Part shown: positions 1 through 64,000 of the stretch, piece after piece
Layout of the letters: every line of letters begins with the position of its first letter
How positions within the stretch are numbered: the stretch's first letter is position 1
Assembly (NCBI GenBank): GCA_964016885.1
Contig: OZ024743.1
Coordinates: 90,582,001 to 90,646,000 of the forward strand
From: Eledone cirrhosa
Taxonomy: Eukaryota
Direction: 5' to 3'
Length of the DNA stretch: 64,000 bases
The notes under the pieces: model-generated
Database searches by the model: none
The model's input: the letters and a program-made list of their open reading frames with translations, nothing else
What the model was told of the DNA's origin: nothing
Position numbers and translations under genes: made by a program

Positions 1-1275
1 AAAAATGAAGATTTTAATATCTGCAGGATATAATTATAACTAACTAAATAATAATTGTGTCCACATTTGTCGAGGAATTTACATATGATTTAGTACATAC
101 TCTTGGGTCCCAAGTAATGAGGGTGAGGTAGGGGTGAAAATTGATAATTTTTCTAGGTTGTCTCCATTAATTTAAAAAAAACAAAACAGAATTAGTCGTT
201 TAGTTTGCATATTGAGAACCTAGCCCATCCTATTTATTTTATAATGTATGAGATTTCTAATAATGCACTTTTTTGGCCATGTATAAAGAAAACTTTCGCT
301 GGGGATAGCTTAGCAAAATTTAATAAAAGGGGATGGTTGGAAAAAATCTGAAAAATTAATAGGGGCTGGGGGATTATTCAAGACCTGATGGTAAATCATG
401 TTTTACTGACTTTTCCATGCTGGACTTATGAGGCAATGTTTTACAGCTGAACACCCTTCCCGACACCAATTCTTTTAGTCACCTTTTACAACATGCATGG
501 ATATGTTGTACCTTTTCTAAACTGGATACACACAGCCTAGGTCATCAAATTAATTATTTTTATACAATTAATATCGTTAGATGTGGGTTAGAAACGAGTT
601 AGAGCTATATAAACTATTAGCGTTACGTCATTCTATTGTACCAACCAACTAATTATAAGATTTGGCTATCATCATCATCATCATCACATTTTAGCATCCA
701 TTTTTCCATGCAATGGTTATATTTAAATTTTTTTTTATTTTGGGCTGAGTTTTTTTATGTCCCATTTTCCATATCTCAACATGAAATGGTAAATTATTCA
801 GCATGTGGTCCGAGAAAAATGTGGTGAAAGTGGACTTTTGTAGGGGAGGGAATTTATAAGGTACAAAAACAATTAAGATTGATTGATTAGTTCTCAAAAT
901 ATTTTCAAGAAATGTAATTAGTTATTGATAAAAACAATTTATCTGTTGATTTGATCTTGAAAATACCAAATATTCAATTGATCAACTAAAAATCTATTTT
1001 AGTTGATAGTTGCATGATAACTGTATATCTTGTGTAACTTATCAGTTTGTGTTCTCAAAGCTTGATTATATATTGCATGTTCTGAATAGAAAGCATGAAG
1101 TGGTGTATGTTGATAATCATTAATTATTTTCTTATTGATTGTTTATACTGTGATTGATTTTTTTCATTAACAACAGTTCCTGGATGTATATTTTAAAAAA
1201 GTTACTTATAGATAATAATGTCAATATATTGTAATTTATCATGTAAATGGTCTTATCTTTACGTTATATAGATAA

Positions 1276-1497
1276 GGGCGGTGGATTGGTAGAATCGGTA
1301 GTGTTGGACTCCATGCTTTGCAACATAGAGTTATGGCCCTTTGTGTTCTGAGTTGAAATCCTGCCGAGATTAGATAGCTTTGCCTTTCATCCTAACAGGG
1401 TCGATAAAATAAAATACCAGTAATACAGTAGGGTCGATTTAATCAACTATCCCCTTCCTTTTAAATTGCTGGCCTTGTGCCTAACTCAGAAACCATT
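1276..1497 (+). mobile_element. tRNA-derived SINE, family A
   Basis: A-box-like ggcggtggattggcag, B-box gagttcaaatcc, core tttgcctttcatcct..ggggtcgataaaataaagtaccag; about 20 copies in the window. Confidence 0.85.
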
Positions 1498-1836
1498 ATA
1501 TAGATCAGGGCTCCTCAAAGTTGTCCATATAAACCCCTAGTGTGTGGATTTACTAATTAATCTCTTTATAATGGAATAGTAAAAATTGCTGGATCGGGTT
1601 TATTAGCTGCCAGATATTGAACATCCCACCTAGCAGGATGCCTGATTAGGTAGCTTCTTCATGCTCACCAAAATTCAAGTTTTTTAAATTTATAATTTAC
1701 TGGTTCTTTTCTAATGTAAATTGTATTAAACAGTGAAACAGTGGTAAATTAATTGCTTTGTAATGAGATGAAATTATAGGTTCCTGTCCAGATGTGATGA
1801 TGCCTGAAAAAACATTTATATATCATTATTTAATAT

Positions 1837-2027
1837 GGTCGGTGGATTGGCAATATCGGTAGAGGGTTGGACGCCATGCTTTCTAGCATAGTTACGTCCC
1901 TTTACATTCTGAGTTCAAATCCCGCCGAGGTTAACTTTGCCTTTCATCCTTACGGGGTCGATAAAATAAAGTACCAGTAATGTACTGGGTAATTGCTGGC
2001 CTTGTTCCTAAAGTAGAAACAATTATT
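1837..2027 (+). mobile_element. SINE family A
   Basis: Full-length copy of about 190 bp. Confidence 0.85.
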
Positions 2028-2029
2028 TA

Positions 2030-2158
2030 ATATAGAAATGGCTTCTACAGGATACATGACTGGAACTGTTTCATTCATATGAAATCACCAGGAAAGCCTA
2101 TTCCTGGTGATTTCATATGAATGAAATAGTTTTAGTCTTGTAGAAGCCATTTCTATAT
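2030..2158. repeat. Long inverted repeat / hairpin (MITE-like)
   Basis: 26-bp perfect core TTTCATTCATATGAAATCACCAGGAA / loop AGCCTA / reverse complement, plus a 20-bp outer arm ATATAGAAATGGCTTCTACA. Confidence 0.9.
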
Positions 2159-3904
2159 AAATGATGTTTACACTCTACTAATGTATTGAGTACCTTTTTA
2201 ACTGTGGTTGCCCCTGATTTCACTTGAGGTGTATATATATTATACATACATACATATACATATATATATTATATATATATATACACACACAGACACACAC
2301 ACACATATATATTCATATGCATTCATATGCTTTACAGCAGGCTTGCTTAATGTTTACAATCATCAGACATTTGGCAAGGTTGAATGGGTCAGAGAACTAT
2401 GTCTTATACATTCCATATTTAGCATGGTTTTTATGATTGGATGCACTTCTTAATACCAACTGCTTTACATCATAAACTAAGACAAATGAAATGTTAATAT
2501 TTGAAACATTAATGATACGTACTACTTAATGGGTTGCTAATTAATTGTCTAACACTGAGCTATAATAATTAAACAAGGAGATTCCTTCCTGATATTAGTG
2601 GGTGGGTAGGGTGGGGGATTTCTAAAAAGTCTTTTATAAAAGACACTGCCTATGATCTTCAAGATTTGTAAGTACAGCTCACATTCTCATTATTAAGCTA
2701 GTGTTTGGAGCATAACTTCGTGAAGATTCTCACATAAAATTATGGTGATGATGATGAGGATGATGATAGGCATTATAGTGTCTAAACAAATAATTTATAC
2801 ACTCGTAGATGAGTTGCGGTCCCCCCCCATGCCATGTCTTGCAACTGTGTGATATAGAGATCTCTTATCACCCAATGTTCCATAAGGAACTAAAGAAGAA
2901 CGTATCTAGGCATGTTTGTCTGTGTGAGAGAGAATAAGTTCATTTGAGGTGTTAGGTGTTATATCATGAGATTCTCAGCTGGCATATCATTACTGATATC
3001 TGTTGATACACTTCCCTCACATCAATGCTATTATCCCTTACCATTAACCATTTTCTCTGCTCTCACCATCACACTTCTCTATTGTTATCTCATTATGTTG
3101 TTCATGCTGCTTTTCTACATAACCTCCATCCACTACCAACAACCACCACCATGTAGTTGCCACTATCCCGTCCTTCCCCTACCTTTCTATTGTTTTCTCC
3201 CTTCACACTCATCCATACTCTTCCCTTAGCTATCACTCCCATCCTCTCTAAATAACACTTAAGGACACAATTACCCTGAAAGAACCAAGACTGTACAGTG
3301 TAGAGAAAGTTTCTTGGCCTTGTAGGGAGCACGGTAACCTCTCTAGTGCTGGTGCTACAAGTGCATCCAGTACACTGTAAAATGGTTGGCAATTGATCAT
3401 AAATAAGGTGAAAAGGATTCTTTAGTCTTGTCAGGAGTTGACAAAGCTCCAGTGCTTGCTTTATGATAAAATACTCTCAGTACACTTTATACTGTGATAG
3501 GAAAGACATCCATGCCAACATGGTAAGCAGACATAAAAATGATGATGATAATCAACATTCAGATGAAAATATGTCCTTAAATGTTCAAAACCTTCTCTAG
3601 AAACTATACAGTTTAAACATGTTTCTGTTCCAATCTAGAGGATATTAAACTGTATTTTGCTCTCATCACAACCATGTATCTTAATAAAGGTTTCATTTCT
3701 TTGGTTGAATTACACCAGTTTTCCTTGAGGATGATGTTTCATGAATCTTCTGGTATATAAACTTAATGAATTATCGAAATGCTGTCAGTTTTTGATCACT
3801 TGTGTTCAAATGCTATTACAGTTATTTTCTGTTCAGGTGCATGTGTTTCACTCACTGCCACCGTCTTTCGCTCTCCCCCATCTCTTTTTGTTATAAGCAA
3901 ATGA

Positions 3905-4205
3905 GAGCCCATGCGTTGGCCACCCCGTGATCCCAGTGGACAGGATAGAGAAGGTCTTTCCCCGCAGGGTGGTGAGGGAGATGCGCTGGAAGAGCCATTC
4001 CAGCTTGTGAGGCTCACACCTGCGGGTAGCCAACTCTGTGTCGGTGGTGGTGAGTAGGTCCTAGGGCCAAAGACACCAGAAGTCTCCACTGCTACTGGCT
4101 CAACCACAAACCTATTGGAGAGTTTACTCTCCTCAGCCTGAAGTGCAACAGAGCTTGGATTAGTTGCATGTAGCATCCCAGATGAGGGGTTTACCACTGC
4201 GGGAC
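3905..4205 (-). mobile_element. Fragment of a restriction-like-endonuclease non-LTR retrotransposon (CRE-like C-terminus)
   Basis: Frameshifted ..RFVVEPVAVETSGVFGP.. and ..EWLFQRISLTTLRGKTFSILST, resembling the 'F.P.AVET.G.WG...LFQRLS..IQRGNA.SIL' ending of CRE-type elements. Confidence 0.65.
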
Positions 4206-4211
4206 AGGAAG

Positions 4212-4497
4212 ATAATAATAATAATAATGAAATTATTGTGTAAAGTGCTCAGGTGCACTACAACTCGTCAATATAGTACATAGAATAATACACAAATGTC
4301 AGGGAAGTACATGTGTGTATGTGTTAGCTGTAGTGTTGGCGGATCTCGGGAAGCATGGAGGCCTTAAAGGATGCAGTGTCTCGACAGCTAACAACTGATG
4401 CAGGTAGTTTGTTCCATGCTTCAGCAACTCTGTGCGTGAAAAAATGTTTCCGAAAGTCATGGGAACTGTGCTGTTTTCTTACTTTGTGGGCATGTCG
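4212..4497 (-). mobile_element. CR1/L2-type LINE 3' fragment
   Basis: Near-identical to 21220-21540; further copies at about 25770-25960 and 26145-26482. Confidence 0.85.
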
Positions 4498-5177
4498 TCT
4501 TGCCTTTAGTGTGTTTGGGATTCTTATGTTTCCAAATCTTTTGGTATATTTCCTGGCTAGATATGCAATCCAAAATAAATAACAGTTATAGAATGTTTTT
4601 TTGTTTGTTTGTTTGTTTTTTACATTTTACATCTTTATTTGTCAGCATAGACAGATTCCATGGCAACTAAATTTGTCATTTTAAAAGAAAGGGGACAATA
4701 TATATGTTGTGACCAGAGCTTAAAATGTTAATGTTTAACAAATAATTTTATATCCAGTAGTGATTTAGTAGAAAATATCTACAAAATTGGTTAGTTAATT
4801 TAAATATTTATAGTATCATTACTAATTGAGTAGCAAAGATTTGAAGGATTTGAGTAAATACTTCAATTTTTAATGTGATACTGTCATAGTGCTGTTTTAT
4901 ACTTTTCAATAGTGTCTTGCTAATGTGGTTTTATGTGATTTGTTAATTCAAATATTTATAGTAGCTTTACTAGTGGAGAGATCATTGTAGAAATTTGCAG
5001 TATTAGAGTAAAGACTTCAGTTTTTAATGTGATGCAGTCACAATGCTGTTTTGTACTTTCCAAGAATATCTTACTAATGTGCTTTCATGTGATACAGGAT
5101 GTTATGGGTTCAACATATTTTCTCCCCCATCCTTTTTCCATCATTTGTTCATTGAATATTTTTCTCTTTTACTTCAG

Positions 5178-5223
5178 ATTCGACGGCGAACTCGACCCAG
5201 AAAGAAGTGATTACATTATCTAA
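5178..5223 (+). CDS. Possible terminal exon of an unidentified plus-strand gene
   Basis: Strong acceptor (tttttctcttttacttcag) followed by a short CpG-rich segment; reads IRRRTRPRKK* or FDGELDPERSDYII* depending on phase; followed by about 2.5 kb of nearly TE-free AT-rich, 3'UTR-like sequence. Product not recognised. Confidence 0.35.
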
Positions 5224-7930
5224 AAAAGCTGTACAAGAAGGCCAGAGACAATTGTATAAACAACCCCCCTCCCTAAAAAAAAAAAAAACCAAACCAAACC
5301 AAAACTAAAACTAAAAGCAGAATGTTACTAGCTAGTATTTCAGTTTTTGCTCTTCTAATGCAGAAATCTTGTGAGCTTCAGCTGTTAAAGAAAAGCTTTT
5401 CATTCTGAAATGGGATCAAAACAGGAAAATCTATCATATGACGTGTTCTTTTCTTTCTTTCTTATGGCATTTTCTGTGTTAGCAATTTTCCCATATGTAC
5501 AGTAACGAAGAAACTAAAATCATCTTTGCAATGATAGAAAAAGATATTTGGTCAGAAATTGTGTTCAGAGTAATAACAGTAAGAATACAATCACAATTTT
5601 AGCAGGAGTTTTGTTGGTGGTGTAAGTAAACTGGCTGGCTTTTTACATTTTAAGGGATGCCTCTATTGTATAGGTTTGTACAGATAAGTGTGGTCCCTAA
5701 AACGTTAACTACAACCAGGGCATGAATATATAAACAGATCACGCCAACTAATAAATTTAATTAAAGAAAAATTACAATTTCTTAAAAATTGTGAAGATTT
5801 AAAACAGAAAAAATATATTTAGGAAGATTAATTTGAGTTGGTGATGGGGAGGGAGAGATAATTACCAAAAAAAAAAAATAATAATATATATATATCATAT
5901 ATATCATATATATATAAAAAAAATTCAAAGAGAAGAAAATATTTTCACTTGGCTAACATGTATTTCTGTGTTTTTACATGTGTGTAGTTAAGTCTTGTTT
6001 CAGAAACAACTTCATATTCTCAATTAATTTCATTCCTGAAAAGTTGTTTTTAAAAGATAAAAAAACACAAAAAAAAACATGCACACAACAATAACAACAA
6101 GTTTTAAAAAAATAACAAAATAAAACAAAAGCTTTGTTGGCCAGTTTGTTGTGTAACATCACACACACACACACACACACACATACACACATACACACAC
6201 ATACACATACACAAGCCATAAGACATTTGCAATATTTTTTTAGCATTCACACCTGATTACAATGAATCTGTATGAGAGACAGAGAATGTAGCCTCATTTA
6301 CTGTACCCCCATCTTTTTTATTATTTTTAAAATTTTTTTTTGCATTAAAATTTGTTAGGGTTATTTTTCCTGTTGCATTTGTATAACATATTATTGCTCT
6401 TACATCAACACATACCAACACAAGCTCTTATAAATCAACTGTTATGTGTACTACTTCCTAAATAATAAATTAGCAATAATATTCCATTCATGAAGGATAA
6501 ATAACCCCTTTCTCCCCTCTCTCTTTATGTTAACAATCATCATTATCATCATAAATTTATCACCACCACCCTTCCCTCTGGATTATATCATTCAAAAAAT
6601 TATCAGTAAAATACCACAACTTTGTCTTCTGACTATGTGGTTAAAATTAGAATGTTTTCTAGCCATTTCTTAAAGTTTAATCTTAACTTAGATAATTCAT
6701 TTTCTCACACTTCTTCTATATAAGAATATTTTTTATTGAATAAATTAAATTTAGATACAAATCTGAGTTTGAAATTCTGCCTTTCAACTTGTTAGTTGCT
6801 CTCTTTTGATTTTTTTTTTTCTGTTCACTTTGTTTCATTGATTTACATTGTGTTTCAATAAAAGCTTATTTGAACTGAACTAACCCTCCAATAATAGCAT
6901 CTTTACTACTAATTCATTGATCTGTTAGATATGATTGAACAACATACAGCAACAATAGTAGCAGTACATGGCAGTTTACATTCAACATGTATCCCACTGA
7001 TCAAGTATTTAGTTGGTTTTTTACATTCCAGAGAACAAAGATATCTTTACCAGCTACCAATTAATAGATTACCTACATTATCACTTCATTGGTGTTTATG
7101 AGAAGTATTTCTTTAAATACATTTTTAGATTTGTTTGTTTTTAAAGACAACATTGTGCATCACAGTTCTCTAATTTAAATCTTTAATTATTGATTATAAT
7201 TTCAACTGATGGCTACTTTATGTAAGTCCCAACTAATTTCTAGATTTAAATTGAAGAAAATGTTTGTAATTCTTTGGAATTACTTAAGGAATGAATGTCA
7301 TTTTAGAGGTGTTTAATTCTTCAGCAAATGGTAAAATATTGAATATTTTATTTACTTTTAATTTAAATTCATGTAAAGTAAATTACATGTTTTTTTTTAC
7401 TAGAGATAAGTCTATGTATGTATATGTCTATCGGCTAAACAGATAAAACAGGGGTCTAAGGATTTCAACTTATTTCATTCAATATCAGGATTTTAAAAGA
7501 AAAAATAAATTTTTTTTAAAGTTCAAAATTAATTACAAATCCCACTTGAAAAACTTTACTATTAAGGACTATAGACAAAATGTCTTTAAAATTCTTGTTT
7601 CAGTTTTGTTTTAAATGCAAATATCTTTTAGAATTTCTCTGATGCTCAAATCATGCAGTTTCTGACAATAGCCTCTTGTTAATAATTTTCTTGTTTTTGT
7701 TCATTTCTAATTGTCAGTAATTCTTGTTTTCAAATAAGTTTTCTTCTTCATCCTCCTCGCCATCTGTTTTGTATTGATCAACACTTAGATATTGAAATAA
7801 AAACACATTTCTAAGTATACATTTACTTCATTCTTGTTATTAACACATCTACAATGATGCCTCAGTTTGGGATTGAATGAGATGACAGTTTTGCAGGCAT
7901 GGCTGTGTGGTTAAGAAGTTCAATTATTAA

Positions 7931-8125
7931 CCCTTTAGCATTTAAACCAGCCAGAATTCTCTCACCTCTTCCTGTTCAAACCAACCGTAACCAGCTGCTC
8001 ATACAGACGTTAAGGTATTGTTCTCAAAATAAATATGAAAATCTCATAGATTTGATATTATGTGAAATAAAGTATTTACCATGAAAATATAATAGTATAT
8101 ATAGAGTAATGTAAATGCTAAAGGG
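7931..8125. mobile_element. piggyBac-type MITE (about 200 bp), nested in a SINE
   Basis: TTAA|CCCTTTAGCATTTA ... TAAATGCTAAAGGG|TTAA: 14-bp TIR and TTAA TSD. Confidence 0.88.
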
Positions 8126-8874
8126 TTAATCATGTTTTAGATTTGATCCCACTGTGTGGCACCTGGGGCAACTTCTACTTATAGTCTCAAGCCAACCAGT
8201 GCTTTGCGAGTTGAATTTGGTATGAATTATGTTTGTGTGTTCGTTTGTCCCTCTTCTTTGCATTCAACATAACAGTTGGTGATATTTGTTTATGTAACAC
8301 GTAAACAGAGATCACTGTGCAGTAGTTAGATGTGTAAAACCATGTGCCTTTTTTAAAAAGGCAGTGTTCTCATACATTCCTACTAGCAGGTCCTGCCGAG
8401 CTCATGGATGTTATCCAACCATCTTGCTCAGAGTCACCTGCCTGTAAAATCTGTTCAATGATTCTTTCCTGAGACATTCTAACCACATGCCCATAGTATC
8501 AGAGCTCTGATCTCTCGAATCGACAAGTAGTGACTCACTGAGCTATGCACTCTATCTAGTAACATTGCTATTTCAGCCGCTTGTATTCTTTTGGTCATTT
8601 CCCAAGATTCATAATCATAGGAAAGGATTGGCACAAATACCAAATTGATTGAAGATAGTGAGTTTGGCTTTTACACATCTGAATTCTGAAGTTGGTAAGT
8701 TGGAAAATAAAAAGCAACAAAACTTTCTATGTATTTTTTGTCTCTAAACCTTTCTCATAAAATGGTGTATATAGGTGTTGGTATGGTTAAAGATTAGAGT
8801 TTGCTTTACAACCACTTCATTTCAGGTTCAGTCCCATTGTGTGGCACCCTGAGCAAGTGTTTGGTGAGTGTAGT

Positions 8875-9140
8875 CTTATGTAGGAGGGTCATGCTGAATG
8901 GTGTATGATTGGTGTGCATAGATATGGGAGGGGTCATGCTGAATGGTGTATGTGGTCTTGTATGATTGGTGTGCATAGATATGGGAGGAGCATACTGAAG
9001 GGTGTGTGGTATTGTATGGTTTGTGTGCATAGATATGGGAGGGTCATGTATGATTGGTACACATAGATGTGGGAGGAGCATGCTGAAGGGTGTGTGTGTT
9101 CATGTATGGTTGATACATAGATGTGGGAGGAGCATGCTCA
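8875..9140. repeat. Short degenerate minisatellite (about 5 units of 45-70 bp)
   Basis: Recurring gtatgattggtgtgcatagatatgggagg..catgctgaa. Confidence 0.8.
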
Positions 9141-10558
9141 GTACTTTGTAAACACTACCACTCTTCTGCTATTGCTGAGGAGGTGGTTGTTATGGTTGAC
9201 ATTGTCATTTTTTAAACTGTGTGGACCTTGGTCTCTTCCACTCTGCACTGAACATGGTTTATTGAAAATCTGTTTTAACCACAGTATTATATACCCTTTC
9301 TTGTGGAACAAGACCTTAAAGGCTAAATACTCAATCTGTAGTCCCTTTATTTAAAGATAGTGGGTTGTTTTGTAGAGTGATTGGTGTTCGAACAGTAACA
9401 ATATAAGGTAGAGAGGATTCTTCAATGATATCAAGTACTCTACAGCCTCTCTTTTGCTGATGCCATGATAAAATACACTCAGTACATTCTGTATAGTAGT
9501 TGATGTTAAGAAGAGCATCCAGCCATAGAAACCAAGACGGCCTGTCCAGGAAGAGAATAGCCCCAATATAATTCTAGCTTTATCTGTAACAACCAATACC
9601 AACATGGAAAAGCAAACGTAATATCATTATCACCGTTTAACATCCATTTTTCCACGCTAGCATGGGTTATACGGATTATCCTGTTTGAGGCAAGTTGGGT
9701 CAGGTGACTGTCTATTGCTCATACAGAACTTTCTAGCTTGGTTCCTATGGCTGGATGCTCTTCCTAACACCAACCACATTTGCAGTGTGTAATATGATGA
9801 TATAAATTGTGAACCTATCATTATATTTCCAGTTATCTTCAGATAAGGTGAGGGTTGAACCTGCATCTTCATGTACAAAACGTATTTATGTGTGTGTGTG
9901 AAGATATAGTGATTTCTTAAGACATATAGTGTATGTTTTGGTATGTTGACTGAGAGCTTGAAAAGTTTTGAACATAAGCATGGTTCAGTCATCATTATCA
10001 GTTTTGTCTTCCATGTTGGTATATATTGGACAGATTGTTATCTTCTGAGATTAGACAGGTCAAATGACTATGTCCTGCTCATACTATGTGTATTTTATTG
10101 TGGTATCAGCACTACCACATTGCATTGCATACTGGGTGCATTTTACTGTGGCACTGACACTACCACATCACCAATGCTACCACTTTACAGTGTGTACTGG
10201 GCACATTTTATCATGGCATCAGCACTACCATCTTTCAGTATATTTAAAAAAATATATATCAGGTCATCCCATAAGTAATGTCATTATTTACACTGTACTT
10301 GTTAAAACATGTTCCAGAATGTCTAAACAAGATTTTTCCACAGCTGTATAAATTCTGTGGCAAAAGAGAAGCTTGCAGATGCATAAGTTTTAATTTGTTG
10401 TTTTAATAATAATGGTTTCTGATATAGGCACAAGATCAACAATTTTAGGGAAAGACATAAACGATCCCCAATGCATTACTGGTACTTTATTTTATCGACC
10501 ACATAAGGATGTAAGGCAAAGCTAACCTCAGTAGGATGTGTTGCTTTAATAAGTCTTC

Positions 10559-11468
10559 ATGAATATGGAAGTCACAGAAGAGCACACTTTAATAGTTCAA
10601 AACAGGCAACTGATATGAATGAATACTGTAAAAACTGTTTCAGAAGTGTCAGGTGAGGCTGTTTTGAATATTGTAAGTGTCAATGATGTTTCCATAAATT
10701 TTGATTTGGAAGATGGCTACCATTCTTGGTGTCCTGTCTCCTGATAATATGTTGAAAGCTGCTATGGAAAAAATCCCCATGCAACTGTTAAAGAGTTAGC
10801 AGAAGAGGTTAATTCAGCATCATCAACCATCCATCACCATTTACAGGAACATGAAATGGTGTCTAAGTTTGGCAAGTGGGTTCCACATGAAATGAGTGAA
10901 AATAATCAGAGAACATGTCAACATCAGAGTGTAAGTCTCCATTTTTTTAAATGTTTAGTAACCGGTGTTGAAAAATGGATACTATAAGAATGTTCAATGC
11001 CGACTAGCAGTTTCAATCAGGATAATGAACAAAACCTTATCCAAAGCAAGATCTTTGTCCTTGCATTTTGTTAAGCATTTAGGATATGACATATGATACA
11101 CTTTGAAACCTTGTCACAAAACTCAAGTGTAGTATGAACAACTAGATTGACTGAATAAAAAAAATTGATAGCAAAACAACCGACCTCATAGTACAAGAAT
11201 TACATGTTCCAAGATTAAAGAACTTGACTGGAAAAGGTTTCCACATCCTCCATATTCTTCCGACCTTGCTCTTTCAGATTATCATTTATTCTGAAGTTTG
11301 CAACATTTTATTAATGGAAAAGAGTGCAATTCCTTAGTGGCACTTGAAATGAACCCATGCAACTTTTTCCTTTCCAAACCATCTGATTTTTATAGGAAAG
11401 CCATAAGAAACCTTTTACAGTGTTAGAAAAATGTTATTGATTTAGATAGGGAATATATAGTTGATTAA
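10559..11468 (+). mobile_element. Decayed mariner (Tc1/mariner) transposase pseudogene
   Basis: Fragments NPHATVKELAEEVNSASSTIHHHL..KFGKWVPHEM (WVPHEL motif, about 10877), VTGVEKWI, PHPPYSSDLALSDYHLF (YSPDLAPSD motif, about 11241-11290); multiple stops and frameshifts; boundaries approximate. Confidence 0.9.
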
Positions 11469-11545
11469 ATTAGTTTGTAACTTGCGTTTTTTATCCATTC
11501 AAAACCTACTGCCAAAAACATTACAAAATAATTAAAAATCAATAA

Positions 11546-11551
11546 TTTATT
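11546..11551 (-). terminator. Candidate GATB polyadenylation signal AATAAA
   Basis: AATAAA on the minus strand about 40 nt after the GATB stop. Confidence 0.45.
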
Positions 11552-11589
11552 ATTATATAAAAATAAGTATACATTAAACAATTCTAAAA

Positions 11590-11715
11590 TTAGCTGAGCA
11601 ATTTTCTGAGAATATTATCAACTAAAACTGGGTCAGCTTGTTGTCCTATCTTCTTAATGACTTCACCTATTAAAAAATTGATTACTTTCACTTTTCCCTT
11701 CTTGTATTTCTTTAC
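11590..11715 (-). CDS. GATB: GATB exon 12 (terminal)
   Basis: [41 protein letters not shown]; ttgcag acceptor. Confidence 0.93.
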   Translation of the reverse strand, partial: VKKYKKGKVKVINFLIGEVIKKIGQQADPVLVDNILRKLLS

Positions 11716-14282
11716 CTGCAAGAGATAAATTATTTTTAGCTGAATAGAAATACATGTCTTGAATCTATTTTATAGTCATGGAATTGTTAAAAATACACAC
11801 AAACAATATATATATATACTCATGAATAAGTTACACCTTCATCTTATATACAATATTTAATGCCTGTTTTTCCTGTTAGTAAGAGTTGGACATGGCACAT
11901 ACATACTGCTCAGTACTCAAGTGGAGTCTCTGACCTCCAGTGATCTAGGGACTCGACATACAATCCCTGAGGGCATTTTATTGTGGGAGTTTAGACCCAT
12001 GGAAAAATATGTGGCATATACACAAGTGTGTTTGGCATTTTAAGACCCCCTTTCGGTCATGAATGACCATGGTTTTGCACCTAGAAATTTCCCTCCAAGG
12101 CACAAGTCCGGGCAAGGTTGCTGTGGAAGACCAGTAGTCACCCATACATACCAGTCTCCCCTCTCCACACCACCAATGTTGTCCAAGGGAAAGGCAATGG
12201 CTGATACAGCTTAGCACTAGTAATGTTGCAACTCATTTCTTCAGCTGAGTCAACTGGAGCAATGCAAAATAAAGTTTCTTGCTCAAGGACACAATGCATT
12301 ACCTGATCCGAGAATCAAACTCACAACTTCTCAATTGCAAGCCCAACACATAGTATATATATATATTGTTACAAAGTTGATTGATAATATGAAGATTGAT
12401 TTACTCACAGACTTGCTATTGTTTTCTATTATTTCTGAACAGATTTTTTCTAAGTATTCAACATTTTGTATTTGGTTCCAATTTCTGGACTGTACAATAG
12501 AAGCAGGAGTTTGGGAAGGATCTTCAAACAGTAACGACAAAACCTGGAATACAAATTGACATTTGATTAAACATTAAAAATATTTTTGTAAACAAAATCT
12601 ACTATAAATACTTATATATAAGCTGCACTTCTATTTTACTTCCAGTATTTACAATGTCCTTAATACAACTGAAAGGTCCTCTCAACCTTTTGTTTGGTAT
12701 AGTTTCTATGGCTGGATGTCCTTTTTAACACCAACCACTTTACAGAGTACTGGGTGTATTTTATGGTGGTACCAACACCAGAGAGGTTAAGTCCTTGATA
12801 ATTATATTACTACCCACATATCTCCATCTGTGTGACATCTCTTAGAAGGGAAATTTTTTGTTCAATGGCTGCATTACAATGTGATTGTTAACCTATTCAT
12901 TACCACATTTCTAATTATAGATACTGCCTTAGTTTTCAAATAATCAAAAATTTGGAAGGATTGTAATAATAATAGTTATAATAATATAACTTTCTTGTTA
13001 TTAAGCTAGTGTGCATTGGCATAACCATTAGATCATTCCATTATGGCTCTTTATGTTTTGAGTTCAAATCCTGCTTTTCTCAATACTGGAAGGATTACTT
13101 TTTATCCTTCTGGGGTCAATAAAATACCATTTAAGTACTGGGGTTAATTTAATTGACTTTGCCATCCATCCTCCCGTATCGGTAGAGGGTTGGACGCCAT
13201 GCTTTGCAGCACAGTTACGTCCCTTTATGGTCTGAGTTCAAATCCCGCCGAGGTTAACTTTGCCTTTCATCCTTACAGGGTCGATAAAATAAAGTACCAG
13301 TAATACACTGGGATAATTGCTGGCCTTGTGCCAAAAGTAGAAGCAATTATTAACCCTTTACGTTTAGCGGTGGATTGGCAGTATCGGTAGAGAGTCAGAC
13401 ACCATGCTTTGCAGCATTGAGTTACGGTCCTTTATGGTCCGAGTTCAAATCCCGCCGAGGTTAACTTTGCCTTTCATCCTTACGGGGTCGATAAAATAAA
13501 GCACCAATAATGCACTGGGATAATTGCTGGCCTTGTGCCAAAAGTCGAAACAATTATTAACCCTTTAGTTACCAACCTGGCCAAAAGAAGCTCTGGTTCT
13601 ATGAAATAAAAAAACCACCCATTGTAAAAGTTTCTAATTTAAATTAAAATCTTCCAACATAATTTTAGATAAGAACCTTACATTAAGTTACTATTTAGTA
13701 ATGAAATGATTAATAATCTTAGTAAATCCCTCAAAATTCTTAATTAATTAATTAAAATAGAGTGTATTTCATTAGAAATGCGGTCATGAAAGAGTTAAAC
13801 AGATATTTGGGAGAGAACAAATATTCTTACATAAAATTATAATGGAAGTCTTTTAGATAAATATAAACACTTTAACCCTTTCATTACCAAATTTTTCATG
13901 AAAGACATTGCCTAAGATTATCTGATGATTTGGGAACATAACTTAACAAAGTTTCATACATAAAATTATGATGGATGGTTTTTAGATAAATATAAACACT
14001 TCAAAATAAACAGTACTGTATTGTAGAACCAGGAGGGGTGTCAGGCAGTTTGGTATGAAAGGGGTTTTGAGGACAGAGAAGTAAGAAACAATACATCAAC
14101 CTAAACATCTCTACAAATGCTATGTCTGGTTATATCTCATAATACTGCTTAGAAAATAAATGATTTGAGGTTCAATCCCACTAGGTGCACCTTGGGTAAA
14201 TCTGTCTTCTACTATAGCTTTAGACTAACCAATGCCTTGTGAGTGAATTTGGTAAATAGAGACTGTGAGGAAGACATGTATA

Positions 14283-14315
<33 letters not shown>

Positions 14316-14650
14316 CATCATCATCATCATTTTACGTCCACTTTTCCCTGCTTGCAAGGGTGGGACGGGAACTGATTCTGGCTTGATTTCTACAGCTGGA
14401 TGCCCTTCCTACCACCAACCTCATTTACAGTGAGTGCTGGGTGCTTTTTTGCTGTGGCACCTCCACGACCACTTTACAGTGGAATGATAGGGACTGGGGT
14501 CCCTATCATCTCATTTCTACAGCTGAGTAAACTGGAGCAATGTGAAATAAAGTGTCTTGCTCAAGGAAACAACACATCACCCGGTCTGAGAATTGAACTC
14601 ACAACCTTTCGATTGCAAGGCCAATGCTCTAACCACTAAGCCATGTGCCT

Positions 14651-14715
<65 letters not shown>

Positions 14716-17700
14716 TGTAATAAACAACATAAGGCAATTATCCCATTTACCAGTGGTTTCTTAAAAGCAAAAAATCTTGCTTTCAATCATCAGAATGAAA
14801 AAATCCTGGTGTATTTATTGATATTGGATTCCCCCCCCCCCCCCCCCCACAAAAAAAAACTTTTTTCATTCATTTGCACACATATATATATATATACAAC
14901 GATGATGATGATATATATATATATATATAAAATCATCATCATCATCACCGTTTAATGTCCATTTTCCCACGCTACCATGAGTTAGATGAGTTGTCCAGTT
15001 GTGGGATAGGACAGGTCAGGTGACCATGTCTTGTTCATACAGAACTGATTTTCGCTTGGTTTCTACAGCCGGATGCCCTTCCTAATGCCAACCACATTTA
15101 TAGTGAGTACTAGATGCTTTTTGTTGTGACACCTACATGACCACTATATATAGTGCTGGTGTCATGGTAAAACCATGCCAAAAATGGAATGTGGTCCCCA
15201 ACCTCATTAATCTTTGACTGACAATCCATCCAATGCTGCCAGCATGGAAAATAGATATAAAAATGATATATTTATGTATGTGTGTATGTCTTTATATTGA
15301 CATTGTTTAAAGGAAAATGCTAACCTTTAGGTTAGTGGTTTGACAAAAGTCAAAGGTTTATGTATATGTATGTGTCTGTAAATCCTGATGGAGTCATATG
15401 AGTACCATATACAGAGTGTCTTGAGCACTTTAAACCTGGCAGAGCTCATCTCCTCTCCAGATAAGAAGACAGCTATCTTCTTCCAGAGAAAGAGATATAG
15501 AGGAAGAATCGATCCAATGCTTGACTGGTACTTTTTTTTTTATCAACTTTGAAAGGATAGAAGGACTTCAGCAAGATTTAAACTCAGAGCAGAGAACTGG
15601 AATGAATACCACAAATCATTCTGACATTCTAATGGCTTGTCAATTTGTCATACTGTATTTATAAATATAAACAAAGTATGGGTTGGTATCAGAAAGCTCA
15701 TCTGGCTCAAGAAGTTCTGTCCCACCCATGCTAGGCCTGGAAAGAGTAGATCTAAAATGCTATTGATGATATTACCTCTTTTGCAGTACCTCTGGAAATC
15801 TCATCCCGCACCAACATCTCACAGATCTCTGCCAAAGCAACACCAGTTATACCACTTTGAAAGAGAAAAATATAGAAATGATACATTTTTGTTTTATGCA
15901 GAGGATATGTAAAGTCTGGAGAGAACTGAAGTGAGCATGCTCAGATGGATGTGCAATGTTAATGTGTGTGAATGATGAAGCAGGGATGAGATGAGAGAAA
16001 AACTGGGTAAAAGAGGAATCAGATGTAGTGTGCAGGATAGAAGACTACTCTGGTATGAATATGTGATGCATAAGGAAGTGCTAGAAAATCCCAGTGAAAA
16101 GCAGAGCAGTAGAGGATGACCCGATCAGAGGTGGTGAGAGCTGATTTGATATTGTTGAGGCTGACAGAGGAGATGACAACAGAAGGCAATAAATGAAGGT
16201 AGGCTGTGTTGAAGAGAACCTATCCAACCCATGCAAACATGGAAAAGCAGATGTAAAATAGTTATGATAATGATGCAGGCCTCATGGAAATCTTCATACC
16301 ATGAGGTTCTTTTTGAAGCAATGTTTCAGGGTGAGATGCCCTCTCTAACACCAACCCTATCACTTGCCTCTTACTACATGTAGGAATACTATGTACCTAT
16401 TCTAAACTGGATACACACAGAATACAGGTGATGAAAGATATTTCATCAGATCACATTGCAAACACTGAACAGTTCTTGTTGTTACTGAGAATATGAACAA
16501 TTTAATATGGACCCTAGACAGCTAACCTCCTCCATAAAATCAGATCGATAGCAGCCTGTCTGAGGAAGGAGTCCTGCAAGGTGGGATGGCTGTTGCAGCG
16601 GGTGTCGCTGGTCATTGTCTGCAGAAATGCCTTTGCCATTTTCTCTGTGGGGCGTAGTTGAAACACTGCACTGACTGAGTCTGTTGCCCTCTCCTCTTCC
16701 CCCTTTCTTTCTTCCCTTGTCTTGTAGTCTTTGCTCTTTCCCTCTCCTTTATGCCATTTATACTCCTTTCCAATACTGCTTTCTTTTCCTGTATGTTTAA
16801 TCAAATTCTCCAATGGACCTACAGAATTTACTAAGAAACTATAGTAATTATAAGAAAACAAAGTATTTAATGATGCTGTTAACATTCGTTCTGTTAAGTG
16901 TTAGTTCCTTTGTTAGGTGGAATAAAAGATAGAGCCTGGTCTGAAATATTTCTTTGCCTTAACCCTTTAGCATTTAAACCAACCATATTCGGTCAGAATT
17001 CTCTCACCTCTTTCTGTTCAAACCGACCATAACTGGCTGCTCATACTGACGTTAAGATATTGTTCTCAAAATAAATAATATCAAAATATCATAGATTTGA
17101 TATTATGTGAGATAAAGTGTTTACCGTGAAAATATAACAGTAAATATAGAGTAATGTAATGCTAAAAGGTTAATCATTGATTTTTAATATTATTAGGAAT
17201 AAAATGATGAAATCTTATATGTTGACTGGAGTGAGTATTACTGAGAGAGAGGAAGAGAAACAATGTATTGTAGAGCATGATGATAATAGAGCCAGTGATA
17301 AATGTTGTGAAGAGAAAAGGAATGAGATGGCTGGGTCAAGTGTTGAGGAAGGATGAAAGTGATTGAGTGAAAGGATCGATGGAAATAAACGTGGTAAGAA
17401 GGGAAGGGGAATACCAAGAAAGACATGGCTGGGGATGATGAAGGAGGAAATGAAAGATAGGGGGTGATGCAAGGCTACTTTCTAAATGGCTGTTGTTGTT
17501 GTATTGTAAATGTTTAGTGGGTACCAACCTTTGCTTCACACTGGTACGATAGGTATTTATATAGTAAAGAAACTCATTAAGTAAAAGGTTGCAGATACTT
17601 TGAACTGAGGCCAAACGTCCCTTACTGGCCTTTACTGTGTCTTCAAACAGCTGCAGTAAACCATCTTCATACTAGAATTAAAATAAAACAAAAGGGATTA

Positions 17701-20605
17701 TAAAGAGTAGAGGGATGTGTAGCGGTTGTCTCCCTTGTTTTGATTAGGATCTAGACGGGAAGTGGAACCCTTTCTGCAACTTCCGGTCAGAGCCCTATAA
17801 AACTAACAACTTTAAGCTTCCTTCCTCTCTTTGCCTTTTCGGCACCAGGACGAAGAGCCTCTCATTTGGCTCTGCCATTAATTTGGCCAACAGGCGCCTG
17901 GCCTTAGCCAGGCGCCCTCTGCCAGCCGCATTTGCCTGGCAATCAAAACGGTAACTACTAACTTTGTTTCATTCTAACATCTATCTTTGACATGTCAAGT
18001 ATTCTATCTACCGTTAATTAAATATTATATACACAAACCATGTCTCGTTTTGTTACATTCATACAACCCAGTATCCTCGCTATATTGGTAACCCTGACGT
18101 GATACGAACACGCAGCCGTTCATCGCTATATTGGTAACCCTGACGTGATACGAACACGCAGCCGTTCATCGCTATAAGGGTCACCCCCCAAAAAATAAAA
18201 AAATAGCACATCTGGTTTTGTGAGTAACATTACGAATACACAGCAAATTTAGCGACAAACTATGAAAATACTCAAGGACACGCACACACGCACATGTGGA
18301 ATTCGCACAGACATACTTTTTCTCTCACGCATCAATTAACTGTCGCATTTCACCAATATATATATATATATGTTTCTCGTTTCTTACAACGAACACTTTC
18401 AAAACAAAAAAAAAACATTTCACGATATATATATATATGTTTCTCGTTTCTTACAACGAACTCTTTCAAAACACAAAAAAAAAAGAAATTTGATATTCTT
18501 TAAAAAACATTTCAACAGGAACATTTATTTTCGATGAACCATTGCCTTTTGTTCTTCGTTCTAGTTTTTTGTTTTTTTCCAGAGTTCACACCAATAATTA
18601 TGCTGAGTGAAGCCTTTCTTTTTCATCATTGTCACTTTCAAAATTGCACTATCATTTTCTCGCGCGTTAGAAATATTTTTTTTCAACCTTGTATTGGCAC
18701 GTGTAGGCAGCATAAATTCTCGATTCACTGAGATGTCTCTACTCACAGACAGCCGCACGCCAGAGATAGCATTTCTCCCCCAAGGATTCTTCAGCCTTAA
18801 GCTATATTCTTCTATTTGCCGGTTTATAAATTTACAATGTAAATTTACAGTTGATAACCGCGCATTTATTAGGAATGCTTATTTCTCTGGTCGCTGGCCT
18901 CTTGACCCTTCCAGGTCAACGCATTCTCAACATCGACCATCAACTTCGGCTACTATTTCTAGCACTTTGCGCAACTCATTTTTTCTAAAAAAAAAATTTT
19001 TTACTGTGAATTTAAACACCGAATACGCTCACTCAGCGAGACAACAGCAGCAGCAACAGCAATACATCAATACAGCTTCACCAAAGCCAGAGAATTCATT
19101 TTTGCAGCACTCTTCCTGTGAGAAAATCCATTCGGAGGTTGGAAATTTCACGATATACCACAGAACAGAAACCACCTGCATTCATTCTCTGGAACACACT
19201 TTCTTTCCTGCTGTCATGTGATTGCACACCTGTGAACTATATTTTGAACTTTGAGCTCTTCTATTACTTTTACTTTATTACATTGTATCTTTGGGTGATG
19301 GATAGATGGATGTCCAGTCGTTCTCTGGCCAAGAGCGGTTGGCTACCTTGATATCTATCATTGATTTTTCCAAACATTCTTTTGTCGTAATTTTCATGCC
19401 TGTTACAACATTCTCGCCAACTTGCTACATATTTTCATTTCGATTTTTATACACTAAAATTCTGGCGGGAGGTTATGTAGCGGTTGTCTCCCTTGTTTTG
19501 ATTAGGATCTAGACGGGAAGTGGAACCCTTTCTGCAACTTCCGGTCAGAGCCCTATAAAACTAACAACTTTAAGCTTCCTTCCTCTCTTTGCTTTTTCGG
19601 CACCAGGACGAAGAGCCTCTCATTTGGCTCTGCCATTAATTTGGCCAACAGGCGCCTGGCCTTAGCCAGGCGCCCTCTGCCAGCCGCATTTGCCTGGCAA
19701 TCAAAACGGTAACTACTAACTTTGTTTCATTCTAACATCTATCTTTGACATGTCAAGTATTCTATCTACCGTTAATTAAATATTATATACACAAACCATG
19801 TCTCGTTTTGTTACATTCATACAACCCAGTATCCTCGCTATAGATGCTTCAAATCCATGCAAGCATGGAGTAGCAGATGTAAAACAATGTGGGTCATTTT
19901 AATTGATAACTCACCAAAAGAGTCTTTGAAATAACGTTACTCATTAAAGTGCATAGCCCAGAGATGAGAGAGTCACTACAAGTAGAGCCGCTATTTAGCT
20001 GAATTGAGAGATCTCAGCTACAATACTATGGAATGTCTCGGGAAAGAATCGCTGGACAGATTTTATGGGCAAAACCAACCAGCAGGAGACCCTGGGGTAG
20101 ACCCCGAGCAAGATGGTTGGATAACATCCATGAGCTTGGTTGCTTTTACTTGGGGGGGTCTAGCCGGATCAGTTGGAGACGGTTTTTTCTGACTGAACCT
20201 GCTGGAAGGAGGGTTTTAGGACTCTGCCTTTACGACCCTCCCAAGAAGAAGAAAAAGAAAAAGAAAAAGAAGAAGAAGAAGAACAACAACAACAGCAGCA
20301 GCAGCAGCAGCAGCAGCAACTTACCAAAAGTACATTGATGACTTCAACTGACAAATTGTAACATTTACGCAGCTCATCTCGTTTTTGTTGTGGCAATTCT
20401 GGTATGTGTTTTTTGAGGACATCTATGTTGATAATTTGTGAATGTGCGTCAGAAGGAACAGATAAATTGTCATAGACATAAACAGGAAGTAAATTTGGTT
20501 CTGGCATAAATCGATAATCTTGGAAACTCTCTTTGTCTCTCATTGGTACTGTTTTACTGGAATTATATTATTATATATTTCAAACTTCTGGGGAAAGAAA
20601 TTGTT

Positions 20606-20638
<33 letters not shown>

Positions 20639-23600
20639 AGTAAGAATATTTTTGAAACAGCGAGCGGGTTTGAAATTATTAGAAATGTAAGCTATCGCCG
20701 TATTAAAGAAATTAAAGAAATTATTTAGCCTGATAGTGGGGTTAAGAACCCTCGGAGAAATGGAAAAAGACGAATATTGATGTACATGGGAGTCGAACCC
20801 ACATCTTTGGTTATCCGGACCACTGTGCTACCATTTACACCAACACATCACCCGTCTTTTTCCATTCAAATTAGAAGCTATAAACTTATATATATATATA
20901 TATACAAATTTAAATAAGTTTATGGGTGAAAAAAAGACGTTAAAGCCTAAAGTTTTGTGCATGTGCATAGGGAAAATGAATATGTGTATGATATATGTAG
21001 GGTGTGCATGAATGTAAGTGTGTATGCGTACTGAGGAACGCAGATTTAATTTTTCATCCATTCAAATTAAATCTACCAGCCATCAACTTCTCCAATTGCT
21101 CTCTAAGCCCCTACCCACGGAATCTCTTGATAATGGATGGTAACTCAGAAAATATTTTAGATTAATAAAATTGTTGAGGTCAAATTCTACCATTTTCACT
21201 CTTTTCTCAGTCCTTTTAATAATAATAATAATGAAATTATTGTGTAAAGTGCTCAGGTGCACTACAACTCGTCAAAGGTGTATGTATAGTACATAGAATA
21301 ATACACAAATGTCAAGTGAATAGTGTATGAGTCATGGTATACATGTATGTGTATGGAGGGGGAGCATTAGGTGTAGTGTTGGCGGATCTCAGGAAGCATG
21401 GAGACCATAAAGGATGCAGTGTCTCGACAGCTAACAACTGATGCAGGTAGTTTGTTCCATGCTTCAGCAACTCTGAGCGTGAAAAAATGTTTCCGAAAGT
21501 CATGGGAACTGTGCTGTTTTCTGGCTTTGTGGGCATGCCCACGTGTGTTAGACACATGGAAATCAAAAAGGTACTCAGGGTTGTTGTTGGCAAGATGGTT
21601 AATAATTTTGTGGGTGTTTACCAAGTCAGTTGCCAGGCGTCGGAGCTTCAATGTATCCAGGGAAGCAAGGCGCTCAGAGTATGGTAGATGCCTGATGGAG
21701 GGTATTCGCTTGGTTGCACGTCTCTGAACAGTTTCCAGGTGGTCAATGTTCTGAGCAAGATAGGGGTTCCAGACTGGTGATGCAAATTCTAAGTGTGGCC
21801 GCACCGTAGCCATGTACAGCCTTAAATAGATAGCTGGAGAGCGGCTGACAAAGGTCTTGCTGAGTGATGCTAAGACACCCTCAGCCCTCTTGACAATTTT
21901 AGAGACGTGCTTCGTCCAACGCAAATCGCTGCTGACCGTAATGCCCAGGTCACGTTCACAAGAAGACTTCTTGATATTAGTGTTGTGGACGCTGGGTTTT
22001 TACTCCCAAAATGCATGGTGGTGCACTTGTCCACAGCTAGTATAACTCCTATTACCTTGACACTTTTACTCTTGCACGCATTGTCAGGCTTCCAAATATT
22101 TAAACTTATCTAAATTTGTATTTCTTATTCCACAATGCTTCAAGCAAAATATAACACTTTATTATATATATATATATATATAGATACAAACAAACACACA
22201 TATACTCAGCTTCTACATATGTCCACATATGTACTGTTTATCACATAGTTCAATATAGCACTTATTGCACCCCAATGATCAATAAATGTTTAATATCATA
22301 ACTGAACATTTCACATTATTGTGTTTATTAAAGGCGGTGGATTGGCAGTATCGGTAGAGGGCTTGGCGCCATGCTTTGCAGCAAACAGTTACGTCCCTTG
22401 CCATTCTGAGTTCAATCCCGCCGAGGTTAACTTTGCCTTTCATCCTTACGGAGTCGATAAAATAAAGTACCAGTAATACACTGGGATAATTGCTGGCCTT
22501 GTGCCTAAAGTAGAAACAATTATTATGTTTATATATATATATATATTGTTTCTACTTTTGGCACAAGGCCAGCAATTATTCCAGTGTATTACTGGTACTT
22601 TATTTTATCGAACACGTAAGGATGAAAGGCAAAGTTAACCTCGGCTGGATTTGAACTCAGACCGTAAAGGGGCGTAACTCTTTGCTGCAAAGCATGACAT
22701 CCGACCTACCGATACTGCCAATCTACCGCCCTTATATTATGTTAATATATAATGTGGAGGTGTGTGGCCTAGTGGTAAGGATGTGGGATTTCTGATCATA
22801 ATGTTCTGGGTTCGATTCCTGGACCGGGTTGTATGTTGTATTCTTGAGCAAAACACTTCATTTCACGTTGCTCCAGTGTACTCAACTGAAAATGAGTACC
22901 AACAATAGCTGGGGGTTTAACCCTGTGATGGATGCCGTCCTGTCCTTGGGGGGTCTTGTATTCGCAGTTGCTTCACACCATGGAAACTGTGATAAGCACT
23001 GGCCTGACAAGTCTCCTGGCTTGAGACAAACTTTTGACTAAACATGTTTATTATATTATTTATTACTTGTTTTCTTGGTTTTCCTTTCTTCTTTGGGTCT
23101 CCTATCAGTTGGTTTTGCCTGTAAAATATTTTATTATCAAGATGGTATGTCATACATACCACCTTGATAATGAAATAATAAAAAATGTTCATAAACCCCT
23201 TGATGATCCATCCAAATCATGCAAGTGCCAGAATGGAAAGCAGGCGAAAATAATGATGATGATGATAATCATCATCATCACTGTTTAACGTACATTTTTC
23301 CATGCTGGCATGGGTTAGACAAGTTATCCTGTTGTGAGCAATGCCAGGTCAGGTGACCATGTCATGCTCATACAGAACCGATTTTGGCTTGGTTTCTACA
23401 ACTGGATGCCCTTCCTAGCGCCAACCTCATTTACAATGAGTACTGGGTGCTTTTTGCTGTGTCGCCATCACGACCACTTTACAGTGTGGACTGGGCACTT
23501 TTTGTTGTGTCGCCATCATGACCACAGTGTGGGCTGGGGGCTTCACTGGATGTACTTCAGCTTGTCCTCATGGGAGATGTATGGGAATGGGTGGGGTGGT

Positions 23601-26600
23601 GCATACTATACATATGATGATGTTTGTGGAATCAGGGATACAAGTAAGGGAAACAGGTATAATGTACATGACAACAAAAATATCTACTATACCCTATTTC
23701 AATATCAAATGATCGGGTTTCATTTTCAATTTCTTTGCCTTCATTTCTGTCAGCAATTTGTCTCTGGATTTCATAATCTTTGATAGAGAAGCATTTTTGA
23801 AAAATAAAATAAAACAGACATTAATATGTTAAAACCTAAAGATAAATTTAAAACATGCTTGCATTGAAATATTGAGAGAAATTATACATCTATAATTGAT
23901 GGTTTTTATAGATTATCAAATATACCTCCCTTTTTTTATATGAGGGTTATGGTTCATTGTTGTGAGGTGTGAGGGTTGGGATCCATTGTTGTGAGGTGTG
24001 AATGTTGTGTGTCATTGTTGTGAGGTGTGAAGGGGGTGTCACTGTTGTGAGGTGTGAAGGTTGTGTGTCATTGTTGTGAGGTGTAAAGGTTATGGGTCAT
24101 TGTTGTGAGGTGTAAAGGTTATGGGTCATTGTTGTGAGGTGTGAGGGTTGTGGTACATTGTTGTGAGGTGTGAAGGTTGGGGGTCCATTATTGTGAGGTG
24201 TGAGGGTTATGATTCATTGTTGTGAGGTGTGATAGTTATGTGCTTCCATAACTAATATGTAAGGGTTCCAATGATGTTTTCTACCATTCAAGCTTAAGCC
24301 ACCACTGACACTGGCCTAAAATTAACAGTTTCTCAATTAGGTCAATGGTTTTACCGGGGAAGATGAAGGTCGGTTACACCAGCCCCAATACATGACTGAT
24401 ATTTCATTTTCTCAATATTGGAAGGATGAAAGGCCAAGAAGATTTTGGTAAGATTTGAAATCAGAATGTGAAGGACTAGAACAAATGTGTTGAAGGAATT
24501 CTTTCAATGCTCAAGCGATTCTCCCAATCTACTACCCTCACTGGTCTAGTAATAATTGTTTCTAATTTAGACACAAGGTCAGAAATTTAGAAGGTGGGGT
24601 AAGTTGATTATATGAACCCTAGAAGGATGAAAGGCAAAGCTGACTTTGGTAGGATTTGAACTCAAAACATAGAGTAGAGAGGTAGACTAAATGCTATAAA
24701 GTATTTCTTCTGAAGCTCTAATGATTTTGCCAATCCACTGGCTCAATTTTTGGGGAAGGGAAAAGTTGATTAAATCAATCCCTGTACTTGACTGCTACTT
24801 TATTTTATTGACCCCAGAAAGATGAGAAGCAAAATTAACCTCAAAATGTAGAAAGTCATAATTAAATATTGTGAAAAATTTTCCCAACACTCTAATAATG
24901 TTGATAATCTACCATCCCGCACTGGCCCAATAATAATAATAATTGTTCCTACATTTAGCACAAGGCCAGCAATTACCCAGTGAATTACTGGTACTTTATT
25001 TTATCGACCCCGTAAGGATGAAAGGCAAAGTTAACCGCGGCGAGATTTGAATAATAATAACTGTTTCTACTTCTGGCACAAGGCCAGCAATTATCCCAGT
25101 GTATTACTGGTACTTTATTTTATCGACCCCGTAAGGATGAAAGGCAAAGTTAACCTCGGCGGGATTTGAACTCAGACCATAAAGGGGCGTAACTCTTTGC
25201 TGCAAAGCATGGCGTCAGTTCTAATTTAGGCACATGGCTAACTGGTATTTATTGTATTGACCTTGGGAGGATGAAAGGTAAAGTTGACTTTGATGGGACT
25301 TGAACTCAGAAGACAAAAAGCCAGAATAATTATCACAATAGCATTTTATCTGTCACTCTGCTCATCCAATACCCTTGGCCCAATAATAATTGTTTCTACT
25401 TTTGGGACAAGGCCAGCAATTACCCAGTACATTACTGGTACTTTATTTTATCGACCCCGTAAGGATGAAAGGCAAAGTTAACCTCGACGGGATTTGAACT
25501 CAGACCGTAAAGGGACGTAACTATGCTGGAAAGCATGGCGTCCGACGCTCTACCGATACTGCCAATTCACCGCCCTGCTTGGCCTAATAATAATAAAAAC
25601 AAATTAATGAAGAGAGATAAAGTTATTTACCAATAGCTTTAGCAACATTCCTAATGCTGTTGATGTTTTTTACTTCAGCGCGGACCCCATAGGGTTCCCC
25701 CTGACGATGGACAGATATGTTAGCATCAACGCGTAAGGAACCCTCTGTAGAAAGATTAGAAAACAAAATAATAATAATAATGAAAATTATTGTGTACAGT
25801 CCTCAGGTACACTACAACTCATCAAAGGTGCATGTATAGTACATAGAATAATGTACAAATGGTAGGAAAGTGATCAGTGTATGAGTCATGATATACACAC
25901 AGACACATGTGTGTGTGTGTATGGAGGGGGAATATCAGGTGTAGTATTGGTGAATTTTATATGATAATTTAATCAGGAACAAACAATGAAAGTCAGAAGA
26001 TTTGGATTAATCATTTCATGACCATATTTCTAATGAAATACACTTTATTTTGATAAATTAATGGAGAATTCCGAGGGATTTATTAAAATTATAAATTTAT
26101 TTCAATTCTAAGAATACTTAACATGGTTCTTATATAATATTATATTAATAATGAAAATTATTGTGTACAGTGCTCAGGTGCACTACAACTCATTAAAGGT
26201 GCATGTATAGTACATAGAATGATGTACAAATGTCAGGAGAATAAACAGTGTATGAGTCATGATATACACACAACCATACACATATGCTTGCATGTGTATG
26301 GAGGGGGAATATTAGGCGTAGTGTTGGCAAATTTTGGGAAGCATGGAAGTTTTGAAGGATGCACTGTCCCAACAGCTAACAACTGATGCAGGTAGTTTGT
26401 TCCATGCTTTAGCAACTCTGAGTGTGAAGAAATGTTCCCAAAAGTCATGGGAGCTTTGCTGTTTTCTGATTTTGTAAGCATGTTGGAAGATTTGAATTTA
26501 AATAAGAACCCTTTAAAATTTCTTTCATAGAATCAGAGATGGTTTTGGCCAGATTGTTATTGAAAGGGTTAAAAATAAAATAACAATAAAATAAAACAAA

Positions 26601-29600
26601 ATAAAACTCGTACCTGACATCTTGCCATCACAAGTTCCCAATGTTACTAAAATCAATTGTAGTTCTTTCAAAAACGCAGCGGCTTCCTCTCCATTCTTAA
26701 AATCTGGTTCTGTCACAATTTCCATGAGACCCATTCCTGATAATCCCAAACAAAATAAAAAAATTAATTACAACTGCCCAAAACAACAACATTTCTCATC
26801 ATCATCATCATTGTTTAACATCCATTTTCCACGCTAGCATGAGTTATACAGGTTGTCCTATTAGAGCCAAGTTAGCTCGGGTGACTGTGTCTTGCTGATA
26901 TAGAACTGTATATTACAATATTATTATCACAACTGGTATTTTCATTTAATAAAAATATTTGAGGGATTTATTAAAATTATTAATTATCTCATTAACATAT
27001 GACTCTCATATAAAATTATGCTGAAAGATTTTAATTCAAATAGGAATCCTTTAACCCTTTAGCATTTACATACTCAATATTTACAATTGTATTTTCACAG
27101 TAAAAGCTTTATCTCATATAATATCAAAGCTATGAAATTTTGATATTATTTATTTTGAGAACAATACCTTAACATCAGTATGAGCAGCTAGTTATGACTG
27201 GTTTGAACAGAAAGAGGTGAAATAATTCTGGTCAGATATAGCCGGTTTAAATACTAAAAGGTTAAAAGTTTTTCCTGAGATGGTATCAATAGGGTTAAAC
27301 AACACTAAACGTTATTTCAAAGTGAGATATAATTAATGGTTATGAAACATATAATAAACATATCTGCTATCTTACCTGCTCGATTCAAATCAATTAAACT
27401 AATTTTGTCTGTGTAATCATGCAAGCTCTTTCCACTGTCAACTTCTAGCTGAACTTGTGTGATTCTAGCAACTTTTTCAGTGTAGTCCTTATCTTTAGAG
27501 TAGCCAGGTGCATAATATTTGAGCTTTCCACATTGAGCTAATGGTTTGAAGTACTGTGTGATTTGATATCCAGCCTGGAAGAATAAAAAAAGGAATGGAC
27601 TGAGGAACAGAAGGTCTGACAATCCAACAACACCATCTCACAATAGACTGAAGAGTAGCAAGTCTGAGACCCCAACAGCACCATCTCACAATAGACTGCA
27701 GGGTAGCAAGTCTGACACCCCAACAGCACCATCTCACAATAGACTGCAGGGTAGCAAGTCTGACACCCCAACAGCACCATCTCACAATAGACTGCAGGGT
27801 AGCAAGTCTGATACCCCAACAGCACCATCTCACAATAGACTGCAGAGTAGCAAGTCTGACACTCCAACAACACAATCTCACAATAGACTGCAGGGTAGCA
27901 AGTCTGACACTCCAACAACACCATCTCACAATAGACTGCAGAGTAGCAAGTCTGACACTCCAACAGCACCATCTCACAATAGACTGCAGGGTAGCAAGTC
28001 TGGCACTCCAACAACACAATCTCACAATAGACTTCAGGGTAGCAAATCAGACACCCCAACAGCACCATCTCACAATAGACTGCAGGGTAGCAAGTCTGGC
28101 ATTCCAACAACCACATCTCACAATAGACTGCAGGGTAGCAAGTCTGACACTCCAACAGCACCATCTCACAATAGACTGCAGGGTAGCAAGTCTGGCACTC
28201 CAACAACACAATCTCACAATAGACTTCAGGGTAGCAAGTCAGACACCCCAACAGCACCATCTCACAATAGACTGCAGGGTAGCAAGTCTGACACTCCAAC
28301 AGCACCATCTCACAATAGACTGCAGGGTAGCAAGTCTGACACCCCAACAGCACCATCTCACAATAGACTGCAGGCTAGCAAGTCTGACACTCCAACAGCA
28401 CAATCTCACAATAGACTGCAGAGTAGAAAGTCTGACACTCCAACAACACAATCTCACAATAGACTGCAGGGTAGCAAGTCTGACACTCCAACAACACCAT
28501 CTCACAATAGACTGCAGGGTAGCAAGTCTGACACCCCAACAACACCATCTCACAATAGACTGCAGAGTAGCAAGTCTGGCACTCCAACAGCACCATCTCA
28601 CAATAGACTGCAGGGTAGCAAGTCTGACACTCCAACAACACAATCTCACAATAGACTGCAGAGTAGCAAGTCTGACACCCTCAACAGCACCATCTCACAA
28701 TAGACTGCAGGGTAGCAAGTCTGACACTCCAACAGCACCATCTCACAATAGACTGCAGAGTAGCAAGTCTGACATCCCAACAGCAACATCTCACAATAGA
28801 CTGCAGGGTAGCAAGTCTGGCACTCCAACAACACAATCTCACAATAGACTTCAGGGTAGCAAGTCTGACACTCCAACAACACAATCTCACAATAGACTGC
28901 AGGGTAGCAAGTCTGACACTCCAACAGCACCATCTCACAATAGACTGCAGGGTAGCAAGTCTGACACTCCAACAGCACCATCTCACAATAGACTGCAGGG
29001 TAGCAAGTCTGACACCCCAAAAGCACCATCTCACAATAGACTGCAGGGTAGCAAGTCTGACATACTAACAACATCACACCTCACAACAATTAACCATATC
29101 TTCATACCTCACACCAATAACACACAACCGTCACACCTCACAACAATTACACACAACCAGCACACCTCACAACAATTACACACAACTGTCACACCTCACA
29201 ACAATAACACAACCGTCACACCTCACAACAATAACACACAACCGTCACACCTCACAACAATAACACACAACCATCATACCTCACAACAATGACACACAAC
29301 CGTCACACCTCACAACAATAACACAGAACCATCACATCTCACAACAATGACACACAACCGTCACACCTGACAACAATAACATCAACCGTCACACCTCACA
29401 ACGATAACAAACAACTGTCACACCTCACAACAATAACACAACCGTCACACCTCACAACAATAACACACAACCGTCACACCTCACAACAATAACACACAAC
29501 CGTCACCCCTCACAACAATAACACACAACCATCACACCTCACAACAATGACACGCAACCATCACACCTCACAATAATAACACAAAACCATCATACCTCGC

Positions 29601-32600
29601 AACAATGACACACAACCGTCACACCTCACAACAATGACACACAACCGTCACACTTCACAACAATAACACACAACCATCATACCTCACAAAAATGACACAC
29701 AACCGTCAAACTTCACAACAATAACACACAACCGTCACACCTAACAACAATAACACACAACCATCACACCTCACAACAATGACACAGAACCATCATACCC
29801 CACAACAATGACACACAACCGTCACACATAACAACAATGACACACAACCGTCACACCTCACAACAATGACACACAACCATCACACCTCACAACAATAACA
29901 CAACCGTCACACCTCACACCAATAACACACAACCGTCACATCTAACAACAATAACACACAACCATCATACCTCAGAACAATAAAACACAACCATCATACC
30001 TCAGAACAATGACACACAACCATCACACCTCACAACAATAACACAACCGTCACACCTCACACCAATAACACACAACCATCATACCTCACAACAATGACAC
30101 AACCGTCACACCTCATAACAATAACACACAACCATCACACCTCAGACCAATAACACACAACCATCGCACCTCACAACAATGACACACAACCATCACACCT
30201 CACAACAATAATACACAACCGTCACACCTCACACCAATAACACAGAACCATCACATCTCACAACAATGAAACACAACCATCACATCTCACAACAATAACA
30301 CACAACTATCACACATGACAACAATAACACAACCGTCACACCTCACTACAATAACACAACTATCATACCTCACAACAATGACACACGGCCGTCACACCTC
30401 ACAACAATGACACACAACCGTCACACCTCACAATAACACACAACCGTCACACCTCAGAATAACACACAACCATCACACCTCACAACAATAACACAACCAT
30501 CATACCTCACAACCGTCACACCTCGCAACAATAACACACAACCATCACACCTCACAACAAGAACACACAACCATCATACCTCACAACAATGACACACAAC
30601 CGTCACACCTCACAACAATTACACACAACCTTCACACCTCACAACAATAACACACAACCATCATACCTCACAACAATGACACACAACCATCACACCTCAC
30701 AACAATAACACACAACCATCACACCTCACAACAATGACACACAACCGTCACACTTCACAAAAATAACACAACCGTCAGACCTCACAACAATAACCCACAA
30801 CCGTCACACATCACAACAATAACACACAACCATCACACCTCACAAAAATGACACACAACCGTCACACTTCACAACAATAACACACAACCATCATACCTCG
30901 CAACAATGACACACAACCGTCACACCTCACAACAATGACACACAACCGTTACACCTAACAACAATAACACAGAACCATCATACCCCACAACAATGACACA
31001 CAACCGTCACACATAACAACAATGACACACAACCGTCATACCTCACAACAATGACACACAAGCATCACACCTCACAACAATAACACAACCGTCACACCTC
31101 ACAACAATAACACACAACCGTCACATCTAACAACAATAACACACAACCATCATACCTCAGAACAATAACACACAACCATCATACCTCAGAACAATGACAC
31201 ACAACCATCACACCTCACAACAATAACACAACCGTCACACCTCACACCAATAACACACAACCATCATACCTCACAACAATGACACAACCATCAGACCTCA
31301 CAACAATAACACAACCGTCACACCTCATAACAATAACACACAACCGTAACACCTTACAACAATAACACACAACCATCACACCTCAGACCAATAACACACA
31401 ACCATCACACCTCACAACAATGACACACAACCATCACACCTCACACCAATAACACACTACCATCACACCTCACAACAATAATACACAACCGTCACACCTC
31501 ACACCAATAACACACAACCATCACACCTCACAACAATGAAATACAACCATCACATCTCACAACAATAACACACCTATCACACCTGACAACAATAAGACAA
31601 CCGTCACACCTCTCAACAATAACACAACTATAATACCTCACAATAACACCTCACAACAATAACACACAACCATCATACCTCACAACAATGACACACAACC
31701 GTCACACCTCACAACAATAACACACAACCATCAAACCTCACAACAATGACACACAGCCATCACACTTCACAAAAATAACACAACCGTCAGACCTCACAAC
31801 AATAACCCATAACCGTCACACCTCAAAACAATAACACTCAACCATCATACCTCACAACAATAACACACAACTGTCACACTTCACAACAATAACCCACAAC
31901 CATCACACCTCACAACAATGACACACAACCGTCACACCTCACAACAATAACACACAACTGTCACACTTCACAACAATAACACACAACCGTCACACCTCAC
32001 AACAATAACACACAACTGTCACACTTCACAACAATAACACACAACCGTCACACCTAACAACAATAACACACAACCATCATACCTCGCAACAATGACACAC
32101 AACCATCACACCTCACAACGACACACAACCGTCACACTTCACAACAATAACCCACAACGATCACACCTCACAACAATGACACACAACCGTCACACTTCAC
32201 AAAAATAACACAACCGTCAGACCTCACAACAATAACCCACAACCGTCACACATCACAACAATAACACACAACCATCACACCTCACAACAATAACACACAA
32301 CCGTAACACCTTACAACAATAACACAACCATCATACCTCACAACAATAACACAACTGTCACACTTCACAACAATAACCCACAACCATCACACCTCACAAC
32401 AATGACACACAACCATCACACCTCACAACAATGAGACACAACCGTCACACCTCATAACAATAACACACAACCGTCACACCTCACAACAATAACACACAAC
32501 TGTCACACCTCACAACAATGACACGCAACCATCACACCTCACAACAATAACACACACCTGTCACACCTCACAACAATGACACACAACCGTCACACCTCAC

Positions 32601-35600
32601 AACAATAACACACACCTGTCACACCTCACAACGATCCATATCCTCACACCTCAGAACGACACACAACCGTCACACCTCACAATGACACACAACCGTCACA
32701 CCTCACAACAATGACACACAACCGTCACACTTCACAACAATAACACACAACCATCATACCTCACAACAATGACACACAACCGTCCCACCTCACAACAATG
32801 ACACACAACCATCACACCTCACAACAATAACACACAACCATCATACCTCACAACAATGCCACACAACCGTCACACCTCACAACAATGACACACAACCATC
32901 ACACCTCACAACAATAACACAACCATCATACCTCACAACAATGACACACAACCGTCCCACCTCACAACAATGACACACAACCATCACACCTCACAACAAT
33001 GACACACAACCATCACACCTCACAACAATAACACACAACCATCATACCTCACAACAATGACACACAACCGTCCCACCTCACAACAATAACACACAACCGT
33101 CACACCTCACAACAATGACACACAACCGTCACACCTCACAACAATGACACACAACCGTCACACCTCACAACAATGACACACAACCGTCACACCTCACAAC
33201 AATGACACACAACCATCACACCTCACAACAATGACACACAACCATCACACCTCACAACAATGACACACAACCGTCACACCTCACAACAATGACACACAAC
33301 CGTCACACCTCACAACAATGACACACAACCGTCCCACCTCACAACAATGACACACAACCGTCCCACCTCACAACAATGACACACAACCATCACACCTCAC
33401 AACAATGACACACAACCGTCACACCTCACAACAATGACACACAACCGTCACACCTCACAACAAAGACACACAACTGTCACACCTCAATGTAAGAATTGAT
33501 GAGGTCAGATCTAAAGACAACAGTTCACACTTCCCAAATGAAATGACACAACTCATGGCAGCATAAAAAAACAAAACATCATAATGATGATGATGATGAT
33601 AGAGCTGCTGCTGATGATGATGAAGATGGCCAAAGCTATTGTTTTTTACAGTGTGATTCTGTTTCAAAGTAGAGTTATTTGTCTTGTCCAAGAGTACAAA
33701 ACAAAGGTTATACCCGTAAGGTTTGAACCCATGGCTGTGTGTATGTTGGTCTTCTGTCAGTTCTGATGGGGAGTGTTCCATTTGTTTGACCAATGGAACA
33801 ATCTGCTCATGAAATTTTTGTGTAAGTGGTGGAGCATCCTACAGACACATATACCTTTAAGTAATTCTCAAGGGAGATTCAGCATGATTCTGTGTGACAA
33901 GATGACTCTTTAACCCTCTACCATTTACATTACTCTATATATACTATTGTATTTTCACAGTAAAGGCTTTATCTCACATAATATTGAATCTACGAGATTT
34001 TGATATTATTTATTTTGAGAACAATGCCTTAACATAAGAATGAGTAGGCAGTTATGGCTGGTTTTAACAGAGGGAGGTGAGAGAATTCTGGTTAGAAACG
34101 ATTGGTTTAAATGCTAAAGGATTAAATCACAAGCACAATCATTTTTTTCCAGCTGAGTAGACTGAAGGGAGCAACATGAAATAAAGTGTCTTGTTCAAGG
34201 ACACAACATTACCACTGAGAATTGAACTTATGACCTTACAATTATGAACAAAAAACACCCTAACCACTATGCCATACACCTTCACATCCATTACTATGAG
34301 ATCAACAGTGTAGCTCCTTAGTTTTACCCAGTAATTGTACATTATAATATTTTTTTGAAATTTGTTCCACTCTGTAAATGTGGTTGGTGTTAGGAAGGAC
34401 ATCCAGCTGTAAAAATCCCAGCTAAATTTACAGTCCTGTCAGAGCAAGGTACAGTGTGGCCAATTCTGGCCAGACTTGTCTCTTGACATGGATGACCCGT
34501 CTAACCCATGCAAGCATGGAAAATGGATGTTAAATGATGATGATGATGATGTTCATACTTACAGGCAAGTCAGCATAAAAATAATGTTTCCTATCAAACA
34601 TTGATATCCTGTTGATATGACAACTGAGAGCTAGACTTGTGAGTACACCAGCTTTCAAACATTTTTGATTTAATACCTAAAATTAATGAAGGTTTAGAAA
34701 TAACATTGTAACTATATCAGATATATCTGAAAAAGAGGAATTATTATAGGAAGATTGTAAAGAAGTATTAATGTCAATGTTTCTTAATAAATCACAAGGG
34801 TTAGATTTCTTTAGGTAACACACATGGTTGGGTTGTCAATGACTAAACTGGCAACCCCACCAAGTTTTCTTGGTGAGGAGGGTGATTTTAGACACCCTAC
34901 AGGGTGAAAAACAAAATCTGACAAAAGGCAGAGGAACTCATGAGAGTCAACGGCCACCCAATAGTGTGTATATATGTATATATTGTTTGGATGTGGAAAT
35001 ATGTATATGTTAGTTCAAGAGTGTGCAGAGATGTAGTAGTTTTCACTGGTTGGTACTGGATGGTCTTCTGTGGTATCCCTGTGTGTCCCAGTGTCTGTTC
35101 AACATGCCACTCAGTGAACTGATGACACACAATATATGCTCATTTAAGCTGAGTACTTAACTCAGTTTGAAGACCGACCTGCATGGTAAAAAGCCACATC
35201 CTACATGAAGGGCCTCTGATATGGCCATCATAGGAGAGTCTAGAGAACAGGTTAGATATAGACGAGTAAGCCTAAATAAAAATCCTGCTTGTCTCATAGT
35301 AAGCTCATGTAGTTCTCAGTTTAATTAGATGACCTTGGCGTTGTGAACACCAGTTGCTTTGCAGATGATCAGCTATTAATTCAACAATGGATTGGCACAA
35401 CTGCTTCAGTTAGTGGAAAAATCTATTAGTATGCAGGTGTGGCGAGCCACATATATTCTAGCCATTAGATAAAGAAAAATGAATGCTTCACCTTTGATTG
35501 AGGAATGACTCGAGAAAGTGAGAGGAACACACTCTGTGCTGCCTCCTGAAATTTTTTCCTTAATTATAAACCCCCAATAAACCTGATCCAACCTACCTAC

Positions 35601-38600
35601 CACCTTAATGCACACAGTGAATATTGATTTCAAAAGATAAAATTGTATGTAACTTAATATATCAATTTTAGGGTGGTGGACTGGTAGAATTAGTAGAGTG
35701 TCAGTTAAAATGCTGTTACAGTATTTGTTCTGGTTCTTTATATTCTGAGTTCAAATCCTGCTGAGGTAGGTATTTTTACACCAGGATGCCCTTCCTATCA
35801 CATATCATCATTCACTTTACAGTGTACTGAGTGTATTTATCAAGTAGATCACAAACACTAGTGCAACATCCAAAATATAAAACTAATACAAATTTCAAAG
35901 AAAACTTACAGGTAATGTTCCAGGAAGTGCTGCATCAAAATAAGATACTTGTGTATTAGGGGCTGCACCATATGTAGTGGAAGAACCTGAAAACATTTTA
36001 CTTTCTGAGAGGATCTGAGCATGAATTTCTAATCCAATAACACCATACCATTCATTGTTGTCTCTGAAAAAAGAAAATGAATTTAGGTATTATTATATAG
36101 TGTTGGTGGCATGATAAAATATATCCAGTACACCCTGTAAAGTGGTAGTGGTGGTGGTGGTGCCATGATAAAACTTATGCAACCAAAGTAATATAATGTG
36201 AACATTCATTACAACTCACATCAACAATAGGTACCATGTCATGTCACAAATACACATTGACTACAGACACCATGTCACCTCACAACTACACACCAACAAC
36301 AGACACCAAGTAATCTCACGACTACACACTGTCTACAGATACCACGCCACCACAACTACACACCAATAACAGACACCAAGTAATCTCACAACTACACACT
36401 GTTTACAGACACCACGCCACCACAACTACACACCAATAACAGACACCAAGTAATCTCACAACTACACACTGTCTACAGACACCATGTCACCTCACAACTA
36501 TACACTGGCTATAGATACCACGTAACCTCACAACTACATGCTGATTACAGACATCATGGCACCTCACAACTACACACCAGCTAAAGGTACCAGGTAGAGA
36601 AGCTATCCAACGACAGGCAAAAACAAGTATCTCATTAAACAATTTACCATTTCTGCCTCTATTTTATTTGTAGTAAGGAATGTCATTAAAGTAATATCAC
36701 ATAAAATTCCTTGTTCTTCTTTAAATCCCGGGATTAAAGTAGCCTTCTGGACAGAGCAATCTGAGGTTGAGCAAATTTATTATATTTTGATATCATGGCC
36801 CACCGATGAGACACTGCATAGCTATGTGGCCCACTGACAAGACACTGCATAGCTATGTGACCTGCTGACAAGACACTGCATAGCTATGTGGCCCATTGAC
36901 AAGACACTGCATAGCTATGTGACCTGCTGACAAGACACTGCATAGCTATGTGGTCAACTGACAAGACACTGCATAGCTATGTGGCCCACTGACAAGACAC
37001 TACATAGCTATGTGACCCACTGACAAGACACTGCATAGCTATGTGACCCACTGACAAGACACTGCATAGCTATGTGGCCTGCTGACAAGACACTGCATAA
37101 CTATGTGACCTGCTGACAAGACACTGCATAGCTATGTGGTCCACTGACAAGACACTGCATAGCTATGTGGCCCACTGACAAGACACTACATAGCTATGTG
37201 ACCCACTGACAAGACACTGCATAGGTATGTGACCCACTGACAAGACACTACGTAGCTATGTGGCCCACTGACAAGACACTACGTAGCTATGTGGCCCACT
37301 GACAAGACACTGCATAGCTATGTGACCCACTGACAAGACACTGCATAGCTATGTGACCCACTGACAAGACACTGCATAGCTATGTGACCTGCTGACAAGA
37401 CACTGCATAGCTATGTGGCCCACTGACAAGACACTGCATAGCTATGTGGCCTGCAGACAAGACACTGCATAGCTATGTGGCCTGCTGACAAGACACTGCA
37501 TAGCTATGTGGCCCACTGACAAGACACTGCATAGCTATGTGACCCACTGACAAGACACTGCATAGCTATGTGACCTGCTGACAAGACACTGCATAGCTAT
37601 GTGACCCGCTGACAAGACACTGCATAGCTATGTGGCCCACTGACAAGACACTGCATAGCTATGTGACCCACTGAAAAGACACTGCATAGCTATGTGACCT
37701 GCTGACAAGACACTGCATAGCTATGTGGCCCACTGACAAGACACTGCATAGCTATGTGGCCCACTGACAAGACACTGCATAGCTATGTGGCCTGCTGACA
37801 AGACACTGCATAGCTATGTGGCTCACTGACAAGACACTGCATAGCTATGTGGCCTGCTGACAAGACACTGCATAGCTATGTGACCCGCTGACAAGACACT
37901 GCATAGCTATGTGGCCCACTGACAAGACACTGCATAGCTATGTGACCCACTGAAAAGACACTGCATAGCTATGTGACCTGCTGACAAGACACTGCATAGC
38001 TATGTGGCCCACTGACAAGACACTGCATAGCTATGTGGCCTGCTGACAAGACACTGCATAGCTATGTGGTCCACTGACAAGACACTATATAGCTATGTGG
38101 CCCACTGACAAGACACTGCATAGCTATGTGACCCACCGACAAGACACTGCATAGCTATGTGACCCACTGACAAGACACTGCATAGCTATGTGTGACCTGC
38201 TGACAAGACAATGCAAAGCTATGTGACCTGCTGACAAGGCACTGCATAGCTATGTGACCCACTGACAAGACACTGCATAGCAATGTGACCCACTGACAAG
38301 ACACTATATAGCAATGTGGCCCACTGACAAGACACTGCATAGCTATGTGACCGACTGACAAGACACTGCATAGCTATGTGGCCTGCTGACAAGACACTGC
38401 ATAGCTATGTGACCTGCTGACAAGACACTGCATAGCTATGTGACCTGCTGACAAGACACTGCATAGCTATGTGACCTGCTGACAAGACACTGCATAGCTA
38501 TGTGGCCTGCTGACAAGACACTGCATAGCAATGTGACCCACTGACAAGATACTGCATAGCTATGTGGCCCACTGTCAAGACACTGCATAGCTATGTGACC

Positions 38601-41600
38601 GACTGACAAGACACTGCATAGCTATGTGACCGACTGACAAGACACTGCATAGCTATGTGGCCTGCTGCCTAGACACTGCATAGCTATGTGACCTGCTGAC
38701 AATACATTGCATAACTATGTGGTCCACTGACAAGACACTGCATAGCTATGTGGCCTGCTGACAAGACACTGCATAGCTATGTGACCCACTGACAAGACAC
38801 TGCATAGCTATGTGACCCACTGACAAGACACTGCATAGCTATGTGGCCCACTGACAAGACACTGCATAGCTATGTGGCCCACTGACAAGACACTGCATAG
38901 CTATGTGACCGACTGACAAGACACTGCATAGCTATGTGACCGACTGACAAGACACTGCATAGCTATGTGGCCTGCTGACAAGACACTGCATAGCTATGTG
39001 ACCTGCTGACAAGACATTGCATAACTATGTGGTCCACTGACAAGACACTGCATAGCTATGTGGCCTGCTGACAAGACACTGCATAGCTATGTGACCCACT
39101 GACAAGACACTGCATAGCTATGTGACCTGCTGACAAGACATTGCATAGCTATGTGGCCCACTGACAAGACACTGCATAGCTATGTGACCGACTGACAAGA
39201 CACTGCATAGCTATGTGGCCTGCTGACAAGACACTGCATAGCTATGTGACCTGCTGACAAGACACTGCATAGCTATGTGACCTGCTGACAAGACACTGCA
39301 TAGCTATGTGACCTGCTGACAAGACACTGCATAGCTATGTGGCCCACTGACAAGACACTGCATAGCTATGTGGCCTGCTGACAAGACAGTGCATAGCAAT
39401 GTGGTCCACTGACAAGACACTGCATAGCTATGTGGCCTGCTGACAAGACACTGCATAGCTATGTGACCCACTGATAAGACACTGCATAGCTTTGTGACCT
39501 GCTGACAAGACATTGCATAGCTTTGTGACCCACTGACAAGACACTACATAGGTATGTGACCTGCTGACAAGACACTGCATAGCTATGTGACCTGCTGACA
39601 AGACACTGCATAGCTATGTGACCCACTGACAAGACACTGCATAGCTATGTGACCTGCTGACAAGACATTGCATAGCTATGTGACCCACTGACAAGACACT
39701 GCATAGGTATGTGACCCACTGACAAGACACTGCATAGCTATGTGGCCTGCTGACAAGACACTATAGCTATGTGACCCACTGACAAGACACTGCATAGCTA
39801 TGTGACCTGCTGACAAGACACTGCATAGCTATGTGACCCACTGAAAAGACACTACATAGCTATGTGGCCCACTGACAAGACACTGTATAGCTATGTGGCC
39901 CACTGACAAGACACTACATAGCTGTGTGGCCCACTGACAAGACACTGCATAGCTATGTGACCCACTGACAAGACACTACATAGCTATGTGGCCTGCTGAC
40001 AAGACACTCCATAGCTATGTGGCCCACTGACAAGATACTCCATAGCTATGTGGCCTGCTGACAAGACACTGCATAGCTATGTGGCCTGCTGACAAGACAC
40101 TGCATAGCTATGTGACCGACTGACAAGACACTGCATAGCTATGTGACCCACTGACAAGACACTGCATAGCTATGTGGCCTGCTGACAAGACACTGCATAG
40201 CTATGTGGCTCACTGACAAGACACTGCATAACTATGTGGTCCACTGACAAGACACTGCATAGCTATGTGACCCACTGACAAGACACTACATAGCTATGTG
40301 GCCCACTGACAAGACACTGCATAGCTATGTGGCCTGCTGACAAGACACTGCATAACTATGTGACCCACTGACAAGACACTGCATAGCTATGTGACCCACT
40401 GACAAGACACTACATAGCTATGTGACCCACTGACAAGACACTGCATAGCTATGTGGCCCACTGACAAGACACTGCATAGCTATGTGACCCACTGACAAGA
40501 CACTGCATAGCTATGTGGCCCACTGACAAGACACTGCATAGCTATGTGGCCTACTGACAAGACACTGCATAGGAATGTGGCCTGCTGACAAGACACTGCA
40601 TAACTATGTGACCCACTGACAAGACACTGCATAGCTATGTGACCCACTGACAAGACACTGCATAGCTATGTGACCCACTGACAAGACACTACATAGCTAT
40701 GTGACCCACTGACAAGACACTGCATAGCTATGTGACCCACTGACAAGACACTACATAGCTATGTGGCCCACTGACAAGACACTGCATAGCTATGTGGCCT
40801 ACTGACAAGACACTGCATAGGAATGTGGCCCAGGACAAGACACTGCATAGGTATGTGACCCACTGACAAGACACTGCATAGCTATGTGGCCACCAACAAG
40901 ACACTGCATAGCTACGTGACCTGTTGACAAGACACTGCATAGCTATGTGGCCTGCTGACAAGACACTGCATAACTATGTAACCCACTGACAAGACACTGC
41001 ATAGCTATGTGACCCACTGACAAGACACTACATAGTTATGTGACCCACTGACAAGACACTGCATAGCTATGTGGCCCACTGACAAGACACTGCATAGCTA
41101 TGTGACCCACTGACAAGACACTGCATAGCTATGTGACCTGCTGACAAGACACTGCATAACTATGTGACCTGCTGACAATACATTGCATAGCTGTGTGGCC
41201 CACTGACAAGACACTGCATAGCTATGTGGCCTGCTGACAAGACACTGCATAACTATGTGACCCACTGACAAGACACTGCATAGCTATGTGACCCACTGAC
41301 AAGACACTGCATAGCTATGTGGCCTGCTGACAAGACACTGCATAGCTATGTGGCCCACTGACAAGACACTGCATAACTATGTGGTCCACTGACAAGACAC
41401 TGCATAGCTATGTGATCCACTGACAAGACACTACATAGCTATGTGACCCACTGACAAGACACTGCATAGCTATGTGACCCACTGACAAGACACTACATAG
41501 CTATGTGGCCCACTGACAAGACACTGCATAGCTATGTGGCCTACTGACAAGACACTGCATAGGAATGTGGCCCAGGACAAGACACTGCATAGGTATGTGA

Positions 41601-44600
41601 CCCACTGACAAGACACTGCATAGCTATGTGGCCACCAACAAGACACTGCATAGCTATGTGGCCTGTTGACAAGACACTGCATAGCTATGTGGCCTGCTGA
41701 CAAGACACTGCATAGCAATGTGGCCCACTGACAAGACACTGCATAGCTATGTGGCCCACTGACAAGACACTACATAGCTATGTGACCTGCTGACAAGACA
41801 CTGCATAGCTATGTGACCCACCGACAAGACACTGCATAGCAATGTGACCCACTGACAAGACACTGCATAGCTATGTGACCCACTGACAAGACACTGCATA
41901 GCTATGTGACCCACTGACAAGACACTGCATAGCTATGTGGCCCACTGACAAGACACTGCATAGCTATGTGACCGGCTGACAAGACACTGCATAGCTATGT
42001 GACCGACTGACAAGACACTGCATAGCTATGTGACCTGCTGACAAGACATTGCATAACTATGTGGTCCACTGACAAGACACTGCATAGCTATGTGGCCTGC
42101 TGACAAGACACTGCATAGCTATGTGACCCACTGATAAGACACTGCATAGCTTTGTGACCTGCTGACAAGACATTGCATAGCTTTGTGACCCACTGACAAG
42201 ACACTACATAGGTATGTGACCTGCTGACAAGACACTGCATAGCTATGTGACCTGCTGACAAGACACTGCATAGCTATGTGACCCACTGACAAGACACTGC
42301 ATAGCTATGTGACCTGCTGACAAGACATTGCATAGCTATGTGACCCACTGACAAGACACTGCATAGGTATGTGACCCACTGACAAGACACTGCATAGCTA
42401 TGTGGCCTGCTGACAAGACACTATAGCTATGTGACCCACTGACAAGACACTGCATAGCTATGTGACCTGCTGACAAGACACTGCATAGCTATGTGACCCA
42501 CTGAAAAGACACTACATAGCTATGTGGCCCACTGACAAGACACTGTATAGCTATGTGGCCCACTGACAAGACACTACATAGCTGTGTGGCCCACTGACAA
42601 GACACTGCATAGCTATGTGACCCACTGACAAGACACTACATAGCTATGTGGCCTGCTGACAAGACACTCCATAGCTATGTGGCCCACTGACAAGACACTC
42701 CATAGCTATGTGGCCTGCTGACAAGACACTGCATAGCTATGTGGCCTGCTGACAAGACACTGCATAGCTATGTGACCGACTGACAAGACACTGCATAGCT
42801 ATGTGACCCACTGACAAGACACTGCATAGCTATGTGGCCTGCTGACAAGACACTGCATAGCTATGTGGCCCACTGACAAGACACTGCATAACTATGTGGT
42901 CCACTGACAAGACACTGCATAGCTATGTGACCCACTGACAAGACACTACATAGCTATGTGGCCCACTGACAAGACACTGCATAGCTATGTGACCCACTGA
43001 CAAGACACTGCATAGCTATGTGGCCTGCTGACAAGACACTGCATAACTATGTGACCTGGTGACAATACATTGCATAGCTATGTGGCCCACTGACAAGACA
43101 CTGCATAGCTATGTGGCCTGCTGACAAGACACTGCATAACTATGTGACCCACTGACAAGACACTGCATAGCTATGTGACCCACTGACAAGACACTACATA
43201 GCTATGTGACCCACTGACAAGACACTGCATAGCTATGTGGCCCACTGACAAGACACTGCATAGCTATGTGACCCACTGACAAGACACTGCATAGCTATGT
43301 GGCCTGCTGACAAGACACTGCATAACTATGTGACCTGGTGACAATACATTGCATAGCTATGTGGCCCACTGACAAGACACTGCATAGCTATGTGGCCTGC
43401 TGACAAGACACTGCATAACTATGTGACCCACTGACAAGACACTGCATAGCTATGTGACCCACTGACAAGACACTGCATAGCTATGTGACCCACTGACAAG
43501 ACACTACATAGCTATGTGGCCCACTGACAAGACACTGCATAGCTATGTGGCCTACTGACAAGACACTGCATAGGAATGTGGCCCAGGACAAGACACTGCA
43601 TAGGTATGTGACCCACTGACAAGACACTGCATAGCTATGTGGCCACCAACAAGACACTGCATAGCTACGTGGCCTGTTGACAAGACACTGCATAGCTATG
43701 TGGCCTGCTGACAAGACACTGCATAACTATGTAACCCACTGACAAGACACTGCATAGCTATGTGACCCACTGACAAGACACTACATAGTTATGTGACCCA
43801 CTGACAAGACACTGCATAGCTATGTGGCCCACTGACAAGACACTGCATAGCTATGTGACCCACTGACAAGACACTGCATAGCTATGTGGCCTGCTGACAA
43901 GACACTGCATAATTATGTGACCTGCTGACAAGACACTGCATAGCTATGTGGCCCACTGACAAGACACTGCATAGCTATGTGACCGGCTGACAAGACACTG
44001 CATAGCTATGTGACCCACTGACAAGACACTACATAGCTATGTGGCCTGTTGACAAGACACTGCATAGCTATGTGGCCCACTGACAAGACACTGCATAGCT
44101 ATGTGACCTGCTGACAAGACACTGTATAGCAATGTGACCCGCACACCCCAAAAGGTTGCCAACTCCTGACGTAGAGGCTCCCTAAACTGAGTGATCAGAG
44201 CCGGATTTAATGGGAGATAATTGCCCTGGGTCCCTCACAGCTGGGGGGCACCAGCAACAGCCATAGCAATTTATTTGTGTCCTCTGTTAGGCTTTTTAGT
44301 TTATCCCTTTCACAACGAGCATGTAAAGACCTCTTTAGTACTAGTGCCACAATAAAATGCACTCAGTACATCCAGTAAATTGCTAGTGTTGGTGCCTCGA
44401 TAGAAGATACCTAGTCCACTGTGTAAAGTGGTTGTGTTGGTATCACAAAAACAATACACCCAATAAACACTCCAAAGTGGTTATGTGAGGAAGAGCATCC
44501 AGCCATAGAAACTATGCCAAATATGTAATGTATGAGCAAGATGAGGTCACTCCAATATATCTGGTCACAGACTGTGACAACCTGTCCAACACATGCCAGT

Positions 44601-46051
44601 GTGGAAAGTGGACGTAAAATGATGATAGTTAGATTTTTTAAATTTAATACCTGTATCTATAAATTTTCAATTCTAATTACTTGCGTCATTCCGACTTTGA
44701 TATGTAAAACTGGGGGTTTGCTTTGTATTCTATTTTTTTTTTGTGTATGATGCCCCACTCTCGTCTAAATCTGTCCCTGTGAGTGATGGAGAGAAAATGC
44801 ACACAAAAGGGTTAAGATATGATGGCGAATCGCCTTACAGACGTATTAGGTGATGCCTGCTAAAGTGCTTGGTTATTCCAGCTTCTTAGCCTCGCCATCA
44901 CCCGCGCAAAGCTTACAAATGTGTTAGTCTCTTGTGGTGTGTGATTTAGTGTGCATGTCTTCTAGCTTTTTCCTCTTTATTAAAAAAATGAATTGTATTT
45001 ACAGTATGTACTAATATATAAACTTTGTTTATCAATAACATTATAAACAACTTCAAATCCCGCCGAGGTTAGCTTTGCCATTCATCCTTACGGGGGTCGA
45101 TAAAATAAAGTACCAGTAATGCAGTGGATCGATTTACTCAACTTTCCCCTTCCCTTCAAATTGCTGGCTTTGTGCCTAAATCAGAAACCATTATAATAAA
45201 AGAAATTGACAATACGAACTAGTGTTAGTATGGTAGGTACATTGATAAGTTACTAAGCAATGATATAAGAAATATTGTATATATATGCATGGACTCGTAA
45301 CTCCTGGTGGAATCGTAGGGGTGACGCAGTGATATACAATGTGCCTTGGACATTTTAAACCTGGCGGAGACCATCCTTCTTCAAGTATGTACAGCCGATT
45401 TCTTCCAGGATGGAAGGATAGAAAATGAATGGATCAGAAAGATATATATAGAGGAAGAAGCGACCCCAGTACTGGACAGGTGCTTTTTTTATTGACCTCG
45501 AAAGGACGAAAGGTATTTGAACTCGGCGGAACTTGAATTCTGAGCGTAGACGACAGGAACGACTCTACCAATTCGCCAATGGAAAATATCTATTTTCCAC
45601 CTATAAGGAGTTACTCAAAGTGAACAAAACGTGTGTCCTTTCGTTCGCTCTTCAGGTCATTCAATGTGTTGACGTAACTTCGTTTACGATAGCAAACTTA
45701 CTTGAGGGAGTTTCCTTTCGAATAAAATAAGGTTTTTAAACGTAGTCATATTTAGATAATATAAACTTTAAAATGTGGTATGAGATATTGAATAATATAA
45801 ATCTAGATATACCAACGAAGGAAACAACAGACGGGATAGTCAAGGCAGGAATGCATTTGAATGTTTGCTGGATCAAGTTTGGCCTGGTGCTAAGCATCAA
45901 CAAGTTTGGTTTACGAGCTATATAATCAATTTAAAGAATTAGTATGAAAAAATATTTTGTTTTACCGTTGTAGTTTAGTTGATAAAGTTCGTATCTGTTT
46001 TAAGTGAGAAATAAACAATCTATTTAAAGACGAAATACTATAAATCGCCAT
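11590..46051 (-). CDS. GATB: Glutamyl-tRNA(Gln) amidotransferase subunit B, mitochondrial; complete 12-exon gene (join 46051-45966, 36063-35910, 34676-34563, 27574-27376, 26736-26614, 25744-25631, 23777-23693, 20556-20325, 17671-17529, 15854-15776, 12543-12409, 11715-11590)
   Basis: Manual exon join gives 1590 nt (529 aa + TAA) with GT-AG introns and matching phases. GatB motifs occur in order: [111 protein letters not shown], then a C-terminal YqeY-like tail. Confidence 0.97.
12409..12543 (-). CDS. GATB: GATB exon 11
   Basis: [45 protein letters not shown]; ttccag / gtgagt. Confidence 0.92.
13015..13560 (+). mobile_element. Three consecutive SINE family A copies
   Basis: Copies at about 13015-13160, 13176-13350 and 13367-13560. 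Confidence 0.85.
13561..14066. mobile_element. Second, older TTAA/CCC-terminated MITE-like family (two adjacent decayed copies)
   Basis: ttaa|ccctttagttacc..catgaaaagag|ttaa and ttaa|ccctttcattacc..ggtatgaaagggg; related AT-rich bodies recur near 26000-26570, 51460-51670, 52925-53100 and 59890-60540. Confidence 0.55.
14653..14711. repeat. (TA)n microsatellite
   Basis: Pure AT dinucleotide run of about 58 bp. Confidence 0.95.
15776..15854 (-). CDS. GATB: GATB exon 10
   Basis: [27 protein letters not shown] (GatB 'LAEL..L....IS...AK' helix); tcaaag / gtaata. Confidence 0.9.
16963..17169. mobile_element. piggyBac-type MITE copy
   Basis: Same family as 7931-8125; TTAA on both sides. Confidence 0.85.
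17529..17671 (-). CDS. GATB: GATB exon 9
   Basis: [47 protein letters not shown]; ttctag / gttggt; phases fit both neighbours. Confidence 0.88.
17718..18084 (+). repeat. 5' LTR
   Basis: Contains TATAAAA (about 17795), ACTTCCGG, hairpin GGCGCCTGGC-ctta-GCCAGGCGCC (17893-17916) and ATTAAA. Confidence 0.95.
18086..18163 (+). promoter_or_regulatory. Tandemly duplicated tRNA-Trp primer-binding site
   Basis: TGGTAACCCTGACGTGAT at 18086 and 18132; 16/18 match to the canonical tRNA-Trp PBS TGGTGACCCCGACGTGAT. Confidence 0.88.
19476..19842 (+). repeat. 3' LTR
   Basis: Near-identical copy of 17718-18084. Confidence 0.95.
20243..20320 (+). repeat. Compound microsatellite (GAA)n(CAA)n(CAG)n, tail of an RTE fragment
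   Basis: Directly visible; abuts the GATB exon 8 donor. Confidence 0.9.
20325..20556 (-). CDS. GATB: GATB exon 8
   Basis: [29 protein letters not shown]...[27 protein letters not shown]; ttccag / gtaagt. Confidence 0.95.
20778..20849 (-). pseudogene. tRNA-like cloverleaf (pseudo-tRNA or repeat-borne tRNA mimic; nominal anticodon GGA)
   Basis: GATGTGT TG GTGT-AAATGGTA-GCAC A GTGGT-CCGGATA-ACCAA AGAT GTGGG-TTCGACT-CCCAT GTACATC A; all four stems fold, but C33, U37 and a 27:43 mismatch are non-canonical. Confidence 0.7.
21220..21990 (-). mobile_element. CR1/L2-type LINE, 5'-truncated 3' end
   Basis: ORF 21924-21367: [64 protein letters not shown]; (ATT)n tail. Confidence 0.9.
22333..22731. 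mobile_element. Tail-to-tail inverted pair of SINE family A
   Basis: Plus copy 22333-22523 and minus copy about 22546-22731, separated by a (TA)n spacer. Confidence 0.9.
22754..23030 (+). mobile_element. tRNA-derived SINE, family B
   Basis: tggcctagtggtaagg (A box), gggttcgattcc (B box), then tcttgagcaaaacacttcatttcacgttgctccag; minus-strand copies at about 11960-12350, 14510-14652 and 34140-34280. Confidence 0.8.
23693..23777 (-). CDS. GATB: GATB exon 7
   Basis: [29 protein letters not shown]; tcaaag / gtatag. Confidence 0.94.
23940..24240. repeat. 29-bp minisatellite, about 10 copies; reverse complement of the 29074-33486 array unit
   Basis: Unit ..cattgttgtgaggtgtgaaggttgtgtgt. Confidence 0.9.
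24350..25575 (-). mobile_element. Cluster of about 7-8 minus-strand SINE family A copies of different ages
   Basis: Repeated ggatgaaaggcaaag / gatttgaactcag cores; young copies at about 24942-25050, 25061-25215 and 25390-25575. Confidence 0.85.
25631..25744 (-). CDS. GATB: GATB exon 6
   Basis: [38 protein letters not shown]; ctacag / gtaaat. Confidence 0.96.
26614..26736 (-). CDS. GATB: GATB exon 5
   Basis: [41 protein letters not shown]; atcag / gtacga. Confidence 0.95.
27055..27261. mobile_element. piggyBac-type MITE copy (opposite orientation)
   Basis: Reverse complement of the 7931-8125 family; TTAA flanks. Confidence 0.85.
27376..27574 (-). CDS. GATB: GATB exon 4
   Basis: [20 protein letters not shown]...[27 protein letters not shown]; ttccag / gtaaga. 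Confidence 0.96.
27595..29073. repeat. 48-bp minisatellite, about 30 copies, GATB intron 3
   Basis: Unit CAACAGCACCATCTCACAATAGACTGCAGGGTAGCAAGTCTGACACTC; gives 16-aa periodic spurious ORFs. Confidence 0.97.
29074..33486. repeat. 29-bp (27-29) minisatellite, roughly 150 copies, GATB intron 3
   Basis: Unit ACACCTCACAACAATGACACACAACCGTC. Confidence 0.97.
33914..34121. mobile_element. piggyBac-type MITE copy (opposite orientation)
   Basis: Reverse complement of the 7931-8125 family; TTAA flanks. Confidence 0.8.
34563..34676 (-). CDS. GATB: GATB exon 3
   Basis: [38 protein letters not shown]; ttttag / gtaagt. Confidence 0.96.
35910..36063 (-). CDS. GATB: GATB exon 2
   Basis: [51 protein letters not shown]; ttttcag / gtaagt. 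Confidence 0.96.
36205..36580. repeat. Degenerate minisatellite of about 34-36 bp units
   Basis: Recurring acagacacca....ctcacaactacacac. Confidence 0.8.
36795..44141. repeat. 31-bp minisatellite, roughly 235 copies, GATB intron 1
   Basis: Unit GACAAGACACTGCATAGCTATGTG(A/G)CC(CA/TG)CT with internal palindrome CATAGCTATG. Confidence 0.98.
44196..44779. mobile_element. Non-autonomous hAT DNA transposon containing a nested retroposon fragment
   Basis: Imperfect 14-bp TIRs CAGAGCCGGATTTA / TAAATCTGTCCCTG and a perfect 8-bp TSD TGAGTGAT (44188-44195, 44780-44787). Confidence 0.85.
45966..46051 (-). CDS. GATB: GATB exon 1 (mitochondrial presequence-like)
   Basis: ATG at 46051; [29 protein letters not shown] is S/R/K/L-rich with no acidic residues; phase-2 GT donor matches exon 2. 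Confidence 0.8.
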
Positions 46052-46279
46052 TTTCCTAGCTGTAACAAGTTTTTACAATGTTAGGATAAATAATATATAC
46101 TTCTTTCCTCTTCAATTAATGAAGATAAAGGACAGATTTCTCTTCTATATACATCACACCATAAAACTGTTTCGGCAATTATTTAAGTGTAAATTTATTT
46201 ACATTAGGTTAATCTGGGTTATCTACCTTTTTACACAAAATATCTCAGTTATCTACCCTTATTTCTTCGATAGATGGAT

Positions 46280-46990
46280 ATCTTATTATTATTATTGTTC
46301 CTGAGAGGGTTGTGGGAGCAGTTCCTCAAACACTCCTCCCAACAGGTTCTGTCAGAAGCAACCGTCTTCAATTGATCCGACTGGATCCCCAAGCGTGACC
46401 AGCCAAGCTCATGGATGTTATGCAACGATCGTTCTCGGGGCCTATCCCTGGGTCTCATGTCGGTTGGTTTTCTCCATAAAATCTGCCCAGCGATTATTTC
46501 CTGAAATATTCTAACCACATATCCATTGTATCGGAGCCGTGGTCTCTCAATTCGGAGAAGTAGCGACTCTCTAATCTCCGAACTCTATCGAGTAACGTTA
46601 CTTCAAAGACCCTTCGGAGAAATCCCATTTCGGCTGCTTGTAATCGCGATCGTATTCTTTCGGCCATTACCCAAGATTCATGGCTATAGGCAAGGTTTGT
46701 CACGAATACCGAATTGACGATAGCGTGTTTGCCTTTTAAGCCTACCCCCTTTCTTCTGATTACTGCATCAGTTCTTGCACTTCCATCACTCGTGATCACG
46801 GCCTCGAGATACTTGAACTTCTATACCTGATTCAGTTGAATTCCATTAACATGCACTGCGCAGGCTTCCTGATTTTCATGCCAGCCATGCAGCACTCAGC
46901 ATCAAATCTATCAAGTACAAGTCGGAAATCACCTTCTGTCGAGTTAAGTAACGCCAAGTCGTCTGCAAATTCCAGTCGACTAATTTTACA
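46280..46990 (-). mobile_element. RTE-type LINE 3' fragment immediately upstream of GATB
   Basis: LEFADDLAL, FKYLE..ITSDG, YSHESWVMAERIRSRLQAAEMGFLRRV, RPRDRPRERS; related decayed copies at about 8390-8690 (-) and 19940-20320 (+). Confidence 0.85.
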
Positions 46991-49061
46991 CTCGCCAGTT
47001 CTTCATAAACATGATGCAATATAGCATTCCGACACACTTATAAAATATATTTAAAAAATCGCCATCGGCTTTGTAGAATCCTCCCACTTACTACACCACA
47101 ACGAAGATGGTTCGGAAAAAGCCAACATATTTGGCATCAAATTCACCAATGTAAAACAGTAGCTATGAATAAAAGACACTTGAGATTGTTCCAACCCAAT
47201 GATGCTCCTTATTCATCAAACTCTTTAATCTCTCATTTTGACTTTAATAACCACTATTCAATCGTCTCCACTTTCAGCGTAATGGACAAATGTGGTTACT
47301 TAACCTGCTAGAAATAGCAGTCCAGTCTTCCTCCAATTACATCTTATTTTGTAAGGAAGAAGGTATATTGGATAGTGTAGTGTTGGATATATTTATACAT
47401 GTTATCCAGCTTCACCAATTATAGTTCATAGACGGAGCAATGAATTTGATTTAACAGTATAATAGAAGAACTTAAGTTGCTTTTCATTTGGTACCAACAA
47501 ACTTGATTCTAACCTACACATACAGGGATATATATATATATATATACAGGGTGTTCCACAAAATGTATACACACTTCAACAGCATTCTAATAAATATATG
47601 TATACATTTTTTTATATGTGTGTGTTGCTGTATAATTTTATACTAAGGCCCTGGTTCAGATTTTAGCTGTTTAGAAAGGAATTTAGTGCAGTCATGTTGG
47701 AATGTCTTTGATCATGGGTCTGTTGGATCTGGGCTGACCCAAGCCTAGACAAGATCACATGGACCATAAAATGATTTCTAATTTAGGCACAAGTCAACAA
47801 TTTGTAGGTGAGGGAAAGTATGTAACTAGTACTCTATTTTATCGACCCCGAAAGGGTGAAAGGTTCAGTTGACCTCTGCATCATTTGAAACCAGAAAGTA
47901 AAGAGCTGGAACAAATATTGTAATGAAATTTTTTCTAACGTTCTACTAATACTGCCAATTCCCTACAAAATTAAATGAAACTGAATCTAAACTTCTTCAA
48001 TATCCTCCTAAACCATAAACACTGCTTCTCAACCAGATACAGGGAATTTATAGTGGGCATTCATCCTCCATTACACATTCTACAGTTCACTGATTTATAG
48101 TGGCAGAGGGTGGGGGTGGGAATAGCTACCAGAACCATCATTGAGCATGTTTTCTCTGCTATTTTGATATCAAGAGACAAATTGACTGAGTTGTTAGAAT
48201 AGTGGAAAGAATACTTGTGCTGAAGACAAGTTTGTCTTTCATCCCTTTATGGTTGATAAAGTACCAGTCAAATGCATATATGGTCCCATAACTCCTGAGG
48301 GAGCCTTATTGACATACGTTTCTAGGGCATTTTGAAACCTGGCGAAGCCCAACTCTCTCCAGGTCTGAATACGTTAGACTACTTCCAGAGAAAGATAGAC
48401 AGAGTGTGAGAAAGAGATATAGAGGAAGAATTGACCCCCAGTACTAGACTGGTACTTTTTATTGACCTTGAATGAATGAAAGGCAAAGTTGACCATGGCG
48501 GGCTTTGAACTCAGAGATCAGAAAGCCGAAACAAATACTGCAAAGCATTTTATCCAATGTTTTAATGAGTCTGCCAATTCACTACCCTACCAGTAAAATA
48601 CTAGACTCAACTCTCCTCTTGGAATGGGTTATGTTGAAGGGGACAAGAATGCAACATTGATATCACTGACCACCAATCACTACCACATGCCATGTGTATC
48701 CTGGTTTCTAGAATATGTAGTGTCCCAGTATGCTTTGAAAGGTGACTGAAAGGGTTGACATCAGAAAGGTCATTTTGCTGCAACACATTAACTCAAAACT
48801 TCCTGACCAACCCATGGCAGCAAGTGAACATATAAAAAATGATGACCATGCTATGGGCACTTTTCTTAAGAAGCCATCACATTATTGTTATTGTTGACGC
48901 AAGTGTTTGTAAAGTGATTGATATTCAAACAAAGGAGAGAGAAGACTCTTTAGTCTTGTTGAAAACATGTCAACCTCAGTAGTGTTGGTACCATGATAAA
49001 ATGTATGTAGTACATTTTGTGCTAGGAAGGGCATCTAGCTATAGAAACCATACCAATCCAA

Positions 49062-49500
49062 CGTCTGGCAACTGACTTGGTAGACACCCACAACATTATT
49101 AACCACCTCTCCAACAATAACCCTGAGCACCTTTTTGAATTCCATATGTCTAATACCCGTGGACATGCTTACAAAATCAGAAAACAGCAAAGCTCCCATG
49201 ACTTTCGGAAACAATTTTTCATACTCAGAGTTGCTGAAGCATGGAACAAACTACCTGCATCAGTTGTTAGCTGTTGGGACTGTGCATCCTTCAAAACTTC
49301 CATGCTACCCAAAATTTGCCAACACTGCCTAATATTCCCCCTCCATACATATGCAAGCATATGTGTATGGTTGTATATCATGACTCATACACTGTTTATT
49401 CTCCTGACATTTGTACATCATTCTATGTACTATACATGCACCTTTGATGAATTGTAGTGCACCTGAGCACTGTAGACAATAATTTTCATTATTATTATTT
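49062..49500 (+). mobile_element. CR1/L2-type LINE 3' fragment (same family as 21220-21990)
   Basis: [30 protein letters not shown]; shared 3'UTR and (ATT)n tail. Confidence 0.88.
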
Positions 49501-49669
49501 TTTATATATAAAGGCAATGCTGTTCTCTGAACTGTCTAGGAGAGCAGTAACTGAATAAAAACTGACTTGGAATACACAATGGTCCATCCAGCCATGGTGA
49601 TAGTATTTAAAATATAGGGAAGTTTACCCTGACCTATCCAACCTATGCCAGCATGGAAAATTGATGTAT

Positions 49670-50070
49670 TAAGCATGGGCTGTGACTGCAGAGGACATGC
49701 GTAGACTGGAGAAATGAAGCAACCATGTTTTGTTGGATGTGCAATGTAAATGTGAGAGAAAGGTAGAGCTTGGACGAGCTGTGAGAGAAGCTGGATTTAA
49801 GGGGGATTCGAGGTGGTGTGCAGGAGAGAAGACTGCATTGGTATGGGCATGTGATGCATATGGACAATGACCGATAAGTGAAAAAATGCCAGGAAATCCC
49901 AGTGGAAGGAAGCTGCAATAGAGGACGACCAAGAAAGAGGTTGTGAGAGCGGACCTAAAATTGCTAAGACTGGTAGAGATGACGAAGGAAGGTGTCAAGT
50001 AGAGAGATGCCCTGCTGAGAATGACCTGTCCAAACCATACAAGCATGGAAAAGCAGATGTAATGATGATA
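49670..50070 (+). mobile_element. RTE LINE 3' end fragment
   Basis: WAVTAEDMRRLE.., RRLHWYGHVMHMD; related pieces at about 15880-16270 (+) and 53110-53420 (-). Confidence 0.75.
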
Positions 50071-50110
50071 AAATATTTACTCTAAAAAAAAAAAAAAAAA
50101 TCCTGAAACT

Positions 50111-50116
50111 TTTATT
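50111..50116 (-). terminator. Candidate PPAN polyadenylation signal AATAAA
   Basis: AATAAA 5 nt after the TGA, followed by a long T run on the minus strand (about 50100-50084). Confidence 0.5.
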
Positions 50117-50121
50117 CAACA

Positions 50122-50369
50122 TCATTTCCTTTTATTACCAAACTTGGATTTTGACTTTGATGAAAATTTTCGACCTTTTGAATTCTTTGATACAATTTTC
50201 TTGTTTTTTGGAGGAAAACTTCCCTTCCTTTTCTTTTCTTTTGATAAAGTTAATTTTTTATTTTTCTTAGAGTCAGATTTCTTTGACATTGGACTAAAAT
50301 CTTTCTTAAATTTCTTGTAACTTTTTGTAACTGTATTAGAATCTCTTTTCCTCTTTTTTGAAAACAATT
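50122..50369 (-). CDS. PPAN: PPAN terminal exon
   Basis: ELFSKKRKRDSNT...KSKFGNKRK*; lysine-rich nucleolar-type tail; phase-1 acceptor tttcag. Confidence 0.88.
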
Positions 50370-53300
50370 CTGAAAAATATGAATAAAGTTATTTAGCATT
50401 ATTTTCTAACAAGGTGCATGTATAGACATAGAATAATGTAGAAATGTCAGGAAAGTGAACAGTCTATGAGACATGATACACACACACACACGTGTGCATT
50501 GGCGGTGGATTAGCAGTATTGATAGAGGGTCAGAGACCTTGCTTTGACGCATATAGTTACGGCCCTTGCCATTCTGAGTTCAAATCCTGCCGAGGTTAAC
50601 TTTGCCTTTCATCCTTACGGGGTCGATAAAATAAAGTACCAGTAATGCACTGTGTAATTGCTGGCCTTGTGTCAAAAGTAGAAACAATTATTTTCTAAAA
50701 CAGAAATACTAGACAAATAATTTACATGGCTGTGATTAACAATGGATCTTAAGTCAACATCAAGTAAGGAATCATGACCCACCCCCACACACTCCCAAAA
50801 AACCCACAAAGGAGGTTGTCATGTTTTTGACACAACTGAAGAGTTCTCTTCACTCTTTGTTTGCTAAGTTTTTTACACCTAGATGCCCTTCACATCTACA
50901 ACCTTTTTACTACAGAGTGTACTGTGTGTATTTGTGTCACCACCACGAGAGAGATTGCTATCGGCCCTTGACACAAATGAAGAGTCCTCTCAACCATTTG
51001 ATATGGTTTCTATAGCTAGATACCCTTCCTAGAAATAACCACTTTACAGAATGTACTAGGTGTGTTTTATCATGTCGCCGACACAAGAGAGATTGTTTTT
51101 GGCCCTTGACGCAAATGAAAAGTCCTCTCAAGTCTTTGTTTGACATGGTTTCTATAGTTGGATGTCCTCTCTATCACCAAACATTTACAGAGCGTACTAG
51201 ATGCATTTTATTGTGTCATCAACATTAGAGAGGTTGTAATGACCTTGACACAACTGAAGAGTTCTCTCTGTAATCCCCCTCTCCACTAACAAGTATTTTA
51301 AACAGAGACAATACCTGGTTCTGGCTCAGCCTGCACTTCTTGTCGATAGTATTCAATATCATCCTCCACATTTTCATCGAGGTCATTTTCAAGACCATCT
51401 TCATTAGCTAAAAAACCAGAAAACACAAATTGAAGAATTAGGAGAGATTTACTACAGTTATTATAATTCATTAAGATGGTATTTGTAATATAACAGAAGT
51501 AAAATTATATTGGAAGGTTTTAATTTGAATAGAAACCCATAGCAAGCTGGTTTCAAGAGTTAACATATGGTTCTTATATAAAATTATATTGGAAGATTTT
51601 AATTTAAATAAGAATCTATTAAAATGAGTGGTTTTATTTCACGTTTGAGCCAGGCTGGTATCAAAAAGGTTCTTCTTCTTCACCCACTTATTCCTGACAG
51701 GGCGTTGGGAAAGAGTCCTCAAATACTCCTTCGAGCAAGTTTTGTTAAAAACAACTATTCCCAACTGATCCGGCTAGATGGGCTCTATCGAGTTCAAAAT
51801 GCCTAAGAAATGCTGTATGTCACTACAGTGCCACTATGGCTCCACCAGGAGTTAAGGGGTCTACACACACATATTTAAACAGTAAACATTTACCTTCAGC
51901 ATTTTCATTTTTCAGCTGATTTGCTTTTCCCATTCCTTTTAATGATTTCTTCTTATGTTCCTCCTTTACAGAAGCTTTCCTCATCACATTTTCTTGTTGT
52001 TGTTTCTTACGCAATTCTTTCAATTTACTGAAACAAAGAAGACAAATCTCATGACAAACCAAAACAACAATTATTTATAGTTTAGGAAATATTCACATCT
52101 AAAGGGATGGTTTCTAGACACTACACTAGTTAAAATGTCAAACAAATTTATAAGGTGTTGCTCTCAAACTGGTATTTCCTCTATATTTCTATCTCTGTAA
52201 GAAATAAGCTCTGTTCAGATCTGGAGAAGGGATGGTCTCCACCAGGTTTAAAAGCCAAAGATGACACCAACCCCAACAACTCCATCAGGAATTAAAAGCC
52301 AATGGATGGACAAAAAAGATATCATGGTCCTGTTGTAGTTATACAAGGGTTTAACTAAAGTTAATTTCAGTGAATATCAACCTTTTCCTTATTTCTAAAA
52401 TAATTGTGAATTTAGATTGGGTTTATAGAACTATAGTTTGTTTATTTATTTAACGAGTCCCCTCTACCCTTTGTTTTGCAAGTTTATTATAACTTGTTGT
52501 TTTCTTGATGCCAACCAGTTTACAGAGTGTACTAGGTGCATATTACCATGGCACTAGATTAAATAATGAATGTGGACAAACCGTTTAGCTTCTCTCCTTT
52601 CTTCTGTAGCTTTTAATTCTTCAGGTGTTTTACTCTTAAAATTATGAAAGAGTACATTGCCATCACAAAAACCCTCTTCAATTTTTTCTAACTTGAGTGT
52701 CATTCTTGGCCCTAATTCTGTTAATCTGGAGAAAAAGAAAACAGTTACTATAAGCAACAGAATGTAATAATCGCTGATGATGGGTTTCGTAAATAACAAT
52801 AGTCTAAGGATGAACAGCAGAGATCACAAAACCTCATATTATCTAGATGCCCTTGTCAACTTTGTCTTTCAGCCTTTCAGGGCTGATAAAGGACTAGACC
52901 AGGACAATGAATTAACAGAAATCTAACTCTTTTGACACCAACTGGCTGAGAACTGCCTCCGTTTCAATGAAATTAAACCCATTTTAAAGGGTTCCCACTT
53001 AAATTAAAACCTTCCAACACAATTCTATAAAATACATATATTGTTATGTTAAAAATACCATGTTAATGAAGTTTTAATTTTAGTAAGTCTTCCCCAAATT
53101 CTTCATTCATTACTCTGCCTTTCTTTCACATTTACATTGCACAACCAACGGAGCACGGTTACTTCATTTCTCTCCATTGTACGCGTGTCTTCTGCAGTCA
53201 CTGCCCATGCTCCACTAACATGCAGCATAACACTTTGCACACAGGCATCTTACAGTTGTACTTTTGTATGGAGAGAGAGGGAGAGAGAGAAACCTTTTGT

Positions 53301-56300
53301 GGTCAACAGTGGGAGTAGCTCTCTAAACTTCTTCCATCCTATCCTTATTCTAGCTTTTATGCTGTTAGAACACTCTCCTCCATTGTTAATTACATCGCCC
53401 AGATAGCAGAAGCTATCAACCACTACAAAGTTTTAATATTAGCTTACCTGATGGCACTTTTTTTAGTAGCTTTATTTCCAACACCAGACATATTTTGAGG
53501 CAGTATAACCTCATTATGAGGACCATCAAATTCACCTTCACTTTCTGACAGGTTTCCACCACTAGAAATATACATTATAAATGTTTGAATATTTAAAAGA
53601 CATTTAAACTTCTATTTATTTATTGTTAAACTTAGTGTAACAAGGTGGCAGATTAACAGTTGATCAACAGATGTGGTGACAGATGAACAGTCCAAAGTTT
53701 ATATTGCAATTTAATAATGACAAAAAAAAACCAAAACAATAAAGTAAACCAAATAAAGAGGAATACGAATCTGTGATACACACCTATATTACAGTTGTGT
53801 CATTACATACAAACCTATATTACAGTTGTGTCATTACATACAGACCTATATTACAGTTCTGTCATTACATACAGACCTATATTACAGTTGTCATTACATA
53901 CACCTATATTACAGTTGTGTCATTACATACACCTATATTACAGTTGTGTCATTACATACACCTATATTACAGTTGTTATTACATACAGACCTATATTACA
54001 GTTGTGTCATTACATACAGACCTATATTACAGTTGTGTCATTACATACACCTATATTACAGTTATGTCATTACATACAGACCTATATTACAGCTCTGTCA
54101 TTACATACAGACCTATATTACAGTTGTGTCATTACATACACCTATATTACAGTTGTGTCATTACATACAGACCTATATTACAGTTCTGTCATTACATACA
54201 GACCTATATTACAGTTGTGTCATTACATTCAGACCTATATTACAGTTGTGTCATTACATACACCTATATTACAGTTGTGTCATTACATACTCCTATATTA
54301 CAGTTGTGTCATTACATACACCTATATTACAGTTGTGTCATTACATACACCTATATTACAGTTGTGTTATTACAGACAGACCTATATTACAGTTGTGTCA
54401 TTACATACAAACCTATATTACAGTTGTGTCATTACATACACACCTATATTACAGTTGTGTCATTACATTCAGACCTATATTACAGTTGTGTCATTACATA
54501 CAGACCTATATTACAGTTGTGTCATTACATACAAACCTATATTACAGTTGTGTCATTACACACACCTATATTACAGCTGTCATTACATACAGACCTATAT
54601 TACAGTTGTGTCATTACATACACCTATATTACAGTTATGTCACTACATACACCTATATTACAGTTGTGTCATTACATACAGACCTATATTACAGTTGTGT
54701 CATTACATACAGACCTATATTACAGTTGTGTCATTACATACAGACCTATATTACAGTTGTGTCATTACATACAGACCTATATTACAGTTGTGTCATTACA
54801 TACAAACCTATATTACAGTTGTGTCATTACATACACCTATATTACAGTTATGTCATTACATACACCTATATTACAGTTGTGTCATTACATACACCTATAT
54901 TACAGTTGTGTCATTACATACACCTATATTACAGTTATGTCATTACATACACCTATATTACAGTTATGTCATTACATACACCTATATTACAGTTGTGTCA
55001 TTACATACACCTATATTACAGTTGTGTCATTACATACAGACCTATATTACAGTTGTGTCATTACATACACCTATATTACAGTTGTGTCATTACATACAGA
55101 CCTATATTACAGTTCTGTCATTACATACAGACCTATATTACAGTTGTGTCATTACATACACCTATATTACAGTTATGTCATTACATACAGACCTATATTA
55201 CAGTTGTGTATTACATACAGACCTATATTACAGTTCTGTCATTACATACAGACCTATATTACAGCTCTGTCATTACATACAGACCTATATTACAGTTGTG
55301 TCATTACATACAGACCTATATTACAGTTGTGTCATTACATACACCTATATTACAGTTATGTCATTACATACAGACCTATATTACAGCTCTGTCATTACAT
55401 ACAGACCTATATTACAGTTGTGTCATTACATACACCTATATTACAGTTGTGTCATTACATACAGACCTATATTACAGTTCTGTCATTACATACAGACCTA
55501 TATTACAGTTGTGTCATTACATTCAGACCTATATTACAGTTGTGTCATTACATACACCTATATTACAGTTGTGTCATTACATACTCCTATATTACAGTTG
55601 TGTCATTACATACACCTATATTACAGTTGTGTCATTACATACACCTATATTACAGTTGTGTTATTACAGACAGACCTATATTACAGTTGTGTCATTACAT
55701 ACAAACCTATATTACAGTTGTGTCATTACATACACACCTATATTACAGTTGTGTCATTACATTCAGACCTATATTACAGTTGTGTCATTACATACAGACC
55801 TATATTACAGTTGTATCATTACATACAAACCTATATTACAGTTGTGTCATTACACACACCTATATTACAGCTGTCATTACATACAGACCTATATTACAGT
55901 TGTGTCATTACATACACCTATATTACAGTTATGTCACTACATACACCTATATTACAGTTGTGTCATTACATACAGACCTATATTACAGTTGTGTCATTAC
56001 ATACAGACCTATATTACAGTTGTGTCATTACATACAGACCTATATTACAGTTGTGTCATTACATACAGACCTATATTACAGTTGTGTCATTACATACAAA
56101 CCTATATTACAGTTGTGTCATTACATACACCTATATTACAGTTATGTCATTACATACACCTATATTACAGTTGTGTCATTACATACACCTATATTACAGT
56201 TGTGTCATTACATACACCTATATTACAGTTATGTCATTACATACACCTATATTACAGTTATGTCATTACATACACCTATATTACAGTTGTGTCATTACAT

Positions 56301-59300
56301 ACACCTATATTACATTTGTGTCATTACATACAGACCTATATTACAGTTGTGTCATTACATACACCTATATTACAGTTGTGTCATTACATACAGACCTATA
56401 TTACAGTTCTGTCATTACATACAGACCTATATTACAGTTGTGTCATTACATACACCTATATTACAGTTATGTCATTACATACAGACCTATATTACAGTTG
56501 TGTATTACATACAGACCTATATTACAGTTCTGTCATTACATACAGACCTATATTACAGCTCTGTCATTACATACAGACCTATATTACAGTTGTGTCATTA
56601 CATACAGACCTATATTACAGTTCTGTCATTACACACAAACCTATATTACAGTTGTGTCATTACATACACCTATATTACAGTTGTGTCATTACATACAGAC
56701 CTATATTACAGTTGTCATTACATACACATATATTACAGTTGTGTCATTACATACACCTATATTACAGTTGTGTCATTACATACAGACCTATATTACAGTT
56801 GTGTCATTACATACAGACCTATATTACAGTTGTGTCATTACATACAGACCTATATTACAGTTGTGTCATTACATACAGACCTATATTACAGTTGTGTCAT
56901 TACATACAGACCTATATTACAGTTGTGTCATTACATACAGACCTATATTACAGTTGTCATTACATACAGACCTATATTACAGTTGTGTCATTACATACAC
57001 CTATATTACAGTTGTGTCATTACATACAGACCTATATTACAATTGTGTCATTACATACACCTATATTACAGTTGTGTCATTACATACAGACCTATATTAC
57101 AGTTGTGTCATTACATACACCTATATTACAGTTGTGTCATTACATACAGACCTATATTACAGTTGTGTCATTACATACAGACCTATATTACAGTTGTGTC
57201 ATTACATACAGACCTATATTACAGCTCTGTCATTACATACAGACCTATATTACAATTGTGTCATTACATACACCTATATTACAGTTATGTCATTACATAC
57301 ACCTATATTACAGTTGTGTCATTACATACAGACCTATATTACAGTTGTGTCATTACACATACCTATATTACAGTTGTGTCATTACATACACCTATATTAC
57401 AGTTGTGTCATTACATACAGACCTATATTACAGTTGTGTCATTACATACAGACCTATATTACAGTTGTGTCATTACACATACCTATATTACAGTTGTGTT
57501 ATTACATACACCTATATTACAGTTGTGTCATTACATACAGACCTATATTACAGTTGTGTCATTACATACACCTATATTACAGTTGTGTCATTACATACAG
57601 ACCTATATTACAGTTGTGTCATTACATACAGACCTATATTACAGTTGTGTCATTACATACACACCTATAGTACAGTTGTGTCATTACATACACCTATATA
57701 ACAGTTGCGTCATTACATACAGACCTATATTACAGTTCTGTCATTACCTACAGACCTATATTACAGTTGTGTCATTACATACACCTATATTACAGTTGTG
57801 TCATTACACACAGACCTATATTACAGTTGTGTCATTACATACATACCTATATTACAGTTGTGTCATTACATACACCTATATAACAGTTGCGTCATAACAT
57901 ACAGACCTATATTACAGTTCTGTCATTACCTACAGACCTATATTACAGTTGTGTCATTACATACACCTATATTACAGTTGTGTCATTACATACACCTATA
58001 TTACAGTTGTGTCATTACATACAGACCTATATTACAGTTGTGTCATTACATACAGACCTATATTACAGTTGTGTCATTACATACAGACCTATATTACAGC
58101 TCTGTCATTACATACAGACCTATATTACAATTGTGTCATTACATACACCTATATTACAGTTATGTCATTACATACACCTATATTACAGTTGTGTCATTAC
58201 ATACAGACCTATATTACAGTTGTGTCATTACACATACCTATATTACAGTTGTGTCATTACATACACCTATATTACAGTTGTGTCATTACATACAGACCTA
58301 TATTACAGTTGTGTCATTACATACAGACCTATATTACAGTTGTGTCATTACACATACCTATATTACAGTTGTGTTATTACATACACCTATATTACAGTTG
58401 TGTCATTACATACAGACCTATATTACAGTTGTGTCATTACATACACCTATATTACAGTTGTGTCATTACATACAGACCTATATTACAGTTGTGTCATTAC
58501 ATACAGACCTATATTACAGTTGTGTCATTACATACACACCTATAGTACAGTTGTGTCATTACATACACCTATATAACAGTTGCGTCATTACATACAGACC
58601 TATATTACAGTTCTGTCATTACCTACAGACCTATATTACAGTTGTGTCATTACATACACCTATATTACAGTTGTGTCATTACACACAGACCTATATTACA
58701 GTTGTGTCATTACATACATACCTATATTACAGTTGTGTCATTACATACACCTATATAACAGTTGCGTCATAACATACAGACCTATATTACAGTTCTGTCA
58801 TTACCTACAGACCTATATTACAGTTGTGTCATTACATACACCTATATTACAGTTGTGTCATTACACACAGACCTATATTACAGTTGTCATTACACACACC
58901 TATATTACAGTTGTATCATTACATACACCTATATTACAGTTGTATCATTACATAGACCTATATTACAGTTGTGTCATTACATACAGACCTATATTACAGT
59001 TGTGTCATTACATACAGACCTATATTACAGTTGTGTCATTACATACAGACCTATATTACAGTTGTGTCATTACATACACCTATATAACAGTTGTGTCATT
59101 ACATACAGACCTATATTACAGTTGTGTCATTACATACAGACCTATATTACAGTTGTGTCATTACATACACCTATATTACAGTTGTGTCATTACATACAGA
59201 CCTATATTACAGTTGTGTCATTACATACAGACCTATATTACAGTTGTGTCATTACATACACCTATATTACAGTTATGTCATTACACACAGACCTATATTA

Positions 59301-61662
59301 CAGTTGTGTCATTACATACACCTATATTACAGTTGTGTCATTACATACAGACCAACCACAATAACTATTAAAACTACATACTTCTCAATATAATCACTGA
59401 TGTCCTTATAATTTCCGAGTTTTGGGACCTTCTTCCTTTTGATAATTTTCCTGACAGCAGGGCTGAGACCTGTAGGAAATACCCTAATATTGCTGAAAAG
59501 AAAGAGACAAGAAAAGACCTTAGTTAGAATAAATAAATAAAAATTAGAATTAATGCAAAACATTCAAGTAATTGTCTTAACAGAATATAATTCAGTTACA
59601 TAGCAAAGCTATCTTCACAGCAGATAATGGCTACTTCACAAGCCAAAGTGATGGTTCTGTGTTTAACTTATAACATAACTATCACTTTGGCTTGTGAAGT
59701 AGTTTTATTGGAGTGAGAAAAATAGAGAGAAAAAATAAGTTTCAAAGGTATTTACTTACTAATGTCGGAATTGGATTAATTTGGTCTCAGGATCATAACA
59801 TAACAACACACAGCGTCGGATTCTCTTTAGTTGCACCTGAAGGGAATTTAAAGAAAATTTATTCACCAAAATATATTTAATGTAAAACAATTATTAACCA
59901 ATATATGGAAGACACTTCCTATAATTTTCAAATCTATTTGAAAATAATCAAGAATTTAGATTGATTTTGTAATATAACTAATGTTCTCATTATTAAGTTG
60001 GTGATTGGAAAATAACTTAAAGGTTCTTACATAAAATAAATACTTTAAAAAATCCACCTCTGGTTCTATGAAACAAAACTGCCCATTTTAACGGATTCTT
60101 ACTTTGAAATATACAGTTTGTATCATAGAACCAGGGCCAAAATTCAGGTGGTTTGGTATCAAAACAGTGTATCTCCATACACATAATCAATTTTTCTAAA
60201 AACCATGTCTTCCAAAACACCCACTGGAATATGAATCAATGCAGGTTTTTAACTCTTATCCTGTAATAATTAAGCAGAAAATATCTAAAAATGCATTTGT
60301 TAATATAAATGTTTATAGTATCTTTACTAGCAGACAAATCCTTGTGAAAATTTGCAGTATTAGAACATAAATTACATTAATGGAAGATTTTTAGGTAAAA
60401 ATATACACTTTAAAAAACCGACTGGTTCTATCAAACTGAACCACGCAATTTAAAGGATTTTTAATTAATCCAAAATTTTCAAAAATAATCTGACACAAGA
60501 ATCTTTTGTTAAATTACATTACAAGTACCATCTTAATAATGATTTCTACTATAGGCACAAGGCCAGCAATTTGAAGAGAGGGGAAAGTTGATTAAATTGA
60601 CTGCAGTGCATTACTGGTACTTTATTTTATCGAACCCTAAGGATGAAAAGCAAAGCTAACCTCAATGGGATTTGAACTCAGAACATAAAGGACCGTAACT
60701 ATGCCACAAAGCATTTTGTCCAACGCTCTAACGATACTGCCAATCCACCGCCCTTACCTTATTATGAAATCATTACTGTCTAACATCTATTTTCTATACT
60801 TGCATGAGTTAGAGGGGCTGCTGCGTTATGAGTAGACAAATCAGGTGACCATGTTCTGCCCACACTTTATTTTTGATTTGGTTTTCTATGCTTGAAAGCC
60901 CCTCCTAACGCCAACAACCTTACAGGGTGAACTGGGTGCTTTTTGTTGTGGCATGATTTTAGTTAATTCCTCCAAATTCTTCATTAATCTATATATAAAT
61001 TTGAGTGACTTCTCTCCGTCACACAATGTGTATGTGTGTGTAAAAGGAAGGAAGGAAGGGGGTGGTGGAAAAACTACAGCAACTGGCATTCCATTTGCTA
61101 CGCTGTGTGTGTGAATGAATGTGTAAATATATGTCTGTGAGTGTGTATTTTTGTAAGTGTGTCTGTGTTTGCGCATTTATATTTATATATTCATACATAT
61201 AAATGTACGCATATGCACATGAACACACATACACATACGTCTCAGCCTGTTCTAAAAATTCCAGTTAATTCAAATTCAATGTATTTCATTATAAATTTGG
61301 TAATGAAAGGTTGAAATAAGAAAATACATTTAACTTACTTGGTTGACATTGATGGAAGGAAAAAGATTCTGAAACATCGTAGCAACTAGTTTCATGCTTA
61401 TTGTTTTTACATTTAGGTTCTTCATCACTAACAATGGTTGGTGTTCAAACTGCCTAGCATGATGGTTGACAGACTTCAAGGCAGATGTGACATCTTTTGT
61501 TAAAGTGTATTCACAGACTTTAAAATATAAAGTTGGACCTTGTGGTTGTCGTATGATACGTAGATTCAAAAAGTTATCTGTTCTTGTGAAGGATAATATT
61601 TGTGTTACATTAAAATATCCTGCAATTGTAGTGAAATCCTTCATTTTGTTCCATTTTTTTAC
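50122..61662 (-). CDS. PPAN: Peter Pan / suppressor of SWI4 1 homolog (Brix-domain 60S biogenesis factor), 5'-partial (join 61662-61339, 59836-59760, 59492-59382, 53561-53448, 52725-52582, 52027-51894, 51407-51315, 50369-50122)
   Basis: In-phase GT-AG join of 1245 nt with Ssf1/PPAN motifs PQGPTLYFKV, ATMFQNLFPSINV, IRRCVL..YDPET..IQFRHY, LSESEGE, KSAIRLTELGPRMTLKLEKIEEGFCDGNVLFH, DDIEYYRQEV..EPE and a K/S-rich tail. The start exon(s) lie beyond 64000. Confidence 0.95.
50501..50692 (+). mobile_element. SINE family A
   Basis: Full-length copy; others at about 45052-45192 (+), 47775-47960 (-), 48430-48590 (-) and 60542-60752 (-). Confidence 0.85.
50826..51268. repeat. Degenerate tandem triplication of a retroposon-tail fragment of about 140 bp
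   Basis: ttgacacaa.tgaagagt.ctctc recurs at about 50827, 50968, 51106 and 51245. Confidence 0.7.
51315..51407 (-). CDS. PPAN: PPAN exon
   Basis: NEDGLENDLDENVEDDIEYYRQEVQAEPEP. Confidence 0.92.
51894..52027 (-). CDS. PPAN: PPAN exon
   Basis: KLKELRKKQQQENVMRKASVKEEHKKKSLKGMGKANQLKNENAE. Confidence 0.92.
52582..52725 (-). CDS. PPAN: PPAN exon
   Basis: LTELGPRMTLKLEKIEEGFCDGNVLFHNFKSKTPEELKATEERREAK; contains the Brix sigma70-like motif ELGPRMTL. Confidence 0.95.
53448..53561 (-). CDS. PPAN: PPAN exon
   Basis: GGNLSESEGEFDGPHNEVILPQNMSGVGNKATKKSAI(R); ttctag / gtaagc. Confidence 0.94.
53772..59353. repeat. 29/31-bp minisatellite, roughly 185 copies, PPAN intron
   Basis: Unit CCTATATTACAGTTGTGTCATTACATACA(+GA). 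Confidence 0.98.
59382..59492 (-). CDS. PPAN: PPAN exon
   Basis: NIRVFPTGLSPAVRKIIKRKKVPKLGNYKDISDYIE; tttcag / gtatgt. Confidence 0.93.
59631..59702. repeat. 72-bp inverted repeat in a short PPAN intron
   Basis: CTACTTCACAAGCCAAAGTGATGGTT ...20 nt... AACTATCACTTTGGCTTGTGAAGTAG (25/26 complementary). Confidence 0.9.
59760..59836 (-). CDS. PPAN: PPAN exon
   Basis: VQLKRIRRCVLLCYDPETKLIQFRH(Y); cttcag / gtaagt. Confidence 0.94.
61339..61662 (-). CDS. PPAN: PPAN exon (first in window)
   Basis: VKKWNKMKDFTTIAGYFNVTQILSFTRT...PQGPTLYFKVCEYTLTKDV...MKLVATMFQNLFPSINVNQ. Confidence 0.95.
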
Positions 61663-61802
61663 CTAAGAAATAGAACAATGGACAACTAAATGACATGAAC
61701 ATTCAATGAAGAGACAAAGTAATTTGTGTTGTGAAAAAAAGAAAAAGAAAAGAAAAAAAGATTCAAATTTATCTTTACTCAATTTATCTATATATAAAAT
61801 GA

Positions 61803-64000
61803 CATGTCGATATGTAACACAAACTTCAAAAAACCCGACAACCACCTGATCACCTATAGATCAGGGGAGCATTCTAGTCAGATAGATTTTACCCTCATCA
61901 GAGGATGTGACAGATGGACGGTCGTAAACACAAAAGCCTTCCCTAGTGAGGAATGTACCTCCCAACATAGCTTAGTTGTCAGCGACCTCATGGTCAGAAC
62001 TAGACGAACCTGGAGAAGAAAGATCTGGAAGCTGAAAGACCCCTCAGCCAGTAACAGATTTAAAGATATTTTACTCAACGCCTACGACAATAAAGAAGAA
62101 CAAATAGAGACATTCTATGTAGAAGAGCACTGGGAGTTCCTAAAAAATAACTTACTAGAGGCGACGATGAGATCTGTGGCTGGAGTAAGACCACAAGCAG
62201 GAGGAGAGTGACTTGGTGGTGGAACAATAAGGTAGATGAGGCAGTTAAGGCCAAGAGACAGGCATGGAAAGAATGGAAGAACGAGGGAAGCAGGGTACAT
62301 TACATAGAGACCAAGAGGGAAGCTAGGCGACAAGTATACTTAGCTAGGAGGGAAGCAGAGGATAGAAAATTCAAGCATGTTTTGCAACGTGAGGACCAGA
62401 AACAGGTGTTCAAGATTGCGAGGCAGTGTGTCAGAGAGTATTGTGATGTCATTGGAGAGAAGTGTATCCGGAATGATAAAGGTGAGCTTGCCCTTACAAG
62501 TGCTGAGAAAAAAGATGCATGGAAGAGCCATTATGATAGATTACTAAATGAGGAGAATGCATAGAAAGAAGAGACCCTATAGAGAGGCCAGCAATACAAG
62601 TCAGCAGCAGCGTAGTAAGTAAGGCAATCAAAGATATGAAGAGGGGGAAGGCAACCGGTCCATCGGGTATAGCTGCCGAGATGCTGAAGGCATCTGGGTC
62701 TGTAGGTCACACTATAACCTCACGTATTGTTAACCAGGTAATACTAGAAGGTGTCATACCAAAAAGATTGGTGCAGTAGCATCATTGTCAACTGCTACAA
62801 AGGTAAAGGTGATGCACTAGATAGAGGAAACTATAGAGGTATAAAGCTGATGGACCAGGTCATGAAAGTAACAGAAAGAGTTATAGCACAGTTGATTAGA
62901 GACCGGGTGAAACTAGATGAGATGCAATTTGGGTTTGTACCAGGAAGAGGCACCACTGATGCCCTCTTCCTTGTGAGGCAGTTACAGGAAAAGTACCTAG
63001 CTAAAAGTAAGCCACTCTACCTAGCATTCGTCGATCTCGAGAAAGCCTTTGACAGAGTTCCACGTGCTATAATCTGGTGGGCTCTTAGAAAACTAGGAGT
63101 AGATGAATAGCTTGTGAAAGCTGTACAAGCCATGTATAGGGGAGCAGTCAGCAAAGTTAGGATTAGCAATGAGTATAGCGAGGAATTTAGCGTACAGGTT
63201 GGTGTCCACTAGGGCTCTGTTCTTAGCCCTCTCCTGTTCATCATAGTCCTGCAGGCAATAACAGAGGAGTTTAAGACCAGATGCCCATGGGAACTCCTGT
63301 ATGCAGATGACCTCGCACTTATAGCTGAATCTATGGTAGAACTAGAGAAGAAATTCCAAACTTGGAAGCAGGGACTAGAAAGAAAGGGTCTCAAAGTCAA
63401 CCTGACAAAGACTAAGGTCCTTGTAAGTAGACTAGAAAACAGAACCCAGATCCTCTCAGGGAAATGGCCTTGCTCAGTATGTAGGAAAGGTGTAGGTAGG
63501 AACTCCATTCTCTGCCCCAAATGCAAACAATGGGTACACAAGAGATGTAGCGGGATCTCAGGAAGCTTAATGAAGAATGTAGGCTTCACATGTAGCAACT
63601 GTGCTGGGACAGCAAGCAGCAAACAGCCACAGGAAACAAGTACCACCAATCTCTGGGAGGGCTCTGTAAACAGCTTCTGCTACCTAGGTGACCGAATTAG
63701 CAGCGGAGGTGGATGTTCAGAAAGTACAATAACTAGGGTAAGAACGGGATGGAAGAAGTTTAGGGAACTACTGCCACTGCTAGCCGCAAAAGGCTTTTCC
63801 CTCAAAATGAAAGGCAGACTGTATGATGCGTGTATCCGAACAGCAATGTTACATGGTAGTGAGACCTGGGCGCTGAAGGTAGAAGACTGACGTAGATTAG
63901 AAAGAAACGAAGCCTGCAGGCTCCGATGGATGTGTAATAGTAATATACGCGAACGGCAAAGCATAAATGAATTGAGAGAGACTGAGCATAAGAGGAATCA
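61803..64000 (+). mobile_element. RTE-clade LINE ORF (AP-endonuclease C-terminus plus reverse transcriptase), disrupted, in a PPAN intron and antisense to it
   Basis: ITYRSGEHSSQIDF..SQHSLVV (APE end); KGKGDALDRGNYRGIKL, QFGFVPGRGTTDALF, YLAFVDLEKAFDRVPR, GVH*GSVLSPLLF, LLYADD, FCYLGD, MLHGSETW; several in-frame stops and frameshifts; runs off the window. Confidence 0.95.

What the first reader, a model, noticed from the sequence alone, without database searches (positions are those of the whole stretch)
18077..18185. Duplicated, over-long tRNA-Trp primer-binding site with a mismatch at the m1A58 position: possible fossil of RT reading through its primer
Seen: a 46-bp unit (TCGCTATA-T-TGGTAACCCTGACGTGATACGAACACGCAGCC-GTTCA) occurs twice, followed by a third TCGCTATA, which is a copy of the LTR end. 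Knowledge: a PBS is normally up to 18 nt because plus-strand synthesis stops at m1A58 of the primer tRNA, and RTs that bypass m1A often misincorporate. From my recall of vertebrate tRNA-Trp (..GGCTGCGTGTTCGAATCACGTCGGGGTCACCA), complementarity here continues for 32 nt (18086-18117) through the whole T arm, and base 19 (18104, opposite A58) is A instead of T. Downstream AGGGTCACC (18177-18185) is complementary to the PBS with the ancestral G and could fold back on it. Inference: the element captured extra tRNA sequence by read-through and now carries two extended primer sites plus an anti-PBS. This could help a non-coding parasite compete for primer or RT, or it could be a conformational switch.
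Basis: partly seen in the sequence, partly recalled or inferred. Interest (0 to 1): 0.72.

Follow-up and report, generated by a model that had tools for sequence, protein, structure and literature searches.

The report
Retrotransposon with stacked, over-copied primer sites
About 500 copies of a gene-less jumping element carry a 32-base backwards copy of their primer tRNA followed by a second end signal, likely a frozen copying slip; this copy holds that block twice, an accident that recurs in scattered copies without spreading, and the spare end signal sometimes serves as the element's real inserted end.

Summary
A 2.1-kb non-coding LTR element (17718-19842) has two identical 46-bp units. Host tRNA-Trp genes have A58 and match for 32 nt, with A at base 19.

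The long site is family-wide (97 of 100 sampled anchors). Doubling is rare (3 of 100) and arose separately in all 12 multi-unit copies on the tree, so an advantage from two sites is not supported. The 'anti-PBS' is a decayed older primer site behind a copied LTR end; it folds back because the motif is near-palindromic.

Long tRNA-Trp sites recur: about 31 separate events (22-49 nt) in related families, 27 with the correct T at base 19. So m1A misincorporation is plausible but not shown.

Added here: seven insertions (five full, two solo LTRs) end at the downstream LTR-end copy with a matching target duplication, so the block can be absorbed into the LTR.

The scan noted this family and similar over-copies before, in this and other genomes. 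Short primer over-extension is known in lentiviruses.

The parts
17714..17717 (+). Target-site duplication GATG (left)
   Evidence: repeated at 19843-19846
17718..18084 (+). 5' LTR, 367 bp, TGT...ATA ends
   Evidence: 99.7% identical to the 3' LTR (1 difference)
18086..18117 (+). Unit 1: 32-nt complement of mature tRNA-Trp (positions 76-45), mismatches at bases 5, 10 and 19 (18104)
18118..18130 (+). Five-base linker plus copy of the LTR end (second end signal)
   Evidence: the real inserted end in L311-L315, L442, L446
18132..18163 (+). Unit 2: identical 32-nt tRNA-Trp complement (base 19 at 18150)
   Evidence: minority, recurrent duplication
18164..18176 (+). Linker plus third copy of the LTR end
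18177..18188 (+). Decayed older primer site behind its spacer (the 'anti-PBS')
   Evidence: 7 of 100 sampled copies keep a tRNA-perfect 11-mer here; 74 have one substitution; 10 also lack one base, as here; 9 other
18189..19463 (+). Non-coding internal region
   Evidence: the one 204-aa open frame has no Pfam match; related at 77% to a sister family with a plain 18-nt PBS (L327)
19464..19475 (+). Polypurine tract and spacer
19476..19842 (+). 3' LTR, normal length (not extended in this copy)
19843..19846 (+). Target-site duplication GATG (right)

Best explanation
This is a non-coding LTR retrotransposon, likely mobilised by CsRn1-type Gypsy elements, whose founder likely gained a 32-nt primer site when plus-strand synthesis ran past tRNA position 58 and then likely realigned onto the LTR end, leaving LTR end, long site, copied LTR end, old site. 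The family inherits this block. In later cycles the tRNA corrects only the first bases and only sometimes; base 19 was never seen restored. Template slips between the repeated LTR-end words double the block now and then, as here. Priming or realignment downstream of the block occasionally makes the copied LTR end the integrated end, so the LTR grows by 46 bp. Shown: anatomy, tRNA match, counts, independent origins, inserted ends with target duplications. Inferred: read-through and realignment as the cause, base 19 as an m1A misreading, the helper, and the route to doubling and to extended LTRs.
For: tRNA match including CCA. One unit in 94 of 100 sampled anchors, two in 3, none in 3 (one of these an inverted fragment). 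The two zero-unit copies show LTR end plus a perfect 11-nt site, and a sister family has a plain 18-nt site. About 31 separate over-copies of 22-49 nt, some joined to integrase sequence (L362) or to inverted LTR (L048, L057, L348), one rejoined to its own LTR end (L052). Match to the tRNA falls with distance: base 5 in 24 of 97, base 10 in 15 of 97, base 19 in 0 of 97. Tree: 12 changes for 12 multi-unit copies, one clade rejected with p-AU 1e-26. Extended ends with target duplications in L311-L315, L442 and L446. The last 25 nt of U5 differ between paired LTRs at 5.8% against 0.74% elsewhere (32 elements), and 3 of those 32 have aberrant right ends, so this junction is slip-prone.
Against: Base 19 is T in 27 of 31 events. 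Among events of 34 nt or more it is T in 12, G in 1 and A in 0, so the A may be an ordinary founder mutation (excess over other sites only p=0.022, with sampling bias). The origin of the five-base linker is unresolved. Zero-unit copies could be deletions rather than ancestors; the tree is midpoint-rooted only. In L313 and L446 the 5' and 3' units differ in their first bases, which simple downstream priming does not predict. No helper with a matching LTR was found. PMC8599865 and PMC13191261 state that long over-extension products cannot complete integration in HIV.
Confidence: 0.75

Rival explanations
1. The long site, its two mismatches and the enclosing hairpin are selected: the hairpin and mismatches shield the PBS from 3' tRNA fragments, while the 14 extra bases restore tRNA binding or catch over-extended plus strands.
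For: The two-mismatch form dominates (72 of 97) although no tRNA gene with both changes was seen among those fetched, and perfect forms are scattered (11 changes for 18 rows). This is the pattern described for mouse ETn/MusD (PMC7472051, section 4.3). Predicted duplex -56 kcal/mol for 32 nt against -28 for 18 nt. Hairpin predicted in 84 of 94 copies. Bases 20-32 vary little (0.3%).
Against: 12 of 62 other windows are as conserved. Folding z-score -1.0. The hairpin is predicted for the presumed ancestral state too. Ty1/Ty3-like non-inheritance of the primer sequence (PMC5371799, section 2.2) explains persistence without selection. Only 40 of 154 tRNA-gene candidates were scored.
Confidence: 0.2
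2. Two long primer sites give the parasite an edge in competing for primer or RT.
For: 2 of 9 multi-unit copies with a readable right end have an extended 3' LTR, against 0 of 32 unselected copies with the unit at the right end. The second site therefore seems usable.
Against: Doubling is 3 of 100. All 12 cases are separate tips, no more clustered than shuffled labels (12 against 11.6).
Confidence: 0.05
3. The tRNA piece came from insertion of a tRNA-derived SINE or pseudogene fragment, with the LTR-end repeat as its target duplication (as proposed for Culex cqgypsy_1).
For: An LTR-end repeat flanks the piece, as in PMC3286476 section 13.
Against: The piece is antisense, starts exactly at the CCA at the PBS position and is the primer's own tRNA. 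About 31 events with different endpoints share this polarity.
Confidence: 0.04

Closest known systems
CsRn1 clade of Ty3/Gypsy elements (PwRn1, AgCR; PMC2582038, passages and section 6 read)
   Same: tRNA-Trp PBS, 4-bp target duplication, TGT...ATA ends, PPT. Coding relatives in this genome have the CX2HX9CX3C Gag motif (L137, L144).
   Different: This element has no gag or pol. Its PBS is 32 nt, with stacked LTR-end/PBS junctions not mentioned in the parts read.
Primer over-extension sequence of lentiviruses and spumaviruses (PMC13191261 section 10; PMC8599865 Discussion)
   Same: Genome complementary to the primer beyond 18 nt, past m1A58.
   Different: There it stops near position 54/55 (about 22 nt) and longer products are called dead ends. 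Here 22-49-nt copies are integrated and several founded families.
Mouse ETn/MusD two-mismatch PBS (PMC7472051, section 4.3)
   Same: The commonest PBS has two mismatches, with perfect ones scattered over the tree; ETn is also non-autonomous (recalled).
   Different: No extension or stacking in the section read; different primer and superfamily.
Culex cqgypsy_1 (PMC3286476, section 13)
   Same: Long CCA-bearing tRNA sequence at the PBS, flanked by a direct repeat of the LTR end.
   Different: Two whole tRNAs head to head, Osvaldo lineage, read by the authors as a Twin SINE-like insertion.
Helenus TRIMs (PMC10886601, parts 1-3 of 6)
   Same: Non-autonomous LTR elements carrying tRNA-derived sequence, 4-bp TSD in animals.
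   Different: Helenus keeps A and B promoter boxes inside the LTR, unrelated to its PBS, and is mostly under 1 kb. Here only an antisense 3' piece of the primer itself is present.

Membership tests
Non-autonomous LTR retrotransposon | Paired LTRs, PBS, PPT, target-site duplication | tested here: met
Non-autonomous LTR retrotransposon | No gag/pol coding | tested here: met
   the only frame of 120 aa or more inside the element has no Pfam match
CsRn1 clade | tRNA-Trp PBS | tested here: met
   criterion from PMC2582038
CsRn1 clade | 4-bp TSD and TGT...ATA/AAA ends | tested here: met
CsRn1 clade | CHCC Gag motif | tested here: not met
   The element has no Gag. The motif is seen only in coding relatives L137 and L144, so the element is filed as a likely passenger, not a member.
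CsRn1 clade | RT phylogeny with named CsRn1 elements | not tested
   one search returned flatworm and other relatives at 52-58% without clade names; no tree built
CsRn1 clade | LTR similarity to an identified helper | tested here: inconclusive
   L137 and L144 match only at the PBS
TRIM / Helenus | Under about 1 kb; tRNA A and B boxes within the LTR | tested here: not met
   2,125 bp; no tRNA call in the LTRs
Primer over-extension sequence | Complement to the primer beyond base 18 | tested here: met
Primer over-extension sequence | Serves as acceptor for over-extended plus strands | not testable with these tools
   base 19 not restored in any copy inspected, which weighs against frequent use
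m1A58 RT signature | Host tRNA-Trp is methylated at A58 and its RT misreads it | not testable with these tools
   indirect only: 4 of 31 events against 7 of 253 other sites

The most novel reading that the evidence does not exclude
In tRNA-Trp-primed Gypsy elements, over-copied primers are not dead ends but drive a ratchet: read-through and realignment create a second LTR-end/PBS junction, use of that junction moves tRNA-derived sequence into the LTR, and the LTR end grows step by step. The integrated over-copies also form a readable record of where the host tRNA is modified and how this RT passes those sites.
Probability: 0.45. Interest if true: 0.62.

Novelty: new variant of a known kind. 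Interest (0 to 1): 0.45.

Why it matters
Retroviral work holds that plus strands copied well past m1A58 cannot integrate. This genome holds dozens that did, and one became a family of about 500 copies. It offers natural readouts for open questions: how often Gypsy elements inherit their primer's sequence, how RT treats m1A58 in vivo, and how LTR ends gain new sequence. It also warns that LTR boundaries and LTR-pair dating are unreliable at the U5 tip. The doubling in this window is itself a minor accident.

Tried and rejected
Rfam and ARAGORN saw no tRNA at the site, only an unrelated tRNA-like gene at 20777-20850. The Rfam family search of the genome returned no tRNA-Trp among 16 matches; pattern and DNA searches found them instead.

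Ongoing read-through in the family was rejected: G at base 19 in 3 of 97 against 6 of 679 at other A sites, p=0.09, and no T. A second tRNA-Trp with both PBS changes was not found among the genes fetched; one gene has the base-10 change alone. Exceptional conservation of the extension was not shown. No helper with a matching LTR was found among the 32 longer stretches screened against the element.

Sequencing runs: no RNA holder listed. Laid contigs and RAD reads did not span the doubled junction. The metagenome scan gave 4 hits: 2 look like bacterial tRNA genes and were dropped, 2 are LTR-like over-copies of 30 and 37 nt with T19.

One search dropped the window copy and L004 through a duplicate filter; one search restored them and left out 4 long or odd rows (L158, L179, L183, L253). 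In one search, 41 clusters became 31: 8 extra clusters of this family were collapsed and 2 metagenome rows removed.

Ten literature searches listed no paper on long or stacked PBSs in CsRn1 elements. The library lacks most subscription journals. The Lauermann and Boeke papers were not held and were seen only through reviews. Double primer sites in mdg1/412 and micropia are recalled, not confirmed. No supplements were read; those of PMC2582038 (LTR/PBS alignments) and PMC7472051 may bear on novelty.

Full report
1. Observation. The window lies in a 3.0-Gb genome. The finding sits in a 2,125-bp element at 17718-19842. It has two 367-bp LTRs that differ at one base, TGT...ATA ends, a GATG target duplication and a polypurine tract. 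The only open frame of 120 aa or more inside it has no Pfam match. The 46-bp unit occurs 2.2 times with 100% identity.

2. tRNA match. Host tRNA-Trp(CCA) genes were found by pattern and DNA search and have A58. The complement of one gene plus CCA matches 32 nt of each unit, with mismatches at bases 5, 10 and 19. PBS length is given as generally 8-18 nt (10.1101/2023.10.26.564294, passage).

3. Family census. An anchor outside the PBS has 543 exact matches, and the unit has 471. I read the first 100 anchors, all on contig C1: 94 have one unit, 3 have two and 3 have none (two true zero-unit copies, one inverted fragment). In 97 first units base 19 is A in 94, G in 3, T in 0. Genome-wide, all 37 sites with the 22-nt core and a base other than A were read: 5 are family copies with G, none has T or C, and the rest are tRNA genes or other families. 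Bases 5 and 10 are A,T in 72, tRNA-perfect in 14, G,T in 10 and A,C in 1. Perfect forms need 11 changes for 18 rows on the tree, which fits repeated correction from the primer. So in later cycles the RT normally copies at most 18 nt, and the extension is inherited. Always inserting A at base 19 cannot be excluded.

4. The 'anti-PBS'. Behind the copied LTR end, 7 of 100 copies have a tRNA-perfect 11-nt PBS, 74 have one substitution, 10 also lack one base (this window's state) and 9 are other. L012 has a full long site there. The two zero-unit copies have only LTR end plus this 11-mer, and sister family L327 has a plain 18-nt PBS. It is therefore best read as the older primer site. Pairing with the upstream PBS is predicted at mean probability 0.84-0.98 in all three states. 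In the window it pairs with unit 2 (about 0.9) and not unit 1 (0.05). The region folds no better than shuffles (z -1.0).

5. The doubling. Twelve multi-unit copies (one with four units) need 12 changes on a 98-row tree built without the PBS region; shuffled labels give 11.6 and one clade is rejected (p-AU 1e-26). Nine of the 12 came from searches that favoured them. The window copy's nearest relative is a one-unit copy at 99% identity. Doubling is recurrent and did not spread.

6. The second end signal works. One search found 14 units followed by a base other than A. Seven continue into another unit, two are spacer variants, and five are followed by host DNA. Three of the five are full elements whose 3' LTR carries the unit and then the same target duplication as the 5' flank (GACT, GATG, GGTT); two are solo LTRs plus unit with matching flanks (GTTC, GTAC). 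Two more were found among multi-unit copies (L442, L446), making 2 of 9 with a readable right end, against 0 of 32 unselected elements. The count is a lower bound because duplications starting with A were excluded. Priming downstream of the unit is the simplest route. Differences between the 5' and 3' units in L313 and L446 point to two templates or plus-strand realignment in some cases.

7. Long sites are common here. The 18-nt site has 882 exact matches and 582 extend to 24 nt, most of them this family. Clustering 188 extended sites gave 41 clusters. After collapsing this family and removing two metagenome rows, 31 separate events of 22-49 nt remain: T at base 19 in 27, A in 2, G in 2. One A case extends only to 22 nt and may be chance. 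Non-T at base 19 is 4 of 31 against 7 of 253 other sites (p=0.022), but searches favoured non-A cases and the table was hand-assembled. For events of 34 nt or more the complete counts are 12 T, 1 G, 0 A. dATP misincorporation opposite m1A is documented, most clearly when U follows (PMC4787781, passages); here A follows. Two metagenome contigs show similar over-copies.

8. Helper. Coding relatives with the same PBS have RT, RNase H and integrase domains and the CX2HX9CX3C Gag motif. With the tRNA-Trp PBS, 4-bp TSD and TGT...ATA ends, this defines CsRn1-like elements (PMC2582038). None shares LTR sequence with this family, so the helper is inferred.

9. Mechanism. Inferred founding step: plus-strand synthesis passed A58, copied to position 45, and realigned on the last 8-13 nt of U5. 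The junction is demonstrably slip-prone. Persistence of the two-mismatch PBS fits partial non-inheritance of the primer as in Ty1/Ty3 (PMC5371799 section 2.2), against the 50:50 retroviral rule (PMC4549124, first part). It also fits selection against tRNA fragments as argued for ETn/MusD (PMC7472051 section 4.3). I could not separate these.

10. Known and new. Over-extension to about 22 nt is known in lentiviruses, and longer products are described as unable to integrate (PMC8599865 Discussion; PMC13191261 section 10). cqgypsy_1 is a structural precedent read differently (PMC3286476). Helenus differs (PMC10886601). Drosophila Gypsy has two distant primer sites (PMC1635307, abstract only). Ten searches listed no account of long or stacked PBSs in CsRn1 elements; coverage is limited. 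The scan's own unchecked notes already describe this family, the U5 tip variation and similar over-copies; I read them after my counts respectively.

11. Verdict. A real feature and a new variant of known retroelement biology. The doubling is ordinary noise. The inherited over-copy and the use of the spare LTR end are the points of interest. Interest 0.45.

Noticed in passing
window 18060-18084 and family LTR ends: The last 25 nt of U5 are hypervariable: 36 distinct 20-mers in 51 young copies, and 5.8% against 0.74% difference between paired LTRs. Also noted earlier by the scan.
   Followed up: yes
L394, L383, L377 (3' LTR ends): Aberrant right ends before the target duplication: 9 nt of tRNA-perfect PBS plus a re-copied U5 end, an 11-nt end duplication, and a PBS-like tail.
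   Followed up: partly
L137:1008-1060 (also L316; 39 exact matches of the junction start): A coding CsRn1-like family also has PBS, short extension with A at base 19, a second LTR-end word and a decayed second PBS.
   Followed up: partly
L098 and L052, U5 region: The LTR of another family holds decayed tRNA-complement and PBS remnants upstream of its present end, as expected from past LTR growth.
   Followed up: no
L264 cluster (29 loci) and L067 cluster (3 loci): Gag-bearing families with inherited 29-nt and 40-nt tRNA-Trp sites and T at base 19.
   Followed up: partly
L319, L048, L057, L348: tRNA copies joined to inverted LTR sequence (fold-back joints).
   Followed up: no
L317 (G000:C1:71732500-71734500): A miniature derivative in which the unit joins straight to the PPT, in tandem with a full copy.
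   Followed up: no
G000:C4:353394853-353483044 and C4:277407611-277441479: Tandem tRNA-Trp gene arrays; many copies in the first have A instead of G at position 57.
   Followed up: no
window 18346-18482: A 67-70-bp internal direct repeat around AT microsatellites, 91% alike.
   Followed up: no
window 20777-20850 (-): tRNA-like gene called Ser(GGA) by ARAGORN, Rfam 45 bits; possibly a SINE head.
   Followed up: no
window about 36660-44000: A 31-bp satellite of over 220 copies.
   Followed up: no
window about 28000-33300 and 53700-59400: Strand-skewed repeat tracts; the second gives open frames over 1,300 codons in all three + frames, typical of simple repeats.
   Followed up: no
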